A stretch of 64,000 bases of DNA from Candidatus Woesebacteria bacterium RBG_13_46_13 (GCA_001791995.1 MGFR01000001.1:78880-142879); one strand, 5' to 3'. Counted from the stretch's first letter, positions 1 to 64,000 are shown. Made by a program: numbers and translations. The notes: generated by a model not told the origin, from the sequence alone.

Positions 1-273
1 TCCCCTATCCGTGGCCGCCTTGACATCAATATTGTCAAAGCCCACGGCATAGTTTGAAACCATCTTTAGCTGCGGCCCAGCCGCATCCATCAGGTCGCCG
101 TCGATCCTGTCGGTAAGAAGTGAAAGAATAACATCAACCCCGGCAACGCTCTTGACCAACTCCTCCCCGGTTAAGGGGCGATTAAACTCCGAAATAACAA
201 CTTCATGACCGTCTTTGGTAAGCTTTTCGAGATGGTCTCCCGGAATTTTTCGGGTGACGAATATTTTTGCCAT
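1..273 (-). CDS. D-isomer specific 2-hydroxyacid dehydrogenase family protein, N-terminal part (C-terminus lies outside the window)
   Basis: The reverse-strand translation from the ATG at 273 reads MAKIFVTRKIPGDHLEKLTKDGHEVV...NYAVGFDNIDVKAA, which matches the N-terminus of glycerate/phosphoglycerate dehydrogenase-like proteins. The ORF runs off the window edge. Confidence 0.6.
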   Translation of the reverse strand, partial: MAKIFVTRKIPGDHLEKLTKDGHEVVISEFNRPLTGEELVKSVAGVDVILSLLTDRIDGDLMDAAGPQLKMVSNYAVGFDNIDVKAATDRG

Positions 274-275
274 TT

Positions 276-1271
276 TTAAATTTTGACTACTCCCATACCG
301 CTTGAGCGGGCCCTTTCAATCCATTCGGGCATCTCCTCGGCCCTTAGGAGCCCCTTTTGAGCCCCCGTATAGCCAATGACCGAAGCGGAGTTGATTGTTC
401 CCCAGGTTAAAGCCTCTTCAAAGCTCTTCCCTTTAATAATAGCCGAAAGAGTCCCCGAACCAAAAGCATCACCCGCACCGGTGCGTTCATAGGCATCAAC
501 GGGGAAAACCCCGGCTTTTAAGAAAGTCTGTCCGTCTCCGATATAAGATCCGTTATTCCCGTCGGTAATAACCGCGATCTTGGGTCCCAGCTTACCCACC
601 GCCGTGAGAAGTTCTTTTTCCTTTCCGTGGGAATCCGGCATGTTGGCCAGCTTTTCCGCCTCTTCCCGGTTGACAAACAAGACGTGGGTCAGGCCCAAAA
701 CATCACCTATCCCCTCCAGCCCGACCCGCAGTTGCCAGGTACCGGGATTGAAAGCGAGTTTGGTGTTGGGGTTTTTCTTTAACCAATCAACAATGTGGTT
801 ATAAAAAGGCCTGAAGCTCTCTCCCATCGAGGTTAGGTAGACCCAAGGGGCAGCCGGGAGCTGGACCGGAAATTCGTAGCTTCTGGGGGCGTGGTAGGTA
901 AAAATTGTCCTTTCCCCGCCGTAGGTGACTATTGTCGAAAAATTAGAAGCGGTAGAAGGTTGCTGAATTACATAAGTTAAATCCACACTCTCTGCTTTTA
1001 ATCTTTCGACAAGTTGATTACCCACACTATCATCCCCCAAGGTCAAAACCAATCCGGTTTTTACCCCCAATCGGGTTGTGCCGACCGAATTATTGGCGGC
1101 GTTCCCTCCTATCGAAAATTCCAAATTCTTAACCGGAATCTTTTCCCCGTAGGAAAAAGCTATGAAGCACTCCTTTGTATCAACTCTACAGAATTCTTCG
1201 GATTCGGTTGGGGCAATAAATACATCCAAGGACGCATCCCCTATGGATAAAAGATCGAATTGTTCATTCAT
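276..1271 (-). CDS. PfkB family carbohydrate kinase (ribokinase-like)
   Basis: 331 aa ORF with the GGNAANN di-glycine motif and the C-terminal GAGDAF motif typical of the ribokinase/PfkB family. Confidence 0.8.
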   Translation of the reverse strand: MNEQFDLLSIGDASLDVFIAPTESEEFCRVDTKECFIAFSYGEKIPVKNLEFSIGGNAANNSVGTTRLGVKTGLVLTLGDDSVGNQLVERLKAESVDLTYVIQQPSTASNFSTIVTYGGERTIFTYHAPRSYEFPVQLPAAPWVYLTSMGESFRPFYNHIVDWLKKNPNTKLAFNPGTWQLRVGLEGIGDVLGLTHVLFVNREEAEKLANMPDSHGKEKELLTAVGKLGPKIAVITDGNNGSYIGDGQTFLKAGVFPVDAYERTGAGDAFGSGTLSAIIKGKSFEEALTWGTINSASVIGYTGAQKGLLRAEEMPEWIERARSSGMGVVKI

Positions 1272-2265
1272 ATTTCCCCTGTCTTGCCAAAGAAACGGAC
1301 TTGGCCCGCCTGTAGAAAGCTGCCTGGGCAGTACCTATATCTTCGTCTTTTCCCTGCCAAACATCCAGGGCTTCAGCCTGCAGAGCCCTGGCAAATGAGA
1401 ACGACAGTTCCCAGGGAGCATCTTTTTTGAGTTTGTTTATTTCATTAAGATTGGCTGTTGCCTCTTCTGGACTTTGCCCCCCCGAAAGGAAAACTATACC
1501 GGGAACTTCTTGGGGCACGGATTTCAGAACCGTTCTTAAGGTGGCCTGGGCAACCTCCAGAGGCGCGGCCTTAACCCCGCTGTCCTTCCCAGGTAAAACC
1601 ATGTTGGTTTTTAAAAGAAGTCCCTTGAGGTTAACCTGTTTCTCTTTAAGCGCTGTAAAAAGAGCAGTCAGGATATCGACCGTAACCTCGCCGCAGCGGG
1701 TAGTCGTATGATTCCCCTCAAGCAAAACTTCCGGCTCAACAATGGGAACAAGGCCTTCTTCTTGAGAGACCTTTGCATACTCCGTCATTCTCTGAACATT
1801 TTGAGAAACTGCTTCTTTTGAGGGATAAATATCGTTAATTACAAACGGAGCCCGCCATTTTGTAAATTTAAACCCCGCGGCCGCATACTTTTTCAGTCTA
1901 TCCGCCAAGCCCTCCAGTCCCTTGGCCAGCTCCTCTGTCACGTTTAAGGCTTCTCTCCCCTCATCAACCTTTATCCCCGGAGCAATTCCCCGTTTTATCA
2001 AGTATTCGGGGAAGGAAACTCCATCGTCTGTTTTTTGCCAGGCTGTCTCGTCGAAAAGGATAATCCCGCTTAAGAACTCCTCAATGCCGGCTGTGGTAAA
2101 AAGCATCTGGCGGTATTTGCGGTTAAGCTCCGGGGTGGAAGTTAAACCCACGGTCTCAAATCTTTTGGTTATCGTTCCCGTAGACTCATCGGCAGCCAGT
2201 AGGCCTTTAGTTGGGGCTACCAATTGGGAAGCAACACTCTCGAGCAGGCCTTTATCCATATGCAA
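1264..2265 (-). CDS. fba: fructose-bisphosphate aldolase, class I
   Basis: 333 aa with the N-terminal LLAADESTGT signature of class I aldolases. It sits in the glycolytic operon. Confidence 0.9.
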   Translation of the reverse strand: MHMDKGLLESVASQLVAPTKGLLAADESTGTITKRFETVGLTSTPELNRKYRQMLFTTAGIEEFLSGIILFDETAWQKTDDGVSFPEYLIKRGIAPGIKVDEGREALNVTEELAKGLEGLADRLKKYAAAGFKFTKWRAPFVINDIYPSKEAVSQNVQRMTEYAKVSQEEGLVPIVEPEVLLEGNHTTTRCGEVTVDILTALFTALKEKQVNLKGLLLKTNMVLPGKDSGVKAAPLEVAQATLRTVLKSVPQEVPGIVFLSGGQSPEEATANLNEINKLKKDAPWELSFSFARALQAEALDVWQGKDEDIGTAQAAFYRRAKSVSLARQGKYE

Positions 2266-2294
2266 AAATCAATTTATCATTTTTAGGTATAATA

Positions 2295-3950
2295 ATGCCA
2301 GTGAGGAAACATCTTTTAGCCATCATTCTGATTTCCCTCTTCTCCCTCTTGGGGCTTAAAGCCCTCCTTGCCCCGGGTCTTTACACCGCCCACGATATCT
2401 GGCACCAAGTGGCCAGGCTTTACCATTACCAGAGAGCGGTTTCGGAAGGGGTGTTCCCGCCTTATTGGATAAGCACTCTGGCCGGAGGCTTTGGCTATCC
2501 CCTCTTTGTCTTCTCCTACCACTTTCCCTGGCTGTTAGCCCTTCCCATCCTCAAAATCGGTTTTGATATTCCGGCAACGATTAAGATTCTCTTTTTTATA
2601 AGCCACATCGCCTCCGGATTTGCCATGTATGTTCTTTCCCTGAGGGTCTTTAAAAGCAGATGGGCGGGGCTGACCTCGGCAATCCTGTACCTCTGGGCTC
2701 CTTTTAGATTCCTCACAATCATTGTTGCTGCAGCGATGGGTGTTGCCTTTGTCTTTACTTTTATTCCTATTCTTTGTTTAGGAATTCTACTCGCCGCCGA
2801 TGAGAAAAAGGCCAGGTGGGCGGTTATCTTAATTGCCCTAGGCACGGCTGGGATAATACTTTCCCATTTTTCGAGCGTGCTTGCCGTAATCCCAACGGCT
2901 GCAATTTTTTCTCTAGCAATATTCTTTACGGCAAAAGATAGAAAAGCATTCGTCCTAAATTCCTTAAGAGGATTGTTGCTGGGACTAGGGCTTTCGTCTT
3001 TTTACGTTTTGCCGGCGATCTATTATTCCAAGTTAGGAATAGGCTTCGGCAACAATTACCTAAGGTACTTTGTAAACTTATCCCAGCTTGTATATTCGAA
3101 GTGGGGTTACGGGCCGATAATCAATAGCGCCAAAGACGGAGAAATGTCGTTTCAGGTTGGAGTAGCGCATTGGATATCAATTGCCTTATCCTCCGTCTTA
3201 CTTATATTTTCGAAAAGGGGAAAAACTCAAAGACATATCCCGCTATCCCTTCTCATAGCTTTTGCTTTTTCATTGTTTATGATGCTCGACTATTCCTTAC
3301 CAGTTTGGGAAACCATAACTCACTTCGTTCCTGTTGACTTCCCTTTCAGGTTCATGTTGCCTGCAGTATTTGTAGCATCTCTCCTGGCAGGATTTGTAAT
3401 GATTTCGGTCGGAAAACTTATCAAGCCTATTCTGTTTATTTTCTTGATAGTCGTGGCCTTATTTACCAACAGAAATCACATCAGGGTGAATCTTTATACC
3501 GACTATCAGGTTGAAGATTACGTTGCTGCTGAATTTACGACTAGCTCGATGAATGAATATTTACCGCTTTGGGTTGATACCCACCTATTCTCAAGAAAGT
3601 CGACTTCGCCCCTGGAGCCCGAAAATATCCCTGTCAAGGATATCGAAAGGGCTACCCAAAAGCTTTCCTTTGAGGCCATCTTCCCCAAAGAGATGTCCGT
3701 CTCCGTTAACCATCTTGCATATCCAGGAATTATCCTCCGGGTTGACGGAAACCCAACAAATTATTCGAGGGATGTCTACGGTCGGGTGAGCTTTTCTGCC
3801 AGTAAAGGAAAGCACAATATCGCCGTTACCTTCGAAGAAACAAAAATGATCAAAATAGCGAAACTGGTTAGCCTGGGAAGCTTGATTGTTCTATTGGGAC
3901 TGATTTTTACTCCGCCTTTTTTGTCAAAACTCTCTTTACGGCCTCGATAA
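2295..3950 (+). CDS. polytopic integral membrane protein, possible GT-C type glycosyltransferase
   Basis: Long ORF with more than 10 predicted hydrophobic helices. The start is placed at the internal ATG at 2295 to avoid overlap with fba. The function call is tentative. Confidence 0.6.
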   Translation: MPVRKHLLAIILISLFSLLGLKALLAPGLYTAHDIWHQVARLYHYQRAVSEGVFPPYWISTLAGGFGYPLFVFSYHFPWLLALPILKIGFDIPATIKILFFISHIASGFAMYVLSLRVFKSRWAGLTSAILYLWAPFRFLTIIVAAAMGVAFVFTFIPILCLGILLAADEKKARWAVILIALGTAGIILSHFSSVLAVIPTAAIFSLAIFFTAKDRKAFVLNSLRGLLLGLGLSSFYVLPAIYYSKLGIGFGNNYLRYFVNLSQLVYSKWGYGPIINSAKDGEMSFQVGVAHWISIALSSVLLIFSKRGKTQRHIPLSLLIAFAFSLFMMLDYSLPVWETITHFVPVDFPFRFMLPAVFVASLLAGFVMISVGKLIKPILFIFLIVVALFTNRNHIRVNLYTDYQVEDYVAAEFTTSSMNEYLPLWVDTHLFSRKSTSPLEPENIPVKDIERATQKLSFEAIFPKEMSVSVNHLAYPGIILRVDGNPTNYSRDVYGRVSFSASKGKHNIAVTFEETKMIKIAKLVSLGSLIVLLGLIFTPPFLSKLSLRPR

Positions 3951-4902
3951 TATCTTTGGCCTTCATCCCGTATTTTGCCAGAAGCTCATCCGGCGCTCCC
4001 GATTCACCAAAACAATCAGGCATCCCCACAATTTCCATCGGTACCGGAAAGTTCTTGGCCAAAACTTCCGCTACAGCCCCTCCTAGTCCTCCCGTTACCT
4101 GATGCTCCTCGACGGTTACCACGGCACCGGTTATTTTTGCGGCGTGGATTATCGCCCTGGTATCCAGCGGTTTAACTGTATGGGAATTAATAACCAGAAC
4201 TTCGATTCCTTTCTTATCCAGCTCTTTGGCGGCTAGCATGGCCTCATAAACCAAAGGACCACAAGCGATGATGGCTGCCTGGGGACTTTTGCTCTCCCAA
4301 AAGACCTCGGCCCTGCCAATCTTAAAAGGCGTTTTCTCCGAGGTAAAAACCGGAGACTTTTCCCGGGCGAAGCGGATATAGACCGGGTGTTGGGTTTTGG
4401 CTGCCTCAACGGTGGCTTTTTTGGCTTCGATTAAATCGCAGGGGGCAATTACCGTCATGTTGGGCATCGCCCGCATCAGGGCTATATCCTCAAGCATCTG
4501 GTGGGTGGCCCCATCGGGACCGACGGAAACACCGGCGTGGGCCCCGGCAATTATTACGGGTAAATCGTTTAAGGCGATTGTTGTTCGGATCTGTTCCCAA
4601 TTTCGGCCCGGGGAAAATGCGGCGTAGGAGGAGATAAAGGGAATTTTGCCGTAATTGGCCATACCCGCGGCAATGGTTGCCAGGGCTTGCTCCGCAACAC
4701 CGACTTCGATAAATCTCTCGGGAAAGCGTTCTTTAAAAAGAATCGAGCGGGTTGATTCGGTTAAATCCGCACACAAAACAACGACGTTTGCGTTTTTCTC
4801 CCCTGCGACAACCAGTCCTTCACCGTAACCCTGGCGGGTGGCAACTTTTTCAATATCTTTCTGAAATATCTTTTTGGACAGTCTGGCTTTTGTATTTAAC
4901 AT
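3907..4902 (-). CDS. transketolase, C-terminal subunit (split transketolase)
   Basis: 331 aa resembling the transketolase pyrimidine-binding and C-terminal domains (VGVAEQ..., GPDGATHQ). Confidence 0.88.
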   Translation of the reverse strand: MLNTKARLSKKIFQKDIEKVATRQGYGEGLVVAGEKNANVVVLCADLTESTRSILFKERFPERFIEVGVAEQALATIAAGMANYGKIPFISSYAAFSPGRNWEQIRTTIALNDLPVIIAGAHAGVSVGPDGATHQMLEDIALMRAMPNMTVIAPCDLIEAKKATVEAAKTQHPVYIRFAREKSPVFTSEKTPFKIGRAEVFWESKSPQAAIIACGPLVYEAMLAAKELDKKGIEVLVINSHTVKPLDTRAIIHAAKITGAVVTVEEHQVTGGLGGAVAEVLAKNFPVPMEIVGMPDCFGESGAPDELLAKYGMKAKDIIEAVKRVLTKKAE

Positions 4903-4914
4903 CGACTAACCCCT

Positions 4915-5136
4915 TCATAATCTCGACGTGCAATTGAGAAACTTTTGACCCTCGCTGCAGCCTCCCTCACCACAGGTCAAACCATATTGGTAGTTGGCTT
5001 TACACAAAATAGTTTTTTTGCATTGAACTTCGTCTTTGGTCAAACAGGAGGCGTTGGCTCCACCAATTCCCCCCAAAAACAATACTCCCAGCACCGCGAG
5101 GATGATTACAAAGGCAATTATGATCAGTTTGGTCAT
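4915..5136 (-). CDS. small secreted cysteine-rich protein (signal peptide plus a roughly 45 aa mature peptide with 6 Cys)
   Basis: 73 aa ORF. The N-terminus is a hydrophobic signal or anchor (MTKLIIIAFVIILAVLGVLFLGGIGGANA). The mature part is SCLTKDEVQCKKTILCKANYQYGLTCGEGGCSEGQKFLNCTSRL. It lies between the two transketolase halves. Confidence 0.5.
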   Translation of the reverse strand: MTKLIIIAFVIILAVLGVLFLGGIGGANASCLTKDEVQCKKTILCKANYQYGLTCGEGGCSEGQKFLNCTSRL

Positions 5137-5139
5137 ATT

Positions 5140-5976
5140 TTATTCGGCTTTGGCACCCTTTCTTAGCTCCTCCAGCGCAATCTTGGCTTCCTCGGGGTTC
5201 GGAGGCTTGCCGTGCCATTCGAATTTATTTTCCATAAAGCTCACTCCCTTGCCGGGGATGGTATGGGCAATTATTACGGTTGGATTCTCATAAACCGCCC
5301 GTGCTTCGTTCACCGCGTCGATAATCTCCTGGATATTGTGTCCGTCAATCTCGATGACGTGCCAATTGAAGGCTTTGTATTTTTCCACCAAGGGCTCAAG
5401 AGGCATGACATCCTCGGTAAAGCCGTCGATTTGGATATTGTTCCTGTCGACAATGGCTGTAAGATTCGCAAGGTTATATTTTCCAGCAAAGGCAACCGCT
5501 TCCCAGTGGTTTCCTTCCTGGTGTTCGCCGTCGCTGGTTACGCAATAGACTCTGAAGCGGCCTCCGTCCATTCTGGCCGCGTAAGCATAACCCGCGGCTT
5601 GGGCCAGCCCCGAACCCAAAGGGCCGGAAGTTGTTTCCATTCCGGGCAATCTGAGTCTTTCCGGATGACCCTGAAGCCTGCTGCCTAGCCTTCTTAAGGT
5701 CTTAAGCTCCGCAACCGGGAAATAACCCGCCTCGGCCATGGCGGCATAGCGGACCGGACAGATGTGACCGTTAGAAAGAATCAATCTGTCGCGTTCCGGC
5801 CAAAAAGGCTTGTGGGGGTCGTGATTGAGGATGGCAAAGTAGAAAGCGGCGAAGATGTCCGCCATACCCAATGGTCCTGCGGAATGACCCGACCCCGCCG
5901 CCAGAAGCATCTTAATGATGTCTTTACGGATTTCGTTGGCTTTTTTCTCTATTTGGGCAATGGACAGGTTGGCCAT
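5140..5976 (-). CDS. transketolase, N-terminal subunit (TPP-binding)
   Basis: 278 aa with a GDG...N TPP-binding region (SDGEHQEGNHWEA) and a HxxxxH-type motif typical of the transketolase N-terminal domain. Confidence 0.88.
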   Translation of the reverse strand: MANLSIAQIEKKANEIRKDIIKMLLAAGSGHSAGPLGMADIFAAFYFAILNHDPHKPFWPERDRLILSNGHICPVRYAAMAEAGYFPVAELKTLRRLGSRLQGHPERLRLPGMETTSGPLGSGLAQAAGYAYAARMDGGRFRVYCVTSDGEHQEGNHWEAVAFAGKYNLANLTAIVDRNNIQIDGFTEDVMPLEPLVEKYKAFNWHVIEIDGHNIQEIIDAVNEARAVYENPTVIIAHTIPGKGVSFMENKFEWHGKPPNPEEAKIALEELRKGAKAE

Positions 5977-5982
5977 AAATCA

Positions 5983-6603
5983 TTAGGTCTGGAAAGCCTT
6001 TTCTTCCTTGTGGGCGTTATTCTTTTCCTTAAGAATCCCTTCGAACATGTTCAGGGCCCGGTAGGCCTCCTCGGGAGAGTTGACTACCTTAAAAACCTTC
6101 AACTCCTCCGGTCTGATTCTCATATTTTTTACAAAAGTATCGATGATGTTGTTCCAAAATTCACCGTATAAGACCAGCGGTTTGTGGTGACCGAAATAAA
6201 GCCTCGCCAAGCCCCAGCTCATGCCGAATTCGGAAATAGTCCCGGTACCGCCGCGAAAAACCACATAGGCATCTCCCAAATCCAAAAGTTTCAATGTCCT
6301 TTCCAAATAGTTTTTGGTTTTGATTTCGATATCAAAAGGATTATTGGTATCCCGGCCTTCAAAATTGGTGATGTCCTTCGGATAAAAAGTGACCCCGATG
6401 GCCGTTCCCCCCGCCGCCTTGGCCCCTTCGGAGACCGCCCTCATTGTTCCCGGCCCGCCGCCGTTGATGGCCACAAAACCCTTTGCGGTTAGGTGTTTGG
6501 ACACCTCGAAAGCCTCTTTGTATAAAGGGTCATTCGGTGCCGCATCCGCAAAACCGAAATAGGCCACCTGTTTTATCTTTCTTTTTGAAAAATCTTTATC
6601 CAT
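5983..6603 (-). CDS. LOG family protein (TIGR00730 Rossmann-fold nucleotide-binding, cytokinin riboside 5'-monophosphate phosphoribohydrolase-like)
   Basis: Carries the GGGPGTM and GGTGTISE motifs diagnostic of the LOG family. Confidence 0.8.
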   Translation of the reverse strand: MDKDFSKRKIKQVAYFGFADAAPNDPLYKEAFEVSKHLTAKGFVAINGGGPGTMRAVSEGAKAAGGTAIGVTFYPKDITNFEGRDTNNPFDIEIKTKNYLERTLKLLDLGDAYVVFRGGTGTISEFGMSWGLARLYFGHHKPLVLYGEFWNNIIDTFVKNMRIRPEELKVFKVVNSPEEAYRALNMFEGILKEKNNAHKEEKAFQT

Positions 6604-7222
6604 ATTTTTCTATGTTAACCGCGGGGTCTCCGTCGAATAACCTTTTGCCTACCGCAACTTCATCCGCCCCCGCCTCACTTATTTTGCCAACCAGCTCCGG
6701 GGTCACCCCTCCGTCGACGCAAATCTTAAAAGTTCCGCTACCCCTTGCCTCATTTAATTGTTTTATCTTAGAAATGGCCTTCTCGTCAAACGGCTGGCCT
6801 CCGAACCCGGCTTTAACCGACATTACCAGAACAACATCCAGACTTGCCAAAACCGCCTCATCGAGCGCAGAAACGGGTGTGGCCAGGTCAATCCCCAGCC
6901 CGACCGAGACTCCCAACTCTTGGGCCTTACCCAAAAATTCCATCTGGTTGGACATCATCTCAACCTGTCCGATAACTCTGCCCGCCCCACCCCGAACCGA
7001 TCTCTCAACCCAATCGCTTGGTTCTTTGGTCATCAAGTGAAAATCCAAATCGACCGTTGTCTCTATCCCCTCCATGGCGGAGGGGTCGATGGTCCTGTTT
7101 TGAGCAAAAACACCGTCAATAATGTCTATCTGAGCCCGCTTAACCAGTTCCTCAAGCCTATCCAGTTTTTCCTGGGCCTCACGAATATCGGCTGTTAAGA
7201 TGGTTGGAATTACTTCGACCAT
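6596..7222 (-). CDS. rpe: ribulose-phosphate 3-epimerase
   Basis: 208 aa with the characteristic MSVKAGFGGQ motif (consensus MxVxPGFGGQ) and a C-terminal GADxxVxG. Confidence 0.88.
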   Translation of the reverse strand: MVEVIPTILTADIREAQEKLDRLEELVKRAQIDIIDGVFAQNRTIDPSAMEGIETTVDLDFHLMTKEPSDWVERSVRGGAGRVIGQVEMMSNQMEFLGKAQELGVSVGLGIDLATPVSALDEAVLASLDVVLVMSVKAGFGGQPFDEKAISKIKQLNEARGSGTFKICVDGGVTPELVGKISEAGADEVAVGKRLFDGDPAVNIEKYG

Positions 7223-7689
7223 TTTTTGGCAAATTCTTTAAGGGCGGCCGTTTGTACATCCTCGATATGGGTTTCCGGTCGTTTTTCTTTAATCGAATTT
7301 AGCGCCTCCTCGACCGAAAAGCCTTTATATCTGACCAGATAGGCCGCGACCAAGGACGGACTTCTGCCGTGCCCGTTCTTACAATGAACATAGACTTTTT
7401 TACCCTGGGTTACGGCACTGTCTATCAGTTGCGAACCGATTTCCAACTGTAAGGGGGATGGGGCTACCCCGTCGACAACCGGCAGCCAGCTATAGACTTC
7501 GATTTCCTTGGGTGGAAGTTCGTTTTCCTCTTGGCTTAAGTTTAATTCCACCTCTACACCCAAGGTCTTAAACTGTTCCGCATGCAGAAGACAAACCCCG
7601 GCTTTACACAAATCGCTGCCTATAAAGACGTTCTCGGTAATCACCGAATAATCGAATTTATGTTCGTCTCCTCTTCCGGTTGGTTCCAT
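7210..7689 (-). CDS. dual-specificity or tyrosine protein phosphatase
   Basis: 159 aa with the CX5R active-site loop VHCKNGHGRS. Confidence 0.8.
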   Translation of the reverse strand: MEPTGRGDEHKFDYSVITENVFIGSDLCKAGVCLLHAEQFKTLGVEVELNLSQEENELPPKEIEVYSWLPVVDGVAPSPLQLEIGSQLIDSAVTQGKKVYVHCKNGHGRSPSLVAAYLVRYKGFSVEEALNSIKEKRPETHIEDVQTAALKEFAKKWSK

Positions 7690-8795
7690 TATTTATTCGG
7701 CGAAAAAGACAGGGTTATCGCATCCGAGGGTGCCACTCGTGAGCCGATGGTTTTGCCTACCCTGATGACTTGCTCTACCAGGCGATTGGCATAACCCCAT
7801 TCGTTGTCGTACCAGGCAAAGACCTTAATCAAATTTCCGGCAACCACCTGGGTCAGGGATAAATCAACAATGGCCGACTCGCTGGTTCCGATAATATCCG
7901 AGGATACCAGGGGTTTGTCGGTCACACCCAGAATTCCCTTATAGATGGGATTCTGGGAAGCCTCAATAAAAGCCTGGTTAACCTCCTCCACACTCACGTC
8001 GCGCTTTAATAGGACCGAAAAATCCGTAATCGAACCCGTTGCCACCGGAACCCTTAAGGCCCGGCCGTCAAAAAGCCCCCTTAACTCGGGGATTGTTTCG
8101 GTGGTGGAAATTGCCGCCCCCGTCGTTGTCGGGATAATATTTTCAGCGGCAGCCCTAGCCCTTCTTAGGTCCTTGTGCGAATTATCCTGAAGGTTCTGGT
8201 CGTCCGTATAGCCGTGGATGGTCGTCATGGCTGCCTTGGCTATCCCGAATTTTGCTTGAAGAACAGCCGCAACCGGGGCCACACAGTTGGTGGTGCAGGA
8301 GGAGTTGGACAGAACGTCGGTTTCTCCCTTGAAATCATTGACCCCGATAATATAAGTGCCCACATTGCCGCCTTTAACCGGCGCGGAAATGATAACCACC
8401 TTGGCCCCTCCGACGGAGTGTTTTTTGGCATCCTCGGCCGTGGTAAACCTACCGGTAGCCTCAATGACGACCTCCACCCCAAATTTACTCCAGGGAATCT
8501 TGGCCGGGTCTTTCTGCGCCAAAACTGGGATTTTCTTGCCGTTGACTATGAGGTTGCCGATTTGGGGATCCGCATCGGTTGTTGCCTCCGGGTCCTTGAC
8601 CTCCTCGCTTTTGACATCTACCCCGAAGCGTCGGTACATCGTGTCGTAGGTAACCAGATGGGCCCAGCCGGCAGTATCCATCGAGCCGGAAGTGTTAACT
8701 GCGGCAACTTCTATTTCATTGGTATGTTTCAGAAGAGCAATCCTGAAAGCAATTCTGCCGATGCGGCCGAATCCGTTTATTCCTACTTTGAGCAT
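7689..8795 (-). CDS. gap: glyceraldehyde-3-phosphate dehydrogenase
   Basis: An INGFGRIGR NAD-binding motif and the SCTTNC active-site motif. Confidence 0.93.
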   Translation of the reverse strand: MLKVGINGFGRIGRIAFRIALLKHTNEIEVAAVNTSGSMDTAGWAHLVTYDTMYRRFGVDVKSEEVKDPEATTDADPQIGNLIVNGKKIPVLAQKDPAKIPWSKFGVEVVIEATGRFTTAEDAKKHSVGGAKVVIISAPVKGGNVGTYIIGVNDFKGETDVLSNSSCTTNCVAPVAAVLQAKFGIAKAAMTTIHGYTDDQNLQDNSHKDLRRARAAAENIIPTTTGAAISTTETIPELRGLFDGRALRVPVATGSITDFSVLLKRDVSVEEVNQAFIEASQNPIYKGILGVTDKPLVSSDIIGTSESAIVDLSLTQVVAGNLIKVFAWYDNEWGYANRLVEQVIRVGKTIGSRVAPSDAITLSFSPNK

Positions 8796-8799
8796 TAGT

Positions 8800-9765
8800 T
8801 CATTCTAACAGCGCCTCTATCCCCGGTAAAGTTTTTTTCGCCAAAAATTCAAGCATGGCTCCCCCGCCGACCGATATCCAGTCAAATTTATTCTCGAGTT
8901 TGTACAAGGAAACCACTACGTGGCTATCTCCCCCTCCGGTCACCTTATAGGCATCTGACTCGGCAACTTTGGCAAAGACTCTTTGGGTTCCCTGGCGGTG
9001 GCCCTCATCCTCGTATTTACCCATTGGTCCGGCAATGACAATCGTTTTGGCCTTTTCGATTTCGCTTTCAAAGCGCTCGATGGAATTTATCGTAATATCC
9101 TCTTTATCCATCACCAGGTTGGCGGTTACAATTTTTTCGTTGGGTCCAAGGCTGCGAATGCTCTCCTCAAAACCCAGATATTCGGGCAGCCTGCCTCCGA
9201 CAAGAAGTTTATCCGCAACTTCGGCCAGGGGTTTGACCAGTTCGACCTTGTCTTTTTTTGAGCCGCCGAGGATGATTACCAAGGGTCTCTGGGGATTTTC
9301 CAAAACCTGGCCCAGTTTTTCCACCTCCTGGATAAATCTCAACCCCGCGGCGTGGGGTAACAGTTTCGGTAGGGCCACTATCGAAGCATGGCTTCTGTGG
9401 CTATCGGCAAAAGCCTCGTTGACAAAGAAATCGGCACCTTGGGCAAGCTTTTGGGCAAATGCAGTATTGTTTGCCTCCTCCCCGGGGTCAAAGCGCAAGT
9501 TTTCCAAAACCTCAAATTCTACTGCTCCTGCCAGTTTTCTTAGTCTCTCTTCAACCGGTCCTACTTTTAATTCCTCAACTGTCTTTCCCTCGGGACGACC
9601 GCGATGACCGATGAGGGTAATCTCCGCCCCTTTTTCGGATAACAGCTTGAGTGTCGGGACAAGAGCCTGCAACCGGTAATCCTCCCCGTCGGGAACATCA
9701 AGATCGACACGCAATAGCACCTTTTTAGCGCGAACCTCAAGATCTTGGACAGATGGAAGATTCAT
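8800..9765 (-). CDS. pgk: phosphoglycerate kinase (short form)
   Basis: 321 aa whose N-terminus matches the PGK layout (RVDLDVP, GHRGRPEG) and whose C-terminus has GGGDS. Confidence 0.85.
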   Translation of the reverse strand: MNLPSVQDLEVRAKKVLLRVDLDVPDGEDYRLQALVPTLKLLSEKGAEITLIGHRGRPEGKTVEELKVGPVEERLRKLAGAVEFEVLENLRFDPGEEANNTAFAQKLAQGADFFVNEAFADSHRSHASIVALPKLLPHAAGLRFIQEVEKLGQVLENPQRPLVIILGGSKKDKVELVKPLAEVADKLLVGGRLPEYLGFEESIRSLGPNEKIVTANLVMDKEDITINSIERFESEIEKAKTIVIAGPMGKYEDEGHRQGTQRVFAKVAESDAYKVTGGGDSHVVVSLYKLENKFDWISVGGGAMLEFLAKKTLPGIEALLE

Positions 9766-10215
9766 TTAATTGTTGGCTTCGATTTTTTTGATTTCGGAAA
9801 GCCGTCTAGCAAAGCGTGCCTTACCCCCAAACTTGGTCTCCAAAAAAGCCTCAAGCATTGCCTTGGCTTCGTCGTCTTTGGTAAAATCAGCCGCCAAAAC
9901 CAGAATGTTCATATCATCGTCACTCCGTCCCGCCTTAACCTGCTCGGGGGTCTTACCCAAAGAGGCCCTTACTCCATCGAATTTATTGGCGGCAACATCA
10001 ACCCCCACCCCGCTGCCACAAAGGAGAATTCCCCTGGCTCCCGTGTCTTTCCCGACCATCGAGGCCACTTTCTCGGCATAGACGGTGTAATCGTCTTCGG
10101 GGACAAGAGTCTCCGCTCCCAAATCTTCAAAGACAAGTCCTTTTTCAAAAAGCCATCTCGAAATTTTCTCTTTTAAGTCAAATCCCCGATGGTCTGCTCC
10201 CAAGTAGATTTTCAT
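9766..10215 (-). CDS. rpiB: ribose-5-phosphate isomerase B (RpiB/LacAB family)
   Basis: 149 aa with the GADHRGF and LCGSGVG motifs. Confidence 0.88.
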   Translation of the reverse strand: MKIYLGADHRGFDLKEKISRWLFEKGLVFEDLGAETLVPEDDYTVYAEKVASMVGKDTGARGILLCGSGVGVDVAANKFDGVRASLGKTPEQVKAGRSDDDMNILVLAADFTKDDEAKAMLEAFLETKFGGKARFARRLSEIKKIEANN

Positions 10216-10216
10216 C

Positions 10217-10879
10217 TTAGCCTTTAAACCCTTCCGTTAAGTCGATAAGCTCCCTTTTGGGGTCAACAGCTTTAACTACGTCGGTGGCAACAGCCACTCC
10301 CACCGCCCCAAGTTCCAGGCTTTTTTTGACATCCTCCCGCGAGGCAATCCCGGCTCCAACGATTAAGGGAATTCCTCCCTCCTTGGTAATCACCGCTGCT
10401 TTGGCGATTATTTCCGGTTGAGCAGTAGCTACAGAAATTGAGGTCGATCCGATCAACTCGGGCGGTTCGTAAGCGACATATGTCGGCTTAAGCTCGAGGG
10501 CTTTTTTCAGCTCCTCCAGGCTTGAGGCAAAGACCAGGGTTTTCAGTTCAACCTCCCGGCAACGAGAAACCGCTTTGACCAAGTCTTCCCAGTTGGCGAA
10601 TTTATGCTCCGAATGGTTCAAGAAAACCCCCCTGATACCAACCTTGACGGCTTCCTCGGGAAGTGTCCAGCCGGTATTGGCTCCGTAGGTCACCGGGTCA
10701 ACATGCTGAATCCAGACTTCAAGTTTGGTTGAGCCGATGACCGTTTCGGCATCGATTATTTGCACCACGGGAATTATTTTAACCTGTGTCTGAAGAGCAA
10801 CCTCTTCCAAAATACGGGTCAGCTCTACGGCTTTTGAGCCGCTGCCTTGTTCATAAGTCTTAAAATTTACAAAAATCAT
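10217..10879 (-). CDS. tpiA: triosephosphate isomerase, archaeal-type (about 220 aa)
   Basis: Short TIM with the NHSEH and GANTG motifs, as in archaeal TpiA. Confidence 0.82.
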   Translation of the reverse strand: MIFVNFKTYEQGSGSKAVELTRILEEVALQTQVKIIPVVQIIDAETVIGSTKLEVWIQHVDPVTYGANTGWTLPEEAVKVGIRGVFLNHSEHKFANWEDLVKAVSRCREVELKTLVFASSLEELKKALELKPTYVAYEPPELIGSTSISVATAQPEIIAKAAVITKEGGIPLIVGAGIASREDVKKSLELGAVGVAVATDVVKAVDPKRELIDLTEGFKG

Positions 10880-11130
10880 CCCTGAATCCCCAAAATACCG
10901 TTCAATCTGCCTTTGTCAAAGCCGATCACGTTCTCTTTGGCCCCGTCGTCTTTGGTGATCACACTAAAAGGAACTCCCAAAAATCCTCCGGAGACGGCCA
11001 TCATCTCTTCTCTGGCAGCATCATCCTGATCGACCATCTTCTCGGTATAGGTCAAAGAGTGAGCGGTAAAGTAGTCCTTAAGCATTTTGCAGTAAGGACA
11101 AGTAGTTGTCGAGTAAATTACAATCTGCAT
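10876..11130 (-). CDS. glutaredoxin-like protein (NrdH/Grx family)
   Basis: 84 aa with a CPYC redox motif near the N-terminus. Confidence 0.8.
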   Translation of the reverse strand: MQIVIYSTTTCPYCKMLKDYFTAHSLTYTEKMVDQDDAAREEMMAVSGGFLGVPFSVITKDDGAKENVIGFDKGRLNGILGIQG

Positions 11131-11574
11131 CTATCTCACCTCCAAGGTTCCATCCATTCCCAAATCTTTGTGCCCGTCAACGCTGCAGTAAAAGCTAAAG
11201 GTTCCGACCTGACTGGCTGTAAATTCGACCGCATCCACTTCTCCCGCGGCCAGTGTCTTAGTCGTAACCCCCATACCTTCGATAGTAAAATTGTGGGGAA
11301 ACCTACCTGAATTTTTAAAAGTTAACCTAACCCTTTCTCCTTTTTTGACAGTAATGACTGAGGGGGTAAACGAATATTCGCTGGCAACAATACTGACTTC
11401 TCTAAATGGCTCTTGGCTACCCGCCCCTGTCTCGGAAGACGGGGTTGAGACTCCGGACGGTCCAGACGTTGTGGAAGAGGTAGTCTTGCCTCTGCTCATA
11501 ATAAAATAGGCCGCAAGCAAAAGCGCTAATAAAATTCCGAATGTGATAAAAACTGTTTTCTTCATTGCCCTCAC
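11131..11574 (-). CDS. membrane-anchored cupredoxin (plastocyanin/azurin-like copper-binding protein)
   Basis: N-terminal transmembrane anchor, a Ser/Thr-rich linker, then the type-1 copper ligands H...C...H...M (HNFTIEG ... FYCSVDGHKDLGM). Confidence 0.75.
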   Translation of the reverse strand: MRAMKKTVFITFGILLALLLAAYFIMSRGKTTSSTTSGPSGVSTPSSETGAGSQEPFREVSIVASEYSFTPSVITVKKGERVRLTFKNSGRFPHNFTIEGMGVTTKTLAAGEVDAVEFTASQVGTFSFYCSVDGHKDLGMDGTLEVR

Positions 11575-11656
11575 CCCCTCCCGCTAGAAAAGTATATCAA
11601 CTGTCGGGTATTGCTTCTACTTTTAATTACCGCGTATTTACCGCAATATTTCCGCA

Positions 11657-11830
11657 TTAGGATTCCAGTTTGGCGTAAACACCGAAAAGAGCCAAGACGG
11701 CAGCCACCAAGAGCCACTGCGTAGAGGCCAGCCAGATGTCCTGATAGAGATAGCCGAATCCGGCCAATATAATAGATGCGAAAGAGCCGAACATTAATAT
11801 TTTTGAGAACATCCTGATGTTCTTTTTCAT
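11657..11830 (-). CDS. small two-helix membrane protein, hypothetical
   Basis: 57 aa (MKKNIRMF...). The start ATG at 11830 is preceded by a GGTGAAGGAA ribosome-binding-like sequence. The longer upstream extension in the ORF track overlaps the VIT gene and is rejected. Confidence 0.45.
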   Translation of the reverse strand: MKKNIRMFSKILMFGSFASIILAGFGYLYQDIWLASTQWLLVAAVLALFGVYAKLES

Positions 11831-11844
11831 TTCCTTCACCCCCT

Positions 11845-12396
11845 TTAGACAAGATAACGGTCGATCACAAATCCCACCAGATAGGCAATTAGGGCCGCAA
11901 TCATTCCGATAAAAAGTACCTCCAGCCCGCTTTTGAGCCAATGCTTTTGGGTATAGATACTTTTAACCACGCCAATGGCAAACATCGAGGCGGCAACAAT
12001 GCCCAAGGAAAGAAAAAAACTGGGGTGCTCAATGAAAAAATAGGGAATCAGGGGAAGAATTCCGCCACCGGCAAAAGAGCCGAAGGTGATCAAAGCATGC
12101 CTTGTCGGTGAATCCGCTCTCCAATGGCCTATTCCCTTAGCTTTTTCAAATTCTTTTTCGCTTTTGACCCCGATAAAAATACCGGAGGCCATCGAAAATC
12201 CGTCGGCGAAGAGATTGGCCAGGCCCAAAATGAGAGCCACCGTCGAAGAAAATCCCGCCCCGTGTGAGCCGGCCACCACCGCAAAGGTGGTAATTATTCC
12301 GTCATCGGCCGCAAAGACGGCATCCCTTAATAGAGACGCTTGTTCGGAGATGCCGATTTTACCCACACCCCATTTTAACACTTGACTGGGAGTCAA
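11845..12396 (-). CDS. VIT1/CCC1 family iron/manganese transporter
   Basis: 183 aa with the DGIITTFAVVAG signature of the VIT family and C-terminal transmembrane helices. Confidence 0.75.
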   Translation of the reverse strand: MTPSQVLKWGVGKIGISEQASLLRDAVFAADDGIITTFAVVAGSHGAGFSSTVALILGLANLFADGFSMASGIFIGVKSEKEFEKAKGIGHWRADSPTRHALITFGSFAGGGILPLIPYFFIEHPSFFLSLGIVAASMFAIGVVKSIYTQKHWLKSGLEVLFIGMIAALIAYLVGFVIDRYLV

Positions 12397-12510
12397 ATAA
12401 AACCTAATTTGGCTTATCGGGTTGTGTTAAAGGAAGCAGGTGAAACTCCTGCGCTGTGCCGCAACTGTATAGCCAGAAAACTAGCAACCCGGGGCTTTCC
12501 GAGCAGAAAA

Positions 12511-13257
12511 ATGAGCATAGAAACCGTTTACTCCCAACAAGTCGAATATCAAGCTTCTTTTGTCTTGGAAACCCAAAGAATCCCCGACGCATACCATTTT
12601 CTTCTCAAAGACGGAAAATTGTTCTCTCCCGTAACCGGGTTGCCGGCAGAGAAATCTATAACCCGCAGAGACTCCCTGGAAGAGGCCGAATATCAAGCCT
12701 TCCTGCAAATTCAGGATTGGTTTGTCCAGAAGGAGGCGGGTCTGGTAGTTTGGATTAATCCTTCTTTCCCGAACCGCTACGGCTGCGCCAAGGCCATTAT
12801 TTCGGAAATCGTTTACACCTCCGCTTCGGAAAAAGCACTTATCAATAGAGCCGTTTGTTTCGATTGGGACGAGGAAACATGTCTCGCCTTCGCCAGAAAT
12901 CTTGGTCTTTCAAGAGTAAGCTCGGGTTGGGAATTAAGAACAAATCCCGTCTTTTTGGATAAGGGGGCAAGCGAAGAGGTCATTGGACTTATCGAAAAGC
13001 ACTCACCAAGTCAGGCCCAACTGATAAGATCCGGTCAGGACTTTATTATCAAAGAGAGGATTAAGGCCGAAATCGCCAGCGGCTATCTTCCTCCAAGCGG
13101 AGACTGCCTTTCCAGTTGCGGTTCGGCTCTAAAAATATTTACCGAAAATTCATCCCAGGTTAGCTGGGAATATAACGAAGGCACCTGTAGAATCTGCGGC
13201 AAAGAAACATCCGTGGGGCCATGCAAAATTTGTAGGGTCTGCGAGAGAATACTCTAG
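12511..13257 (+). CDS. hypothetical protein with a C-terminal Cys-rich zinc-ribbon-like tail
   Basis: The ORF track ORF 12382-13257 overlaps the VIT gene. The internal ATG at 12511 (MSIETVYSQQ...) is the likelier start. The tail reads CRICGKETSVGPCKICRVC. Confidence 0.55.
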   Translation: MSIETVYSQQVEYQASFVLETQRIPDAYHFLLKDGKLFSPVTGLPAEKSITRRDSLEEAEYQAFLQIQDWFVQKEAGLVVWINPSFPNRYGCAKAIISEIVYTSASEKALINRAVCFDWDEETCLAFARNLGLSRVSSGWELRTNPVFLDKGASEEVIGLIEKHSPSQAQLIRSGQDFIIKERIKAEIASGYLPPSGDCLSSCGSALKIFTENSSQVSWEYNEGTCRICGKETSVGPCKICRVCERIL

Positions 13258-13270
13258 AAGAAAGTACAAG

Positions 13271-13314
13271 GTGCTGCCAGAGATGAACCGAAGTTCAATT
13301 TCCTCTGGCAGCAC
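13271..13314. terminator. 12 bp perfect inverted repeat (GTGCTGCCAGAG / CTCTGGCAGCAC) with a 20 nt loop between convergent genes
   Basis: Read directly from the sequence. It lies between the stop of the 12511-13257 gene (plus) and the stop of the 13336-14121 gene (minus). Confidence 0.45.
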
Positions 13315-13335
13315 CAGATTCCGAAGAGCACCCTG

Positions 13336-14121
13336 CTAGCGGCGAGACTTCTTTTTGGCCTCAACCTTGGCAAAAGCTTCCTTGGTCAAGGATTCGAACG
13401 CCTCCACGGAGATGGGGACCAGATCCGATGCGGTCCAGGTCCTAAGCTTGCTGGGCTTGTGGGGGATGTAGGGATTCTCCAAAAGGAGAAGGCTTTCCTC
13501 TTCAGGGGACACCCCTTCTTCGTTGCTGGCGGCGAACAGATAATCGATCGCCCCTTCCCCACCCGGAAAATAGCCCGGATTACCGGTGACCACCACAACT
13601 TTCAGGGTGACCGCCTCGCGGACCTCCCGCTCCAAGCCCTGGAACGAGAACTTTCCGGAGGTTATCACTCCAGTCTGGAGGTCCTTGTTAAGCCCCGCCT
13701 CGATTTCGGCGATTTGCTTCTCGGTGAGTTTCTTAAGGATTCTCACGTCCCAGCATCTATCGCCCAGGCGTAGGAGCGCCTCGGGGCCGGTTTCGTGCTT
13801 GACCCACCAGCCGAGGGGCTCACCTTTCTTGTCCAGGCGGAAGACAAACGGGTAGTCGGCCATGACCACCACCATGCCGTTTGTCGGATTGGGTTGGAAG
13901 GTCGCAGAGGCCGATGTTCCCCGCCTCTTCTTGGCCGATGGCGTCGCTCCACCCGAGAAAAGGACCAAAAGACCCATGAGTATCAGTACGATCACGACGA
14001 TGAGAATCAGGATGTTGGTCTCGCTCGGGGTAAGACCAAGGGCGACGAGGACGTTGGTCAGAAAGATCAGGATTGCATCGAGGATCTTGACGAGCCAGAC
14101 GGGCAGATCGCTGATGTCCAC
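13336..14121 (-). CDS. hypothetical membrane-anchored protein in a high-GC atypical-composition gene
   Basis: 261 aa with N-terminal transmembrane helices. The codon usage is strongly biased toward G/C in the third position, unlike flanking genes. I recognise no domain. Confidence 0.6.
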   Translation of the reverse strand: MDISDLPVWLVKILDAILIFLTNVLVALGLTPSETNILILIVVIVLILMGLLVLFSGGATPSAKKRRGTSASATFQPNPTNGMVVVMADYPFVFRLDKKGEPLGWWVKHETGPEALLRLGDRCWDVRILKKLTEKQIAEIEAGLNKDLQTGVITSGKFSFQGLEREVREAVTLKVVVVTGNPGYFPGGEGAIDYLFAASNEEGVSPEEESLLLLENPYIPHKPSKLRTWTASDLVPISVEAFESLTKEAFAKVEAKKKSRR

Positions 14122-14286
14122 GTTTTTCCTCCTTGAGGGGAATAAGTGCTCTTCGGATATTAAGGAACTAGGCAGGGGTATCCTAGGTCGAACCTAGGGA
14201 TAGGCGTATTTTAACCTATAATTTGAATTTGTCAAAATTTATACCCTAAAAAGAAAGCTGCTTCCAGAAAGGGTGTAGAATAATTT

Positions 14287-14451
14287 ATGCCTTCGAAAAC
14301 GGTTTATTACCTTGCAGCTTTTATCGGTTCCATCGTCGGAGCCTATATTCCGGCTCTCTGGGGGGCGGGGTTCCTGTCTTTTTCTTCAGTTATCTTCAGC
14401 GCCATCGGAGGCATTGCCGGCCTGGTTATTGTCTGGAAATGGTTTAGCTAA
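14287..14451 (+). CDS. small membrane protein (54 aa), hypothetical
   Basis: ATG at 14287 preceded by AAAGGG. The translation is MPSKTVYYLAAFIGSIVGAYIPALWGAGFLSFSSVIFSAIGGIAGLVIVWKWFS. It is below the ORF-track size cut-off. Confidence 0.4.
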   Translation: MPSKTVYYLAAFIGSIVGAYIPALWGAGFLSFSSVIFSAIGGIAGLVIVWKWFS

Positions 14452-14453
14452 TT

Positions 14454-15191
14454 TTATCCGCGGTAGATACCCTTTATCCAATCGAAGTAGCGGATACTTA
14501 TAAGCTCCGCGAAGGAATTTATCAAATCCCGGGGAAAGCGGACCCGTGTTTGGGGGTCATTTTTCCAGGTAACCGGTACCTCTTTAATCGTAAAACCGTA
14601 CTTTCTGGCCAAAAAGAGAGCTTCGGAATCAAATCCCCAACGGAAAATCCGGGTTTTTTTGAAAATTTTCTCCCCGGCCTGAGCCGAAAAACATTTAAAT
14701 CCGCAGGTAAAATCGGAAACCCATGTGTTTAACGCAATCTGCGAAAGTAAGGTAAACCCTTTGCCGAGATACTCTCTGATGAAGGACTGATGAACCACAA
14801 CTCTTGCCCCCTTTAATTTTCGGGTGCCGATAAGTACATCTGCACTCCCCAGCAAAGGCCGGAATTTCTCGATCTCGGCAATCGGAGTCGAAAGGTCGAT
14901 GTCGCAAAAAAGTCTATAGGCACCGGAGGCCACCAACATGCCGGCTTTGACCGCATAACCTTTGCCGCGATTCTGTTTGTAACTTACAACCCTTAAACCA
15001 TACTTCTTTTGGTACGATTCAAGCTTTACCAGGGTATCGTCTTTACTGCCGTCGTTGACAACGATAAGCTCCCAGGGCTCCCTGACCCCACGCAGATACT
15101 TGACGATTTTTTCTAGATTCCCGATGCGCTTGGTCTCGTTATAGGCAGGGATTATAATAGACCAGAAAACTGGTTCTTTTCTCATGGTCAT
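14454..15191 (-). CDS. family 2 glycosyltransferase, polyprenol-phosphate sugar synthase-like (dolichol-phosphate mannosyltransferase-like)
   Basis: 245 aa with the IIIPAYNE, VVNDGSKD and DxD-type motifs typical of GT2 DPM-synthase-like enzymes. Confidence 0.82.
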   Translation of the reverse strand: MTMRKEPVFWSIIIPAYNETKRIGNLEKIVKYLRGVREPWELIVVNDGSKDDTLVKLESYQKKYGLRVVSYKQNRGKGYAVKAGMLVASGAYRLFCDIDLSTPIAEIEKFRPLLGSADVLIGTRKLKGARVVVHQSFIREYLGKGFTLLSQIALNTWVSDFTCGFKCFSAQAGEKIFKKTRIFRWGFDSEALFLARKYGFTIKEVPVTWKNDPQTRVRFPRDLINSFAELISIRYFDWIKGIYRG

Positions 15192-15212
15192 GGTTATACT
15201 ATAGCTTAAATA

Positions 15213-17591
15213 GTGATATTTCTACTGCTTGTTATCAACTTAATTTACTTTGCCCCGATGCTTTTGGGCAAGGTGCCCCTGCCGACCGATGCTTTGGCCG
15301 GCGCATATTACCCCTGGGCGGGACAAAACTGGGGGTTTGTGGCGGGAATCCCTTTTAAAAACATCTCCCTAACCGACGTATTCTCCCAACTCTATCCCTG
15401 GCGGGAGCTGGCCATGGATCTGATTAGGACCGGACAGTTGCCCCTTTGGAACTCGTTTTCTTTTTCGGGATATCCGCTTTTGGCCAACTGGCAATCGGCC
15501 CCTTTCTACCCCCTTAATATCCTGATGCTTATCTTCGGCAATATTCGCGGCTACGGCCTGATGGTTTTTGCCCAACCCCTTTTGGCCGGTTCGTTCATGT
15601 ATCTATTTCTCAGGCAGATTAAGCTTACCAAGGTTGCAGCGGTTTCGGGAGCAATTGTTTCCGCCTATTCGGGGTTTGTGATGACCTATCTGGAATATGC
15701 CACCGTCGGCCAAATCTTGGCCTGGCTGCCCTTGATCCTTTATCTGTTTGAGAAGTACTTCCAAAAGAGACAAATCCGTTTTCTGGCCCTTTCCGGACTG
15801 TCACTGTTTCCGGTTTTAACCGGCGGGTTTTTCCAGCCGGCTTTTTATGTCCTTTTGATTGCATCCCTCTACTTCATTTCCCGAACAATCTCCGATAAGA
15901 ACCCCAATAAAAAGCTGCCTCTATTCTTGGGTTTAGTCTTTATCTCGGTAGGGACAGCCACAGCCGCCGTCCAGCTAATCCCAACGGCCGAATTGCTCGG
16001 ATTATCCATCAGAACCCTCGACCACAATATTATCGAATACCATTACGGGCTTCTGCCTTTTAAGAACCTGATATCCTTCTTGGCTCCGGACTTTTTCGGC
16101 AACCCCGTAACCGGTAATTTCTGGGGGGCAATTCAGTATCAGGAAGCCACAGGATATTTCTCGGCCATAGCCTTAATTTTGGCGCTAACGGTTATTTTTT
16201 CCAGAAAAAAAGACTGGAAGAAAGTCCTTTTTTCCTCTCTTTTTGCTCTCTCTTTAATTCTTGCTTTTGATAACCCGATAAGCCGGCTTATCTATCAATT
16301 CGGCCTACCCCTGCTTTCAACCGGATACGCCTCGCGCTGGCTTATCGTCACGGCCTTTTCCGGAGCGTTCCTTTCGGCCATGGCCCTTGAGGAGTTGAAT
16401 CGTAAAAAGATAGCTCTCTTCCTTTTATTTGGAGTGGGAACACTGGTTGTAGTCGGGTTTTTAATTTGGGCAGCCATCATCCCTCTTAAATTCGCCCTTA
16501 TCCCTGTGGCGATAAGGAACCTAATTCTGCCTTTGGTCTTTATGGAAGCTGCCCTTTTTATCGTGCTATTTATCAAAAATCGAGCCTGGGCAACCTGGCT
16601 GCTATTGGCCCTAATTGTGATTGATTTGGGCCGTTTCGGAATAAAATTCACCCCATTTTCCAGCCCGGAATACACGACCCGGAAGCTATCGGTTTGGGAA
16701 TTTGTTAAAAAGGAAGGTGGGCTAAATCGTCTGGTAGGCGAAACCGGCCCCTTGCTGCCGGCCAACAGCTGGTTATACCCAAGGCTTTATTCCCCCACCG
16801 GCTATGACCCTTTGCTTATTAAAGACTACGCGGTGTTTTTCCGCGGAGTAAATATTGGGCAAAACGAAGATCAAGAGGTAAATGGTGATTTAGGGAAAGG
16901 CTATTTCACCCGCTATCTTAATCTGTCCAACCTTGACTCTCCTTTTGTCGATTTACTGGGAGTTAAGTATCTCCTGGCCCTAAAAATGGATGCGGGTAAG
17001 ATCAGACCCTGGGGCAAGATAAACGAATCTAAAATTGACCTTGGCCGCTATAACCCAGTATTTGATGACGGAACGACCGTTGTTTTGGAAAACAAAACTA
17101 CCCTTCCCCGTGCAATGCTTTACTACTCAGCCGAAACGGAAACCGATACCGCCAAGGCGGTCGAAAAAATGGTAGCCGGGTTTGATTTCAGAAAGAAACT
17201 CATTGTCGATAAAGAAAACCCTAGAGAATATCCGATAGGAAAGAGCGATACCGCCCAAATTACCAACTATTCTGCTAATAAAGTGGCGATGGAAACAAAG
17301 ACCGAAAACGGAGCTTTTCTCGTTTTAACCGATACCTTCTATCCAGGTTGGGAAGTTAGGGTGAACGGCGAAAAGAAGGAACTCTCCCGCGCTTTCGGGG
17401 TCTTCAGAGCAGTCGAGGTCGGCTCTGGAGAAAGTGTGGTGGAAATGGTTTACAAACCCTTGAGCTTTAGATTGGGCCTGGCGATCTCAATCTTATCCTT
17501 GACCATCTTAATGTTCTTTGCCACAAAGAAGATCGATTATGGCGGAGACGATAGCTCGTTTTTTGGAAATAAACATTACAAAATATTCTAG
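15213..17591 (+). CDS. YfhO family polytopic membrane protein (GT-C type glycosyltransferase candidate)
   Basis: 792 aa with many transmembrane helices and YfhO-like N-terminal motifs (PLWNSFSFSGYPLLAN). It is divergent from the GT2 gene. Confidence 0.7.
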   Translation: MIFLLLVINLIYFAPMLLGKVPLPTDALAGAYYPWAGQNWGFVAGIPFKNISLTDVFSQLYPWRELAMDLIRTGQLPLWNSFSFSGYPLLANWQSAPFYPLNILMLIFGNIRGYGLMVFAQPLLAGSFMYLFLRQIKLTKVAAVSGAIVSAYSGFVMTYLEYATVGQILAWLPLILYLFEKYFQKRQIRFLALSGLSLFPVLTGGFFQPAFYVLLIASLYFISRTISDKNPNKKLPLFLGLVFISVGTATAAVQLIPTAELLGLSIRTLDHNIIEYHYGLLPFKNLISFLAPDFFGNPVTGNFWGAIQYQEATGYFSAIALILALTVIFSRKKDWKKVLFSSLFALSLILAFDNPISRLIYQFGLPLLSTGYASRWLIVTAFSGAFLSAMALEELNRKKIALFLLFGVGTLVVVGFLIWAAIIPLKFALIPVAIRNLILPLVFMEAALFIVLFIKNRAWATWLLLALIVIDLGRFGIKFTPFSSPEYTTRKLSVWEFVKKEGGLNRLVGETGPLLPANSWLYPRLYSPTGYDPLLIKDYAVFFRGVNIGQNEDQEVNGDLGKGYFTRYLNLSNLDSPFVDLLGVKYLLALKMDAGKIRPWGKINESKIDLGRYNPVFDDGTTVVLENKTTLPRAMLYYSAETETDTAKAVEKMVAGFDFRKKLIVDKENPREYPIGKSDTAQITNYSANKVAMETKTENGAFLVLTDTFYPGWEVRVNGEKKELSRAFGVFRAVEVGSGESVVEMVYKPLSFRLGLAISILSLTILMFFATKKIDYGGDDSSFFGNKHYKIF

Positions 17592-17758
17592 TCTCCCGAA
17601 GGCTCCAATCCTCTTTTCTTAATTTCTTCCAATATCTTCCCACCGAGCGGTCGGCAAACACAATTCTTGGCATGCTCGAGGTGCCATTTAACCCTCTGAT
17701 CCAAGGTTGGATTTTTGGGCATTTTATTGGCCAAATGCCACTTGGCGTTAATTTTCAT
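17588..17758 (-). CDS. small hypothetical protein (56 aa) with an H/C-rich motif
   Basis: MKINAKWHLANKMPKNPTLDQRVKWHLEHAKNCVCRPLGGKILEEIKKRGLEPSGD. It overlaps the YfhO stop by 4 nt. Confidence 0.3.
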   Translation of the reverse strand: MKINAKWHLANKMPKNPTLDQRVKWHLEHAKNCVCRPLGGKILEEIKKRGLEPSGD

Positions 17759-17901
17759 CGCTTACCCCTTCTTCTCCGGGATGAAGTAAACAAACCAGAT
17801 AAACCAGAGGAGCCAAAGTAAATCCTTCCAGTCATGGGTGAGGATCCCTGGAACACCTAAGAGACCGAGAAATCCTAAGAAGCCCAACGTCCAATTTTTC
17901 T

Positions 17902-18303
17902 TCATTTCTTTAAAGTCAGCCCAAAAAATAAACCAATCAGAAGCATCTCAACCAGTCCTGTCAAGAACATATAGACCAAAGCATTGGCTGGTACCTTAAA
18001 CATCACCAACTGGGAAAAGACGTGCATCACGACACTGAGAAATGACACGATCAGGCCAAAACTCAATCCCTTTAATAGCATCGTCTGTCCCGGCAGGCTT
18101 TTATACAGCAGAAGAAACAATCCGGCCAGCACAAAGCCGTACAAGATGTCTATCCCAAAACCCAAGATAATATTAACCGAACTTTTTGCTATCGGTTTGT
18201 AGACTTCAAAAAGCTTTTGAGCGTAGGGGTTGGCATTGATTAGCCCATCTAGAAACCCCAAAAGAAGACCCCCAAAAACAGAAACAACCACATACCTCAA
18301 CAT
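17902..18303 (-). CDS. hypothetical integral membrane protein
   Basis: 133 aa with about four hydrophobic helices. Confidence 0.55.
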   Translation of the reverse strand: MLRYVVVSVFGGLLLGFLDGLINANPYAQKLFEVYKPIAKSSVNIILGFGIDILYGFVLAGLFLLLYKSLPGQTMLLKGLSFGLIVSFLSVVMHVFSQLVMFKVPANALVYMFLTGLVEMLLIGLFFGLTLKK

Positions 18304-18349
18304 ATATTTATATTATATCTAAACCGCAACAATGCCTCCCTGTCTTCAT

Positions 18350-18667
18350 TCATTTTTTGCTTTTGGATTTATATTTCAGCAGACGGAAAAGTCCTTTAGA
18401 TGGTTTGTAAACCTTGTCAGGAAATCTTTCGACAAGTTTCCACACGCATCCGTTAACCGTTTTCGGATGAAAGCTGCTATCTGATGCCTCAATTTTTGAA
18501 AGCAGTTCTGACCAATGCAGACCCTCTGGATGCTCCTCGAGCAACTCAAAAGTTTTTGCGTTTATTCGTCCTGTAACTGTGGATTTGCCCATTAGCAGTT
18601 TTCTGTGTTTTGGCTCAATTATGTGCTCGAGAATCGTAACTCTAATATAACCATGCAATTGTCTCAT
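18350..18667 (-). CDS. small winged-helix-like DNA-binding protein (Mrr_N-like), hypothetical
   Basis: 105 aa in the low-GC island. The pattern resembles the N-terminal winged helix of Mrr-type restriction proteins. Confidence 0.45.
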   Translation of the reverse strand: MRQLHGYIRVTILEHIIEPKHRKLLMGKSTVTGRINAKTFELLEEHPEGLHWSELLSKIEASDSSFHPKTVNGCVWKLVERFPDKVYKPSKGLFRLLKYKSKSKK

Positions 18668-18728
18668 ATTTTCAAGGCTTTTTCAGACTTTAGGCTTGTG
18701 GCTCAAATCATGGAAGAAATAGAAAAAC

Positions 18729-19382
18729 TTAATCCATTACTGATTTAACAATGCAATCATCAGAAAACTCTTTCCCACCATTAGGGTCTTCTCTTTCTTT
18801 TGCTTTTTTTCTTTCTTTTGCTATGAAAAATAATCTTTCCAACTCATTTTTTATTTGGATATGATTAAAGTTGTCCAATTTAACAAGACTATTGATGTCG
18901 TTTTTTAAATATCTCTCGTAGCCAGTCCCTGTGCCAATTAATTGTTTTCCGCTCCATCTATTCAGCTTGGGTTGGGGATCCCAATAAAATTCATAAACTT
19001 CGTAATTTCCATTCTGATAATTTTTTCCACATAAAACAAATCCTGAATTTTTGAAGTAGCTATTATTAGGCGCGGCATTTATATTTATGCGCAGCTGCTG
19101 TACAACGATAGGCTCAATAAATTCTTGAAAGTCTTTACTAATTAATTCTAGGCCTTTGCCCTTCCAACTTCCTAATTTTTCATATTCCTGGCAATAAAAA
19201 TCCCAATATTTTCCATTAAATTGGTTACCTCCGTGATTGAAAATAATTAAGGGGCAAGAATTAAACTTGCATATTTTATCAAAACCGTCTCTAAATCCTT
19301 CCTGATATTTTTTATCTTCATATCTTGTATCAGCACAAACACATATATCGTCATCGCAAATTGCTGTAAGAATTAGGGTCAT
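18729..19382 (-). CDS. hypothetical protein (island gene)
   Basis: 217 aa, low GC, Cys-containing N-terminus. No recognisable domain. Confidence 0.55.
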   Translation of the reverse strand: MTLILTAICDDDICVCADTRYEDKKYQEGFRDGFDKICKFNSCPLIIFNHGGNQFNGKYWDFYCQEYEKLGSWKGKGLELISKDFQEFIEPIVVQQLRININAAPNNSYFKNSGFVLCGKNYQNGNYEVYEFYWDPQPKLNRWSGKQLIGTGTGYERYLKNDINSLVKLDNFNHIQIKNELERLFFIAKERKKAKEREDPNGGKEFSDDCIVKSVMD

Positions 19383-19387
19383 AACTT

Positions 19388-20170
19388 TTACTCTTTAGGT
19401 TCCCATTTAAGAGCTTTAATAATTTCGCCAGTACATTCCTTATCAACTTCATCCAACAACATCCCGTTAAATAGCAACATCCCTGGATATAGAAGCATTA
19501 AATTTACTGGAGCAATAAAATGAGTTCCTGAGGCAACAGCTGGCCTAGCCCCTTTAACAAAAACCTGGCCGATTAATCCAAGCACAAGCAAATAATTAAC
19601 ATCTTCGTAAATCCCTTGAGTTTTTTCATCCGGAGTTCCTCTACCTGTTGAACTATATGGCAATGGTTTTGAAGAAAGGTTGAAACAATTTTCCCACTGG
19701 TTTCGCCCGACCACTGATAATACACCTAATTGCCTATAGCTTAATTGATCGGCTAATATCAAAGATTGAATTAGATTGTCGATTGGGGTATTTGTAAATG
19801 GGGCTCGGCCGAATAAATTTGCCAACAAAGGGATCTTTTTGTCTTCATATTCATCCTTAGCCGCCAACAGAGTCCCCTCGAATAGTTCGCCTATTTTCTT
19901 ATCTTTTGCATTCTCGGTTGGCTTAGAGCCACTACTGATCTGTTTTTGAATAATTTTATTCGCAAGCTCAGCCACTTTTTCAATCCGAGATTTCTCCTTT
20001 TTACTTAAAAACCTTTTAAGAACATCCGAAAGTATCGGAGCTGTTGCTCCACCAATTAATGCACCCGGAGGTCCTGCCACCACTAATCCAAACCCCGCAC
20101 CGACTAGCCCCGATCCTGTATCAATCGCAATTTCCTTTGTAAAATCATTTTGTTTTTTCATATATGCCAT
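19388..20170 (-). CDS. hypothetical protein with an N-terminal glycine-zipper-like hydrophobic segment (island gene)
   Basis: 260 aa. The segment GSGLVGAGFGLVVAGPPGALIGGATAPIL is glycine-zipper-like. It is 6 nt downstream of the next island gene, so the two likely form an operon. Confidence 0.55.
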   Translation of the reverse strand: MAYMKKQNDFTKEIAIDTGSGLVGAGFGLVVAGPPGALIGGATAPILSDVLKRFLSKKEKSRIEKVAELANKIIQKQISSGSKPTENAKDKKIGELFEGTLLAAKDEYEDKKIPLLANLFGRAPFTNTPIDNLIQSLILADQLSYRQLGVLSVVGRNQWENCFNLSSKPLPYSSTGRGTPDEKTQGIYEDVNYLLVLGLIGQVFVKGARPAVASGTHFIAPVNLMLLYPGMLLFNGMLLDEVDKECTGEIIKALKWEPKE

Positions 20171-20376
20171 CCAAGAAGTGAGTTGATTTTACATTAATAG
20201 ATTTTGGTATATTAAGTGCCGATTGGCTCCGTGTTCCTAGTTTCGCACTGACCACTGCTTTGTCCCGTATTCTCAAGGCTTTCCAAAACCCAATCTGGAC
20301 AGAACAAGCAAGGTCTAGATTGGAAGAAATAAAAAAATTACAAAATCCCCCTCGAGTTATATTTGCTAAAACTTAA

Positions 20377-21573
20377 TTAAGTTTCTATTTCCATATCAAT
20401 ATTAGGCACCTTTCCGTATCCCTGAAGTACAGCTATGAATCTTTCACCAAAACCTATTGACTTGATTAAAGTTTCTGGATTCCCCGCCTTCTCCAATAAC
20501 CATTCGCCAGTATCAGTCTCTTCGTCAGTTCCATAGTGATAAGAGTAATTGGTAAATACTATAGCGTTAGAAGGAGATTGTTTACCTTTGGTGGCAAATT
20601 GAGCCGCATCTCTCATTTTTGTAATGGTACCAACCCAAGGCACTTCTTCGGGACGAGCACCAGGTGAGAGTGGTAAGTTCATATCAATAAATACAATGAA
20701 TGGTTTACCTTGCACCCTCTGTTTAAGAGCGTTTCTATATAACTTAAGTACGTTTGAACGAAATTCGCGTTCTTGGTTAAACTCTCCTCCTATATGTAAC
20801 ACTCCCTCCCGTTCTTTACTTTTAACTTCAACAATAATTTCCTCTTTCGTTTCTGGATGTGTAGCTACGAATTCCGAATGCTTCGGCTGATTCTTTTTTC
20901 CCGCATACTCTTCATCAAGAAACTTGATTTTATATCCCATACGAGCGAACATGGCAGCCACAGCAATCTCATATCTAACGCTTTGGTAGCCATCGTATGC
21001 CCTAAGCTTATTCAAAAATATTTCAGGAAGATGGACAGCATGAAGCAGACTACATACATCAAACGCTAATGCAATCAACGCTCGTGAATAACCATCTGGA
21101 ATTGCCCGCCACATACCCCTGTACAAATTTTCTGGCCGTTGGTTTTTCTCCTTCCATTCATAATGCTTAGTGAAACATTTAAAAACGAAGTGTTGCTCAT
21201 TTTCGGGTAGTTTCAGTTGTGATTCCCACCATTCTTTACCTAAGGTCATTTTCAGTACATAGATAATAAATTCGTGGAAAGTTTCACCCTCTTTTTGGTA
21301 TGGGTATACACGGCTACCTAATGCCCATACTTTTTTACCTTTAAAATGGATTGGCTGTACAAAATCAATGAATATTCCAACCTGTCGCAGTCTTTTTCTT
21401 CTCTCCACTTGTTCTGTTTCTACCTCTCGCATCATCCTCTCAATCTCGGGGGTGGTATGTTCAATTTTAGTAACTTTGGGGACACCATAAGGAAAACCGC
21501 CCGTTAAAAGATGACATTTTTTATATTTCTTCCCGCTTCCACAGGGGCATGGGTCATTTCTTCCTATTTTCAT
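20377..21573 (-). CDS. SEC-C motif domain protein (island gene)
   Basis: 398 aa. The N-terminal [17 protein letters not shown] is a canonical SEC-C metal-binding motif. The remainder is unknown and includes a possible D...EVK nuclease-like motif. Confidence 0.65.
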
Positions 21574-21612
21574 AAAGGAGCTTCTGAGTTTATTGGTCAG
21601 ATTAAGACAATT

Positions 21613-21687
21613 TGGCTCCTCGGGCAGGATTCGGACCTGCGACCTTGCCCTTAACAGGGGCCCGCTCTACCACTGAGCTACCGAGGA
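21613..21687 (-). tRNA. tRNA-Asn (anticodon GTT)
   Basis: The reverse complement reads TCCTCGGTAGCTCAGTGGTAGAGCG...CTGTTAA...GGTTCGAATCC...CCGAGGAGCCA. It forms a cloverleaf with a CCA end and is very similar to E. coli tRNA-Asn. Confidence 0.88.
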
Positions 21688-21777
21688 ATATACTTGGCGG
21701 CCTAAATTATATCAGTTAGCCTCAATTCATGCCAGTTCCGATTGCCTTTTGAGCACAGCCTCTATATGATTTATAGA

Positions 21778-22167
21778 ATGAAACGCTTCGGGATAATTAT
21801 CGCAATTGTCACAATAGCCATACTGGGAGGAGGGGTTTACCTTTTTTCCAAGGGCGGAAAGTCCCAAACCGTTCCGTCCGTGTCGGGTTACGAATATTAT
21901 TGGGGGACCGGTTGCCCCCACTGCGCAAAAGTCGACGAGTTTTTCCAGACCTGGGCCCTAAAGGATAAAGTGGAAATAGCCAAGAGGGAGGTCTGGTACA
22001 ACAAGACCAACGCCAAAATCTTTGCCGCCAGGCTTGATGCCTGCCAAATTCCCCAACAAGAAAGGGGTGTGCCTGTTTTGGTTACTCCGGAAGGAAAGTG
22101 TCTTTCGGGAGATGAGCCGATAATTAACCATTTAAAGGAAATCAAAATCGATGAAAAAAGCATTTAA
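21778..22167 (+). CDS. membrane-anchored thioredoxin-fold protein (CPHC motif)
   Basis: Start at the internal ATG 21778 (MKRFGIIIAIV...), an N-terminal transmembrane helix, then WGTGCPHCAKV. Confidence 0.7.
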   Translation: MKRFGIIIAIVTIAILGGGVYLFSKGGKSQTVPSVSGYEYYWGTGCPHCAKVDEFFQTWALKDKVEIAKREVWYNKTNAKIFAARLDACQIPQQERGVPVLVTPEGKCLSGDEPIINHLKEIKIDEKSI

Positions 22168-22666
22168 GATTCTTTCAGCGTTATTTGTAGTTCTTTTCGT
22201 CTTTCCGGTGAAGACCTACGCCGTTTGCCCAATTTGCACGGTGGCTGTTGCCGCAGGGCTGGGGCTCTCTCGGTATCTGGGAATCGACGATGCGGTCTCC
22301 AGTATCTGGATTGGGGGCTTAATCCTTTCGGTTTCTTTCTGGACGATAGACTGGCTGAGCAAGAAAAAGGTCGCCTTTAAATACAAAAACATCCTGGTTT
22401 TCGTTTTCTGGTATGGCCTGACCTTAATCCCATTGCAGCTTACTGGAATCATGGGGCATCCCTTCAACGTAATCTTGGGAGTAGATAAAATCCTTTTCGG
22501 AACAGCTGTTGGTTCGATTTTCTTTCTTTTGGGAGTCTGGGCGGACAAGAAGGTCCGGGAAAAAAGAGGCAAACAGCTCTTTGCGTTCCAAAGGGTGGTC
22601 TTTCCGATGGTTTCGCTGGCTATCGCCTCTCTTGTTGTATACTTTTACGGAGGGTATCTTTACTAA
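22151..22666 (+). CDS. polytopic membrane protein with a CPIC motif, hypothetical
   Basis: 171 aa overlapping the thioredoxin gene by 17 nt. It has a signal or anchor followed by VCPIC, and 4 to 5 transmembrane helices. Confidence 0.6.
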   Translation: MKKAFKILSALFVVLFVFPVKTYAVCPICTVAVAAGLGLSRYLGIDDAVSSIWIGGLILSVSFWTIDWLSKKKVAFKYKNILVFVFWYGLTLIPLQLTGIMGHPFNVILGVDKILFGTAVGSIFFLLGVWADKKVREKRGKQLFAFQRVVFPMVSLAIASLVVYFYGGYLY

Positions 22667-23215
22667 ATGGCCGACAAGAAAAAAATACAAAGTCTCCTGG
22701 ATAAGGTGGAGGCTGCCACTGCCAAGAACAAAATCGATTTATCCTCGGCCGAGGATCTATCCATCGGGATAATGAACCTAATTGCCATTGAGGAGCATCT
22801 CTTTTTCTCCTCCCAGAAAACCGGCAAACCCCAGTATCTTGAGCTTCTAAACGAGGTGCGGCTGATGCGTACGGAGCTGATGAAGGATATTATCAAGGAT
22901 TACGAGGGCGAGGTCTGGTGTATCAGCAAACACCTCCTCTCAGCCACCATGAGGCTGATTGAGGTCGGCACCAAAGAGCTCAAAAAGGGCGAAAAGAAGA
23001 AAGCCTGGTATCTGTTCGAAAAGGCTTACAAGCTCTATTCCCTTTTCTGGGGAATCAATCTTGATATCGTGCACCTGGAGGAGGTCAAAAGGGACAAATT
23101 CGAAGACCCCAAGATTGACCTGATCGACGAAGAGGGGAAAAAGAGTGGTTCTTCCTCTGTTTTTGACAAACTGGGCTCAATCATCAAGAAAGCGGTTGAT
23201 TGCTGCAAAGAGTAG
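22667..23215 (+). CDS. hypothetical protein
   Basis: 182 aa, hydrophilic and Lys/Glu-rich. The start is 1 nt after the previous stop. Confidence 0.55.
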   Translation: MADKKKIQSLLDKVEAATAKNKIDLSSAEDLSIGIMNLIAIEEHLFFSSQKTGKPQYLELLNEVRLMRTELMKDIIKDYEGEVWCISKHLLSATMRLIEVGTKELKKGEKKKAWYLFEKAYKLYSLFWGINLDIVHLEEVKRDKFEDPKIDLIDEEGKKSGSSSVFDKLGSIIKKAVDCCKE

Positions 23216-23216
23216 C

Positions 23217-24296
23217 TCAGTCCAGGTAATCCTGAAGTTTCTTTCTTCTGGAGGGGTGTTTCAACTTTCTTAAGGCTTTGGCTTCGATTTGTCTGATTCG
23301 TTCTCTGGTTACCCCGAAAACTTTACCTACCTCCTCCAGGGTCATCTGTTTATTGCCTTCAAGACCGAATCTAAGCTTCAAGACTCTGGCTTCCCTGTCC
23401 GACAGGGTTGCCAAAACCTCATCCAAATGGTCTTTCAGAAGCTGCTTTGAAGCCTGGTCAACCGGGGAAAGGGTGCTTTCATCGGGAATAAAATCTCCCA
23501 AAAAGCTTTCCTGGTCTTCTCCGACCGGGGCCTCCAGCGAGGTCACCTCCTGGGCAATCTTAAAGATTTCCCTGACTCTGTCCGGCTCAATCTCCAGCTC
23601 TGATCCTATCTCCTCGGGGGTGGGCTCACGTCCCAGCTCCTGCATCAATCTTCTTGAGGTGCGGTAGAGCTTATTGATGGTCTCAACCATGTGCACCGGA
23701 ATTCTGATTGTCCTGGCCTGGTCGGCAATGGCCCGGGTAATGGCCTGGCGAATCCACCAGGTGGCGTAGGTTGAGAATTTAAAACCTTTTCTCCAGTCGT
23801 ATTTCTCAACTGCCCTGATAAGTCCCTGGTTGCCTTCCTGGATAAGATCCAAAAGGGAAAGGCCCCTGCCGATATATTTCTTGGCGATTGAAACCACCAG
23901 CCTCAGGTTTGATTCGGTGAGCTTATCCTTGGCTCTTTTGTCGGCTTTCTCATATCTTTTGGCCAGCTCAACCTCCTCTTCAGCATCCAAGAGGGGAACC
24001 TTGCCGATCTCGCGCAAATACTGTCTGACCGGATCTGTGCTTTCTATGCCTTCGAGTTTGGAAAGAATCTCTATCTCCCTGTCCAGTTTCTCCTGGGCTT
24101 TTTCGTCGGTTTCAATCTCTTCCGGAGTGATGGATTCGAAAACGTCGATATTCTCGGAGAGTAGTTTTTCGTAAAGGTCATCCAGTTCGGCAATTCTGGC
24201 CTCGGCATTGGGAAAGACCTCCAGGATATCGTCCTGGGTCAAAAAACCCTGGTCTCTGCCTTTTTTGATAAGTTCCTGAACCGGTTTTCTAATCAT
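23217..24296 (-). CDS. rpoD: RNA polymerase sigma-70 factor RpoD
   Basis: Region 2 ([35 protein letters not shown]) and region 4 motifs. It lies downstream of dnaG. Confidence 0.93.
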
Positions 24297-26101
24297 GTTT
24301 TCTGTACCTCACTTAGGATTATACCTCCTTCTTGTTCCGCAAGCTTGGAAAGTTTTAACGAAAGCTCGCCAAATTTCTCCTGGACATCTTTAAGTTTAGC
24401 CTTCTCTCCCGCTTCCTCAAACTGGCGAATCTTGGCTCCCAACTGCTCCAGTTTGTGCCTAACCTCTTGAATCGTCAGTTCACGGATGACCAAATCCTGT
24501 TCTTTTTTCAGCTCCTCTTTATCCTCCACCAAGCCTTCGGTGTCCCTTAAAACCATCTCGGCAAAGCCCTCCACCAGCTCTTTGGGGAGCTTCTCGGCAA
24601 ACTCCGAAGGGCTAAAGGGTTTCCCGCCAGAGGAATATTTCTCGAATTCCTCAACGATTCTGTGGGGCAGAGGTGTGGCAATGAGCTTAAAAATTTTGGG
24701 CTCGATTAAAACTTTGGGGTCGGATTGGAAGGCCAGGGTCAGAAGCCTTTCTTCCAAGAGCTGTCTTCTGGCCTTTTCTTCTTTTTTGACGATTCCGACT
24801 TCCAGTTTAGGGGTCTCGGTTTGGGTCTGGACCTCCTCTATCTGCTGGGTAACTGCGGTTGCCGGCACCCCGAGCTTGGAAGCAACGATCTCAATGTAGT
24901 GGGCTTGGACTATTTTGTCCGGAATCGAAGCCAGGATAGGAACGATTTCCCTGCTTATTTTTGCCTTGCCTTCTCCGGTTGAATCGTCGAGTCTGGAAAA
25001 AACGGATTCCACGATAAAATCCCAAACACCTACCGCACCCTCAAGAATTTTTTTGTACCCGGCCGGGTCTTTCCGGACAGCCTCGTCCGGATCCTTAAAC
25101 TCACCCATTATGGCCATCTTAACCTCCAGGCCCTGCTTTTGGGCAATAACCACCCCGCGTCTGGCCGCAACGTCTCCGGCCAGGTCGCTGTCCAGTGCCA
25201 GGATAATCTTGCGGGTAAACCGGGAGAGAAGTCTGACCTGCTCTTCGGTTAAGGCCGAACCTTTGATGGCAACCGTGTTTTTTACTCCCGCCTGCCAGGA
25301 AGAAATCATATCTAGTTCTCCCTCAACGATATTGGCCTCTCCCGCTTTTTTGATTTCTTCTTTGGCAACATTCAGTCCGAAAAGAAGATTCGATTTATGG
25401 TAGACGGGCGTTTCCGGAGAGTTGATGTATTTGGCCATCTCGGTTGAGGCGGTAGGCAGAACCCTGCCGGCAAACCCGGCGATGTTGCCCCGATGATCCG
25501 TTAAGGGAAAGATTATCCTGCCCCCGAATCTGTCGTAGACCCTGTCTCCCCGGATAACCACCAGCCCCAACCTGTCCACGTCTTTTAAACCGAATCTTTT
25601 TTTGCCCACCAAAAAACGGTTGAGGACGTTGGGTACATCCGGGGAAAATCCCAGACCGAAAGCCTTGATTGTTTCCAAGCTTAAGCCTCGGTCTTTAAGC
25701 AGGTAATTTAAGGCTCCCTGGCCGGCTCTGTGACTTAGTAAAATATAGTTGTAAAACTTTCCCGCAAAGGAATTGATTTCAAATAGTTTTTCTTTTTCTC
25801 CCGTCTCTCCCGGCCTGACCGAGACCAGCTTAACCCCCGCCTTATCCGCCAGAAAACGCAGGGCCTCGCCAAACTCCATCCCCTCATACTTCTGCAAAAA
25901 GGAATAGACGTCTCCGGCCTCTCCGCAGCCGAAACATTTATACATCTGCAACTCTGGGGAAACCATAAAAGAAGGGGTTTTTTCGCCGTGGAAGGGACAA
26001 AGCGCTTTATAATTCCTGCCGGCTTTCTTAAGAGGAATGTATTCTCCCAAAAGGGAAACGATGTCCGTTTTTTGCTTTATCTCGTCGACCTGGTCCGCCA
26101 T
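24293..26101 (-). CDS. dnaG: DNA primase DnaG
   Basis: A CHC2 zinc finger ([11 protein letters not shown]...CFGCG) and a Toprim domain. It overlaps rpoD by 4 nt. Confidence 0.92.
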
Positions 26102-26152
26102 GGTTTGCGCATTTTATCATATCACCCGAAGAAAAACTGAAGATTGGCCTTG

Positions 26153-26241
26153 GGCGGTGAGGGAGGGATTCGAACCCTCGGTAACCTTGCGGCTACTCGC
26201 GCTCTCCAAGCGCGTGCACTAGACCACTATGCGACCTCACC
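26153..26241 (-). tRNA. tRNA-Ser (anticodon GGA), type II with a long variable arm
   Basis: The reverse complement starts GGTGAGGTCGCATAGTGGTCTAGTGC and has the anticodon loop TTGGAGA and a long variable arm. No CCA is encoded. Confidence 0.75.
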
Positions 26242-26248
26242 TTAGAGA

Positions 26249-26686
26249 TTACCTTTTTCTCTGACGCGCTTTTTCCCACTCTTTAAGTACGTCTTTGGCG
26301 TTCTTGTACATCTCTTTTTCTCTTTTGAGAGAAACTCTTTTAATTACGTCCTTAAGTTCCAGCCATTCGAATTTATCAAATCCGATCATCTCTCCCGCGG
26401 ACTGTTGGACCAAGAGATAATAGTAATACTTAACCGGAACCGATTTGCCGTTGATCAGGGTTGTCCCGCTGGCTCTCCCCGCTTCTTCCAAAATCCTGGC
26501 GTTCATGCCAGCCACCTCCCCGGTCATCCTGAGAGAGGCCCTCACCGAAGATTCCCCTTTGCGAACCGTAACTTTGGGAACCTCCCATTCCGCGTTCTCA
26601 CCTTGTTTGACCACCAAAAACTTACGCTTGCCGGCGTAATCTTTAAAAACAATCGCTCCTGATATCAAAAGTTGATTCGTTTTCAT
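26249..26686 (-). CDS. Nudix-fold-like protein with a degenerate Nudix box, hypothetical
   Basis: Start at the internal ATG 26686 (MKTNQLLISGAIVF...). The N-terminal extension in the ORF track overlaps two tRNA genes and is rejected. GESSVRASLRMTGEVAGM aligns to the Nudix box but lacks the REx2EE catalytic residues. Confidence 0.4.
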   Translation of the reverse strand: MKTNQLLISGAIVFKDYAGKRKFLVVKQGENAEWEVPKVTVRKGESSVRASLRMTGEVAGMNARILEEAGRASGTTLINGKSVPVKYYYYLLVQQSAGEMIGFDKFEWLELKDVIKRVSLKREKEMYKNAKDVLKEWEKARQRKR

Positions 26687-26694
26687 TTTTTTAT

Positions 26695-26782
26695 TGGCGG
26701 TGGGTACAGGATTCGAACCTGTGTAGGGCTTTCGCCCTCGGGTTTTCGAAACCCGCGCATTTGGCCGCTCTGCCAACCCACC
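26695..26782 (-). tRNA. tRNA-Ser (anticodon CGA), type II
   Basis: The reverse complement starts GGTGGGTTGGCAGAGCGGCC and has the anticodon loop TTCGAAA, a long variable arm, a TTCGAAT T-loop, and ends ACCCACCGCCA. Confidence 0.8.
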
Positions 26783-26857
26783 TGGTGCGCCTACCCAGAG
26801 TCGAACTGGGATCAACGGCTCCGCAAGCCGCTACTCTATCCATTAAGCTATAGGCGC
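26783..26857 (-). tRNA. tRNA-Arg (anticodon read as GCG)
   Basis: The reverse complement is GCGCCTATAGCTTAATGGATAGAGTAGCGGCTTGCGGAGCCGTTGATCCCAGTTCGACTCTGGGTAGGCGCACCA. The D-arm resembles E. coli tRNA-Arg. It abuts tRNA-Ser with no spacer. Confidence 0.7.
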
Positions 26858-26862
26858 TTAGA

Positions 26863-27426
26863 CTATTTGTTTCCCGGAAGTTTAGCGGCAAACCAATTGG
26901 CGGCCTTGTCCAGGTAGGAAGGTGGCGCCTCTTCTTCGGGCAAGAACTGGGAAAGCGCTTTTTTGACCTCTTCCTTGCTCTCGGGAGCCAAGACATACTC
27001 GATTCTTCCCGGCAGATTGGTACTTTCGACAACCAAAAGCTCGTTGTCAAACCTGCGGCTGAACCAGTATCTTACCAGAGCCTGCCAATCCGTTCTTTTT
27101 CCCGCAACCTTGATGCCCCGGCTGGTAATCTTATACTCCACAGCTTCGGGCTCAACGGTGCTCATGACATAGAAAAGGAAAATAAGCGAGATCAGAAGCA
27201 CAACTGGCATCCAGCCTTCAACCATAAATAGGATCAACCCCACCACGGCGGCGATGGCGATAATGGTAACGTAGTATTCCCGATCCCTACGTTTAAACGG
27301 TCTGGCCGGGGCGGTCCAGCTGATCAGGTCTTTTTCGGCCTCTCTGCGGATAACAACGGGCTGTGCTTCCTCTTTTAAAGTGCTCTTGTCCTCGGCAGTG
27401 GGCATATTATGCGTATTATACCTCAA
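26863..27426 (-). CDS. hypothetical membrane protein (two transmembrane helices plus a C-terminal soluble domain)
   Basis: 187 aa ORF. The start may be the internal Met (MPTAED...). Confidence 0.5.
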   Translation of the reverse strand: MRYNTHNMPTAEDKSTLKEEAQPVVIRREAEKDLISWTAPARPFKRRDREYYVTIIAIAAVVGLILFMVEGWMPVVLLISLIFLFYVMSTVEPEAVEYKITSRGIKVAGKRTDWQALVRYWFSRRFDNELLVVESTNLPGRIEYVLAPESKEEVKKALSQFLPEEEAPPSYLDKAANWFAAKLPGNK

Positions 27427-27473
27427 AGCAGGTTGGGTTCCAAGCTCATATCTGGTATACTTTAGGGCTATCT

Positions 27474-27558
27474 GGAGAGTATGCCGAGCGGCTAAGGCAA
27501 TGGTTTGCTAAACCATGGTCGCGAAAGCGGCCGGTGGGTTCGACTCCCGCACTCTCCG
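27474..27558 (+). tRNA. tRNA-Ser (anticodon GCT), type II
   Basis: Starts GGAGAGTATGCCGAGCGGCTAAGGC, has the anticodon loop TTGCTAA, a long variable arm and a TTCGACT T-loop. Confidence 0.8.
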
Positions 27559-27562
27559 CCCA

Positions 27563-27651
27563 GGTGAGGTGGCCGAGCGGACTATGGCGTTGGTCTTGAA
27601 AACCAATGTGGGGATTTTTCCTCACCGTGGGTTCGAATCCCACCCTCACCG
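27563..27651 (+). tRNA. tRNA-Ser (anticodon TGA), type II
   Basis: Starts GGTGAGGTGGCCGAGCGGACTATGGC, has the anticodon loop CTTGAAA, a long variable arm and a TTCGAAT T-loop. Confidence 0.8.
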
Positions 27652-27652
27652 C

Positions 27653-28327
27653 TTAACCACGGCAAAGCGTCAAACCCCTGACTTTTTTAACCCCCTTTTG
27701 CTTCAGCACGCTACAAGCCTCTTTAAGGGTGGAGCCCGTAGTCCAAACGTCGTCAAAGAGAATAACCGGCCTATTAAACGGGAAATGGTTTTCCTTTAAG
27801 GTAAAGGCTCCGCTGAGATTCAGTCTGCGTTGTTCTCTACTCAGGCCTGTTTGGGCAAGGGTCTTTTTGTCCTTGATTAGAAGCTTGGAACTAAAATCCC
27901 ATTTCATTAGGGAGGCCAGACGCTTGCCTACCTCCTCTGCCTGGTTAAAACCCCTCCAGTTTTTTCTGTCCTTATACACAGGAATCGGAACCAACAGCGC
28001 CTTTTTGGGAAAGGGGTTAAATCCCGAGCCAAGAGATTCGGCCGCATGGGAGGATAGCTCCCCGGCGATATCAAAAGCGAAACGGTATTTCATGGTCAAA
28101 ATCGCTTTCCTGACACCCCTTTTGTAACCCCAGAGGGAATAAAGCCCGTCGAGCCCTAAAGGTCTGCGGCAGGAAGGGTGCGTCTTTCCAGAGATAGAGG
28201 CTTTGAAGCAAATAGGGCAGATTTGCATTTCCAGACTCTCTTTGGCCAGACAAGCCGCACAGAGGTAGGTTCCTTTTTTGCCACAGCCAAAGCAGGTTTT
28301 TGGGAAAATAATATCTAAGATATCCAT
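27653..28327 (-). CDS. comFC: ComF family protein (phosphoribosyltransferase-like, competence)
   Basis: 224 aa with an N-terminal Cys-rich zinc-finger region (CFGCG...C..C) and a C-terminal PRTase motif (VILFDDVWTTGSTL). Confidence 0.8.
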   Translation of the reverse strand: MDILDIIFPKTCFGCGKKGTYLCAACLAKESLEMQICPICFKASISGKTHPSCRRPLGLDGLYSLWGYKRGVRKAILTMKYRFAFDIAGELSSHAAESLGSGFNPFPKKALLVPIPVYKDRKNWRGFNQAEEVGKRLASLMKWDFSSKLLIKDKKTLAQTGLSREQRRLNLSGAFTLKENHFPFNRPVILFDDVWTTGSTLKEACSVLKQKGVKKVRGLTLCRG

Positions 28328-28347
28328 ATCGGATATAATTGGGGTGT

Positions 28348-28776
28348 ATGCATATTATCAACAAAAAGGCGAGGTTTGGCTATAAGCTTGGAGAGGATAA
28401 GGTCGAAGCGGGGATTTCCCTTTCCGGAGGTGAGGCCAAGGCGGTCAGAACGGGACACGCCGACCTGACCCAATCTGTGGCCAGAGTCTTAAACGGCGAG
28501 GCTTATCTGATTAATGCCAATATTCCCGTGGCCGGGGCCAAGAACTACGTTTCAACCCGAACCAGAAGGCTGCTGTTGCACAAAGCAGAAATCCTTTCCC
28601 TCTCAACTAAAGCCAAACAGCAAAAATTGACTTTCGTGCCTACGAGACTGTATACTAAGGGCCACCTGATCAAGCTTGAGCTTGCTTTGGGCAAGCCTAA
28701 GGCCAAATTCGAAAAGAAAGAGGCCACCAAGCGCAAGGACATTCAGCGCGAGCTTGAGAGGGAGTTAAAAGTTTAG
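28348..28776 (+). CDS. smpB: SsrA-binding protein SmpB
   Basis: The N-terminus HIINKKARFGY and overall length match SmpB. The gene is followed immediately by tmRNA. Confidence 0.88.
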   Translation: MHIINKKARFGYKLGEDKVEAGISLSGGEAKAVRTGHADLTQSVARVLNGEAYLINANIPVAGAKNYVSTRTRRLLLHKAEILSLSTKAKQQKLTFVPTRLYTKGHLIKLELALGKPKAKFEKKEATKRKDIQRELERELKV

Positions 28777-29131
28777 GGGGCGACCGGTTTCGACGGAAAG
28801 TACTTTAAAAAACTGCAAGCCAAGTTCGATTCACACTTGTCAAAAGGAATCAAAAACAAGCGTCAACTCACAAAGTTACGCTGTAGCCTACGCTTAAAAA
28901 ACGTTTTTAGGTTACTGTTCTTTCGGAGGCGCCTCTTGACCGCGCCGGAAGGGCATAAACCAGTCAAGATGCCGTATCCATCTTTGGTTTGGGCTGGATA
29001 CCCAAGACACTAAACCTTACTTCAGTCAATTTTGTTGTCTTTCTACCTGAAGGAAAATTTAAGGACAACTAAGCTTGTAGTAGTTTTTTAGAAATATTTT
29101 TCGGACGAGGGTTCAATTCCCTCCGCCTCCA
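28776..29131 (+). ncRNA. ssrA: transfer-messenger RNA (tmRNA, ssrA)
   Basis: The 5' end GGGGGCGACCGGTTTCGACGG pairs with the 3' CGCCTCC acceptor. A T-arm GGACGAGGGTTCAATTCCCTCC is present. An internal frame encodes ...SYAVAYA before a stop. Confidence 0.85.
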
Positions 29132-29147
29132 CAAAAGTGTAGTTGGG

Positions 29148-31061
29148 TCAAAGGTGTTTTAGCTCGATTGAGTAAACCTTGCTTCCTCCAAGCAGAATAA
29201 TCTTTTTGTCTTTCTCGCTAACCGCTATATCCGTGGCCTCAGAAATCTTATCGGCGATGTATTGGGCTTTATAGGCTCCCTTCTTGTCCAAAACCAGCAC
29301 CCTTCTTCCTTGTTTATCCAAAATATAGACAAAGCCCAAGGTCTCGTTAGTGTAGATTGCATCGGCCGAGGTAATTTCGGGATAAATTCCCGACAAAGAA
29401 ACGCTTTGCGGACTACCCTGGGTAAATTTGAGTATTCTCCCGCTTTTGGTCAGTACCCAGATTGAGCCATCTATGCTTAAGGAATTCACGTTTGAAAAAT
29501 CCGGGGTAACCCCAGGCCCAAGCCATTTTTGCTTTGAGGAGAACGTCTCTCCCGTTCCAGGGAACCTCCATATCATGCCCGCACCCTTTTCCAGCATGTA
29601 GAGATTGCCGGCATAGGCATACGGTAAGACCTCTCCTTCCCAATCCTTGGCAAGCGCTTCTGTCCTTTTTGTCCCAACTTCGTAAAGTCCGTCTTGGGTG
29701 AGGATAAAAACTCTATCTTCATACGAAGCAACGGTTATCGCACCCTCGACCTGCTCGGGACCGGCAACCACTTCCGTTTTCTTTGTGGAAAGGGATACCC
29801 CAACTACCTTTTTGCCGTTTTTGTCCAGGATAAATATCTTCTCGGATGAGCCGGATAAATCATCGCCCGTCAATCCGTCGCTTAAGATGGATAAATCCAG
29901 ATAAAGTTGGGGTTCAACCTTATATTCCCCCAAAATTCCCCCCTGGTTTGCATCCAGCTTGGCCAAAAGTTCACTCAAGGCCGGGTCTTTAATCCCTTCG
30001 GCCTTTAAAGCTTCGGCCGTGTTTTTACTTTGGGTAAAAAGCTCTCTGGCCCTGTCTGCATTTAACCCAGCCAGACCCACCGCTTCATCTATCTGATGCT
30101 GGGCCTGTGTCAGCCGGTCCTGATATTTACCCCTTGCTTCCTTGATACTCTTCTGCCTGATACCGAAGCCGATGCTAATAAACAAGATTGCCAAAAGAAT
30201 TATGCCCACCGTGAGGGTCGTCTTTTTCGAGCTGGGTTGCACCTCTTCTTCCTGGCCGCCCCGGACATAGATTCTTCTTTCGGGCAGCCTTTTGCTTAGG
30301 ACTGATTCTATCTTGGCAAGAAAACCCCCAAAAAGCCGCCTGGCACCCGTAACTGCACTCCCTAATTTGTCGCTCCGAACGGGGCTTAAATTCTCCCGGA
30401 CGTCCTCTTTTCGAGGTGTTTCTTTGACAAAAACGGTTTCTTTTTCAAACTTAATGATTGCCGCTCCTAAGTTGCCGTTCTCGGCTTTGGCGTGGACCGA
30501 AGGGGCCAGACTTTCGGCGGCCAGGCCCGGCTCACCGGATTCCAGGGAGGCCTTAATTATTCCGTTGGGGATAGCTTCAAAAAAGCGTTTGGTGCCCAAG
30601 AGTAAGATATCTCTGTCTTTGGGGTATCCCGAGGCCGAAACCACCTCTCCTTGGGCGCTCTCTAAAATCTTGGCCAGCATTCCGTTCCTGAATATCGCCA
30701 CCTGCCCCCCGTCACCCACCGCCGAATAGACAACCTTGTCCAGAATGGCCACGGCGGCAATTTCCACTTCTCCCCAGGTGCCTTTAAATTCCGCAATCAC
30801 TTTCTCAACCGCACTTTTAAGCACATTAAAAGATTCCCCTTCTTCCTTACCGAAATATTCTTCATGCAGTCTGGCCAGAAGTTCCCGGCCGGCGATGACG
30901 CTATCTACACCCTCTTCGTGTCTACCTGTGGCTATAACCGCAAATAAGTGTCCCCTTGAGGTGAGTTTGTCGGGCTCTTCGGGTTTGTACTCATGAACTT
31001 GGGCCCAGCCGGAGCTGCCTGGGTTACCGGTCAGTTTTGCCGAAGTGATTGCAAAAGGCAT
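29148..31061 (-). CDS. membrane protein with an N-terminal PP2C/SpoIIE-like phosphatase-like domain and a C-terminal beta-propeller-like repeat region
   Basis: 637 aa. The N-terminus has PP2C-like blocks (GHLFAVIATG, VGDGGQVAIFRNG, DRDILLLGTKRF), there is a central transmembrane helix, and the C-terminus has beta-rich repeats. Confidence 0.55.
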   Translation of the reverse strand: MPFAITSAKLTGNPGSSGWAQVHEYKPEEPDKLTSRGHLFAVIATGRHEEGVDSVIAGRELLARLHEEYFGKEEGESFNVLKSAVEKVIAEFKGTWGEVEIAAVAILDKVVYSAVGDGGQVAIFRNGMLAKILESAQGEVVSASGYPKDRDILLLGTKRFFEAIPNGIIKASLESGEPGLAAESLAPSVHAKAENGNLGAAIIKFEKETVFVKETPRKEDVRENLSPVRSDKLGSAVTGARRLFGGFLAKIESVLSKRLPERRIYVRGGQEEEVQPSSKKTTLTVGIILLAILFISIGFGIRQKSIKEARGKYQDRLTQAQHQIDEAVGLAGLNADRARELFTQSKNTAEALKAEGIKDPALSELLAKLDANQGGILGEYKVEPQLYLDLSILSDGLTGDDLSGSSEKIFILDKNGKKVVGVSLSTKKTEVVAGPEQVEGAITVASYEDRVFILTQDGLYEVGTKRTEALAKDWEGEVLPYAYAGNLYMLEKGAGMIWRFPGTGETFSSKQKWLGPGVTPDFSNVNSLSIDGSIWVLTKSGRILKFTQGSPQSVSLSGIYPEITSADAIYTNETLGFVYILDKQGRRVLVLDKKGAYKAQYIADKISEATDIAVSEKDKKIILLGGSKVYSIELKHL

Positions 31062-31079
31062 AAGCCTATGCGCTTTGTA

Positions 31080-31304
31080 CTACAAAATTAGCAAAGCTGC
31101 AAGCAAAACCACAATCGCAAAGACCAGATGGGCATAGGCAAAGAGTTTTATTGGCGCTTCAAATCCGACTTTTAAGGTTTCCGTCATCAGCTGGACTTGT
31201 CTGACAACCACTACGGCAAAAACCAAATAAATGACCAGGGCAATCACCACAAATATTTTGATGATTAGCCAAATAGAAATACCGATCAAAGGAATTGTCT
31301 CCAT
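31080..31304 (-). CDS. small two-helix membrane protein, hypothetical
   Basis: Start at the internal ATG 31304 (METIPLIG...), which avoids overlap with the upstream gene. Confidence 0.45.
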   Translation of the reverse strand: METIPLIGISIWLIIKIFVVIALVIYLVFAVVVVRQVQLMTETLKVGFEAPIKLFAYAHLVFAIVVLLAALLIL

Positions 31305-31305
31305 A

Positions 31306-31962
31306 TCAGTCTTTGGCTTTCTTCTCCTCCATTCTGATGTCCTGTAAAATCTTGGCAACCTTGTCCGGCCAAGGGATCGCTTGAAACCTTAAATTTTCCA
31401 GCTCCGCCGCTGTTTGAATTAAAACATCTCCGTAATTAAAAATAGCCCTACCAACCCCCCCTACGGAATAAGTAACGTCCTGAATCTTATCCAAACTGGC
31501 GTCCGTTACCTCTTTATAGATAAGATTGTAAAAATCTATATCCAGCACCCTCTCGTTGGTGATAATAAAAATGTCGTAATACCAGACAACGAATTTTTCC
31601 AAGACAAAGGCAAAGCTGACCATATACCAACCCAATACCGCGACGAACTGGAAGCGCGCCGGAAGAAAAGAAAGAAAGGGAAAGACGGTTAGGATAACGG
31701 GGGCCAAAAGCATCAAGGCCCCAACCATAATCCAAGTCAGGTTGGTAACGGGATGCCTTCTTAAAAGCAGGATTATCTTCTCTTCCTTTTCCCTATTTTC
31801 GAAGGTTACGTTGTCGGGAAAGTAGCTATATGAAGCCAGGGGGTTATGGGTATGGCCCGTGAGCCTTTCTCTTTGGGTCGCGGTTTTTGGTTCCGGAAAA
31901 ACACTGGGGGTGGGCGCAGGAGAGTCTTTTTCTTCGCTATCCGTGATGAAGATATCCGGCAT
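31306..31962 (-). CDS. bacterial PH domain (YdbT/DUF304-like) membrane protein
   Basis: 218 aa. Two transmembrane helices are followed by a bPH_2-like domain (ERVLDIDFYNL...). Confidence 0.55.
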   Translation of the reverse strand: MPDIFITDSEEKDSPAPTPSVFPEPKTATQRERLTGHTHNPLASYSYFPDNVTFENREKEEKIILLLRRHPVTNLTWIMVGALMLLAPVILTVFPFLSFLPARFQFVAVLGWYMVSFAFVLEKFVVWYYDIFIITNERVLDIDFYNLIYKEVTDASLDKIQDVTYSVGGVGRAIFNYGDVLIQTAAELENLRFQAIPWPDKVAKILQDIRMEEKKAKD

Positions 31963-31998
31963 CTCCCCGATTATATAACATAATCGCTAAATTCTAAA

Positions 31999-33747
31999 TT
32001 AAAGCTTTTCGATGTTGAAAAGTGAGCTTTTCAAACCGATGTAGCCTGGGGCCCGCAGGTTAAAAGCTTCCTTAAAGGCACTCCCGGAAACGCTTTCGGA
32101 TCCTTTGTTGGTTTGGAAGGTGACGTTTAGGGTTGACCCGTCGTTGCCGTAGGTTACCGAAACCGAGGATACGCTGGTAAAGCCACCTATGCCCCGCAGG
32201 TCAGAAAGGGAATAGGGGTTTCCCCCCCAACAGCCGGTATCCACCGGTGAAATTCTCGATTTATCTCCGCCCTTGCCGTCCAAGACGTATCTGGCGTTTA
32301 AGATGTCTGCCATCTCTTCGCTCGTCAGCCAGGGATTACTTCTGCCGCAGGAAGCGCCGCCCCGGCTTTTGTACCAACCTTTATAGAACCAGGGAGAACC
32401 TCCCTTTTTATCCCAAGCGTTTCCCGGCCAACCATCTTTGCCGCCGTCCGCGTCCCATTGTCCGGGGGTGGAGTGACCCAATGAGCTATACGAGAGGGTA
32501 TAGCCTCCAGCGGTTGATGCATACCAGGAATTAACCACCTCGTTGGCGGAATTACTGACCAAGATTTTTCCCCGTGTTGCATCCACCGCTTCTTTCCATT
32601 TACCACCACTATCCGCCTTCGAGGATTTCCAGACCTGACAGGCCTCGGTCACGCAGATTGACCCCCCTGCATTTTGATTTCCCATTCTCCAGCCGACATA
32701 TGACAGGGCATAGCTTCTGGCGGCAATGGCCTGGGCCTTAAGAGCCTCCATGCCCCCTTGGTCTCCCCAGCTGGCGGGCATTTCCGCAATTCCGGGTATA
32801 TATCTTGCCTCAAAATCCATGGCTCCGGCAGAAGTTCTGATGGTGAGTGATGTATTAACATCAACGACCCTGACATCCCCGTAATAGGCCCTGAGGATCG
32901 CCTCGTAGTTTTGCCCAGCACGGGCTCTGCCGAAAGCCCCGTATTGGCTCATGCCTTTTCTGTGGGGAGCCCCAAAAGAAAATGCTCCAAAGGCCGGGGA
33001 AAAACCGGGACTGCAAAAATTGGACGAGCCGGGAGGACCGGAACAGGGCTCCAGGCTCGGGGGAACATCTCCCACCGAAGTTTGGAAACCTCCCTCCTTA
33101 AGGGCTTTAAGTTCGCTTTGCTTTGCCGAGAGGGAAGAAATATAAGTTTCCACTTTGGCTACCTCTCCCTCCAAAAATTTATATTGTTCATTTACTTTTT
33201 TCTGTGCGGCCGCGAGGGAGGTCTGGGATTTTTCGAGAGTTGCTTTGTCGTTTTTAAGCTTTATCAAATCCTCCGCGTATTTGACCATGGTTTTTCGGTC
33301 TTCATCCGCGGCTTTTTGCCTGAAGTTTATTTCCCTAAATGCCGTTGCCGCATCCGAGGAAAGAAAAGGCAGAAGGGGATCATAAAGTCTCAGGAATTTG
33401 TAATGGTTATTGGTCTTTTCCTCAAAAATGGCCTGGGCGAACGCCAGGTCTTCCTCCCTTCCCGCAATCTCTCCCTGGAGTTTCTTAAGCTGACTGGAAA
33501 TTGAAGCTAGACGCTTGTTCAAATCGTCCAGCTGTTTTTTAAGCCCGGCCAACTCCTCTTTATTTTTTTCATGCGCTGGGGCAAGAGCATCTATTTCTCT
33601 CTGGATTTCTGTAATCTGACAATCGTAGTCGGTGGCGGGACAGTTGGTTGCTTGAACAATCTGGGTCGTAAATGAGCGAGAAACAGCAAATAGCGAGATG
33701 GCGAAAAGAATAATTATTAACAAACTTCTAAGTCGCATAGTTTTCAT
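31999..33747 (-). CDS. SpoIID/LytB domain protein with an N-terminal coiled-coil (peptidoglycan remodelling)
   Basis: 582 aa with a signal or anchor, a long coiled-coil (LAGLKKQLDDLNKRL...), and a C-terminal SpoIID/LytB domain containing the GMSQYGA motif. Confidence 0.7.
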   Translation of the reverse strand: MKTMRLRSLLIIILFAISLFAVSRSFTTQIVQATNCPATDYDCQITEIQREIDALAPAHEKNKEELAGLKKQLDDLNKRLASISSQLKKLQGEIAGREEDLAFAQAIFEEKTNNHYKFLRLYDPLLPFLSSDAATAFREINFRQKAADEDRKTMVKYAEDLIKLKNDKATLEKSQTSLAAAQKKVNEQYKFLEGEVAKVETYISSLSAKQSELKALKEGGFQTSVGDVPPSLEPCSGPPGSSNFCSPGFSPAFGAFSFGAPHRKGMSQYGAFGRARAGQNYEAILRAYYGDVRVVDVNTSLTIRTSAGAMDFEARYIPGIAEMPASWGDQGGMEALKAQAIAARSYALSYVGWRMGNQNAGGSICVTEACQVWKSSKADSGGKWKEAVDATRGKILVSNSANEVVNSWYASTAGGYTLSYSSLGHSTPGQWDADGGKDGWPGNAWDKKGGSPWFYKGWYKSRGGASCGRSNPWLTSEEMADILNARYVLDGKGGDKSRISPVDTGCWGGNPYSLSDLRGIGGFTSVSSVSVTYGNDGSTLNVTFQTNKGSESVSGSAFKEAFNLRAPGYIGLKSSLFNIEKL

Positions 33748-33793
33748 TATAACAAGGATTAACTGAAAAGCTGCTTTGTGCTAAACTCAAACC

Positions 33794-34312
33794 GTGAAGA
33801 AAATACTTTTGGCCGCTGCCTTATTTTTGTTTCTTTGGATCGTCTTTCCGCCCCCGGCTTCTGCCGGTCCAACCTGTACTAATCTCGGCGGAAGTTGTAA
33901 GACAAGTTGTTCTTCCAGTGAACAAGACGGCGGCTTATCGGATTGTACAAGAAACCCCAGGGGTCCATCCGAAAAATGCTGTATTCCGGGACAAGCTGTG
34001 GGGCCAACGGCCGGTTGTTCTGATGGAGAATCTATAAATACTGCGATAGGCTGTATCCCGGTTGGAAACACTAATGCGTTTATTGGCTTTATACTGCGCT
34101 GGGCAATAGGGGTTGGTGGGGGAATCGCTTTTCTTTTAATTCTTTACGCCGGCTTTATGATCATGACCTCTTCCGGAAACCCGGATAGGCTTAAGGCGGG
34201 ACAGGAGCTGATGACCTCGGCAATTGCGGGTATAATCATGCTTATCTTTTCTGTATTTGTACTAAGAGTTATCGGAGTTGATATACTAAAACTGCCCGGT
34301 TTTGGAGATTAG
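33794..34312 (+). CDS. TrbC/VirB2-like T4SS pilin with an N-terminal cysteine-rich secreted domain (pilin paralog 1)
   Basis: GTG start. The order is a signal peptide, an 8-Cys region (CTNLGGSCKTSCSS...CC...C...C), then a two-helix pilin core (FLLILYAGFMIMTSSGNPDRLKAG...AIAGIIMLIF) shared with the seven downstream genes. Confidence 0.7.
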   Translation: MKKILLAAALFLFLWIVFPPPASAGPTCTNLGGSCKTSCSSSEQDGGLSDCTRNPRGPSEKCCIPGQAVGPTAGCSDGESINTAIGCIPVGNTNAFIGFILRWAIGVGGGIAFLLILYAGFMIMTSSGNPDRLKAGQELMTSAIAGIIMLIFSVFVLRVIGVDILKLPGFGD

Positions 34313-34314
34313 AA

Positions 34315-34635
34315 ATGCTTGCACAACTTGATTCGTCAGCCTTACAAGATCTGGAAGAAACCGCTTCCCCAAATTTTGCCGGAGGGAAAATCGGAGATAT
34401 CATCACCAACCTCCTTCCCTACCTTTTTGCTGGGGCCGGGCTTTTGTTGCTCCTTTTTCTTCTCTACGGGGGCATAAGCCTAATGCTTTCGCGGGGAGAC
34501 CCCAAGGCTGTTCAGTCCGCAAAGGATAAAATAACTGGGGCCATTGTTGGTTTTGTGATAGTCTTTTTCGCTTACTGGATCGTCCAAATTGTAGGCAAGA
34601 TTCTAGGCATAGAATCGATTGTCCAAATCTTCTAA
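34315..34635 (+). CDS. TrbC/VirB2-like pilin paralog 2
   Basis: 106 aa with a hydrophobic helix, a YGGISLMLSRGDPKAV loop and a second helix. Confidence 0.75.
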   Translation: MLAQLDSSALQDLEETASPNFAGGKIGDIITNLLPYLFAGAGLLLLLFLLYGGISLMLSRGDPKAVQSAKDKITGAIVGFVIVFFAYWIVQIVGKILGIESIVQIF

Positions 34636-34677
34636 CCCTCTTTTGAGTGTATTCCTTTTTTCTGCTAAACTAGAGCC

Positions 34678-34983
34678 GTGAATCATCTTGCTATTGATAT
34701 AGGTGCATCCTTCGGGTCGCCTTTTAGTGAAATCACAAGTGTCGGCGGGCTTGTTTCCACAATCGTTAATCTCGCTTTGGTTGTTGCTGGTCTTATCTTT
34801 CTTGTCATGTTTGTCGTGGGGGGGATAGGTATTATTTCCGGAGCTGGAAGCGATAGCCCGGAGAAGGCCGCAAAAGGAAAACAGGCAATAACAACTGCCG
34901 TAATTGGCTTTGTGGTTGTATTTGCAGCTTATTGGATAGTAAAATTGATTGAAGTCATAACCGGAATTTCAATATTGGGATGA
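34678..34983 (+). CDS. TrbC/VirB2-like pilin paralog 3
   Basis: GTG start, 101 aa, same two-helix architecture (VGGIGIISGAGSDSPEKAAKG). Confidence 0.75.
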   Translation: MNHLAIDIGASFGSPFSEITSVGGLVSTIVNLALVVAGLIFLVMFVVGGIGIISGAGSDSPEKAAKGKQAITTAVIGFVVVFAAYWIVKLIEVITGISILG

Positions 34984-35336
34984 ACAAATTTCTCAGCTTA
35001 AATTCACCTTTCGGGTCGGTCAAGTTGCCTGACCAGATTACCGCAACTTACGGAACGGACGCCGGGGCCGCCATCGGCAAGTTTCTTAATTTTACTTTAA
35101 GGGCAATGATCGTCGGAGCGGGTGTCTATGCCCTTATCAACCTTTTGGTCGCGGGCTACTCTTTTATGGCCGCCGGGGAAGACCCCAAAAAGATTGCGGG
35201 GGCTTGGTCAAAGATTTGGCAAACTCTTTTGGGGCTGGCCTTCGCTGCCGGAGCATTTGTTTTGGCGGCAATTTTCGGACAGCTTATTTTCGGAGACCCA
35301 ACATTTATTCTTAATCCCAGAATTCCGACACCATGA
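34980..35336 (+). CDS. TrbC/VirB2-like pilin paralog 4
   Basis: 118 aa with the loop FMAAGEDPKKIAG. It overlaps neighbours by 4 nt. Confidence 0.72.
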   Translation: MNKFLSLNSPFGSVKLPDQITATYGTDAGAAIGKFLNFTLRAMIVGAGVYALINLLVAGYSFMAAGEDPKKIAGAWSKIWQTLLGLAFAAGAFVLAAIFGQLIFGDPTFILNPRIPTP

Positions 35337-35686
35337 AACACTTAGCCGATATTGAGCTTGGTCCGCTTCGAGGCTTTGGTCCTTTGGGAAATCCGGAAGG
35401 AACGGGGGTCGCAACTTTCAGCAAATTTATCTCTACCATGATTGGTCTGATGACCATCATCGCCATTATTTGGTTTACCTTTGTTTTATTTACCGGGGCA
35501 ATTGCCATGATCAGCGCAGGGGGAGATAAGCAGGCTTTGGAATCTGCAAGAAAAAGAATCATTAACGGGCTTATAGGCCTGGTTGTAGTGATTGCGGCAA
35601 TTTTCATCCTCGATTTGGTCGGAAATATCTTTGGAATTCCTAACATTTTGAATTTCGGACAATTGTTTGAGCAGATTCAACAATAA
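35333..35686 (+). CDS. TrbC/VirB2-like pilin paralog 5
   Basis: 117 aa with the loop MISAGGDKQALESARKR. Confidence 0.72.
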   Translation: MKHLADIELGPLRGFGPLGNPEGTGVATFSKFISTMIGLMTIIAIIWFTFVLFTGAIAMISAGGDKQALESARKRIINGLIGLVVVIAAIFILDLVGNIFGIPNILNFGQLFEQIQQ

Positions 35687-36021
35687 TGCAACTCGCACAA
35701 GAAATTAATAACCCAGCACTGGGTCCCGCTCTTCAGGGGAAATCCGGAGCCGGATTTTTCCAGGCTTTTATCCCAAGCCTGGTGGGTATTGCCTTTGTAA
35801 TCGGGACCCTGGTTTTCTTTTTTGTAATGCTGGCCGGTGCCATCCAGTGGATTACCTCAGGGGGAGATAAGGCCGGACTTGAGGGAGCACGCGGTAAAAT
35901 AGTCAACGCACTGGTTGGTTTTATCGTCCTGCTTGCAACCTTTGCCCTACTGAAGGTAATTGAAGACTTTTTTGGAATCAATATTCTTACACTTGACATT
36001 GGACCTTTGCAAATTCAATAA
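35686..36021 (+). CDS. TrbC/VirB2-like pilin paralog 6
   Basis: 111 aa with the loop WITSGGDKAGLEGARGK. Confidence 0.75.
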   Translation: MQLAQEINNPALGPALQGKSGAGFFQAFIPSLVGIAFVIGTLVFFFVMLAGAIQWITSGGDKAGLEGARGKIVNALVGFIVLLATFALLKVIEDFFGINILTLDIGPLQIQ

Positions 36022-36026
36022 TATAG

Positions 36027-36362
36027 ATGATGTATAAATTGCTGGCGGCCACAGACATCAACCTCAAGCCAAGCGGACAATTCGGACAGTTGGGAAATCT
36101 CACAATCGGAGGAATCGTTTCCGGACTTATCAGGTTTGTTTTAGTGGTTGCGGCCTTGGTTTTCTTCTTTATTTTGGTCATCGGTGGCATCCGCTGGATC
36201 GCCTCCGGAGGAGATAAGGCCCAAACCGAAAATGCCAGAAATCAAATTACGGCGGCGCTGGTTGGCTTGGTCATCGTCTTTGCCGCCTGGGCGATAGTCC
36301 AGCTGATCAACACCTTCTTCGGAATTAACATCTTCGAGCTCTCGATTCCTACCGCTATCTAG
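36027..36362 (+). CDS. TrbC/VirB2-like pilin paralog 7
   Basis: 111 aa with the loop WIASGGDKAQTENARNQ. Confidence 0.75.
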   Translation: MMYKLLAATDINLKPSGQFGQLGNLTIGGIVSGLIRFVLVVAALVFFFILVIGGIRWIASGGDKAQTENARNQITAALVGLVIVFAAWAIVQLINTFFGINIFELSIPTAI

Positions 36363-36399
36363 GCTTGCTCTCCATACTTCATTGAGTTAAACTTTTGTT

Positions 36400-36702
36400 A
36401 TGAATGAAGGTTGTAATGCGATAACCAACGGTGTGGTTCAACTCCGCTATTTAGAGTGTGTTTTCGGAAATGTCGTAAATATCGCCCTGGCTTTTGCCGG
36501 AATCATCCTTTTTATCATGCTTATTTCCGGAGGATTTAAATACATTACCGCCGGAGGTGACCCTAAAGGCATCGAGGGAGCCAAAAAGACTCTGACTTAC
36601 GCTATCGGCGGGATTGTACTTATCGCCTTGTCGTTTCTGATACTTCAATTTATTAAACAATTCACGGGCGCCAATGTTACGGATTTTAAGATCTTCCAAT
36701 AA
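36400..36702 (+). CDS. TrbC/VirB2-like pilin paralog 8
   Basis: 100 aa with the loop YITAGGDPKGIEGAKKT. Confidence 0.75.
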   Translation: MNEGCNAITNGVVQLRYLECVFGNVVNIALAFAGIILFIMLISGGFKYITAGGDPKGIEGAKKTLTYAIGGIVLIALSFLILQFIKQFTGANVTDFKIFQ

Positions 36703-36708
36703 TGAAGT

Positions 36709-38916
36709 ATGAGGTTAAAATTTCTGCTGCATAAACTTCTGACGATACCGCTCCCGTCTGCGTTTGTCCTGACTATAGCTCTGGTTATCCATTCTTTGCT
36801 CTCTACCCCCCTTGCCGACGCCCAGGTGCCTTCTCCTTACGTGTCCTGTGAAGATACAGATAGTCCGGAGTTTCATTCTTTGCGGCCATATCAAAAAAGC
36901 CCCTGTAACCAAGAGGTTACGGAGACTGCAACTTTCTGCGGCAACCGGCTGGTTCTCTCCGATAAAGTTACCGCTATCCAAACCACCCCACCCAGGCTTG
37001 CCAATAACTGTACAGCCATAGGCGGAGGCAGATACCGCTGTACTTATACAGTTTCCGGTAAAACCGCCAACTACGAAATAGACCTGGCCAACGCCCACTT
37101 CCCCATTCTCGGCAACACCGAAGACGTGGCCAACAGCCAGCAATCAACGGACATGAACGACGCAGACAAAATGAACGAGTATGTCAGCTGGTATTTAAAC
37201 GGGGCAACCGGGAGGGCCGAATCCTCCCCGCTTTCCCAAGATGAGGAAGATATCAGAAAACTGGTTGACTTTTCCGGACCCATCAAAAAACTTCTACCCT
37301 TCGACATCCAGAACAATCTACGGGCCAATACCGTCAAAAAGGCCGTTGCAACCAAGGAGGGAGATGGAGATCTACGCCACGACCAGGTTGTCGGCTGTAC
37401 CTATGGGGTCAGAATTTTAGGTAAGGTGATTGGAGGAATTCCAGGCGCTTGTTATGAGACCGGATTAAGAGGCGTGCTTCCCCATATTGAGCACCGGCTC
37501 TCGGAATGGAACAGCCATCTTCCTCCCAAGTCTTCCGACTTTGACAATTTTCAGGACTACTGGAAAAAATATCGGGAGTGGCAAGGAAAGATTTGTTTTG
37601 AGATAGAAATTCCTTTTATGGACAACAAAAAAGTTCTGCTTTGCGGAGAAAATCCTCTTGCTCCCAACTATTACTCTAATCTTTTCGCCAATATTCCTTT
37701 TTCTTCTACAGAGGACCGGGTCGGCGAGGTGGCGGTCAATTCACAATCGGTGGCTCCCGCCTCCGAAGGACTTGAAATAAGTAACGTCTCTCTGGTCACC
37801 ACCCCGGCTGAGCTTTATTTTTCCCACACCGAAGAAGTGGCGGAGTTGGCCAGTATTCTCCAGCTGACTTTTGCCCCGGCAGGGGCATCCACTACCGGGG
37901 GGGCGACCGGGGTCTCCCCGGGTGAGGCTTGTGACCTTAAAGAGATCAGGACAAACCCTGGAGATAATCTTTTTGCAGAATCGATTACCGGAGATTTAAA
38001 ATATGACGCTTCTTTTAGCTGTGACTTCGACGGGAATGCCAGCTCAAGCGCCTGCGCGAAAGATGTCTCCATTGGGTTAGGGGTTATCACCGAAACTCCC
38101 AAGGCAGATGAGCTTTGGTCCCGGCTTGTAGCTGGACCCGCAGGAATCTTTAAAAGAATTTTCCCGAAGGTGGGAGAGGGAGGAGCCATCTTGGGAATCT
38201 TGGATATGCCCGGAGCAACCGGGGTTACCTATTCCGGAAGCGGTCTGGTCTCGGCCGGAAATCCCCAAGGCCGAGCTGGCGAAAGTGCTGAGCTTTACTT
38301 CCCCCATGTCGGAGGTATCTCCGAATATTTCCTTAAAGGAATCCAGACAATACTTCGACCCAAGGGGTTTGGTGAACAGATTCTTTCCGGGGCGGAGGGA
38401 ACCTTCGGTTCTAGCGGGGAGATTGATTGTAACGAGGATGCCCCCAACGTTTCCCTGCGGGGAACCCTAAACCGCCAGGCCACTTTCCAGCTGGCCCTAA
38501 ACTGGGTTTCGGGACAGTCCGGCAATCACGTAATGGAGTGTTATAACGATGTGGTTAAAAGGTCCAAGTCAGAAGGCTTTAACTCCGCCCTGGCTCTTTT
38601 GATCTGGCTTAATGAGAGCAATGCCAGCAACTACAACCTGTCGGTTGAGGATTTCGGAATTCACAGTTCCTCGGTCAGGGGCTTTAGCGCCCAAATAGAC
38701 CAACTTCTCCAACTCCCCAGTTACTACAGAGGTACGTTTCCGCAGTGTTATGGGCGCGGAATGAGCGATATTGAAGCCTTCTTAAGAATCTTTAAAAGCG
38801 GCAACTGCACCAGTAGTGATGGTGCTAATTATTACAGCAACTTAAGGTCGCGCTGGAGTTGGGTGTCTCCAGGGTGTTCTTTTCCGCGCAGCCCGACGGA
38901 TACGACCTGCCCTTAA
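36709..38916 (+). CDS. large secreted cysteine-containing protein, candidate pilus-associated adhesin or tip protein, hypothetical
   Basis: 735 aa with an N-terminal signal peptide and about 20 Cys, and no further transmembrane segment. It lies between the pilin array and the VirB6-like gene. Confidence 0.6.
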   Translation: MRLKFLLHKLLTIPLPSAFVLTIALVIHSLLSTPLADAQVPSPYVSCEDTDSPEFHSLRPYQKSPCNQEVTETATFCGNRLVLSDKVTAIQTTPPRLANNCTAIGGGRYRCTYTVSGKTANYEIDLANAHFPILGNTEDVANSQQSTDMNDADKMNEYVSWYLNGATGRAESSPLSQDEEDIRKLVDFSGPIKKLLPFDIQNNLRANTVKKAVATKEGDGDLRHDQVVGCTYGVRILGKVIGGIPGACYETGLRGVLPHIEHRLSEWNSHLPPKSSDFDNFQDYWKKYREWQGKICFEIEIPFMDNKKVLLCGENPLAPNYYSNLFANIPFSSTEDRVGEVAVNSQSVAPASEGLEISNVSLVTTPAELYFSHTEEVAELASILQLTFAPAGASTTGGATGVSPGEACDLKEIRTNPGDNLFAESITGDLKYDASFSCDFDGNASSSACAKDVSIGLGVITETPKADELWSRLVAGPAGIFKRIFPKVGEGGAILGILDMPGATGVTYSGSGLVSAGNPQGRAGESAELYFPHVGGISEYFLKGIQTILRPKGFGEQILSGAEGTFGSSGEIDCNEDAPNVSLRGTLNRQATFQLALNWVSGQSGNHVMECYNDVVKRSKSEGFNSALALLIWLNESNASNYNLSVEDFGIHSSSVRGFSAQIDQLLQLPSYYRGTFPQCYGRGMSDIEAFLRIFKSGNCTSSDGANYYSNLRSRWSWVSPGCSFPRSPTDTTCP

Positions 38917-38961
38917 TTAGCGTTGTCGGGGCTAACCCCCTGTTGTATGATTAAAAGAAAC

Positions 38962-40482
38962 ATGCTTAAGAAAATACTGCTGTCCTTTCTGGCGTTGTTG
39001 GTCTTATCTTTGTCTTTCGCCCCAACTGCCCACGCCCAACTTAGCGAGGGAAAATGGTACAACCAATCGTTTGGTGAATGGATGGCCAAGGTAAATGATT
39101 CCCCGGAAAACGAAATTTTTGGCGAAAGGTATTCAGCCGCACAGGTCCAATGGGTCATTTATGGACTTTTCTATTTTGTTATCAACTCGGCGACCAACGG
39201 AAACGCATCTGCGCTGTCTTGCTTGATGACTTCAACCGACCTAGACGCCTGTCGGGACGCTATTGAGAATTTGAGAAATTCTTTTCCCGGCACAAGCTCG
39301 GAAACCGGTGGGGATATATCTGGCAATCAACTATTAAAGACAATCTCTGCAAGCCCGATCTCTTTGTCTGCATATCTGAAAGATGTTGGGGGAAGACTTC
39401 ATCTCATCCCAAAGGTTGAGGCGCAAGGTTTCGGCTTCGGAGCGGCCAACCCCGCCCTCACTTTATGGAAAATTTCAAGGAATCTCGCTTACGCTTTCTT
39501 GATTATTGTAATTACGGTTATGGCTTTTATGATAATGTTTCGGGTAAAAATTTCACCCCAAACCGTAATTAGCGTTCAATCCGCTCTTCCCAAAATTGTT
39601 GCGGCCTTGATACTCATCACTTTTTCGTATGCAATTGCGGGGCTTCTGGTTGATCTTATGTATGTGGCCATAGGGCTACTTTCTGCCTTTTTGGTTAATG
39701 GCAGTTCGCCAAGTATTAGTAGTTTTACGTGGAGCCAGATGTTTAATTCTTTAACTGTGGGCAGAAATGTTTTTGACCTATTTATGGCATACTGGTTCCA
39801 GTTTTTTGCTGCAGCCTTTATAAATATCTTTAGCGCGGCGGGGCTTGTCTCCTTTTTTGTTCTTATTTTTACAATCCTGGCTTTTTTCCTACTCCTTTGG
39901 TATTCAGCAAAGGTGATTATTCTACTTCTTAAAACTTATATTCAGATTATGCTACTTATTATTGTCGGGCCGATTCTCATACTTTTAGGGACAATTTCCC
40001 AGGGTGTAGGTTTCGGCTCATGGTTAAGAAGTATGGCCGCCAATTTAGCGGTTTATCCGCTTGTGGGGTTAATGTTTACCCTCGCGCTTCTTTTTGTCCG
40101 AGCAGGACTTCCAGATTGGTGGCCGGTATGGTTGACGCCCCTTGATATAAACACTGGCTTTTTTCAAGGGCCACCGTGGGACCCCCCTCTGACGTTTGGT
40201 ACTGGGGGTGCGTCAAGCAGTCATCTCCTGTGGGTATTGGTTAGCTATGGGATTATTGTTCTTATACCGAAGGTCTCCGATATCGTCCAAGGCTTCATTT
40301 CAGGCAAGCCATTCCCGCTAGGCACGGCGATCGGAGAATCGTTGGGTGGCCCAGTCAAGCCGGTTGCCGGTTATGGGGCTGGGTACTTCGCTGAAAAAGC
40401 CACGGTTTCTACGTCAGGCAAGGGAGGCGTATATAAAGCTATTTCAACCACGCTTGAAAGATTAGCCAGGGGCGGAAGATAA
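38962..40482 (+). CDS. VirB6/TrbL-like polytopic membrane protein
   Basis: Start at the internal ATG 38962 (MLKKILLSF...). There is a signal peptide, a roughly 150 aa extracytoplasmic domain, then 6 to 8 transmembrane helices, as in VirB6/TrbL. Confidence 0.65.
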   Translation: MLKKILLSFLALLVLSLSFAPTAHAQLSEGKWYNQSFGEWMAKVNDSPENEIFGERYSAAQVQWVIYGLFYFVINSATNGNASALSCLMTSTDLDACRDAIENLRNSFPGTSSETGGDISGNQLLKTISASPISLSAYLKDVGGRLHLIPKVEAQGFGFGAANPALTLWKISRNLAYAFLIIVITVMAFMIMFRVKISPQTVISVQSALPKIVAALILITFSYAIAGLLVDLMYVAIGLLSAFLVNGSSPSISSFTWSQMFNSLTVGRNVFDLFMAYWFQFFAAAFINIFSAAGLVSFFVLIFTILAFFLLLWYSAKVIILLLKTYIQIMLLIIVGPILILLGTISQGVGFGSWLRSMAANLAVYPLVGLMFTLALLFVRAGLPDWWPVWLTPLDINTGFFQGPPWDPPLTFGTGGASSSHLLWVLVSYGIIVLIPKVSDIVQGFISGKPFPLGTAIGESLGGPVKPVAGYGAGYFAEKATVSTSGKGGVYKAISTTLERLARGGR

Positions 40483-40649
40483 AATATGCAAGAAAAGGAA
40501 TCGCCGATTAGGGCGGCAAGAAATATAACAGGGGGGGTATCAAGCTATTTTAAAGAAAGAGCCAAAACCGCGGGAACAGAAGCCAATCCAAAAAAGACAT
40601 TTGTTTACAAAACCCTAGGCTGGTTGTTGGGTGGAAGCTCGAAGAAGGA

Positions 40650-42452
40650 TTAGTCTTGCCAATAGCCGGAGTCTTTCGCTACCTCATTTAAAGAATCCCA
40701 CTTCGCCTTGCCCAAGTTGCTGTGCCAAGCCTTGATTGAGTCGAGAATTATTTGTTTCCACTTCCTTCTTTCCGCATCAACCGCTTCCTTAATTTCTCTC
40801 TTGTAGGCTTCTGCTCTGGCTTCGTCGTCCGTATATCTGCGCCTCTTGCCGTCTTCGCCGGTTGCCTGCTCGGTTGACATTATTTCTTTTGCCCTTTTTT
40901 CAAGAGCGCCCGCCCTGGCCTTTCTCCAACGCTCCGGCTGGCCACTTGTTATTAACGAATCACCCACAACGATATGGATCCACCTTCTTACTTCCTTCCA
41001 ATAAAAAGGCTCGAGAAGCCCTTCGACTTTTCTTCCTCTCCAATCATCTCCCCGCATAACTAAAGCTATTCCGGCAGGGCCCGTTTCTCCCGCCTTTCTT
41101 AAAAGCAGAAATGCTCTTAAAAGGTATCCCCTCATTGCCAGCTCGGGAAGTCTGTCCCAAGAAATATCCCCAATATTTTTCCCATCGACCCAAAGTTCTT
41201 CCCACAGGCTTTTTGCAAGAAGCTTGTTGTCCGGAGTGTTGATCGCTGGTATCGTGTTAAACCTTAAGAAGGGGACATGCATACGAACAGGCAGCCCTGC
41301 TAAAATCTTGCCGAACTCCCGATTGCTCTTGGACCGCGGTCCAGCAAAATAGCCGCTTTTTGCCCTGTCTAGGGCCCACACCTGAGGATTGAATATTTCT
41401 GCAAAAGCATCTGACACGGGATAGCCTTCCAGCGTAAACTCGTAGCTCCCTTTTTTCTCTTCAACTTCAGAGCCGTAGTATGCCGCCTGTCCCAGGATGA
41501 AAGATGATATATAGCCTAATTTTTCCGCGATCTCGGCCTGTTTTGCAGCAACCAAATCTTTCGGGTCTTCAGACCTCGAAATAAGCCCTTGGATGGCTTT
41601 CTTTATAATGTCTCTCCTTTCAGGCCTGAGTTTCGAGGCAAATCTATTGATAAAAACCCTCCTTTGGGAAAGAGCGTCCTTTTGTTCTGGTATCAATTCA
41701 TCAAATGTCTTCCCCTCAAGCCCAAGGTCTTTCGCCCAGAGTGCAAGGGTTAAATCGTTAATCCATTGTTCTGCCTTTTCCTTTGATCCAAATAGGGCCA
41801 GAAAACCAGCGGTTCCCTCGATATAATATACCTCATCCTTTAATCGAGGGTCCGCCTTTAGCGCGATGTATTCATAGGCCTTTATTGCATCCCCTATCTG
41901 AGTACCCAACTGTGGCCAATCCTTCTCTGTCTTAAATCCGGGCAATGAAAATATCGTGCGCATCATGTCTGGGGTCACTTCCACGGTAAGCGGACTGATT
42001 GCCGTATTCGCAAGGTATTCTCCGCTACCACGAGAGCGCATATAGTTACCACCGAATTCCATATAAAATTTAAGAATGGCCTTCGTTTCTCTTTCGGCCT
42101 CTCTATAAGCTTCAAGCATGGCGGTATCCGCAGATTTTAGTGGTCTTTGTTCAAAGGCGGCAATGGAGGGCTCCGACTGTTCTTCGAGTTCTGTTACCTT
42201 GGAATGGATTCTGTCTTTTAAAATCCTGGCAGTCCAATCGTCTCCCTCGTCTAAAACATTTTCAAGGAGTCTCCACATCCGCCAGCGCACAACTTCGGGC
42301 CTTTCGGCAGAGGTCAGTTTTTCAACCAGCCCTGGCGACCATTCTCCTTTAGGAACCGTTGGCCCCCCACCCGTCCCGCCTTCCGGACCAGGAGCTGAAG
42401 GCCCACCTCCGGCCCCTTCGGCGGCAGAATAGACTTTTGGTCCTGTTTCCAT
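40650..42452 (-). CDS. hypothetical cytoplasmic protein (600 aa) encoded antisense within the T4SS-like locus
   Basis: Long clean ORF with a Gly/Pro-rich N-terminus (GAGGGPSAPGPEGGTGGGP) and no transmembrane helix. I recognise no domain. Confidence 0.6.
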   Translation of the reverse strand: METGPKVYSAAEGAGGGPSAPGPEGGTGGGPTVPKGEWSPGLVEKLTSAERPEVVRWRMWRLLENVLDEGDDWTARILKDRIHSKVTELEEQSEPSIAAFEQRPLKSADTAMLEAYREAERETKAILKFYMEFGGNYMRSRGSGEYLANTAISPLTVEVTPDMMRTIFSLPGFKTEKDWPQLGTQIGDAIKAYEYIALKADPRLKDEVYYIEGTAGFLALFGSKEKAEQWINDLTLALWAKDLGLEGKTFDELIPEQKDALSQRRVFINRFASKLRPERRDIIKKAIQGLISRSEDPKDLVAAKQAEIAEKLGYISSFILGQAAYYGSEVEEKKGSYEFTLEGYPVSDAFAEIFNPQVWALDRAKSGYFAGPRSKSNREFGKILAGLPVRMHVPFLRFNTIPAINTPDNKLLAKSLWEELWVDGKNIGDISWDRLPELAMRGYLLRAFLLLRKAGETGPAGIALVMRGDDWRGRKVEGLLEPFYWKEVRRWIHIVVGDSLITSGQPERWRKARAGALEKRAKEIMSTEQATGEDGKRRRYTDDEARAEAYKREIKEAVDAERRKWKQIILDSIKAWHSNLGKAKWDSLNEVAKDSGYWQD

Positions 42453-42572
42453 ATTGATATTTTAGCACCTGCTCCTTTCTTCTTACAATCAGCTGTGAAA
42501 AAGGCTACTTCTTGCATAGAAGTGTTCACGCTGTAACCTAGATTTAGAGTATCAAAATAGCTCTCTGTTTTT

Positions 42573-43622
42573 ATGGAACAACAACACGCTATCCCGCAAC
42601 AGATCTCCTCATACCAATTCCGTTTGGTGGGAGACATGACCCTCAAACAATTTTTTCAACTGGCCGGCGGTGCTTTGGTCAGCCTTCTTTTTTACGCATC
42701 CCCATTGCCTGCTCTTATTAAGTGGCCCTTTATCATTTTCTTTGCTCTTCTGGGTGTTGCTTTGGCCTTTCTCCCTTTTGAGGAGAGGCCCCTGGAAAAG
42801 TGGATTGTGGCCTTCTTTCGCTCGGTCTATTCGCCCACTCTCTTTTACTGGCGGAAAGCCCAGGTGCCCGCTGTCTTCTTTCAGGAAGAGGCCGCACCAA
42901 CCGGCCTGGCCCCAGCTCCGCAAAAACCCGCAGGCGGATTTATCTCCATCACCGCCCCCGCAGGAACCGTCTTTTCCAAGCTGGAAGAAGCTGAAAAATC
43001 GTTTTTATCCTCCATCGGCCAGCTTTTTGGCGCAACGGCTCCCTCCGGACCCATCGCAAGCCAAGTTTCCGCACCTCTCCCGGGTGATACAGCCAAAAAA
43101 GAGGACATACAGGTACCCTACAACGCCCCTGTGCAATATCAAGCCGGTCTTGCTCCCAAAGTGGTTGTTGAGGAAAAGCCTGCCCCTGAAGCCGCTCCGA
43201 CAGAGCTTAAAACGACCTCCGTTGCCCCGGCCGTAATGACACAGCGTGTTTACGGCCAAAGGGCCCAGTACTCCATCGAGGCAGCTCCTCCTAATCCCCC
43301 AACCGTTCCCAATACCATCGTGGGGCAAATATTCGACACCCAAGGGAAAATAATCAACGGAGCCATACTTGAAATAAGGGATGCTGCGGGAAGGCCAGTT
43401 AGAGCCTTAAAAAGCAACATGCTGGGCCACTTTTTAATTGTTACTCCTCTGCAAAACGGCAATTACGACATTATCATCGAAAAGGAAGGTCTTAACTTTG
43501 AACCCATCACCTTCGAAGCAAAAGGGGAAATTGTCCCCCCCATGGCCATTAGGGCCAAGGGTGCCCAAAAAATCCTGGCAACCGAAGAGGTCATCTCTAG
43601 CAATCAGATTGCCCAAACATGA
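42573..43622 (+). CDS. VirB3/PrgI-like membrane protein with a C-terminal carboxypeptidase-regulatory-like beta domain
   Basis: The N-terminus (YQFRLVGDMTLKQFFQLAGGALVSLLFY...WPFIIFFALLGVALAF) has the VirB3/PrgI topology, and the gene sits immediately upstream of VirB4. Next comes a Pro/Ala-rich linker, then a beta-sandwich-like C-terminus. Confidence 0.5.
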   Translation: MEQQHAIPQQISSYQFRLVGDMTLKQFFQLAGGALVSLLFYASPLPALIKWPFIIFFALLGVALAFLPFEERPLEKWIVAFFRSVYSPTLFYWRKAQVPAVFFQEEAAPTGLAPAPQKPAGGFISITAPAGTVFSKLEEAEKSFLSSIGQLFGATAPSGPIASQVSAPLPGDTAKKEDIQVPYNAPVQYQAGLAPKVVVEEKPAPEAAPTELKTTSVAPAVMTQRVYGQRAQYSIEAAPPNPPTVPNTIVGQIFDTQGKIINGAILEIRDAAGRPVRALKSNMLGHFLIVTPLQNGNYDIIIEKEGLNFEPITFEAKGEIVPPMAIRAKGAQKILATEEVISSNQIAQT

Positions 43623-44290
43623 AGATACCCTACATATCAGTTCCCGATACCGCCCTGGTCTCTACCACCCAGGCCCACTTACCCGTCGCCGATATCGTCG
43701 ACGATCTGGTTTTGTATAAAGACGGCGGAGCAGCTCTGGTCATGGAGTCGACCTCTTTGAATTTCGGCCTGCTTTCCGAAAAAGAGCAACAGGCGGTGAT
43801 TGCTGCCTATGCTGCCCTGATAAACTCCCTTTCTTTTTCCTTGCAAATCGTCATCAGGACCCAGAGAAAAGATATCTCAAGCTATATGAATTATCTTGAG
43901 GCCATCTCACAAAAAATTACCAATACAAAACTTGCCTTTCTCATGCAAAGCTACAAAAAATTTATTCTGGATTCGATTAAAAAGAAGAACGTGCTGGGCA
44001 AGAAGTTCTATTTAATTATCCCTTTTAGCCCCCTGGAGCTGGGTGTTACCAAATCGCTTTTAACCACGGCCAAAAGAAAAGGGCCTCTGCCTTTTCCAGA
44101 ATCATATGTCTTAAAAAAGGCTAAGGTTGTACTCTATCCCAGGCGGGACCACCTGGTGAGACAGGCCGGAAGGCTGGGGCTTAAACTCAAGCAGCTGACC
44201 AATCTGGGCCTAATGGACCTTTTTTATGACGTTTATAATACCGAAGCGCCCGCAATCAAGAAGGAGGAGGTCTCAAGCGCCATAAAATGA
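43619..44290 (+). CDS. VirB4/TrbE/CagE-family ATPase, N-terminal fragment (split gene)
   Basis: 223 aa resembling the VirB4 N-terminal domain (DIVDDLVLYKDGGAALVMESTSLNFGLLSEKEQ). Its stop overlaps the ATG of the next ORF (ATGA). Confidence 0.65.
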   Translation: MKIPYISVPDTALVSTTQAHLPVADIVDDLVLYKDGGAALVMESTSLNFGLLSEKEQQAVIAAYAALINSLSFSLQIVIRTQRKDISSYMNYLEAISQKITNTKLAFLMQSYKKFILDSIKKKNVLGKKFYLIIPFSPLELGVTKSLLTTAKRKGPLPFPESYVLKKAKVVLYPRRDHLVRQAGRLGLKLKQLTNLGLMDLFYDVYNTEAPAIKKEEVSSAIK

Positions 44291-46086
44291 ACCCGCCAAC
44301 ATCCACCCCAACCACAGTTCCCACCGCTCCCGCCCAAGGAGCAAAACCCAACCTTCCCAAGACCGCCTTCTTTGCTCCCGGTCAAGGGTTTGGAATTCAG
44401 GACATTATCGCCCCCCAATCCCTTGAGACCGAATTTGATTACGTAAAAATCAACAACGTTTATTTCAGGACCCTGTTTGTAGCAGGATATCCCCGTTTTG
44501 TCTCCCCAGGCTGGCTCGAGCCGATAATTAACTTTGACAGCTCTCTGGATATTTCCTTCTATCTTTATCCGGTCGAGGGCAAAACGGTTCTTGATGATTT
44601 AAGAAGGAAGATTGCCGAGATGGAGGCCGAAATCGCCACCGACCTTGAGAGAGGGAAGATTGTCGATCCTTCTACCCAGGCAAAGCTTGAGGACGCAAGG
44701 AACTTGCAGGAACAATTGGTAAAAGGGGCCGAGCGTTTTTTCCAATTTTCTTTTTATATCACCATCCCCGCCTTGACGCTCGAGGAATTAAACCAGTTAA
44801 CCCGACAGGTCGAGTCAACACTTGGCTCAATTCTGGTCGTTGCCAAACACGCAACCCTGGATATGGAAAACGGCTTTATTTCCAGCGCCCCTTTCGGAAT
44901 CGACCGGCTCTCAATCACCAGAAACATGGATACCACGTCTTTGGCAACCACCTTTCCCTTAACCTCCGCTGAGCTCTCCTCGGACACCGGAGTTCTTTAC
45001 GGAACCAACTCCGAAAATGAATCTTTCATTATCTTTGACCGCTTCTCTTTGGAAAACGCCAACATGACTATTTTTGCAACTTCTGGGGCTGGGAAAAGTT
45101 ATTTTGTGAAGCTTGAAGCGTTAAGGTCGTTAATGATCGGGACCGAGGTTATAGTTATCGACCCCGAATCCGAATACAAAGCCCTGGCCGACGCGGCCGG
45201 GGGTGAATTTATCTCATTCTCCTTTTCCTCTCCTTCGAAGATAAATCCTTTTGACCTGTCGCAAATTTATGAGGCGGGCGAAAACCAGCTGGGCTTAAAA
45301 ATTCTTTCCCTGCACTCGCTCTTCAAGGTGATTATGGGTTCAATCACCCCGTCCCAGGAGGCTCTCTTGGATAGAGCTTTGGTCTCAACTTATCGGGCAA
45401 AGGGAATAACCCAGGATCCGGCAACCCAAAAGAAAGAGCCGCCCTTGATGGAGGATTTATATAAAACCTTAATCGGCATGGAGACCGCCGAGGCCATGGA
45501 CTTGGCTGCAAGAATCGAAAAGTTCGTTCGCGGCTCGTTTGTCGGCATCTTTGATAAACAAACCAACGTCAACATCAAAAATCCGTTTACTGTATTCTCG
45601 GTAAAGGATCTACAGGATGCCCTACGTCCCATCGCCATGTTTATCATCCTCGACTTTATCTGGACCAAGGTGAAAAAGGACCTGAAAAAAAGGCTGTTGG
45701 TGGTAGATGAGGCCTGGCACATGATGCGGTATCCCGATTCCGCCCAGTTTCTTTGGTCGGTAGTCAAGCGTGCCAGAAAATACTATCTGGGCCTAACCAC
45801 CATCACCCAGGACGTCGAGGACTTTCTGGGCCAGGATATCGGCAAGGCGATATTGACCAACTCCTCCATGCAGCTGTTGCTCAAACAATCCCCTGCAGCC
45901 ATCGATAAAATCGCCGAGGTCTTTTATCTCTCCCAAGGAGAAAAACAGCTTCTCCTGGCTGCCAACGTTGGTGAAGGAATCTTCTTCGCCGGGCCCCACC
46001 ATGCCCCCATTCGAGTGGTCGCCTCGGAAGATGAGCATAAACTAATTACCACTAAGCCGTTGGAAAGAATGGTTCCGAATATTTAG
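44287..46086 (+). CDS. VirB4/TrbE/TraE-family T4SS ATPase, main part with Walker A/B motifs
   Basis: 599 aa with Walker A TSGAGKSYF, Walker B LLVVDEAWHM, and a C-terminal part typical of VirB4 (AAA_10). Confidence 0.82.
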   Translation: MNPPTSTPTTVPTAPAQGAKPNLPKTAFFAPGQGFGIQDIIAPQSLETEFDYVKINNVYFRTLFVAGYPRFVSPGWLEPIINFDSSLDISFYLYPVEGKTVLDDLRRKIAEMEAEIATDLERGKIVDPSTQAKLEDARNLQEQLVKGAERFFQFSFYITIPALTLEELNQLTRQVESTLGSILVVAKHATLDMENGFISSAPFGIDRLSITRNMDTTSLATTFPLTSAELSSDTGVLYGTNSENESFIIFDRFSLENANMTIFATSGAGKSYFVKLEALRSLMIGTEVIVIDPESEYKALADAAGGEFISFSFSSPSKINPFDLSQIYEAGENQLGLKILSLHSLFKVIMGSITPSQEALLDRALVSTYRAKGITQDPATQKKEPPLMEDLYKTLIGMETAEAMDLAARIEKFVRGSFVGIFDKQTNVNIKNPFTVFSVKDLQDALRPIAMFIILDFIWTKVKKDLKKRLLVVDEAWHMMRYPDSAQFLWSVVKRARKYYLGLTTITQDVEDFLGQDIGKAILTNSSMQLLLKQSPAAIDKIAEVFYLSQGEKQLLLAANVGEGIFFAGPHHAPIRVVASEDEHKLITTKPLERMVPNI

Positions 46087-48450
46087 ATGGCTGACGATTC
46101 TAAATTCAAGACGCCCAGCGAGAAAACCGTTAAGTTCCTCTACGACGGCGTCGTGGCCTTCTATCCCGATGTTGCCAAGGAAGTCTTTCTTTTGGGAAAG
46201 ACAACCCTTCCTTTCCATGAGGCTTGGGGGGGTTTTAAACGTTTGGAGTTTTTGGAGTTTGCTCTAAATTCGACCGGCACGGAGTCCATTGAAGAGGCTG
46301 CGGCCGCAATCAGAGATTGGAAAGAAGGACGGCGCCTTGAACGAACAATCCCAGACAAACTGGACGAAATGGTTGCCAGGCTTGAGGAACAGGAAAGGCT
46401 GTCCCGGGAAAAAGGACAAAAAGCTGCCTCTGCTTATGAAAAGCAGAAGTTGGCCAAGGATGCTCTGCTTGAAAGCCAGAGGGCTAAGGAGACGGTCCCG
46501 GCACCCGTTTCTCCAGCCGTAGAGGCCCCAACTGCATCCCCCGAGGAAGTTTTGGCTGTTGGAGTTAAAACGACTGTTGAGCCGGGGCACTTTGTCCAAA
46601 AGGTAGTCAATAAAACCGTTTCGCTTCCTCTGCGTACGGCCATCTCCTTGGCATATCCCGCAATCAAAGAAAGCGTCGGCCCTGCCCCTGCGACCGCAAT
46701 GCTGCTTTGGGCCAAGGGCGTTCCTAGCCAAAAACTTGAGGGAAAGGCGGTTGCCCTACCCAGCAAGGAGGCTAAGAAGTTCGACGAACTCGTTAAAGCC
46801 ATCAAGGGGATAGAATCTGGCCGCTCTTTGCAAACCAGGATCCTTCAGGCGTCCTTTAGAATTAAAGATGTCACGCTGCTTCTGGGCCCCGATACGGGAC
46901 TAACACAAGCTCAAGTCTCTCTTTTTTTTAATCCTCCGGAAACTGGTGGGGTTGCTGCCATTCCCCACCAGTCTTTCTTTGGGAATCTCGTTTCCCGCGC
47001 TGGACAACAACTGTTCGGAAAGCTTGCCTCTAGGGCGGTTAAAGCAATCGCAACCAAGGCCGGATTGGCAATCGCCGGAGAGGCCGTGGGGACTGCCGCA
47101 GGAACAGAAGCCGGTGCGGCCGTCGGAGCTGCCGCGGGGGGGCCGGCCGCCCCAGTCACGGCCATCATCGGAGCCGTCCTCGGCTGGTTGGCCAGTAAAA
47201 TTCCGGACTTAATCTCCTGGCTAAAAAGAAACGCCAAGGAGTTCGGCGTAGCGGCGGCAGGGCTTCTTGCCGCCGGAGTTTTCTTCAGAAACCCTTTCCT
47301 GTTGGTCGCTGGGCTAGGGGTCGGAGGAATTGCTTTGGGAGCAGGAGGACTGCAGTCAGCCGGAATGGCTGCGGCAGGGGCTGTTCAGGGTGTTCTGGCG
47401 GGAATTACCGGGATGTTGTTGCCGTCTATCGCCGTGCCCGTCTTGGTGTCTTTGGTTGCCGTTCCGGTAGTCGTGGCCCTAATCCTTTTTATTATCAACT
47501 CTGGTGCTTATATCGTTCCTCCCAGCCCGAGCTCGTTATACGGGGCGATTGAGTCTCCTTATATAGGAATAGAGAAGACAGCCAGCCCTGAGTGTATGCA
47601 CCGAGCCGGCTGTCCCGGCTTTGGCCCTGTTACCTACCATGTCAAAATTTGGGCGAAGAAAGGAACCCTAACCAACATCTCCATCAAAAATGAATATGAA
47701 ATTATCAGCAGGACCAATCCGCCCTTTACGCCTCCTTCGGTGCCTGAAATCGACAGCCCCCCCGATTTTATCTCCCCTACCCGCGCCTATGAATTTACCT
47801 ATACGTTAACCGTTGGGCCGTCCCTGGATAACTCCATCGTTTCCGACACGATTACGGTTACCGCCGACGCTCCCGGCCAAAACGGCGCCCTGGCCAGCCA
47901 AAGCGCTGCCGTAATTGTCGGCAACCCTCCAGTTTCCTGTCCTCTCCCTGGAGGGCAATCCCAACCAATTCATTGGTCCTATCATCCCGGTAACGAATCC
48001 GGAGGCCACGGCAGCAACGATTACTGGAGAAGAATGGGCGGCTCATCTTGTAGATACTCGCTACCCCAGGGGGCGAACTGCTATGGGCCCACCAATGGCG
48101 GCAACGTTTGTTCCAATCAGTCATCCACCTGTGATTTCTACGGCTATGCCATGGACGTCTTTCCGTCGGGCAACACTCAGGTTTTTGCCCCCACCGTCAG
48201 GGGTCAAGCCGTGACCTGGAGCTACCAAGGGGGCTTCTCGAACGCCAGCGCCGGCCAAACTTTTATCTATCGATCCGGCTCTTACTACCTGGTCTTAACC
48301 CACCTTTCCCCCGGAGCAGCCACTGGGGGGTCTATCCAATCCGGGCAAAGAATTGGCCAGCTCTTCCCGCAGGGAGGAAACACACACCTGCATATCGAAT
48401 TTTCTGTCTCGGGAAGATACGTCAGGCCAGAAGACTATTTCTGCCGCTAG
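46087..48450 (+). CDS. T4SS-associated membrane protein with a C-terminal M23 (LytM-type) metallopeptidase domain
   Basis: 787 aa. The order is a cytoplasmic coiled-coil N-terminus, a Gly/Ala-rich multi-helix transmembrane region, then the M23 motifs HGSND (HxxxD) and HLH (HxH) near the C-terminus. Confidence 0.65.
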   Translation: MADDSKFKTPSEKTVKFLYDGVVAFYPDVAKEVFLLGKTTLPFHEAWGGFKRLEFLEFALNSTGTESIEEAAAAIRDWKEGRRLERTIPDKLDEMVARLEEQERLSREKGQKAASAYEKQKLAKDALLESQRAKETVPAPVSPAVEAPTASPEEVLAVGVKTTVEPGHFVQKVVNKTVSLPLRTAISLAYPAIKESVGPAPATAMLLWAKGVPSQKLEGKAVALPSKEAKKFDELVKAIKGIESGRSLQTRILQASFRIKDVTLLLGPDTGLTQAQVSLFFNPPETGGVAAIPHQSFFGNLVSRAGQQLFGKLASRAVKAIATKAGLAIAGEAVGTAAGTEAGAAVGAAAGGPAAPVTAIIGAVLGWLASKIPDLISWLKRNAKEFGVAAAGLLAAGVFFRNPFLLVAGLGVGGIALGAGGLQSAGMAAAGAVQGVLAGITGMLLPSIAVPVLVSLVAVPVVVALILFIINSGAYIVPPSPSSLYGAIESPYIGIEKTASPECMHRAGCPGFGPVTYHVKIWAKKGTLTNISIKNEYEIISRTNPPFTPPSVPEIDSPPDFISPTRAYEFTYTLTVGPSLDNSIVSDTITVTADAPGQNGALASQSAAVIVGNPPVSCPLPGGQSQPIHWSYHPGNESGGHGSNDYWRRMGGSSCRYSLPQGANCYGPTNGGNVCSNQSSTCDFYGYAMDVFPSGNTQVFAPTVRGQAVTWSYQGGFSNASAGQTFIYRSGSYYLVLTHLSPGAATGGSIQSGQRIGQLFPQGGNTHLHIEFSVSGRYVRPEDYFCR

Positions 48451-48464
48451 TGTAAAATAAAAAA

Positions 48465-48920
48465 ATGAAGGCTTTTTTAAAGAAATACAGATTCGTTATT
48501 CTCCTGATAGCTATTTTTCTCTTGATCGCTGCTTTCTTGTTGGTCAAAAAAAATCAAAGCCCAGCCCCTTCCCCCACCCCAACCCCTACCCCACTTCAAC
48601 TTGTCCAGTTTTATCCTTCCCAGGGAGAACAAGAAATTGCGGTGCCCTTGGTTGCCCTGGCCTACACCTTTTCGACCCCCGTTGATTCCTCTACTGCAAA
48701 TATTATTATTTCCCCCTTTGTCGGCTTTGAACTTTCAACCGATGCCAGCGGAAAAATTCTCTATATCACCCCCACCGCAGAATGGAAATACGACACTCTG
48801 TACAAGGTTACAATAACGATAAGCTCTAAAGAGGGGGTTACACTTTCTACACCAGTGGAGCATTCATTCCTGTTCAAGAAGGTCAGCAAAAGCAACTTCG
48901 ACGAAAACTGGGCTCTTTAA
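48465..48920 (+). CDS. membrane-anchored Ig-like (Big-type) domain protein, hypothetical
   Basis: 151 aa with an N-terminal transmembrane helix, a PTPTPTP linker and a beta-rich domain. Confidence 0.5.
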   Translation: MKAFLKKYRFVILLIAIFLLIAAFLLVKKNQSPAPSPTPTPTPLQLVQFYPSQGEQEIAVPLVALAYTFSTPVDSSTANIIISPFVGFELSTDASGKILYITPTAEWKYDTLYKVTITISSKEGVTLSTPVEHSFLFKKVSKSNFDENWAL

Positions 48921-50020
48921 GACTGAACCCTGACCGGCATGATTAGGTGGATAAAATCAGGGTCGGAGGCGTCCTTAAAGACCCCTGGTGAGCCTGGGGA
49001 CGAAAGCTCAACCCTGAGTGTCTCTCCCTTAATCGCGTGCAGTAGCTCTTCCAAAAAACGATAGTTAAAGGCAATTTCAAGACCCGGCCCTTCGGTTTTG
49101 GCCTCAACCTGTGTTTTTTGGTTTCCGGCCTGAGAGCTTTCAGCAAGAACTTCGACTGAGTTTTTCCCGATTGAGAGTTTTACAATGTTGGCCGAATCCC
49201 GGGCAAAGACCGAGGCCAACTTCACCGCTCTCAAAAAGTCTTCCTTGTCCAATTCCAGCGAAAGAGAACTTTGCTTTGGCATTATTTTTTCGAAATCGGG
49301 GAAATCCCCCTCCAGAACTCTTGAGGAAAGGACTGTATCCGAAAAACCAAAGACAATCTGGTTTTCCTTTTCTTTGTAGTCAAATAGAATTTCCTGCTCC
49401 TCCGGCGCCAGCCTTAAACACTCTATTAAGGCCGTTTTGGGGATAATTACCCGAGAGTTTAACTTACCCGGCAAGGAGATTTTTTTCTGGGAGAGCCTAA
49501 ACCCGTCAGTGGCAACCAGCGTTAACTTTCCAGAAGCGAAGATCATCAATGCCCCAGTAAGTACTGGTCTGGTTTCGTCTATCGAGGTCGAGAACAAGAC
49601 TTGCCCCAGAGCATTAAGGAAAGGCTCTTTGGGAAAAGGAACGGCCCTGGCTACTTCAATTTTTTGCGGAACCGAGGGAAAATCCGCCGAGTTCATTCCG
49701 GAAAGCACGAGGGTAGAGCTTTGGGATTCGATTTTAAGCTGCTCCTTTTCCGAAGAGATAGACATACTACCAGGAAGCAGGTTGGCAACTATCTCGGTGA
49801 TGGATCTTGCAGGGACCGTAATTTCTCCCTCCTCTTTCACCTGGGCTCCGATTGAGGAGGCTACTGAAATTTCCAGGTTTGTAGAGGCAACAATAAGTTT
49901 TGTTTTGGTCGCCTTAAGCAGGATGTTTCCCAAAACGGGAAGTTGGGCCTTTGGACTAACAAAACGCGAAGCGCTTACCAGGGCCTTGTTTAGGTTTTCT
50001 TGCAAAACTTCTAATTTCAT
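48917..50020 (-). CDS. dnaN: DNA polymerase III beta sliding clamp
   Basis: 367 aa whose N-terminus is MKLEVLQENLNKAL... It lies downstream of dnaA. Confidence 0.9.
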   Translation of the reverse strand: MKLEVLQENLNKALVSASRFVSPKAQLPVLGNILLKATKTKLIVASTNLEISVASSIGAQVKEEGEITVPARSITEIVANLLPGSMSISSEKEQLKIESQSSTLVLSGMNSADFPSVPQKIEVARAVPFPKEPFLNALGQVLFSTSIDETRPVLTGALMIFASGKLTLVATDGFRLSQKKISLPGKLNSRVIIPKTALIECLRLAPEEQEILFDYKEKENQIVFGFSDTVLSSRVLEGDFPDFEKIMPKQSSLSLELDKEDFLRAVKLASVFARDSANIVKLSIGKNSVEVLAESSQAGNQKTQVEAKTEGPGLEIAFNYRFLEELLHAIKGETLRVELSSPGSPGVFKDASDPDFIHLIMPVRVQS

Positions 50021-50099
50021 TTCAGTTAGAGTATACCCTATTTTTATTATTCAAATAGTAGGGGTAGTAGTAGGGGTTGTTCATATGTGGAAAGACGAG

Positions 50100-50208
50100 C
50101 CTGTTTGAGCGTGTGGTCTTTGTTTAAAACAGTCACGGGGATTTGTGGAAAAACCTGTGGACAACTTTAGCCTGGATGTTGATAAGTGGGGTTCTCGATA
50201 ATCTGTCC
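50100..50208. promoter_or_regulatory. DnaA-box-like cluster and AT-rich stretch in the dnaA-dnaN intergenic region
   Basis: TGTGGAAAA at 50144-50152 and TGTGGACAA at 50156-50164 are the reverse complement of TTATCCACA-like boxes. TTATCC appears at the dnaA end. The AT-rich run TATTTTTATTATTCAAATAG lies at 50040-50060. Confidence 0.45.
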
Positions 50209-51576
50209 TCATAGCGAATTTTTTATCCCCAAGATATCCTGACGGATTTGCACATCGTTCGAGAGCAAGAAACTAATCTTTTCCACAGCGTGCATCACGG
50301 TGGTGTGGTCCCTTCCTCCCACCAGTCTTCCGACTTCTACCAAAGGCAGTTGCAGCTGGGTCCGTAGGAGGTACATCAAAATCTGTCTCGGTCTGGCAAC
50401 GGGCCTGGCACGGGAAGCCCCCAAGAGGCTTCTTTTGCCCAGAGAATAATATTTAGCAACAGAGTTAACAACGTCGGCGGGGCTGGCCTTAATTGGTTGT
50501 CCGTTTTCCTCCCCCCTCTTTCCCAACAACGAGCCCACGAGCTCCTCGTTTATCTCGCTATTTCTTAATCTGGCCTCGGAAGAAAGGCGCACCAAAAATC
50601 CCTCCAGCTTTCGGGCGGAGTCGATATTTCCGGCAACCATTTGGACGATGTTCATGGGCAACTCGACCCCTCTCTCTTTGGCTTTAATCTGCAAAATAGC
50701 ACAGCGCAGTTCAAAGTCTGGGGCGGAAATGTCCACGATCAGGCCGGCTTCAAATCGGCTTTTAAGCCTTTCTTCAAGCTTCGAAATTTCCGAAGGCGGC
50801 CTGTCCGACGCCAGAATGACTTGCCCCCCGGCATTGGTGACGGCGTTGAAGGTGTGGAAAAACTCTTCCTGGACAGCGTCTTTCCCGGCGATAAACTGGA
50901 TGTCGTCAACAACCAGGGTGTTGAGCCTTCGGTATTTATCCCTGAAACTTTGGGTCGTTTTGTTTCTGATCCCTTCGACGATATCGTTGGTAAACTCCTC
51001 CCCGGTGCAGAAGAGAACTTTTGCCCCGGAGTCTTTTCTTATCATTGCCACACCAACGGCATTCATCAAGTGGGTCTTTCCCACCCCGACTCCTCCCCAG
51101 ACAAAGAGCGGGTTATAAGCACTTCCCGGAGTTTTTACAACCGCTTCCGCCGCAGCCCAAGCCATTTGGTTTGAGGAAGAAACCGCAAAGTTTTCGAAAG
51201 TCAAGGCGGGTCTTATTCTGGCTTTTCTAAGGGAAGAGGCAAACCCCTCGTCGCCTTTTTCCTCCTCAAAAAGAGGAGTGGCTAAAATCCCCGCATCCGT
51301 ACTTTTAATAGGATCCTGTTTTACCGAGAAGACAAGGTCGCAAGGCTTCCCCAGAAAAGAAACCAGGGCATCCTGGAGTAGGCCGAAGTATCGGGATTCG
51401 ATTGTGGTTTTGACATAGGGGGAGTTGCAGCCAACAGAGGCGACAAAACGCTCCTTCTCTTTGTTCAGGCCCATGAGGTGTGTTTGGGAGAACCAGGTTG
51501 AAAATATCGCAGGCGAAACAGAAACCCTGACACTCTCAAGAATATCCCGCCAAAGAGTTTTATTGTCGTAGTCCAT
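50209..51576 (-). CDS. dnaA: chromosomal replication initiator DnaA
   Basis: AAA+ Walker A GVGVGKTHL and a C-terminal DnaA box-binding domain. The start is taken at the internal Met (MDYDNKTLWRDIL). Confidence 0.9.
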   Translation of the reverse strand: MDYDNKTLWRDILESVRVSVSPAIFSTWFSQTHLMGLNKEKERFVASVGCNSPYVKTTIESRYFGLLQDALVSFLGKPCDLVFSVKQDPIKSTDAGILATPLFEEEKGDEGFASSLRKARIRPALTFENFAVSSSNQMAWAAAEAVVKTPGSAYNPLFVWGGVGVGKTHLMNAVGVAMIRKDSGAKVLFCTGEEFTNDIVEGIRNKTTQSFRDKYRRLNTLVVDDIQFIAGKDAVQEEFFHTFNAVTNAGGQVILASDRPPSEISKLEERLKSRFEAGLIVDISAPDFELRCAILQIKAKERGVELPMNIVQMVAGNIDSARKLEGFLVRLSSEARLRNSEINEELVGSLLGKRGEENGQPIKASPADVVNSVAKYYSLGKRSLLGASRARPVARPRQILMYLLRTQLQLPLVEVGRLVGGRDHTTVMHAVEKISFLLSNDVQIRQDILGIKNSL

Positions 51577-51657
51577 AGCTGTCGGTATACATATGGCTTT
51601 TCTGGAGCAGTGGGGTGCACGAAAGTTAGCCCTATGACCCAATGCACTATTATAAAC

Positions 51658-51666
51658 TTATCCACA
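51658..51666. promoter_or_regulatory. consensus DnaA box TTATCCACA between dnaA and rpmH
   Basis: An exact 9-mer read from the sequence, located in the divergent dnaA/rpmH intergenic region. Confidence 0.55.
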
Positions 51667-51744
51667 TTTCGTCAACCCCCAAAAAACACGAAAGAAGAAA
51701 GTCTCGGCTCGAAATCTGGGTTTTCGTATGTTACAATCTAGAAC

Positions 51745-51885
51745 ATGTCGACCAAGAGAACAATGCAGCCGAGCAAGAAAAGAAGAATTAGGACTTACGG
51801 ATTTAGGGCCAGGATGAGTTCCGCCAAGGGCAGAAAGGTTTTAAAAAGGAGAAGCCTCAAGGGAAGAAAAAAAGTCTCCCTTTAA
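51745..51885 (+). CDS. rpmH: 50S ribosomal protein L34
   Basis: 46 aa: [46 protein letters not shown]. It is not in the ORF track because it is under 60 aa. Confidence 0.9.
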
Positions 51886-51896
51886 AAAGTCGATAC

Positions 51897-52241
51897 ATGT
51901 TGGCAAAAGAATATCTCCTGTCGGGCAAGAAAACGTTTGAGAATGTCCTTGCCACAGGCACGTTCGTTCAGGCGGAATCCTTCGGTTTGTGTTTTCTAGA
52001 AAGAGAAGACGGGTTAAAGAGCAAGTATGGATTTATAGTATCGACCAAAGTTTCCAAGGAGGCGGTCCAAAGAAACAGGATAAAAAGGGCCTTAAGTGAG
52101 GCGGTCAGGTTTTTGACCGCCGACATTGTCGCCGGATACGACGTTGTCTTTTTGGCAAAACAGAAAGCCACAGCAATATCCACGGACAACATGATGAACG
52201 AGGTCAGGGAAACCCTAAAGAAAGCAAATCTACTGAAATGA
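51897..52241 (+). CDS. rnpA: ribonuclease P protein component
   Basis: 114 aa with the RNRIKR motif. It lies downstream of rpmH. Confidence 0.88.
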
Positions 52242-52465
52242 AGAAAACTATCTTATTTTTAAACAGTCTTTATAAAAGATTTATTTCAGTGCTCCTGCGT
52301 AATTTGTTTGGCGAAGGCTGTCGCTATTCGCCGACCTGCAGCGCTTACTCGGCCGAAGCCATAGAAAGATTCGGAGTAGTTAAGGGGACAGCCTTAAGTT
52401 TAAAAAGAATTGCGCGTTGTCATCCTTTTGCCAAAGGCGGGCTTGATCCGGTACCAGCAAAATGA
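52238..52465 (+). CDS. yidD: membrane protein insertion efficiency factor YidD
   Basis: 75 aa with the [10 protein letters not shown] and [12 protein letters not shown] motifs. Confidence 0.88.
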
Positions 52466-53289
52466 ATATCTTTACCACATTTTTGATCCAGCCCTTAACC
52501 AACGGGCTGATACTGTTCTATAAACTCCTGGGAGGGAATCTGGGGATTGCGATTATTGCTTTTAGTCTTGCTTTGAGGTTTATTCTTAACCCCCTGACAA
52601 AACCCTACATGCAGTCGATGAAAAAAATGAAAGAGCTTCAGCCTCAACTGGATAAGCTCAAGAAAAAATACGCAAACGACAAGAAAGGACTACTTGAAGC
52701 CCAAGCGGAATTCTACCGCCAGGAAAAGGTAAATCCCGGAGCGGGATGTCTTCCTTACCTTCTGCAGATAGTCATACTTATCGCCCTGTTTAATGTTTTT
52801 ACCAGAGTTCTTTCTCCGGGAGTAGGAATAGAAAAACTAAACGAACTTCTTTATCAGCCTTTGCGTTTTGCACAAAACGAAACCCTAAAGACAAGCTTCC
52901 TCTATCTAAATCTGACGAAACCCGACGTATTCCGTATTCCTGGCGCTCCTTTTCCGATTCCTGGACCCCTACTTCTCTTGGCCGCTCTTTTGCAATTTGT
53001 TTCTGCAAAAATAATGGCCCCGGTGGTTAGCGCGGAGAAGAAAATTGCCCAAAAAACTGCAGGTGGGGCGGATGATATCCAGGTTGCAATGCAGCAATCG
53101 ATGACCTATACCTTTCCGCTTTTTACCTTGATCTTTGGAATGAGCTTTCCCTCGGGCCTGGCTCTCTACTGGCTTTTGTTCTCCTTCTGGCAAGCCTGGC
53201 AGCAATATCAAACGACCGGGTGGGGTGGGATGGCCCCCTGGATTTCAAAGCTCGGTTTGTTAAAATCTCAAACGAATAAAAATGGCTAA
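52462..53289 (+). CDS. yidC: membrane protein insertase YidC (short Oxa1-type)
   Basis: 275 aa with multiple transmembrane helices and the conserved hydrophilic loop with KKMKELQP. Confidence 0.85.
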
Positions 53290-53761
53290 GAAAAAAGAAC
53301 CCGACACACAGGGTCTAATAGAGGATTTGGCCAAGAAACTCTTGTCTCTAATGGGGACGAAAGCTAAGGTCTCGGTAGAGGAAGACAAGGAAAACGAGGC
53401 GACGGTTGTCAATATCGAAACAGAGGAGGAGAGGGGGCTATTGATCGGCCGGCACGGAGAAACTCTTAACGCTATCCAAATCCTGTTGGGAATGATGGTC
53501 AGAAGCAGTTTGGGCGAGTGGAAAAGGGTAGTGGTTAACGTTGGGGACTGGAGAGAGCGACAAGAGGAACAGCTTATAAAGTTGGCGAAAGAAGTTGCCG
53601 ATAGGGCCAAACAAACAGGGGAACCCCAGCCTTTATACAACTTGAGCGCCTCACAAAGAAGACTAATCCACATCGAGCTGGAGAAAGACTCCGAAGTGAC
53701 TACCGAATCGACAGGGGAAGGACAGGATAGGTATTTGGTTGTTACTCCCAAAGGAAAGTGA
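53282..53761 (+). CDS. jag: Jag/KhpB-like RNA-binding protein (KH and R3H domains)
   Basis: 159 aa with the R3H-like block SQRRLIHIELEKDSEVTTESTGEGQDRYLVV. It lies downstream of yidC. Confidence 0.8.
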   Translation: MAKKKEPDTQGLIEDLAKKLLSLMGTKAKVSVEEDKENEATVVNIETEEERGLLIGRHGETLNAIQILLGMMVRSSLGEWKRVVVNVGDWRERQEEQLIKLAKEVADRAKQTGEPQPLYNLSASQRRLIHIELEKDSEVTTESTGEGQDRYLVVTPKGK

Positions 53762-55014
53762 CCAGCGCTTTTAAGCTAAACCCCAAAACCCTCTTTCAAT
53801 TATTTATTTTTTTACTACCGACCCAATTGGGATATCATTTTTGGCCCCAATGGGCCTATGTCTTCGGCATTAGAGTAGACTACCTCTCTCCTACAATTTT
53901 CTTAACAGATATTATTTTTGGAATTTTCTTACTTCTGTTTATTAAAAATGCAACCAAGGAAATCCGGGCAGGTTTATTAAAGGTTGCCCTGGTTGTGGCT
54001 TTGTTGGCAATAGTTAACATTGTTTTTTCAAGTAGCCCTCCTACGGCAATCTTCAAATGGCTAAAGGTAGCCGAACTTTCGCTATTGGTTTTTGTCGTAG
54101 CCAGACAAAAAGGGTTAAATTTTTCATCCTGGCTGGTTAAGCCACTAGTAACATCCGCCGCTGTATTTTCGGCAATCGGAATTGCACAGGTGCTCAAAGG
54201 CGGAACAATTGGTGGACTCTTGTATTATTTAGGCGAAAGAAGCTTTAACACCTCAACGCCCGGAATAGCCCTCTGGTCTTTTTGGGGAGAGAAGACCCTG
54301 CGGGCCTATTCAACCTTTTCCCACCCCAACTCTTTTTCCGGATACTTAGCTGTCGTCTTAATACTGACCACACATCTACTGCTAAAGGGAAAATTGTCGA
54401 AAAAATATTTACCCGCATTGTTCCTGGTACTATCAGCCTTTCTGTTGACAGTCTCTCTTGCGGCAATAGTATCCTTGGCCGCGGTATCTTTCGGATATGT
54501 CTTGGTCAGACAAGGAGGAAATTGGACAAAAAAACTTTCCGCAATGGTTCTCGTTGGTCTGGTAGTTCTTAGCATGGCAATGCCCACCTTCGCCAAGAGT
54601 TTTTATAAAGACACCAATACCTTTACGGAAAGTCTTTCAAAGAGACTCTCCCTTTCCATCAGCGCAGGACAAATGTTTTCAGAAAGGCCCCTTTTTGGTA
54701 TTGGCCTTAACAATTTTATTAGACGTTTACCGCAAGACAGTGGAATAATGCCGGCGATATGGTGGCTCCAGCCCGTCCACAACATTATTCTGCTTGTGCT
54801 CACGGAAACGGGCATTGTCGGGGCCTTAATCTTAGTGGGGATTCTGCAGATAGCTCTAACAAAAAGTTTGTCGAACAGGAGGATTGGGGTTTACTTAGCA
54901 ATTATGTTCATCCTGTTTACCGGGTTTCTCGACCACTATTGGCTCACCCTCCAACAAAACGAGATGTTGGCTGCGGGAGTATTGGGGCTATCTTTGAGAA
55001 AAAAGACCGGTTAA
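53758..55014 (+). CDS. O-antigen ligase-like (Wzy_C/WaaL family) polytopic membrane protein
   Basis: 418 aa with about 10 transmembrane helices and a periplasmic loop carrying HNIILLVLTETGIVG (consensus around HN..L). Confidence 0.65.
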   Translation: MTSAFKLNPKTLFQLFIFLLPTQLGYHFWPQWAYVFGIRVDYLSPTIFLTDIIFGIFLLLFIKNATKEIRAGLLKVALVVALLAIVNIVFSSSPPTAIFKWLKVAELSLLVFVVARQKGLNFSSWLVKPLVTSAAVFSAIGIAQVLKGGTIGGLLYYLGERSFNTSTPGIALWSFWGEKTLRAYSTFSHPNSFSGYLAVVLILTTHLLLKGKLSKKYLPALFLVLSAFLLTVSLAAIVSLAAVSFGYVLVRQGGNWTKKLSAMVLVGLVVLSMAMPTFAKSFYKDTNTFTESLSKRLSLSISAGQMFSERPLFGIGLNNFIRRLPQDSGIMPAIWWLQPVHNIILLVLTETGIVGALILVGILQIALTKSLSNRRIGVYLAIMFILFTGFLDHYWLTLQQNEMLAAGVLGLSLRKKTG

Positions 55015-55048
55015 AAACCGATAAGTCTTCTGATAAAATAACGAAGCG

Positions 55049-55462
55049 ATGCAAAACTATTTAAGTATCTATTGCGACGGGGGAGCCAGGGGCAATCCGG
55101 GTCCGGCAGCCGCTGCTTTTGTTGTCGAAAAGTCAGGTAAGGTTATCTATAAGGAGTCCAGTTTTTTAGGCAAGGCGACAAATAACACTGCGGAGTATTC
55201 AGCCGCAAGACTGGCACTTGCTTGGTTACAAAAACAAAATGATATTCCTAAGCAGGTTGAAGTAATCATGGATTCCGAGTTAGTAGTCAAACAATTGCTC
55301 GGGATATTTAAGGTAAAGAACGAAAATCTGAGAAATTTCTATTATTCTGTAAAGTCTATCGAAAAAAATATTCCGACAAAAATTATTTATAAGTCGGTAC
55401 CCAGGATAAAGAATAAGATAGCAGACTTTTTGGTAAATGAAACTTTGGATGAAAACAGTTAA
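55049..55462 (+). CDS. rnhA: ribonuclease HI
   Basis: 137 aa with the motifs IYCDGGARGNPGPAAAAFVV and TNNTAEYSAA. Confidence 0.85.
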   Translation: MQNYLSIYCDGGARGNPGPAAAAFVVEKSGKVIYKESSFLGKATNNTAEYSAARLALAWLQKQNDIPKQVEVIMDSELVVKQLLGIFKVKNENLRNFYYSVKSIEKNIPTKIIYKSVPRIKNKIADFLVNETLDENS

Positions 55463-55569
55463 AAATTTCACGTACCCCGTCACTTATAAAATTTCTTGCA
55501 CTTGAAAACAAAAGTTTTCCCGTTTTATTCGAAAAGCGATTTCCCAAAGAAATTGAAAAGCTGCGGAAA

Positions 55570-58218
55570 TTGAAATACGATAAGAAAATGAACCCAACCG
55601 TAGCCGTCTTTTCAGAGTACCACCCACTTGTCCTCAACGTTGTCGAAACGCTTCTCGGAAAATCATGCAGGGTTCTAGTTCTTTCTAGCCAAACGGAACA
55701 CTGGAGGATAAACACCAGACATTTAGGTGAATCGGCTCGCATTGAGATTCAGGACGAAAACATCACTTCAACTCTCGCAGAATTCGATTACGCGGTCTGT
55801 TCGCTTTTAACTGACGAAAGGGAGAACTCTTCGGAAGACAGAATTGCCAGGACGATTCAAAATGCGCAGGCATGGCTTTCCAAGACGATATTTATAATTC
55901 CGCTGGCCGGGCTTCCGGAGAAAACCCTCAAGAGCCTGGAGGCCGCAATTAAAGTCGTTGATTTTTCCAGCACGGTAGTTTTTCTCAAGGATACATATGG
56001 TCCAAGGATGTCTTCATCAGAAAAGTACGGATTAGGCGCGGTACTCTCGGGCTATCTTAGGGGAGGGGAGGTTGGGATAAACGGCGAAGATCTATTTTAC
56101 CCAACTTTTTACCCCGACATCGCAAAAGAAATTACAAAGGCTATGTTTTCCTTCGGACCGCCCTACGAGAGCTTTGCCATACTGGGGGAGCCCCTAAAAG
56201 GAGAACAAATAGTGGAGATCTTGGGTAAAGAAAAGGAAGTGCGCATCTCCTTTGGCCGAGCCCCCCAGCAAAGAGAGTTGCTGCCGGGGAACGTGGTTAG
56301 AACCAGCACCCGCTTTTCGGAAGGAATTAAACCAACCCTGGAGTGGTTTAGACAGCAACCCGCACGTAAAGAGGCGATTGTCAAAGCAGTGAAAACGAAA
56401 AAGTCAATGCCTCCGAAGGCCCCAGGGGTTGCCGTTCGTCGTTACCTACTGCTAGCCGCCTTGTTTCTGGTTCTGGCGCCGTTTCTATTGATGGCCACAT
56501 CCGTCCTCTCGCTGGTTGTGGGCAAAAACGGCTTGGAAAAAGGGAATACCGCCTCCTCACAAAGGGCCTTTGCTACCACGAAGTTCACGGCCCGAATGCT
56601 TAAGGCACCTCTGGCCATTGCCGCTTCCGTTCCGGTTTTGGGAAAAGCATTTTATCAACCGCTCCAGGCCTCAAGCCTTTTAGAAAGGGCTTCCGATATC
56701 GGGATAAAGACGGGTAGCGTAGTCGATGGCCTTTCGGGGTTAGTCCAAAAAGCCCTGGGAAAGGAAGTTTATGACCCGCTTCTTTACTCAAAGGAAATGA
56801 CCCTCACCCTTGAAAATCTCTATCAGGAAGTAGGATTTTTGGAAGGAGATATCGGATCTCAAAAAACCCTGATTGGTGGTTTGGCCCACAAATTAATCAA
56901 CAATCTTGACCTGGGAGATATCAAGTCAAAAATTCTGCTATTAAGGGGTGTCACCAAGGAGCTGCCAAGTATTTTGGGGAGAGATAAACCTTCGACCTAT
57001 CTGATTCTTTTTCAAAACAACATGGAATTAAGACCGACGGGTGGTTTTGTCGGGTCTTTAGCCCTGGTTACTTTTGACGGGGGAAGACTTTCGGATATTA
57101 ATGTCTTGGATGTCTATTCCGCAGACGGACAACTCAAGGGCCACGTCGAACCGCCCACTCCAATAAAGGATTATTTGGGAGAGGCAAACTGGTTTTTAAG
57201 AGATTCAAACTGGGATCCGGACTTTCCCACATCCGCATCCAGAGCCGAATGGTTTTTAGGTAAAGAAATAGGTAAAGCAGTAGATGGAGTAATTGCCGTT
57301 GATTTGGAAGTAGCCCGCTCGTTATTAAAAGCGACAGGTCCAATTAAGCTGGCGGATTATGGGCAACAGGTATCGTCAGAAAACCTCTATGAAAAAACCC
57401 AGCAGGAGGTAGAAGAAGCCTTTTTCCCGGGCTCGCACAAGAAAGCGAGTTTCTTAACGGCCCTAGCACAGCAACTTTTAGATGCGATTGTGAATTACCC
57501 CAAAAACCAAAGTTCCACGTTGGCCAACCTTATTCAGCAGAATCTTATAGAGAGACATATTCAGGTATTTTTGCATCAGAAAGAAGCCCAAAAAGCGATT
57601 TCCGGATTTGGCTTCGATGGAAGTTTTTTGGTTCCTTCCTGTGACGGAAATTGCTACTCCGATTTCTTAGGCTTGGTGGAGGCCAATGTCGGAGTCAACA
57701 AGGCAAACTATTTTATCAAAAGGAGCTTCGCTTTGGAGGTGGGGGCGGAAGAAGGAGTTCTGCGAAGATCTTTGCTGGTTCAATATGATAATTCTGCAAA
57801 TCCGGCCCTGGGAAGCCCGGGGAGATACAAAGCCTATCTACGACTGGCCCTACCTCTTGATGTCGAGATTACCACAACCGAAGTTCTATCTCCGGACGCA
57901 GCAGCTACCCCCCCAGAAATAAAAGACGTAGGAGGGAGAAGGGAGGCGGGGGTGCTTCTCGAGATAGCACCGGGGCAGAGCAAAAGCGTTAAGTTTTCTT
58001 GGCAAAGCCCAACCCTTTTGAATTATTCAAAACAAGGGGAGTACCGGCTCTTCTGGCGCAAGCAGGCGGGGACAGACAATGATCCCTTAAAACTAACTTT
58101 TATTCCCCCTTCCGGAGTAGATATCCTCTTCTCTCCGAAATTTTCCTTGACCCAGGCGGGCAGCTTTGTTTATAATACAACTCTGGCGAGAGATTTATTC
58201 TCTCGCGTTTCTTGGTAA
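55570..58218 (+). CDS. DUF4012 domain-containing membrane protein
   Basis: 882 aa with a cytoplasmic N-domain, a transmembrane helix, and a C-terminal region carrying the DUF4012-like block ELRPTGGFVGSLALVTFDGGRLSDINVLDVYSADGQL. Confidence 0.6.
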   Translation: MKYDKKMNPTVAVFSEYHPLVLNVVETLLGKSCRVLVLSSQTEHWRINTRHLGESARIEIQDENITSTLAEFDYAVCSLLTDERENSSEDRIARTIQNAQAWLSKTIFIIPLAGLPEKTLKSLEAAIKVVDFSSTVVFLKDTYGPRMSSSEKYGLGAVLSGYLRGGEVGINGEDLFYPTFYPDIAKEITKAMFSFGPPYESFAILGEPLKGEQIVEILGKEKEVRISFGRAPQQRELLPGNVVRTSTRFSEGIKPTLEWFRQQPARKEAIVKAVKTKKSMPPKAPGVAVRRYLLLAALFLVLAPFLLMATSVLSLVVGKNGLEKGNTASSQRAFATTKFTARMLKAPLAIAASVPVLGKAFYQPLQASSLLERASDIGIKTGSVVDGLSGLVQKALGKEVYDPLLYSKEMTLTLENLYQEVGFLEGDIGSQKTLIGGLAHKLINNLDLGDIKSKILLLRGVTKELPSILGRDKPSTYLILFQNNMELRPTGGFVGSLALVTFDGGRLSDINVLDVYSADGQLKGHVEPPTPIKDYLGEANWFLRDSNWDPDFPTSASRAEWFLGKEIGKAVDGVIAVDLEVARSLLKATGPIKLADYGQQVSSENLYEKTQQEVEEAFFPGSHKKASFLTALAQQLLDAIVNYPKNQSSTLANLIQQNLIERHIQVFLHQKEAQKAISGFGFDGSFLVPSCDGNCYSDFLGLVEANVGVNKANYFIKRSFALEVGAEEGVLRRSLLVQYDNSANPALGSPGRYKAYLRLALPLDVEITTTEVLSPDAAATPPEIKDVGGRREAGVLLEIAPGQSKSVKFSWQSPTLLNYSKQGEYRLFWRKQAGTDNDPLKLTFIPPSGVDILFSPKFSLTQAGSFVYNTTLARDLFSRVSW

Positions 58219-58226
58219 AGGTAATT

Positions 58227-58919
58227 ATGGACAAAATTACTCTCAATGCCGAAAAGCGAAAAGTGTTCGGAAGAAAAGTGAAAAACCTGCGGGGAACGGG
58301 GATCTTGCCATGCAATGTTTATGGTAAGAAAATCAAATCCGAGGCTTTGTCGGTTAATACTGCCGATTTTATTGAAGTGTTCGGAAAATCTGGGGAAACC
58401 GCCTTGGTAACCCTGGTTATTAAAAACGGCAAGACGGAAGAGAAGGCAGTACTTATCTCCAACGTCCAACTGGATCCCCGAAGCGATAAACCAATCCATG
58501 CGGACTTTCATCAAGTCGACCTCAAAGAAAAAGTTACGGCCGAGGTGCCGGTCGAGCTGAACGGAGAATCTCCGGCGGAAAAGCAAAGTTTGGGAACGGT
58601 TGTTCAGTATATAGACGAAATAGAAGTTACGGCCCTTCCTACAGACCTTCCTGAAAAGTTCACTTTGGACATATCGGTCTTGGCGGAGGTGGACCAGGCA
58701 ATCTATATAAAAGATTTACAGGTTGATAAAGGCAAGGTTGAGCTTAAGGCCGACCCCGAGACAATTTTGGTAAAAGTTGAACCTCCTCAAAAGGAAGAAG
58801 TGATTGCTCCTCCGGCAGAAGAAGTTGTTCCAGAAGGGGAAGCACCGGTCGAGGGGGAGGCCGCACCAACAGAAGAAGGCCCAACCCCAGAAGTGACGGA
58901 AACCCCGACAGAGCAATAG
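58227..58919 (+). CDS. rplY: 50S ribosomal protein L25 (Ctc form)
   Basis: Start at the internal ATG 58227 (MDKITLNAEKRKVFG...). The L25/Ctc N-domain is followed by an acidic Pro/Glu-rich C-terminal tail. Confidence 0.85.
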   Translation: MDKITLNAEKRKVFGRKVKNLRGTGILPCNVYGKKIKSEALSVNTADFIEVFGKSGETALVTLVIKNGKTEEKAVLISNVQLDPRSDKPIHADFHQVDLKEKVTAEVPVELNGESPAEKQSLGTVVQYIDEIEVTALPTDLPEKFTLDISVLAEVDQAIYIKDLQVDKGKVELKADPETILVKVEPPQKEEVIAPPAEEVVPEGEAPVEGEAAPTEEGPTPEVTETPTEQ

Positions 58920-58920
58920 T

Positions 58921-59298
58921 CTATTCTGATAGGAGAATTTTTAGCTCACGCAGCTTTGGCGAATTTGGATTAATTTCTACAGCCTTTTGATAAGCGAACA
59001 AAGATCCTGCTTTGTCTCCCGACTCCAGCCTGAGAGTGGTCAGCTCGACCCAGCCGTCAAAATACGAGGGATTGCGGTTCACAAAATCCTGCCAGAAAGA
59101 TATTTCGCCGGCCACGTCTTTGTTGGTAGTTTCGACCGTAATACCCAGCACCTTATTGTTTTTGCTAAGTTCGAGGTTAAAAACCGAAAGGGTTAAGAGA
59201 ACCAGGGTTGCGCAACAGCTACAAAGAAAAACGATCTGCTTTTTCCAGCCCGGATGCTTTTTTGCAAGGTGTTTGTGTCTTCCGTTATTTTTGGGCAT
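58921..59298 (-). CDS. hypothetical membrane-anchored protein
   Basis: 125 aa with a basic N-terminus, one transmembrane helix and a soluble C-domain. Confidence 0.5.
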   Translation of the reverse strand: MPKNNGRHKHLAKKHPGWKKQIVFLCSCCATLVLLTLSVFNLELSKNNKVLGITVETTNKDVAGEISFWQDFVNRNPSYFDGWVELTTLRLESGDKAGSLFAYQKAVEINPNSPKLRELKILLSE

Positions 59299-59317
59299 TG
59301 GCAGAAACTAAAAAATT

Positions 59318-59746
59318 TTGTTAGACTTAATTATGGACGAGAGCCAACCACAAGCGCAAGGGGGAGTGGCGCCGGTTTCTAACCCAACTCCGGCAGCACC
59401 CGTGGTCACACCCGAGGTTCCGCAGCCGGTTCAACCACCTGCGCCGGTATTGGAACCTTCACCCCAAGTGGCACCAGTTAGCCCAACCCCAAAAAAGCCT
59501 AATCTGGTATTGATTATCGGAACGATAGTCCTTATTTTGGCAATTGTAGCCTTGGCCGGTTTTTACTTTTTAAATACAAAGAAGACAGGCGAGAACCTAA
59601 CAACCCCGGAGGTTACCCCGACAATTATCGAACAGGGGCCGACCATAACACCAACCGAGACTCCCACGGCAACTGAAACAGGAAGTATTACTCCTACGGC
59701 GACAGAATCGCCAACGGTTTCTCCTTCAGCAACCCTCACACCCTAG
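59318..59746 (+). CDS. Pro/Thr-rich membrane protein, hypothetical
   Basis: 142 aa with a Pro-rich N-terminus, one transmembrane helix and a Thr/Pro-rich C-terminus (low complexity). Confidence 0.45.
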   Translation: MLDLIMDESQPQAQGGVAPVSNPTPAAPVVTPEVPQPVQPPAPVLEPSPQVAPVSPTPKKPNLVLIIGTIVLILAIVALAGFYFLNTKKTGENLTTPEVTPTIIEQGPTITPTETPTATETGSITPTATESPTVSPSATLTP

Positions 59747-61799
59747 GCCAAGAGGCTGAGATTAGAGTCGGGGAGTCGGATGCATCTCTTGCTTCTTGCC
59801 AGGCGGCCTCTGTCACAAAGGGCATAAAAGGATGAAGCAGCACCAGAAATATTTTTAGCCCCCAGCGCAGTTCGGCAGCATCAATTTTTCCCTGCTTGGC
59901 TTCTTCTATAGCCTCATCACAGAACCAGTGCCAGAATTCGGCATAGAGATACTCTGCGGCCAGGCTTAATTGAAATTTATTCAGGTATTTGTCCGTTTCG
60001 TGGACGATTGTCTTGACCTTACTCTTAAAGAGTGTGTTTTTGGTGGCGGTGGCCGAAAAGTCTTTTATAAAACGCGTAGCGTTCCAGATTTTATTGGAGA
60101 AATTGCGCTGGGCGCGCACGTTATCTTCGGACAAGGAAACGTCATTCTCAACCAGAGCCCCCCAGACGAGACTCATTCTGACAGCGTCGGCTCCGTATTT
60201 TTCAGACATCACAATAGGGTCGATTACGTTGCCCTTGGATTTTGATATTTTTTGTCCCTCCCTGTCCCTTACCAGACCGTGAATCAGGACTTTTTCGAAG
60301 GGCACCTTGCCTGTGGCGTAGACTCCAAGCATGATCATGCGGATGACCCAAAAAGGAACAATGTCATAGGCCGTCTCCATCACCGAGGTCGGGTAAAAAT
60401 ATTCGAAATCTCCCTTCTCGGAGGATTGCAGGGTTGCAAAAGGCCACTGGCCCGAAGAAAACCAGGTATCAAAGGTGTCGGGGTCCTGACTGAGGGACTG
60501 ATGTCCGCAAAAGCCGCAGGACTTGGGGCTTTCACCCGCTGTTATTGTCCACTCCAGGCACTTGTCGCAACGCCAGGCTGGAATTCTTATTCCCCAGACA
60601 ATCTGACGGCCGATGTTCCAGTCCCGCAAGTTCTTTAGCCAGTGTTTGGCTATTTTTCCGAATTTTTCGGCGGTAAAGGTAACAGATCCCGAAGACATCG
60701 CCCTTAGGGCGGCCTCCGCCAAGGGTTTGATGGCAACAAACCACTGCTTGGAAAGAAGGGGTTCAATTAAGCCTTTATCTTTATAGCAAACTCCTACCAG
60801 ATGTTTGATTGTCTCGACTTTTTTGACCAGCCCGAGGGTGGAGAGGTCTTTGACAACTTCCTCCCTTGCCTCAGTCGCCTTCAAGCCGATATATTTTTCG
60901 GGAGTGCCTGTCATCCTACCCGAGGAGTCGATCACGGATAGGGCGGAAAGGCCGTGTTTCTGGCCTATTTCAAAGTCCAGAGCATCGTGTCCGGGAGTTA
61001 TTTTTAGAGCACCGGTGCCGAAATCTTTATCGACCAGACCATCCGCGATTATCGGCAGGTTTCTGCCAACGATAGGCAGTTTGGCAAACTTACCAACGAG
61101 AGCTTTATAACGGGAGTCTTTGGGATTGACGGCCACCGCGACATCGGCAAAGATGGTTTCTGGTCGGGTGGTGGCAACCGTTATCGTTCCATAATTAATG
61201 AAGTAGAGCGAATCATTTCTTTCAACGGAATTGACTTCAAGCTGGGAATAGGTGGTACCGCAGCGGGGACAGTAGTTGAGGATTCTTTCCCCGCGGTATA
61301 TAAGGCCATCATCGTAGAGTTTTTTAAAGGTTTGATAGACAATTTTGACGATCGCGGGCTCGAGGGTGAAATGGTTTCTGCTCCAATCGCAGGAAGCACC
61401 CAGAGTCTTAAGCTGCGCCTCCATGGTTTTTTTGTTTTGCAGGGAGAACTTCCAAAGCATTTGGTAGAATTCTTCCCTGGAAAAATCAAGTCTGCTTTTG
61501 CCTTCATCCCTGAGTTTTTTCTCGAAAACATACTGGGTCTCGATTCCCGCGTGGTCGCTGCCGGGGAGCCAGAGGGTGGGGTCTCCCTTCATCCGGTGAT
61601 AACGCACCATGGCGTCTTGAATAGTGACAAAGCGGGCGTGGCCAATATGTAAGGGTGCATTGGCGTTGGGGGGAGGCATGATAATCGTAAAAGGGGACTT
61701 GTGTTTATCTATCTTGGGGGTGAAGGCTCCGGATTTTTCCCAAAGAGAGTAGACCTTGCTTTCGGATGTCTGGTGAGAATATGCCTTGTCCACTGTCAA
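59736..61799 (-). CDS. valS: valine--tRNA ligase (short form)
   Basis: A class I HIGH motif within PPPNANAPLHIGHA, GSDHAGIETQ, and KMSKS as KISKSKGNVIDP. At 687 aa it is shorter than typical ValRS and has no C-terminal coiled-coil. Confidence 0.75.
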   Translation of the reverse strand: MTVDKAYSHQTSESKVYSLWEKSGAFTPKIDKHKSPFTIIMPPPNANAPLHIGHARFVTIQDAMVRYHRMKGDPTLWLPGSDHAGIETQYVFEKKLRDEGKSRLDFSREEFYQMLWKFSLQNKKTMEAQLKTLGASCDWSRNHFTLEPAIVKIVYQTFKKLYDDGLIYRGERILNYCPRCGTTYSQLEVNSVERNDSLYFINYGTITVATTRPETIFADVAVAVNPKDSRYKALVGKFAKLPIVGRNLPIIADGLVDKDFGTGALKITPGHDALDFEIGQKHGLSALSVIDSSGRMTGTPEKYIGLKATEAREEVVKDLSTLGLVKKVETIKHLVGVCYKDKGLIEPLLSKQWFVAIKPLAEAALRAMSSGSVTFTAEKFGKIAKHWLKNLRDWNIGRQIVWGIRIPAWRCDKCLEWTITAGESPKSCGFCGHQSLSQDPDTFDTWFSSGQWPFATLQSSEKGDFEYFYPTSVMETAYDIVPFWVIRMIMLGVYATGKVPFEKVLIHGLVRDREGQKISKSKGNVIDPIVMSEKYGADAVRMSLVWGALVENDVSLSEDNVRAQRNFSNKIWNATRFIKDFSATATKNTLFKSKVKTIVHETDKYLNKFQLSLAAEYLYAEFWHWFCDEAIEEAKQGKIDAAELRWGLKIFLVLLHPFMPFVTEAAWQEARDASDSPTLISASWPRV

Positions 61800-61823
61800 A
61801 TTATAAACGAAGTGCAGGCAAAA

Positions 61824-62873
61824 CTAAACCTGGCCGTTGATGCCCAGGTCGGGCTTTGTTTCAAGGCTTTCCCAGGCAACGGGGAAGTGACAAAAGTAGG
61901 CACAGGCAGCAATGTAACCGGCGTTATCCGTACAAAGATTCGGAGCAGGGACCCTGAAATTGACCTTCAACTTTAGATGCTTAATTTTTGACTCGAAGGC
62001 TTCTCTCAAGCGTTCATTTGCCGAGACCCCGCCGGCCAGAAGCAACGATTTGGGCTTAAATTCCCAAACCGCCCGCAGGGTTTTTGTTACCAGAACATCA
62101 ACTATCGCTTCCTGGAGCTCGGCCGCCATTTGTTCGCGGCTTATGCCCAGGTTTTTATCTTGGGTGGCCCTTAGGACTGCGGTTTTGAGGCCGGAAAAAC
62201 TGAAATCAAAGTTGGGCTCATCAATCATCGGCCTGGGAAAAAGTTTTAATTTGAAGTTGGAATTTGGAAATTCAAATTTCTCCGCGGTGGCGGCGATAGC
62301 GGGGCCGCCGGGATAGGCAAGGCCCAAAAGCCGGGCTGATTTGTCAAAAGCCTCTCCTGCCGCGTCGTCTCTGGTTCCGCCTATCCATTCAAGTTTCCCG
62401 TGGGTTTTCATCAACACCAAATCTGTATGTCCGCCGGAAACAACCAGGGCTATGGCCGGAAACTCGGGTGCAGGCCCGCCAAGCCAGTTGGCATAAATGT
62501 GTGCCAGAAGATGATTGACAGGAACAATCGGTTTTTGGTAAAGATACGCCAGGGTTTTGGCCGTTTCCACACCGACCAGAAGTGAGCCGACCAAACCTGG
62601 ACCTACGGTGGTGGCGATGACATCAATCTCCTCCATCTCGCATTTGGCTTCCGCGAGCGCCTCCTGCAGGACAGGCAGAACGCTAACCACCTGAGCCCTG
62701 GCGGCGGCTTCCGGGATAACCCCACCGGTTTTGGCATGCATTTCGGCGGAGGAGGCAACCACACTGGAGAGAATTTTTGCACCGTTTTCAACCACGGCAG
62801 CCGCGGTTTCGTCACAACTTGTTTCAATTCCCAGAATTTTCATAAATCTTGTACTTGTTTTTGAATTATACAA
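61824..62873 (-). CDS. tsaD: tRNA N6-adenosine threonylcarbamoyltransferase TsaD (Kae1/Gcp family)
   Basis: 349 aa with the N-terminus MKILGIETSCDETAAAVV and the Gcp fold motifs. Confidence 0.9.
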   Translation of the reverse strand: MYNSKTSTRFMKILGIETSCDETAAAVVENGAKILSSVVASSAEMHAKTGGVIPEAAARAQVVSVLPVLQEALAEAKCEMEEIDVIATTVGPGLVGSLLVGVETAKTLAYLYQKPIVPVNHLLAHIYANWLGGPAPEFPAIALVVSGGHTDLVLMKTHGKLEWIGGTRDDAAGEAFDKSARLLGLAYPGGPAIAATAEKFEFPNSNFKLKLFPRPMIDEPNFDFSFSGLKTAVLRATQDKNLGISREQMAAELQEAIVDVLVTKTLRAVWEFKPKSLLLAGGVSANERLREAFESKIKHLKLKVNFRVPAPNLCTDNAGYIAACAYFCHFPVAWESLETKPDLGINGQV

Positions 62874-62891
62874 CGTGGCAAAATCTAGAAA

Positions 62892-63410
62892 GTGTTTTTT
62901 GGAAAAGAAAGACCGGTCGAATTAAGAGGGGTTTTCTCTAGCGCAGCAGTTCTTTGGTCGACTCTTCCTACGGAATGCTCCCGCAATCGCTTGGTAAATT
63001 GTGGTTATGTCGAGGTCATGTTTCCAAAACCGCTCCTAAGATTATTTGATATACAGGAAAACCCGGCCGAAGTTCGCAGACTTAACCTCTCGGTATATTC
63101 ACAGAACGACGGACACGGTAGGGGAATGGCGAGGATTTTTGCCGAAACAAACGGGGTGAAGGTTACTTTTTTAATCACCTCCACCGGAGGAGAAGAGACG
63201 TCGGGAAGAAGGCTAACCCTGCAGAGGGATTTTGGGGACGGCACGGCAGATACGGTCAGGGTGAAGGATGCCAACAAAGACGGCTTTGTGTTGGAAGCTC
63301 TGGACGAGCTGGTCGATCTTCACAGAAAGGGAATTCAAAAAATAGATCAAGCTTTATTGTGCGGGAGCTGTGCCGCGAAGATAGACGGCTTGCCAGGGTC
63401 GGTAGTTTGA
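62892..63410 (+). CDS. hypothetical protein (the start may be the internal Met at MFPKPLL)
   Basis: 172 aa ORF with protein-like composition and no recognised domain. It overlaps the 3' end of the VanW gene by 57 nt. Confidence 0.35.
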   Translation: MFFGKERPVELRGVFSSAAVLWSTLPTECSRNRLVNCGYVEVMFPKPLLRLFDIQENPAEVRRLNLSVYSQNDGHGRGMARIFAETNGVKVTFLITSTGGEETSGRRLTLQRDFGDGTADTVRVKDANKDGFVLEALDELVDLHRKGIQKIDQALLCGSCAAKIDGLPGSVV

Positions 63411-64000
63411 AACAAAGGTCTTTTTATATATTACTTCCCCGGCTCTGGTAACCGAATAGTTAAAGCTGACCCTGGCCCCCCAAGCTTTATAGTCTATCTG
63501 CTTGGTTTGACCGACGGGAATGGTGGGATCGTCCACATACAAATCTTCCGGCGGAGGGGTCTGGCTTGAAATAATCGGTTTACTGGTGGTGGCGATTCTG
63601 CCGTCATTGGTTCCGTAGATTTCAAAGATTAAGGTTGCCGTTTTGGTATCAACCGTAGGTTGGATCAGAATATGTCCGGGGGTGTCATTTTTGATCTTCA
63701 AATCCGGACTCGGAGAATAGACGGTGGCATCAAATCCCGGGACGGAATCCTGTTCGTAGTAGCCGACCCGGTAAGCGTGGGCAACCCGCTCGACAATCGG
63801 CAGTCCCGCCCCCAAGGCAGCCCGAAAAAGGGTAGTGGAGACCTGGCAAACTCCGCCCCCGTCGCCCAGGACGGTTTTGCCTTCTTTGATGACATAGGCC
63901 TGTTTAAATCCGGTCAGCTCCGAGACGTCGCCCAAGAGTTGATTAAAAGACAGAGTTTCACCGGGGGGAACCAAGACACCTTTAAACCTTGAGGAAGCCA
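63354..64000 (-). CDS. VanW family protein, C-terminal part (N-terminus lies outside the window)
   Basis: Carries the conserved VanW block GGGVCQVSTTLFRAA. The ORF runs past the window end. Confidence 0.7.
   Translation of the reverse strand, partial: ASSRFKGVLVPPGETLSFNQLLGDVSELTGFKQAYVIKEGKTVLGDGGGVCQVSTTLFRAALGAGLPIVERVAHAYRVGYYEQDSVPGFDATVYSPSPDLKIKNDTPGHILIQPTVDTKTATLIFEIYGTNDGRIATTSKPIISSQTPPPEDLYVDDPTIPVGQTKQIDYKAWGARVSFNYSVTRAGEVIYKKTFVSNYRPWQAVYLRGTAPAQ

Follow-up and report, generated by a model that had tools for sequence, protein, structure and literature searches.

The region between positions 33794 and 48920 of the 64-kb stretch of DNA that we analyzed (the window) is a well-preserved chromosomal T4SS/pilus gene cluster of the Patescibacteria clade, situated near the replication origin. 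We regard it as highly probable that it encodes the origin-proximal chromosomal T4SS of a Woesebacteria-lineage patescibacterium, belonging to the Patescibacteria VirB4 clade that descended from monoderm MPF_FATA conjugation machinery. The identities of the parts, the conserved synteny, the vertical-looking chromosomal context, the purifying selection and the lack of conjugation genes in the 64 kb are established here. As clusters of this type were described between 2023 and 2025, and a cultured relative needs one to grow on its host bacterium, the locus is real but not new; it adds nothing categorically new and is a clean, complete Microgenomatia example. The gene content listed in the first-pass annotation of this DNA was confirmed by ORF calls and Pfam scans, and its proposal that the apparatus derives from a T4SS, has an array of pilins and is devoid of conjugation-specific genes holds for the window. 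Its view that no canonical system of this make-up had been described is outdated, given the accounts by Wang et al. in 2023 (PMC10633639), Quinonero-Coronel et al. in 2025 (PMC12102498) and a FEMS review (PMC12857230), and its term "type IV pilus-like" mixes up T4P with the T4SS (VirB2) pilus.

The cluster opens with eight small ORFs (33794-36702), all of which match the Pfam family PF18895 (T4SS_pilin), five above the gathering score of 26.6 bits (37.7, 47.7, 28.8, 38.1 and 37.3 bits) and three below it (22.6, 13.0 and 16.0 bits), which bears out the earlier call of eight VirB2/TrbC-like pilins. Each contains two hydrophobic helices, and their pairwise identity of 23-45 % is in line with the mean of 25 % within arrays given in the 2025 survey (PMC12102498). 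Pilin 1 (33794..34312, + strand) has a signal peptide and an N-terminal domain with 8 Cys, followed by a VirB2-like two-helix module, with three hydrophobic segments altogether; its PF18895 match is the one at 22.6 bits (below cut-off, E 1.1e-4), and it also matches NF045849 with an E of 0.0036. The other seven (34315..36702, + strand; five above and two below the PF18895 cut-off) are tandem VirB2-like paralogues, each a two-helix hairpin: pilin 2 (34315-34635), pilin 3 (34678-34983), pilin 4 (34980-35336), pilin 5 (35333-35686), pilin 6 (35686-36021), pilin 7 (36027-36362) and pilin 8 (36400-36702). Pilin 3 matches NF045849, a family of pilin-like proteins of Mycoplasma ICEs, with an E of 9.6e-6. 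Conservation among relatives is highest for pilin 7 (71-82 % identity in six of them), which is probably the major subunit, whereas the divergent paralogues are probably minor or variant subunits.

Downstream lies the gene of the large secreted Cys-rich protein noted earlier (36709..38916, + strand), whose 735 aa begin with a hydrophobic leader and include 18 Cys. It had no match in Pfam, NCBIfam or a PDB sequence search, and every one of its 422 homologues is annotated as hypothetical; one, from Ca. Woesebacteria bacterium RBG_19FT_COMBO_47_8, is 100 % identical. The N-terminal ~560 aa are conserved and the C-terminal module is swappable, being replaced by an SLT_3 lysozyme-like domain in 6 of 110 homologues. 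The gene keeps its place, with the pilin genes on one side and the VirB6-like gene on the other, and its product is a candidate pilus-tip, stalk or wall-acting component.

The next gene (38923..40482, + strand) encodes a polytopic membrane protein of 519 aa with about eight hydrophobic segments; its true start is probably at 38962, which would give 506 aa with a signal peptide. Neither this protein nor any of the 120 homologues listed matches a Pfam family, PF04610 included, no PDB profile matched it, and its NCBIfam match to NF045848 is faint and non-significant. The HMM searches proposed for the VirB6 call thus did not recover it, and what speaks for the call is a weak likeness at the fold level to TrwI (the VirB6 of R388) and DotA (Legionella Dot/Icm), which share no detectable sequence similarity with the protein; in its model, the N-terminal periplasmic-side residues 18-158 are poorly resolved. 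VirB6 is scarce in Microgenomatia according to the survey (PMC12102498), and this protein, a putative VirB6 equivalent undetectable by HMMs in contrast to the described Patescibacteria-clade T4SS, is a candidate for the component that HMM surveys seldom recover there. It is followed by a basic ORF of 55 aa (40486..40653, + strand), conserved in close relatives: a gene of 54-55 aa is called in the same position in four related loci (L081, L083, L084 and L085), with 46 % identity to that of L081.

The energizing part of the system is the best supported. The VirB4 ATPase (44287..46086, + strand) carries the Walker A motif ATSGAGKS and the Walker B motif LLVVDE, matches P-loop_TraG in Pfam (2.9e-29) and scores 383 bits against NCBIfam NF045971 (conju_CD1110; cut-off 325), and its best solved relative is the monoderm VirB4 4AG5 (2.2e-45), all of which uphold the earlier assignment. 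The best 80 of more than 576 VirB4 relatives, whose loci served for comparison, share 59-82 % identity with it, and those among the 80 that are specifically labelled are nearly all Microgenomates or Patescibacteria; by sequence, the protein appears to be akin to the VirB4s of MPF_FATA and closest to those of Patescibacteria. Immediately upstream, and adjoining virB4 in 74 of the 80 loci, a gene of the + strand (43619..44290) encodes a TrsD-like protein of 223 aa that corresponds to the N-terminal segment of a long monoderm VirB4. It matches NF041427 (TrsD) with an E of 3.9e-7, a match that does not reach the family's curated cut-off of 200 bits, and positions 107-233 of the 894 of NF045975 (VirB4_plasma) with an E of 3.2e-7, so that in the NCBIfam comparison the two proteins together tile a full-length monoderm VirB4. 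In loci L021 and L041, TrsD and VirB4 are fused in frame, which is evidence of the Rosetta-stone kind for TrsD as an N-terminal module detached from VirB4. A profile-profile comparison of the TrsD-like protein with the N-terminal domain of the neighbouring VirB4 gave a negative result. The VirB3/PrgI-like protein (42573..43622, + strand), found next to virB4 in 71 of the 80 loci, passes the PF12666 cut-off narrowly, as 27.6 bits against 27, and ends in a CarboxypepD_reg-like beta-sandwich (PF13620, E 4.8e-4).

After virB4 comes a 787-aa fusion protein (46087..48450, + strand) with a cytoplasmic N-terminus, Gly/Ala-rich membrane segments (hydrophobic at 389-470), a beta-rich region outside the cell and, at the C-terminus, an M23-type metallopeptidase. 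Its PF01551 match is below the cut-off (24.7 bits against 28.7, E 2.8e-5); the HxxxD motif is present as HGSND at 641 and the HxH motif as HLH at 767; the two lie about 120 residues apart and enclose a Cys-rich insert. Relatives carry homologous genes, conserved in part, after virB4, and judging from its sequence the protein may act as a VirB1 surrogate. The membrane Ig-like protein of the first-pass annotation is a membrane-anchored Big_5 protein of 151 aa (48465..48920, + strand; PF13205, 3.8e-9, 37.7 bits), whose gene is kept in position in loci L007, L081 and L083. At the other end, a secreted protein with a SpoIID domain (31999..33747, - strand; PF08486, 1.1e-15) and an N-terminal coiled coil is encoded divergently from the pilin array, a position that its gene also has in L081 and L083; the murein remodeller that had been placed adjacent to the locus is therefore there, and from its adjacency it is a possible accessory cell-wall remodeller.

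The locus is chromosomal, with housekeeping genes around it, and is not part of an ICE. Directly downstream are dnaN (48917-50020) and dnaA (50209-51642), then rnpA, yidD and yidC, and dnaN/dnaA are present in 62 of the 80 related loci. A comparison with other Patescibacteria loci revealed a conserved order among the nearest relatives: pilins, Cys-rich protein, VirB6-like protein, antisense gene, prgI, trsD, virB4, hydrolase, dnaN and dnaA. The TrsD-like ORF, the conserved 55-aa ORF and the dnaN/dnaA pair had been left out of the earlier listing. In GC content (0.45-0.54), the locus resembles its flanks, with no change at the borders, and pN/pS is 0.02-0.13 for all genes scorable against a sister strain; identity to this strain is mosaic, which shows recombination across the locus. 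When all ORFs of the 64 kb were scanned with Pfam, no VirD4/T4CP, relaxase, VirB11, VirB9/10 or integrase domain was detected, so the absence of the conjugation and core genes claimed earlier holds within the window, and no VirB8-like protein was identified in it. In the 2025 survey, most Patescibacteria genomes have VirD4 homologues at sites far away from virB4 (PMC12102498).

These features place the locus among known systems. In the three descriptions, the Patescibacteria T4SS clade is characterized by a VirB4 inside MPF_FATA, TrsD, PrgI, M23/LysM hydrolases, VirB2 arrays of 2-11 genes, the lack of a relaxase and a site close to dnaA/dnaN (PMC10633639, PMC12102498, PMC12857230). With the prototype, SEML1_0006-0019 of Southlakia epibionticum ML1, and its clade (PMC12102498), the locus shares an MPF_FATA-related VirB4, an adjacent TrsD, PrgI/VirB3, divergent tandem PF18895 pilins, peptidase-type wall hydrolases after virB4 and a cluster free of relaxase and coupling protein, and with the Microgenomatia and Paceibacteria systems of the same survey a chromosomal site near dnaA, dnaN and rnpA. 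It differs from Southlakia in its lineage (Woesebacteria/Microgenomatia, not Saccharimonadia) and in having eight pilins versus six. Discussion of the 735-aa family, the 55-aa ORF or the antisense gene was not found in the available portions of the Patescibacteria T4SS descriptions.

Among monoderm MPF_FATA systems (pGO1 TrsD/TrsE, CTn2 CD1110, pCF10 PrgI/PrgJ/PrgH/PrgK), the common ground consists of a VirB4 that passes the CD1110 cut-off and a layout with TrsD, PrgI, a polytopic VirB6-type protein and a cell-wall hydrolase, devoid of a VirB7/9/10 outer-membrane core. Unlike them, the locus lacks a relaxase, a T4CP, a VirB8-like protein and a PrgB-type adhesin in the window, is fixed in the chromosome and not carried on a plasmid or ICE, and possesses a VirB2-like pilin array, a feature generally missing from Gram-positive systems. 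The Mycoplasma ICE genes Mbov_0395/0396/0397 (MMCAP2_0565/0566) offer a further parallel, in each case below the curated cut-offs: the pilins match the Mbov_0395 pilin-like family (E 9.6e-6), the polytopic protein faintly matches the neighbouring TM-protein families, and the TrsD-like protein and VirB4 match consecutive segments of the Mbov_0397 VirB4. The consecutively numbered locus tags in the family names suggest a similar order of pilin-like, TM-protein and VirB4 genes. Those of Mycoplasma are true conjugative ICEs and have just one pilin-like gene.

In the mechanism that we propose, a VirB4 hexamer with its separate TrsD-like N-terminal module would dock on PrgI/VirB3 and the VirB6/DotA-like protein at a single membrane and pull the two-helix VirB2-like pilins out of this membrane to form a pilus or tube. 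The M23 fusion, the SpoIID neighbour and possibly the Cys-rich 735-aa protein would open the cell wall or build a stalk or tip, and the resulting structure would contact the host bacterium and serve the epibiotic lifestyle through adhesion and/or macromolecule transfer in either direction; relaxase-dependent conjugation would play no part. Pilus assembly, the cargo and what the 735-aa, 55-aa, antisense 600-aa and Big_5 proteins do are our inferences. The first-pass annotation had offered DNA uptake or host attachment as the function; the host-directed epibiotic role is the one favoured here and DNA uptake the less likely. Tn-seq found the T4SS and its pilin array essential for epibiotic growth of S. 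epibionticum (PMC10633639; PMC12857230), in data that come from Saccharimonadia, a different class from that of this Microgenomatia locus. Tubular structures at a parasite-host interface have been read as possible T4SS pili (bioRxiv 10.64898/2026.06.21.733656).

A machine for DNA uptake, similar to Helicobacter ComB or archaeal Ced and feeding the ComF/ComEC pathway, would fit a window devoid of relaxase and T4CP, but we consider it decidedly unlikely. The ComFC gene placed about 6 kb upstream was indeed found as a ComF-like gene (27653-28327) 5.5 kb from the locus, and ABY1-class T4SS loci co-localize with comF, recG and radA in the survey (PMC12102498); between gene and locus, however, lie smpB, the tmRNA gene and four other, unrelated genes, so that the link is one of position. 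Two ATPases of archaeal DNA import, CedB (1.1e-14, 54 bits against a cut-off of 700) and CedD, also match VirB4 at sub-threshold level, yet the CedB score is far under that of the conjugative families (383 bits for CD1110), and S. epibionticum is transformed via T4P/ComEC, with a viable comEC deletion and an essential T4SS (PMC12857230). It is most improbable that the cluster serves for transfer within an integrated conjugative element whose relaxase and coupling protein lie outside the window. The VirB4 score above the curated cut-off of NF045971, a conjugative-element family, and the mosaic identity to the sister strain would accord with such an element, as would the coupling proteins found elsewhere in the antisense slot (see below), but the locus sits between SpoIID and dnaN-dnaA-rnpA-yidD-yidC in an arrangement that recurs in dozens of genomes, with neither an integrase in the Pfam scans of the window nor a GC shift at its borders. 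Moreover, in the 2025 survey, 99.3 % of VirB4s have a member of their own class as nearest relative, and just 103 of 3035 genomes contain relaxases (PMC12102498).

The remaining alternative refines the epibiotic explanation and concerns the gene on the opposite strand (40650..42452, - strand), which encodes a cytoplasmic protein of 600 aa. Its slot between the VirB6-like gene and prgI is conserved and its sequence hypervariable, diverging at such a rate that most genes in the equivalent position can no longer be recognised as related; at short time scales, the gene is under purifying selection. The protein is confidently predicted to adopt an all-helical fold with a disordered, Gly/Pro-rich N-terminus, and the fold had no solved structural relative. 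In other Microgenomatia (loci L043, L046, L050 and L064), the same slot, directly upstream of prgI, holds a VirD4-type T4CP, which recruits substrates. That the machine is an effector-exporting or contact-dependent device whose substrate is encoded within the cluster, with the antisense protein as translocated effector or specificity adaptor, is, on these grounds, conceivable though on balance unlikely; against it, the protein carries no secretion signal, toxin or enzyme domain, and its position is no proof of secretion, a regulator or an unrelated fast-evolving gene being equally possible. More doubtful still is the idea that the slot, occupied by a VirD4-type protein in some Microgenomatia and by the all-helical protein in the Woesebacteria group, is a lineage-specific specificity cassette, with the antisense protein as a substrate/effector or as a coupling adaptor that replaces the T4CP. 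The conserved slot with its fast-diverging antisense gene and the unmatched fold of its product, and the VirD4-type T4CP in the same slot elsewhere, go beyond the portions of the literature surveyed.

What the Patescibacteria T4SS transports and does bears on how these ultra-small episymbionts live, and the system is essential in the one tractable species. The antisense gene, positionally conserved, hypervariable and inside the cluster, is a lead as substrate or adaptor, and if this were true, its slot would be the first handle on the cargo of an essential machine.

The gene run between window positions 33794 and 48920 is tight and mostly co-directional. A SpoIID gene lies in the upstream flank of eight pilin ORFs (33794-36702; Pfam PF18895, T4SS_pilin), which are followed by the genes for a secreted Cys-rich protein of 735 aa with 18 cysteines (36709-38916), a polytopic, VirB6-like membrane protein (38923-40482), a 55-aa ORF and, on the other strand, a protein of 600 aa (40650-42452; hereafter the antisense gene). 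Next come a PrgI/VirB3 protein (42573-43622; 27.6 bits, cut-off 27), an ORF of 223 aa (43619-44290) missing from the gene list of the first-pass annotation, VirB4 (P-loop_TraG, 2.9e-29), a 787-aa protein with an M23-type domain at its end (24.7 bits, cut-off 28.7; HxxxD and HxH both present) and a Big_5 membrane protein. The genes dnaN, dnaA, rnpA, yidD and yidC lie directly downstream. The Pfam scan of every ORF of the 64-kb window found no VirD4/T4CP, relaxase, VirB11 or VirB9/VirB10. With these parts present and the conjugation genes absent from the 64 kb, the original observation is confirmed. Neither promoter-like sites (16 against 14.4 expected from shuffling) nor terminator-like sites (37 against 25.7 ± 5.0) were clearly in excess in the locus.

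The surroundings consist of glycolysis and pentose-phosphate genes, rpoD, dnaG, tRNAs, tmRNA, smpB, a ComF-like gene and valS. Elsewhere in the window, positions 26153-29132 form a dense patch of RNA genes (four tRNA-Ser, tRNA-Arg and a tmRNA at 28776-29132 with the tag VNSQSYAVAYA) adjoining smpB, and the ORF calls at 26249-26815 and 27446-27649, which overlap tRNA genes, are probably spurious. A low-GC stretch at 17900-21700 (GC 0.37-0.42 against ~0.48-0.50 in its flanks), adjoining tRNA-Asn (21613-21687), carries five minus-strand ORFs of 133, 105, 217, 260 and 398 aa; their sole match among Pfam, PADLOC and PHROGs families is a SEC-C motif at the N-terminus of the 398-aa protein, and the stretch was probably acquired by horizontal transfer as a small island.

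All eight small ORFs of the array match PF18895, five above and three below the gathering score, and all have the two-helix hairpin typical of VirB2-type pilins, with 23-45 % pairwise identity among the paralogues. Pilin 1 additionally bears a signal peptide and a domain with 8 cysteines. Pilin 7 is the best-conserved pilin (71-82 % identical in relatives) and likely to be the major subunit. Weak matches of the pilins and the polytopic protein to families of pilin-like and TM proteins from Mycoplasma ICEs hint that a pilin-like gene is not foreign to the MPF_FATA lineage. The polytopic protein itself probably starts at 38962, because its called homologue has 506 aa.

The Cys-rich protein matches a hypothetical protein from Candidatus Woesebacteria bacterium RBG_19FT_COMBO_47_8 at 100 % identity and belongs to a modular family, in which ~560 N-terminal residues are conserved and the C-terminal ~170 residues occur in at least two unrelated versions. 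An SLT_3 lysozyme-like C-terminus is present in 6 of 110 homologues (P0177, P0178, P0180, P0192, P0205 and P0207). The C-terminal domain of the window's protein has an invariant W..ES.ASNY...DFG motif, from which a lysozyme-like domain was suspected; Pfam was blank for it, and hhalign against the SLT_3-type C-termini of the six family members was negative. PADLOC and PHROGs scans of this protein gave no useful match, and PDB sequence searches with TrsD, the VirB6-like profile and the Cys-rich profile returned no hits.

At 349 aa, the PrgI/VirB3-like protein has an unusual length and ends, behind a Pro/Ala-rich linker, in a CarboxypepD_reg-like beta-sandwich (residues 248-307, E 4.8e-4), an extension kept in its relatives (93 % query coverage). 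The adjacent 223-aa protein matches NCBIfam TrsD (E 3.9e-7) and also residues 107-233 of an 894-residue Mycoplasma-ICE VirB4 model, of which the 599-aa VirB4 corresponds to residues 295-893; being consecutive segments of one model, the two proteins tile a full-length monoderm VirB4. VirB4 further aligns with positions 183-738 of the CD1110 model (752 residues) and passes its curated cut-off. Two of the related virB4-bearing loci encode TrsD and VirB4 as a single in-frame ORF (L021 1877-4381, 834 aa; L041 390-2834, 814 aa), and these natural fusions support the view that TrsD would be a detached N-terminal module of VirB4. The possibility that it duplicates the adjacent VirB4's own N-terminal domain was rejected, as profile-profile comparison gave no significant similarity; together with the match to the upstream segment of longer VirB4s, this result makes TrsD the counterpart of their extra N-terminal segment.

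A genome-collection scan returned more than 576 relatives of VirB4. The best 80 are 59-82 % identical, nearly all of the specifically labelled entries among them being Microgenomates or Patescibacteria by name, and in these 80 loci virB4 is accompanied by prgI (71), the 223-aa gene (74) and dnaN/dnaA (62). The full gene order, running from SpoIID through the pilin array, the Cys-rich and polytopic genes, the small ORF and the antisense gene to prgI, the 223-aa gene, virB4, the hydrolase fusion, Big_5, dnaN and dnaA, is shared by the ten nearest loci and by two near-complete copies, from a near relative (L081) and a sister strain (L083; ENA ERZ27248148 k141_5135846). Identity in relatives is highest for VirB4 (77-88 %), lower for the 223-aa protein (55-75 %) and then PrgI (50-70 %), and lowest for the envelope-exposed proteins (32-60 %). 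At the nucleotide level identity to the sister strain is mosaic, reaching 95-99 % from pilin 4 to the antisense gene (window 34980-42452), 92.6 % in SpoIID and only 81-92 % from prgI to dnaA, a pattern indicating that the pilin/Cys-rich/VirB6-like/antisense module recently recombined or swept between diverged strains. The proximal end of the array varies at the strain level, since in the sister strain (L083 17471-19521 against window 33794-34983) the first two pilins are swapped for others of 180 and 112 aa, pilin 2 of the window has no nucleotide match and a 222-aa gene on the opposite strand interrupts the array.

The reading best supported by these results is a non-conjugative T4SS that builds a VirB2-type pilus across the monoderm envelope for host interaction. 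In Southlakia epibionticum, whose T4SS cluster is described as having a pilin array and no recognisable relaxase or coupling protein, Tn-seq showed the system to be essential for epibiotic growth (Wang et al. 2023, PMC10633639). A machine for DNA uptake, which the first-pass annotation had offered beside host attachment, is disfavoured: the ComF-like gene merely lies in the neighbourhood of the locus, VirB4 is far less similar to the archaeal import ATPase CedB than to conjugative VirB4s, and ComEC-dependent competence is reported as dispensable in S. epibionticum, whereas the T4SS is not (PMC12857230). On the evidence of the 64 kb, an integrated conjugative element is likewise disfavoured by the housekeeping-gene context, the synteny conserved across relatives and the uniform composition of the locus and its flanks. 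The original interpretation was right in part, and the claim that the system is not a described canonical one is outdated by published descriptions (PMC10633639, PMC12102498, PMC12857230). A survey of 3035 genomes (Quinonero-Coronel et al. 2025, PMC12102498) defined the Patescibacteria VirB4s as a monophyletic clade inside MPF_FATA. It lists TrsD, PrgI, VirB6, VirB2 genes in arrays of 2-11 (which Microgenomatia and Saccharimonadia have particularly often), M23/LysM hydrolases and, in Microgenomatia and Paceibacteria, proximity to dnaA, dnaN and rnpA, with relaxases almost entirely missing; a 2025 FEMS review treats such systems as a new T4SS subgroup (PMC12857230). Every defining feature that was tested is present here, and the locus is a member of this described kind, not a new system.

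The only element without coverage in the sections consulted of these published accounts is the antisense gene. An ORF of 528-923 aa occupies exactly the same position on the opposite strand in 10 of the 10 nearest loci, with almost no pairwise similarity among the ten proteins. When 1.84 billion representatives were searched exhaustively with HMMER, no more than 14 relatives of the window's protein emerged; a profile made from them recognises the proteins encoded at this position in L003, L004 and L006, and the iterated profile found no link to those in L005, L007, L008, L009, L011/L012, L015, L017 and L023. Judging from its confident predicted model (pLDDT 82.5, pTM 0.84; an all-helical body after a disordered Gly/Pro-rich N-terminus) and a pN/pS of 0.13 against the sister strain, the protein is real. 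It has no family match, P-loop or specific structural neighbour in Pfam, NCBIfam, PADLOC, PHROGs and fold searches. The same slot, directly upstream of prgI and antisense, holds a VirD4-type coupling protein (~730 aa) in four more distant Microgenomatia loci, all on the minus strand: L043 1036-3237 and L064 5515-7707, where both proteins match DUF87, TrwB_AAD_bind and TraG-D_C, and L046 5550-7745 and L050 5716-7902, assigned by close homology to these two. The idea that the antisense protein is itself a degenerate T4CP was rejected, there being no Walker A motif, family match or ATPase-like fold. The locus is a textbook case of a system described only recently, and the hypervariable antisense family is its one in-cluster gene family that stands out as a testable lead.

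Follow-up and report, generated by a model that had tools for sequence, protein, structure and literature searches.

Tandem arrays of pilin genes have already been published for the T4SSs of Patescibacteria (Wang 2023; Quinonero-Coronel 2025), and the core of what we report is thus known. In Southlakia epibionticum ML1 (SEML1_0006-0019; PMC10633639) and in a 2025 survey (PMC12102498), tandem, highly divergent PF18895 pilins lie beside virB4 and a PrgI/VirB3 gene in relaxase-less, origin-proximal chromosomal T4SS loci of CPR bacteria, and the survey reports arrays of 2-11 genes as particularly frequent in Microgenomatia, to which Woesebacteria belong. The Southlakia pilin series is essential by Tn-seq (PMC10633639), and the T4SS is among the few machines that Patescibacteria have been shown to require for their epibiotic life. 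Monoderm T4SSs normally lack a pilus, and there is no experimental or imaging record of a pilus from any Patescibacteria T4SS (PMC12102498).

The VirB2, TrbC and TraA pilins of Gram-negative T4SSs are similarly small, with two hydrophobic helices, a short polar loop and a VirB4-containing locus; those systems have one pilin gene, whose product is a pro-pilin that loses a long leader by cleavage and is sometimes cyclised, and a VirB5 tip protein. Sets of paralogous pilins are familiar from type IV pili (PilA with FimU/PilVWXE) and T2SS pseudopili (GspG with GspHIJK), in which one abundant and several low-copy paralogs are encoded together, the minor pilins being conserved and non-redundant, with some forming an exposed tip and carrying specificity. 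Here we analyse an array of eight pilin genes from Ca. Woesebacteria, within a 64 kb stretch of DNA (the window). Three of its features appear to be new, each of them absent from the accounts in PMC10633639 and PMC12102498: a positionally orthologous fixed octet, a private promoter for the seventh gene, and a first pilin that depends on Sec and carries Cys-rich, cassette-like heads.

An array of eight divergent pilin genes

The preliminary description had placed eight consecutive genes of 100-172 aa at positions 33794-36702, and all eight were recovered there as co-oriented ORFs on the + strand, each intact and with a start codon. The first, p1 (33794-34312; 172 aa), begins with GTG and is followed after a 2-nt gap by p2 (34315-34635; 106 aa); then come p3 (34678-34983; 101 aa), p4 (34980-35336; 118 aa), p5 (35333-35686; 117 aa) and p6 (35686-36021; 111 aa), VirB2-like pilins like p2, and finally p7 (36027-36362; 111 aa), the most conserved paralog, and the pilin p8 (36400-36702; 100 aa). 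ATGA overlaps at p3/p4 and p4/p5 and a TAATG overlap at p5/p6 bear out the translational coupling proposed earlier, which extends from p3 to p6. The p4 product ends in a distinctive, conserved tail, FILNPxIPT, and across related loci the gap between p7 and p8 measures 27-55 nt, with a single exception of 531 nt.

Any two of the eight are 25-47% identical, which marks them as old paralogs, in keeping with the initial view that they are divergent and not recent duplicates. All eight match the Pfam HMM PF18895 (T4SS_pilin; gathering score 26.6 bits), five of them above the cut-off (p2 37.7, p3 47.7, p5 28.8, p7 38.1 and p8 37.3 bits) and three below it (p1 22.6, p4 13.0 and p6 16.0 bits). These three are also tied to other paralogs by the array HMM (p4: 6e-32) and by BLAST, which links p6 to p7 (47% identity, E 1e-21), p1 to p8 (E 7e-7) and p4 to p8 (E 8e-5); p2 additionally gives a weak match to the TrbC Pfam family (E 2.3e-4). 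Hydropathy analysis found two hydrophobic segments separated by a short sGGD(P)K-type loop in 8/8 paralogs, as expected from the two-helix core with a GG(D/S)xK-type loop first noticed in them. The AF2 model of p1 is a helical hairpin, with helices at residues 93-125 and 130-165 (overall pLDDT 81, helices ~80-86). Foldseek returned nothing significant for the full p1 model, the first-ranked entry being the archaeal conjugation pilus of Aeropyrum (8dfu, E 1.3), and a profile of 80 array pilins compared with PDB sequences found no solved pilin. The PF18895 matches, the p1 model and the T4SS context together uphold the original identification as VirB2-like helical-hairpin pilins.

By hydropathy, p1 alone among the eight carries an N-terminal hydrophobic signal; p2-p8 have neither such a signal nor an h-region, begin with 25-40 polar residues that are conserved among orthologues, and lack the cleavable pro-pilin leader typical of VirB2, TraA and TrbC. 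The array differs from those systems in having eight distinct genes, a signal peptide only on p1, no detected VirB5 and a monoderm host. Because the charge of the interhelix loop is weakly positive or neutral, an N-out topology is not firmly established.

Genomic setting

The array heads a chromosomal, origin-proximal Patescibacteria-type T4SS locus of Ca. Woesebacteria, the p1 protein being 100% identical to A2V61_01805 of that lineage. Directly 3' of it lies a gene for a secreted 735-aa protein with 18 Cys (36709..38916, + strand), which matched no Pfam family and has counterparts of 28-57% identity at the same place in 14 related loci. The next gene, also syntenic, encodes a polytopic membrane protein with a signal peptide and ~7 TM by hydropathy (38923..40482, + strand); since it has no Pfam match, its designation as a VirB6-like candidate is taken from position and topology only. 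The PrgI/VirB3-like protein, with 2 TM and a CarboxypepD_reg-like domain (42573..43622, + strand; PF12666, 27.6 bits), and the VirB4-like T4SS ATPase (44287..46086, + strand; TraG P-loop E 2.9e-29, plus DUF87 and AAA_10) are encoded 6-8 kb 3' of the array, on the same strand and in conserved synteny. A membrane protein with three TM and a C-terminal M23 peptidase domain (46087..48450, + strand; PF01551 E 2.8e-5, below the gathering score) is a candidate for the cell-wall hydrolase of the T4SS, and dnaN (48917-50020) and dnaA (50209-51642; E 1e-60) follow. Pfam families for a relaxase or coupling protein (T4CP) were absent from the 38 window ORFs scanned (those of the locus and the larger ORFs), and no VirB5 was detected. 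In all, the locus fits what has been published on Patescibacteria T4SSs whose pilin arrays lie close to the origin (PMC12102498; PMC10633639).

A fixed octet across relatives

The array far exceeds what chance would give. An HMM built from the eight paralogs was used to find related loci. It revealed exactly eight tandem pilins in 15/15 other complete loci, and the locus of a close strain, L021, also has eight (16/16 in total). When the 16 arrays were scored against one another, the best cross-genome match lay at the same array position in 1911/1920 cases; positional orthologues are 50-72% identical (45-55% for p3) compared with 25-47% between paralogs, and each position has its own conserved sequence signature. 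The genes that flank the array are only 28-60% identical among these relatives, and the octet has thus been kept through deep divergence.

The array offers no substrate for recombination: the longest direct DNA repeat within the array is 86 nt at 72% identity, none being long or similar enough for gene conversion, and its inverted repeats are short and weak, none of them switch-like. Fixed count and order, positional orthology and the absence of recombination substrates argue for eight non-redundant subunits and against antigenic or phase variation. The suggestion that the array might serve such variation is accordingly not borne out, in a set of genes that are moreover co-oriented and coupled. 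Multiple divergent virB2 copies per locus also occur in the T4SSs of Bartonella and Anaplasma, where they are read as antigenic variation (PMC12102498); in the present array, by contrast, the number of copies, their order and their sequence are fixed from genome to genome. The same survey favours variation or versatility for the patescibacterial arrays, to which the present data give no support for p3-p8.

Comparison with L021 shows where the array does vary. The DNA of the two loci is 94-97% identical over ~18 kb and p4-p8 are 99% identical in protein, yet the p1 head has no DNA similarity to its L021 counterpart, and identity drops to 40-62% in the C-tail of p1 and the N-tail of p2. As a protein, p2 keeps only 69% aa identity, which makes it the second variable gene between these close strains. 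The variation is limited to the p1 head and C-tail, p2 and the spacer between p2 and p3.

Promoter-like elements and the seventh gene

Several promoter-like elements, all of them consensus matches only, precede pilin starts. Upstream of p1, TGCTAAACT is followed after 6 nt by the GTG start (33775..33798, + strand), a computational assignment that would allow a leaderless start, and a second copy of the repeat, again TGCTAAACT-N6-GTG, lies at the start of p3 (34659..34682, + strand), the two 24-nt copies (repeat D3) being 83% identical. Roughly half of the related loci have a comparable element, TAnAAT 6 nt before the p3 start. A promoter-like -10 element, TAAACT, also stands 6 nt before the ATG of p8 (element and gene together 36388..36702, + strand); the pattern TAAACT-N6-RTG occurs three times in the 64 kb window, each time at a pilin start, where 0.74 occurrences are expected.

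The predicted sigma-70 promoter of p7, TTGACA-18-AATAAT (35993..36022, + strand), is near-consensus, with 11/12 matches. Only 4 nt separate its end from the ATG, there is no Shine-Dalgarno sequence, and the last codons of p6 also encode this promoter. An 11/12 match of this kind, TTGACA-18-[AG]ATAAT, stands 4-12 nt before the ATG in 13/16 genomes, whereas its frequency in the background is 0.03%. The p7 protein is 67-89% identical to its orthologues (mean 72%), and this conservation, together with the predicted promoter, makes p7 a candidate major subunit. Of the earlier proposal of alternative major or minor pilins, the division into major and minor fits positional orthology and the conserved p7 promoter; the notion of alternatives fits poorly.

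The first pilin and its exchangeable head

The p1 protein opens with a predicted Sec-type signal peptide, residues 1-24 (33794..33865, + strand; MKKILLAAALFLFLWIVFPPPASA|GP), in which a hydrophobic segment (residues 4-22; predicted helix 2-17) ends in ASA|GP, an AxA-like end that is conserved in relatives. Residues 25-67 (33866..33994, + strand) form the head, a 6-Cys beta-defensin-like module with the pattern C-x6-C-x3-C-x11-C-x10-CC and a net charge of 0 (2 K, 2 R, 2 D and 2 E, counted from the sequence). The conserved pilin core follows (33995..34312, + strand), with a Cys75-Cys87 hairpin (34016-34054, + strand; AF2 strands 80-83 and 86-89), helix 1 (34070-34168, + strand), the loop SSGNPDRLK and helix 2 (34181-34288, + strand; AF2). 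The extra N-terminal domain was at first described as secreted and containing 8 Cys: p1 does carry a secretion signal and 8 Cys in total, of which the head holds six (C28-C63), and C75 and C87 belong to the core, where they are invariant columns in the p1-type pilin cores of all relatives, headless ones included.

Among 70 relatives the p1 core is 77-100% identical, and p1 cores that share 77% or more identity with the present one bear at least eight unrelated head types, or no head at all. Small proteins with a plain TM anchor also carry the 6-Cys module, as do, often in tandem repeats, dockerin-type surface proteins. A role of the Cys-rich fusion as a tip or adhesin module, as was proposed at the outset, is plausible, the more so as the head is polymorphic in a cassette-like way.

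Proposed organization and alternative readings

We consider it probable that this array is the pilin block of a Patescibacteria-type T4SS, in which eight non-interchangeable VirB2-like subunits are made and used together in one structure. The eight paralogs would be produced jointly and not as alternatives, a co-expression supported by their common strand and their ATGA and TAATG overlaps. With its conservation and strong private predicted promoter, p7 may provide the bulk of the structure, while p3-p6 and p8 would be low-copy structural or initiating subunits, much as minor pilins are in type IV pili and T2SS pseudopili. The likeness to those systems is one of working logic, by analogy only, for they belong to an unrelated family with a different assembly machinery and fold (an N-terminal helix and globular head, as against the helical hairpin here). 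The separately promoted pair p1 and p2 may form an exposed, fast-evolving end: p1 would be exported by Sec with its mature N-terminus outside the membrane, and this would place it at the tip or along the outside of any filament. The disulfide-rich head, seemingly swapped like a cassette between lineages, would most likely recognise or bind the surface of the host cell that carries the episymbiont.

An octet organized in this way would shift the working hypothesis away from the published one, in which variable pilins serve host range or immune evasion, towards a heteromeric assembly of defined parts, among them one major-subunit candidate with a private promoter and one hypervariable exposed pair. 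The swappable p1 head is then a likely determinant of host specificity, and could help to predict or match the hosts of uncultivated CPR lineages.

The eight proteins might instead be membrane-resident two-TM components of the T4SS, forming a hetero-oligomeric channel, platform or wall-spanning conduit, with p1 as a membrane-anchored display protein. Monoderm T4SSs are generally without a pilus (PMC12102498), p2-p8 resemble simple hairpin membrane proteins in lacking a cleavable leader, solved conjugative pilins gave no significant structure or sequence match, a fixed stoichiometric set of eight is more like a defined complex than a homopolymer, and the head module is known from plain TM-anchored proteins. 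Membership of PF18895 and the weak TrbC/VirB2 match nevertheless speak for pilins, and the very strong predicted p7 promoter suggests a high-copy building block; the hypervariability of the exposed p1 and p2 tails fits surface exposure, but equally so in a filament or a membrane complex. On balance we regard this alternative as unlikely.

Less probable still is that p1 is an effector or toxin precursor, its defensin-like head a released or contact-delivered antimicrobial warhead against hosts or competitors and its pilin part a carrier or anchor. The beta-defensin-like framework and predicted fold would suit such a role, polymorphic, cassette-like heads on a conserved carrier are reminiscent of polymorphic toxin systems, and episymbionts must breach or manipulate the host envelope. 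However, the head is uncharged overall, unlike cationic antimicrobial defensins, has no obvious processing site between it and the core, and is a module often repeated in tandem on dockerin-type surface proteins, as is typical of binding modules; many orthologues, moreover, keep the core with unrelated heads or none.

That the paralogs are alternative pilins used singly, for antigenic or phase variation or a wider host range (also suggested in PMC12102498), is very improbable: strong divergence within arrays (~25% identical), the reading given to the expanded VirB2 paralogs of Bartonella and Anaplasma (PMC12102498) and several internal promoter-like sites that could allow differential expression would favour it, but it sits poorly with eight genes in fixed order in 16/16 complete genomes, their positional orthology (1911/1920) and position-specific signatures, the lack of long similar repeats or switch-like inverted repeats, the coupling of p3-p6, the invariance of p4-p8 between near-identical strains (99%), where only the p1 head, p1 C-tail, p2 and p2-p3 spacer vary, and the essentiality of the series in Southlakia (PMC10633639).

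Relationship of the p1 head to defensins

The predicted structure of the p1 head is a three-stranded antiparallel sheet that can be superposed on solved defensins. Beta-defensins have the six-Cys framework C-x(4-8)-C-x(3-5)-C-x(9-13)-C-x(4-7)-CC, of which the head fits three spacings, its C4-C5 spacing being longer (10 residues). The head falls below the Pfam gathering scores, at 12.8 bits for Defensin_beta_2 (GA 22.2) and 16.4 bits for Defensin_big (GA 25), and is neither cationic nor a free secreted peptide, having a net charge of 0 and being fused to the pilin core. Relatives of the module do pass the beta-defensin gathering score (P0083 at 28.9 bits, P0011 at 22.4 bits), and 12/28 members of the head-module family match Pfam beta-defensin models at E < 0.1 (best 5.5e-5).

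The beta-defensin-like module was found in CPR bacteria and in one DPANN archaeon, a distribution that bears on the origin of trans-defensins; in the literature consulted, only cis-defensins are reported from bacteria (PMC11561630). In a library of 1.84 billion proteins, an acorn-worm protein with three modules matched the CPR profile at E 4.5e-9, and there is similarity that survives Cys-fixed shuffling; these two results hint at homology with animal defensins. Compared with animal beta- and big defensins, the module stands apart in its prokaryotic host, its fusion to a pilin or large surface protein and its frequent tandem repetition, and, compared with beta-defensins, the p1 head does so in its C4-C5 spacing, charge and Pfam scores. 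That the 6-Cys head is a true member of the trans-defensin superfamily native to CPR bacteria and DPANN archaea, both ultrasmall episymbiotic prokaryotes, and serves as an interchangeable module for host recognition or attack at the exposed end of a heteromeric eight-subunit T4SS pilus, is at present a doubtful proposition; if true, it would be the superfamily's first member outside animals. A second sub-type of the module in relatives, C-x3-C-x3-C-x12-C-x6-CC, has its C4-C5 spacing within the beta-defensin range and its C1-C2 spacing one residue short of it.

Eight divergent pilins in a known type of secretion locus

Eight consecutive ORFs, all on the plus strand, run through window positions 33794–36702: p1 (33794–34312), p2 (34315–34635), p3 (34678–34983), p4 (34980–35336), p5 (35333–35686), p6 (35686–36021), p7 (36027–36362) and p8 (36400–36702), with ATGA overlaps at p3/p4 and p4/p5 and a TAATG overlap at p5/p6. 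The preliminary description had read these genes as VirB2-like pilins sharing a two-helix core, and this reading holds: all eight match T4SS_pilin (PF18895) in Pfam, five of them attaining the gathering score, and by sequence and hydropathy every one carries an sGGD(P)K-type loop between two hydrophobic segments, p2 adding a weak match to TrbC/VirB2 in Pfam. The AF2 model of p1 (mean pLDDT 81, from a 38-sequence alignment) comprises a signal helix, a small beta region, a hairpin and long helices at residues 93–125 and 130–165, the latter forming the helical hairpin expected of such a pilin. With a mutual identity of 25–47%, the genes are divergent paralogs rather than recent duplicates, as first proposed. 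Hydropathy places an N-terminal signal peptide on p1 only among the eight and speaks against a Sec signal on p2–p8; in database comparison, p1 is 100% identical to hypothetical protein A2V61_01805 of Candidatus Woesebacteria. A Foldseek search of PDB with the full-length p1 model returned generic helical hairpins only (E > 1), uninformative for membership, and a profile of 80 array pilins matched no pilin among PDB sequences, its weak matches being to three de novo designed proteins and the attachment glycoprotein of a virus.

Downstream of the array, also on the plus strand, comes first the gene for a secreted protein of 735 aa (36709–38916; 18 Cys, no Pfam family) and next that for a polytopic membrane protein, which only its topology makes a VirB6-like candidate. 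They are followed by genes for a PrgI/VirB3-like and a 1-TM protein, for the VirB4-like ATPase (E 2.9e-29), for a membrane protein bearing an M23 peptidase domain (46087–48450) and for a Big_5 protein; beyond these genes come dnaN and then dnaA on the opposite strand. The window, which is chromosomal DNA, additionally holds rpoD, dnaG, yidC (52462–53289), leuS, tsaD, one tmRNA and six tRNAs. In a scan of 38 ORFs of the window, those of the locus and the larger ones, neither a relaxase nor a coupling protein turned up. The locus is a Patescibacteria-type T4SS already described in the literature: such systems are MPF-FATA-related, usually without a relaxase and often near the origin, and they possess VirB2-like pilins, which are otherwise absent from monoderm T4SSs (PMC12102498). 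As a survey has recorded 441 arrays of 2–11 pilin genes each, with ~25% mean identity and especially in Microgenomatia (PMC12102498), and as the pilin series of Southlakia epibionticum is essential (PMC10633639; PMC12857230), the existence of such an array is already known.

Syntenic secreted Cys-rich proteins flank the array on both sides, the 735-aa protein downstream and, upstream, a divergently transcribed coiled-coil SpoIID-domain protein with 8 Cys (31999–33747, minus strand), the start codon of which falls within a conserved TATAATG motif. In the M23-peptidase membrane protein, residues 361–382 give a near-threshold match to Pfam 'Melittin' (19.3 vs 20.6 bits) immediately ahead of TM segments, probably an amphipathic helix.

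A fixed octet across relatives

A p1-seeded scan of a genome collection yielded 20 loci, one per species, in each of which we counted pilins with an HMM made from the eight array proteins of the window. All 15 loci whose contig spans the region have eight tandem pilin ORFs, neither more nor fewer; the first three were visible on two truncated contigs, and a near-identical metagenome contig, L021, has eight as well. In L020, a distant Patescibacteria MAG, there are 13, of larger size. Of 1920 cross-locus comparisons by BLAST, 1911 gave their best match at the corresponding place in the array, positional orthologues being 50–72% identical to the window paralogs as against 25–47% among those paralogs themselves, and every position bears its own conserved signature, such as the p4 tail FILNPxIPT. 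Since the flanking genes are syntenic but only 28–60% identical, the octet has been kept through deep divergence.

The preliminary description had suggested that the array might furnish alternative pilins, or phase or antigenic variation of a surface filament. Fixed number and order and near-complete positional orthology speak against such uses and favour eight non-redundant components of a single structure. The repeat content led us to reject both gene conversion and an invertible switch: the longest DNA repeat within the array is 86 nt at 72% identity, and switch-like inverted repeats are absent from it. The fixed octet agrees with the essentiality of the Southlakia pilins and is at odds with the speculative variation reading of PMC12102498; as far as the searched literature shows, it is new.

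The L020 locus, from a marine rock-biofilm MAG (JAHJIX010000002.1), carries its 13 tandem pilin-like ORFs of 110–332 aa at 2086–11158, many with long N-terminal extensions, and exceeds the 2–11 range of the 2025 survey. Nine of the related loci (L003, L006, L008, L010–L012 and L016–L018) are of the Woesebacteria type in full synteny, in MAGs titled 'uncultured Gammaproteobacteria' or 'Alphaproteobacteria'; these titles are probably taxonomic mislabels.

A predicted promoter within p6

Computational prediction of promoter architecture placed TTGACA-18-AATAAT at 35993–36022, ending 4 nt ahead of the p7 ATG, with no Shine–Dalgarno sequence. A p7 promoter matching 11 of 12 positions recurs in 13/16 genomes, 4–12 nt ahead of the called start, against a background frequency of 0.03%. 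The conserved LTLDIG codons in the last part of p6 contain its −35 element, and the stop codon of that gene is overlapped by its −10 element. The bases for the p6 C-terminal peptide LTLDIG..IQ* also form these two elements of the p7 promoter, and conservation of the peptide may therefore reflect the promoter as much as protein constraint. Our inference from this conserved private promoter, and from p7 being the paralog with the highest conservation (67–89% identity to orthologues), is that p7 serves as the high-copy (major) subunit. The embedding of a p7 promoter in p6 is, to the extent of the literature searched, new.

A second pattern, TAAACT-N6-RTG, occurs three times in the 64-kb window, where 0.74 are expected, each time at a pilin start (p1, p3 and p8); these sites fall under the 9-of-12 threshold of the promoter scan and were detected by pattern search and comparative scoring. 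Similar TAnAAT boxes stand ~6 nt ahead of the start in many relatives, and together these boxes suggest leaderless sub-operons p1–p2, p3–p6, p7 and p8.

A conserved p1 core with a variable head

Among 1420 relatives of p1 in the database, conservation is high throughout the core, which extends from an invariant Cys...IGC hairpin to the second of its two helices; in the top 70 of these relatives the core is 77–100% identical to that of the window. Between signal peptide and core there may be nothing, a linker of Pro and Thr, or Cys-rich modules, one to several in number and of no fewer than eight unrelated kinds, with Cys counts mostly of 0, 6, 10 or 12. The Cys-rich fusion first reported for p1 is present; its supposed 8-Cys domain, given that the hairpin cysteines are invariant and the inserted segment variable, divides into a 6-Cys head and the 2-Cys hairpin of the core.

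Comparison with L021, which shares 94–97% DNA identity with the window over ~18 kb, shows where the array changes. The proteins p4–p8 and the 735-aa protein are 99% identical and the helix-coding parts of p1 (34134–34253) 100% identical, but no similarity is seen in the DNA of the p1 head (33839–34003), identity drops to 40–62% over the p1 C-tail and p2 N-tail (34254–34430), p2 as a protein is 69% identical, and L021 has an 840-bp insertion between p2 and p3 carrying a 222-aa minus-strand ORF for which no Pfam family is recorded. The variation therefore falls in those parts of the p1–p2 pair that are predicted to be extracellular, as an exposed specificity determinant would lead one to expect. 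Head, tails and insertion are the only respects in which L021 departs from the window, and they make the interval 33839–34650, set against L021 10047–11745, a localised recombination or diversification hotspot.

The head resembles beta-defensins

The head of the window p1 (residues 25–67) has the framework C-x6-C-x3-C-x11-C-x10-CC. In a family alignment of 28 modules from relatives, 12 match Defensin_beta_2 in Pfam (best E 5.5e-5) and one matches Defensin_beta (1e-5), with one database protein, P0083, scoring 28.9 bits on Defensin_beta_2 against a gathering score of 22.2; the window head itself stays under the Pfam thresholds (12.8 bits on Defensin_beta_2, 16.4 bits on Defensin_big). All 13 matches of the module profile among PDB sequences at E <= 10 are defensin-fold peptides, including crocodile CpoBD13 (E 0.0017), crotamine, beta-defensins 1 and 106, alpha-defensin 6 and helianthamide. 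The AF2 model of the module has three strands (pLDDT 84), and its top six Foldseek matches are defensins at probability <= 0.89 and TM 0.49–0.62, with E-values short of significance for a domain of such small size. Shuffling of the non-Cys residues in animal sequences, with Cys positions fixed, lowered profile scores to ~0 bits from the 15–33 bits observed (z 4–10; 0/300 shuffles reached the observed score), indicating a likeness beyond Cys spacing. A beta-defensin-like fold is accordingly a prediction for the head. Its net charge of 0 makes a classical cationic antimicrobial role unlikely; a binding module would fit, because the module occurs in tandem on surface proteins.

An exhaustive search of 1.84 billion representative proteins found the module in only 26 at E <= 1e-3. 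These include further T4SS_pilin fusions, which carry one to four modules in tandem on pilins of different subtypes, as well as small proteins with a TM anchor and surface proteins with a dockerin, one of the latter from Ca. Shapirobacteria. An 817-aa protein comes from a DPANN archaeon (Aenigmarchaeota), and a single one, with three modules (E 4.5e-9), from an animal, Saccoglossus kowalevskii. Within the window and the 20 related loci, the module was found only in the window p1. Contamination is an unlikely source of the Saccoglossus match, because the worm has a whole family of such paralogs, spread over several large scaffolds and with isoforms in RefSeq; as no member of that family is annotated as a defensin, it provides no bridge by itself to named animal defensins. 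The distribution is odd, joining two groups of ultrasmall episymbionts and an animal (database proteins P0121, P0134, P0141 and P0125). In the literature consulted, only cis-defensins are reported from bacteria, trans-defensins being placed in animals (PMC11561630), and our literature search found no publication linking defensins to Patescibacteria pilins; within that literature, the cassette-like Cys-rich head and a beta-defensin-like module shared with DPANN archaea are new.

A possible route of assembly

The pilins would insert with both termini outside, p2–p8 possibly by YidC; loop charges are neutral to +2 and N-tails neutral to acidic. Extraction by the VirB4 machine might then build them into a heteromeric filament or conduit consisting mainly of p7, with p3–p6 and p8 as low-copy structural or initiating subunits and p1 and p2 at the exposed end, where they would present the head to the host cell surface. 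The main rival among those considered is that the pilins never exit the membrane, where they would make up a defined hetero-oligomeric component of the T4SS; we think this less probable than the heteromeric filament or conduit, though a real possibility.

Other features of the window

A cobalamin riboswitch match at 12405–12503 lies only just above the gathering score (32.8 against 31.5 bits) and extends over no more than 99 nt, where the model has 189 positions; a reduced CPR genome would not be expected to have this riboswitch, and the match may be spurious. The stretches 26153–27652 and 28776–29134 hold a cluster of four tRNA-Ser genes, for all four anticodon families, together with a tRNA-Arg, and beside it the tmRNA, with the tag peptide VNSQSYAVAYA.
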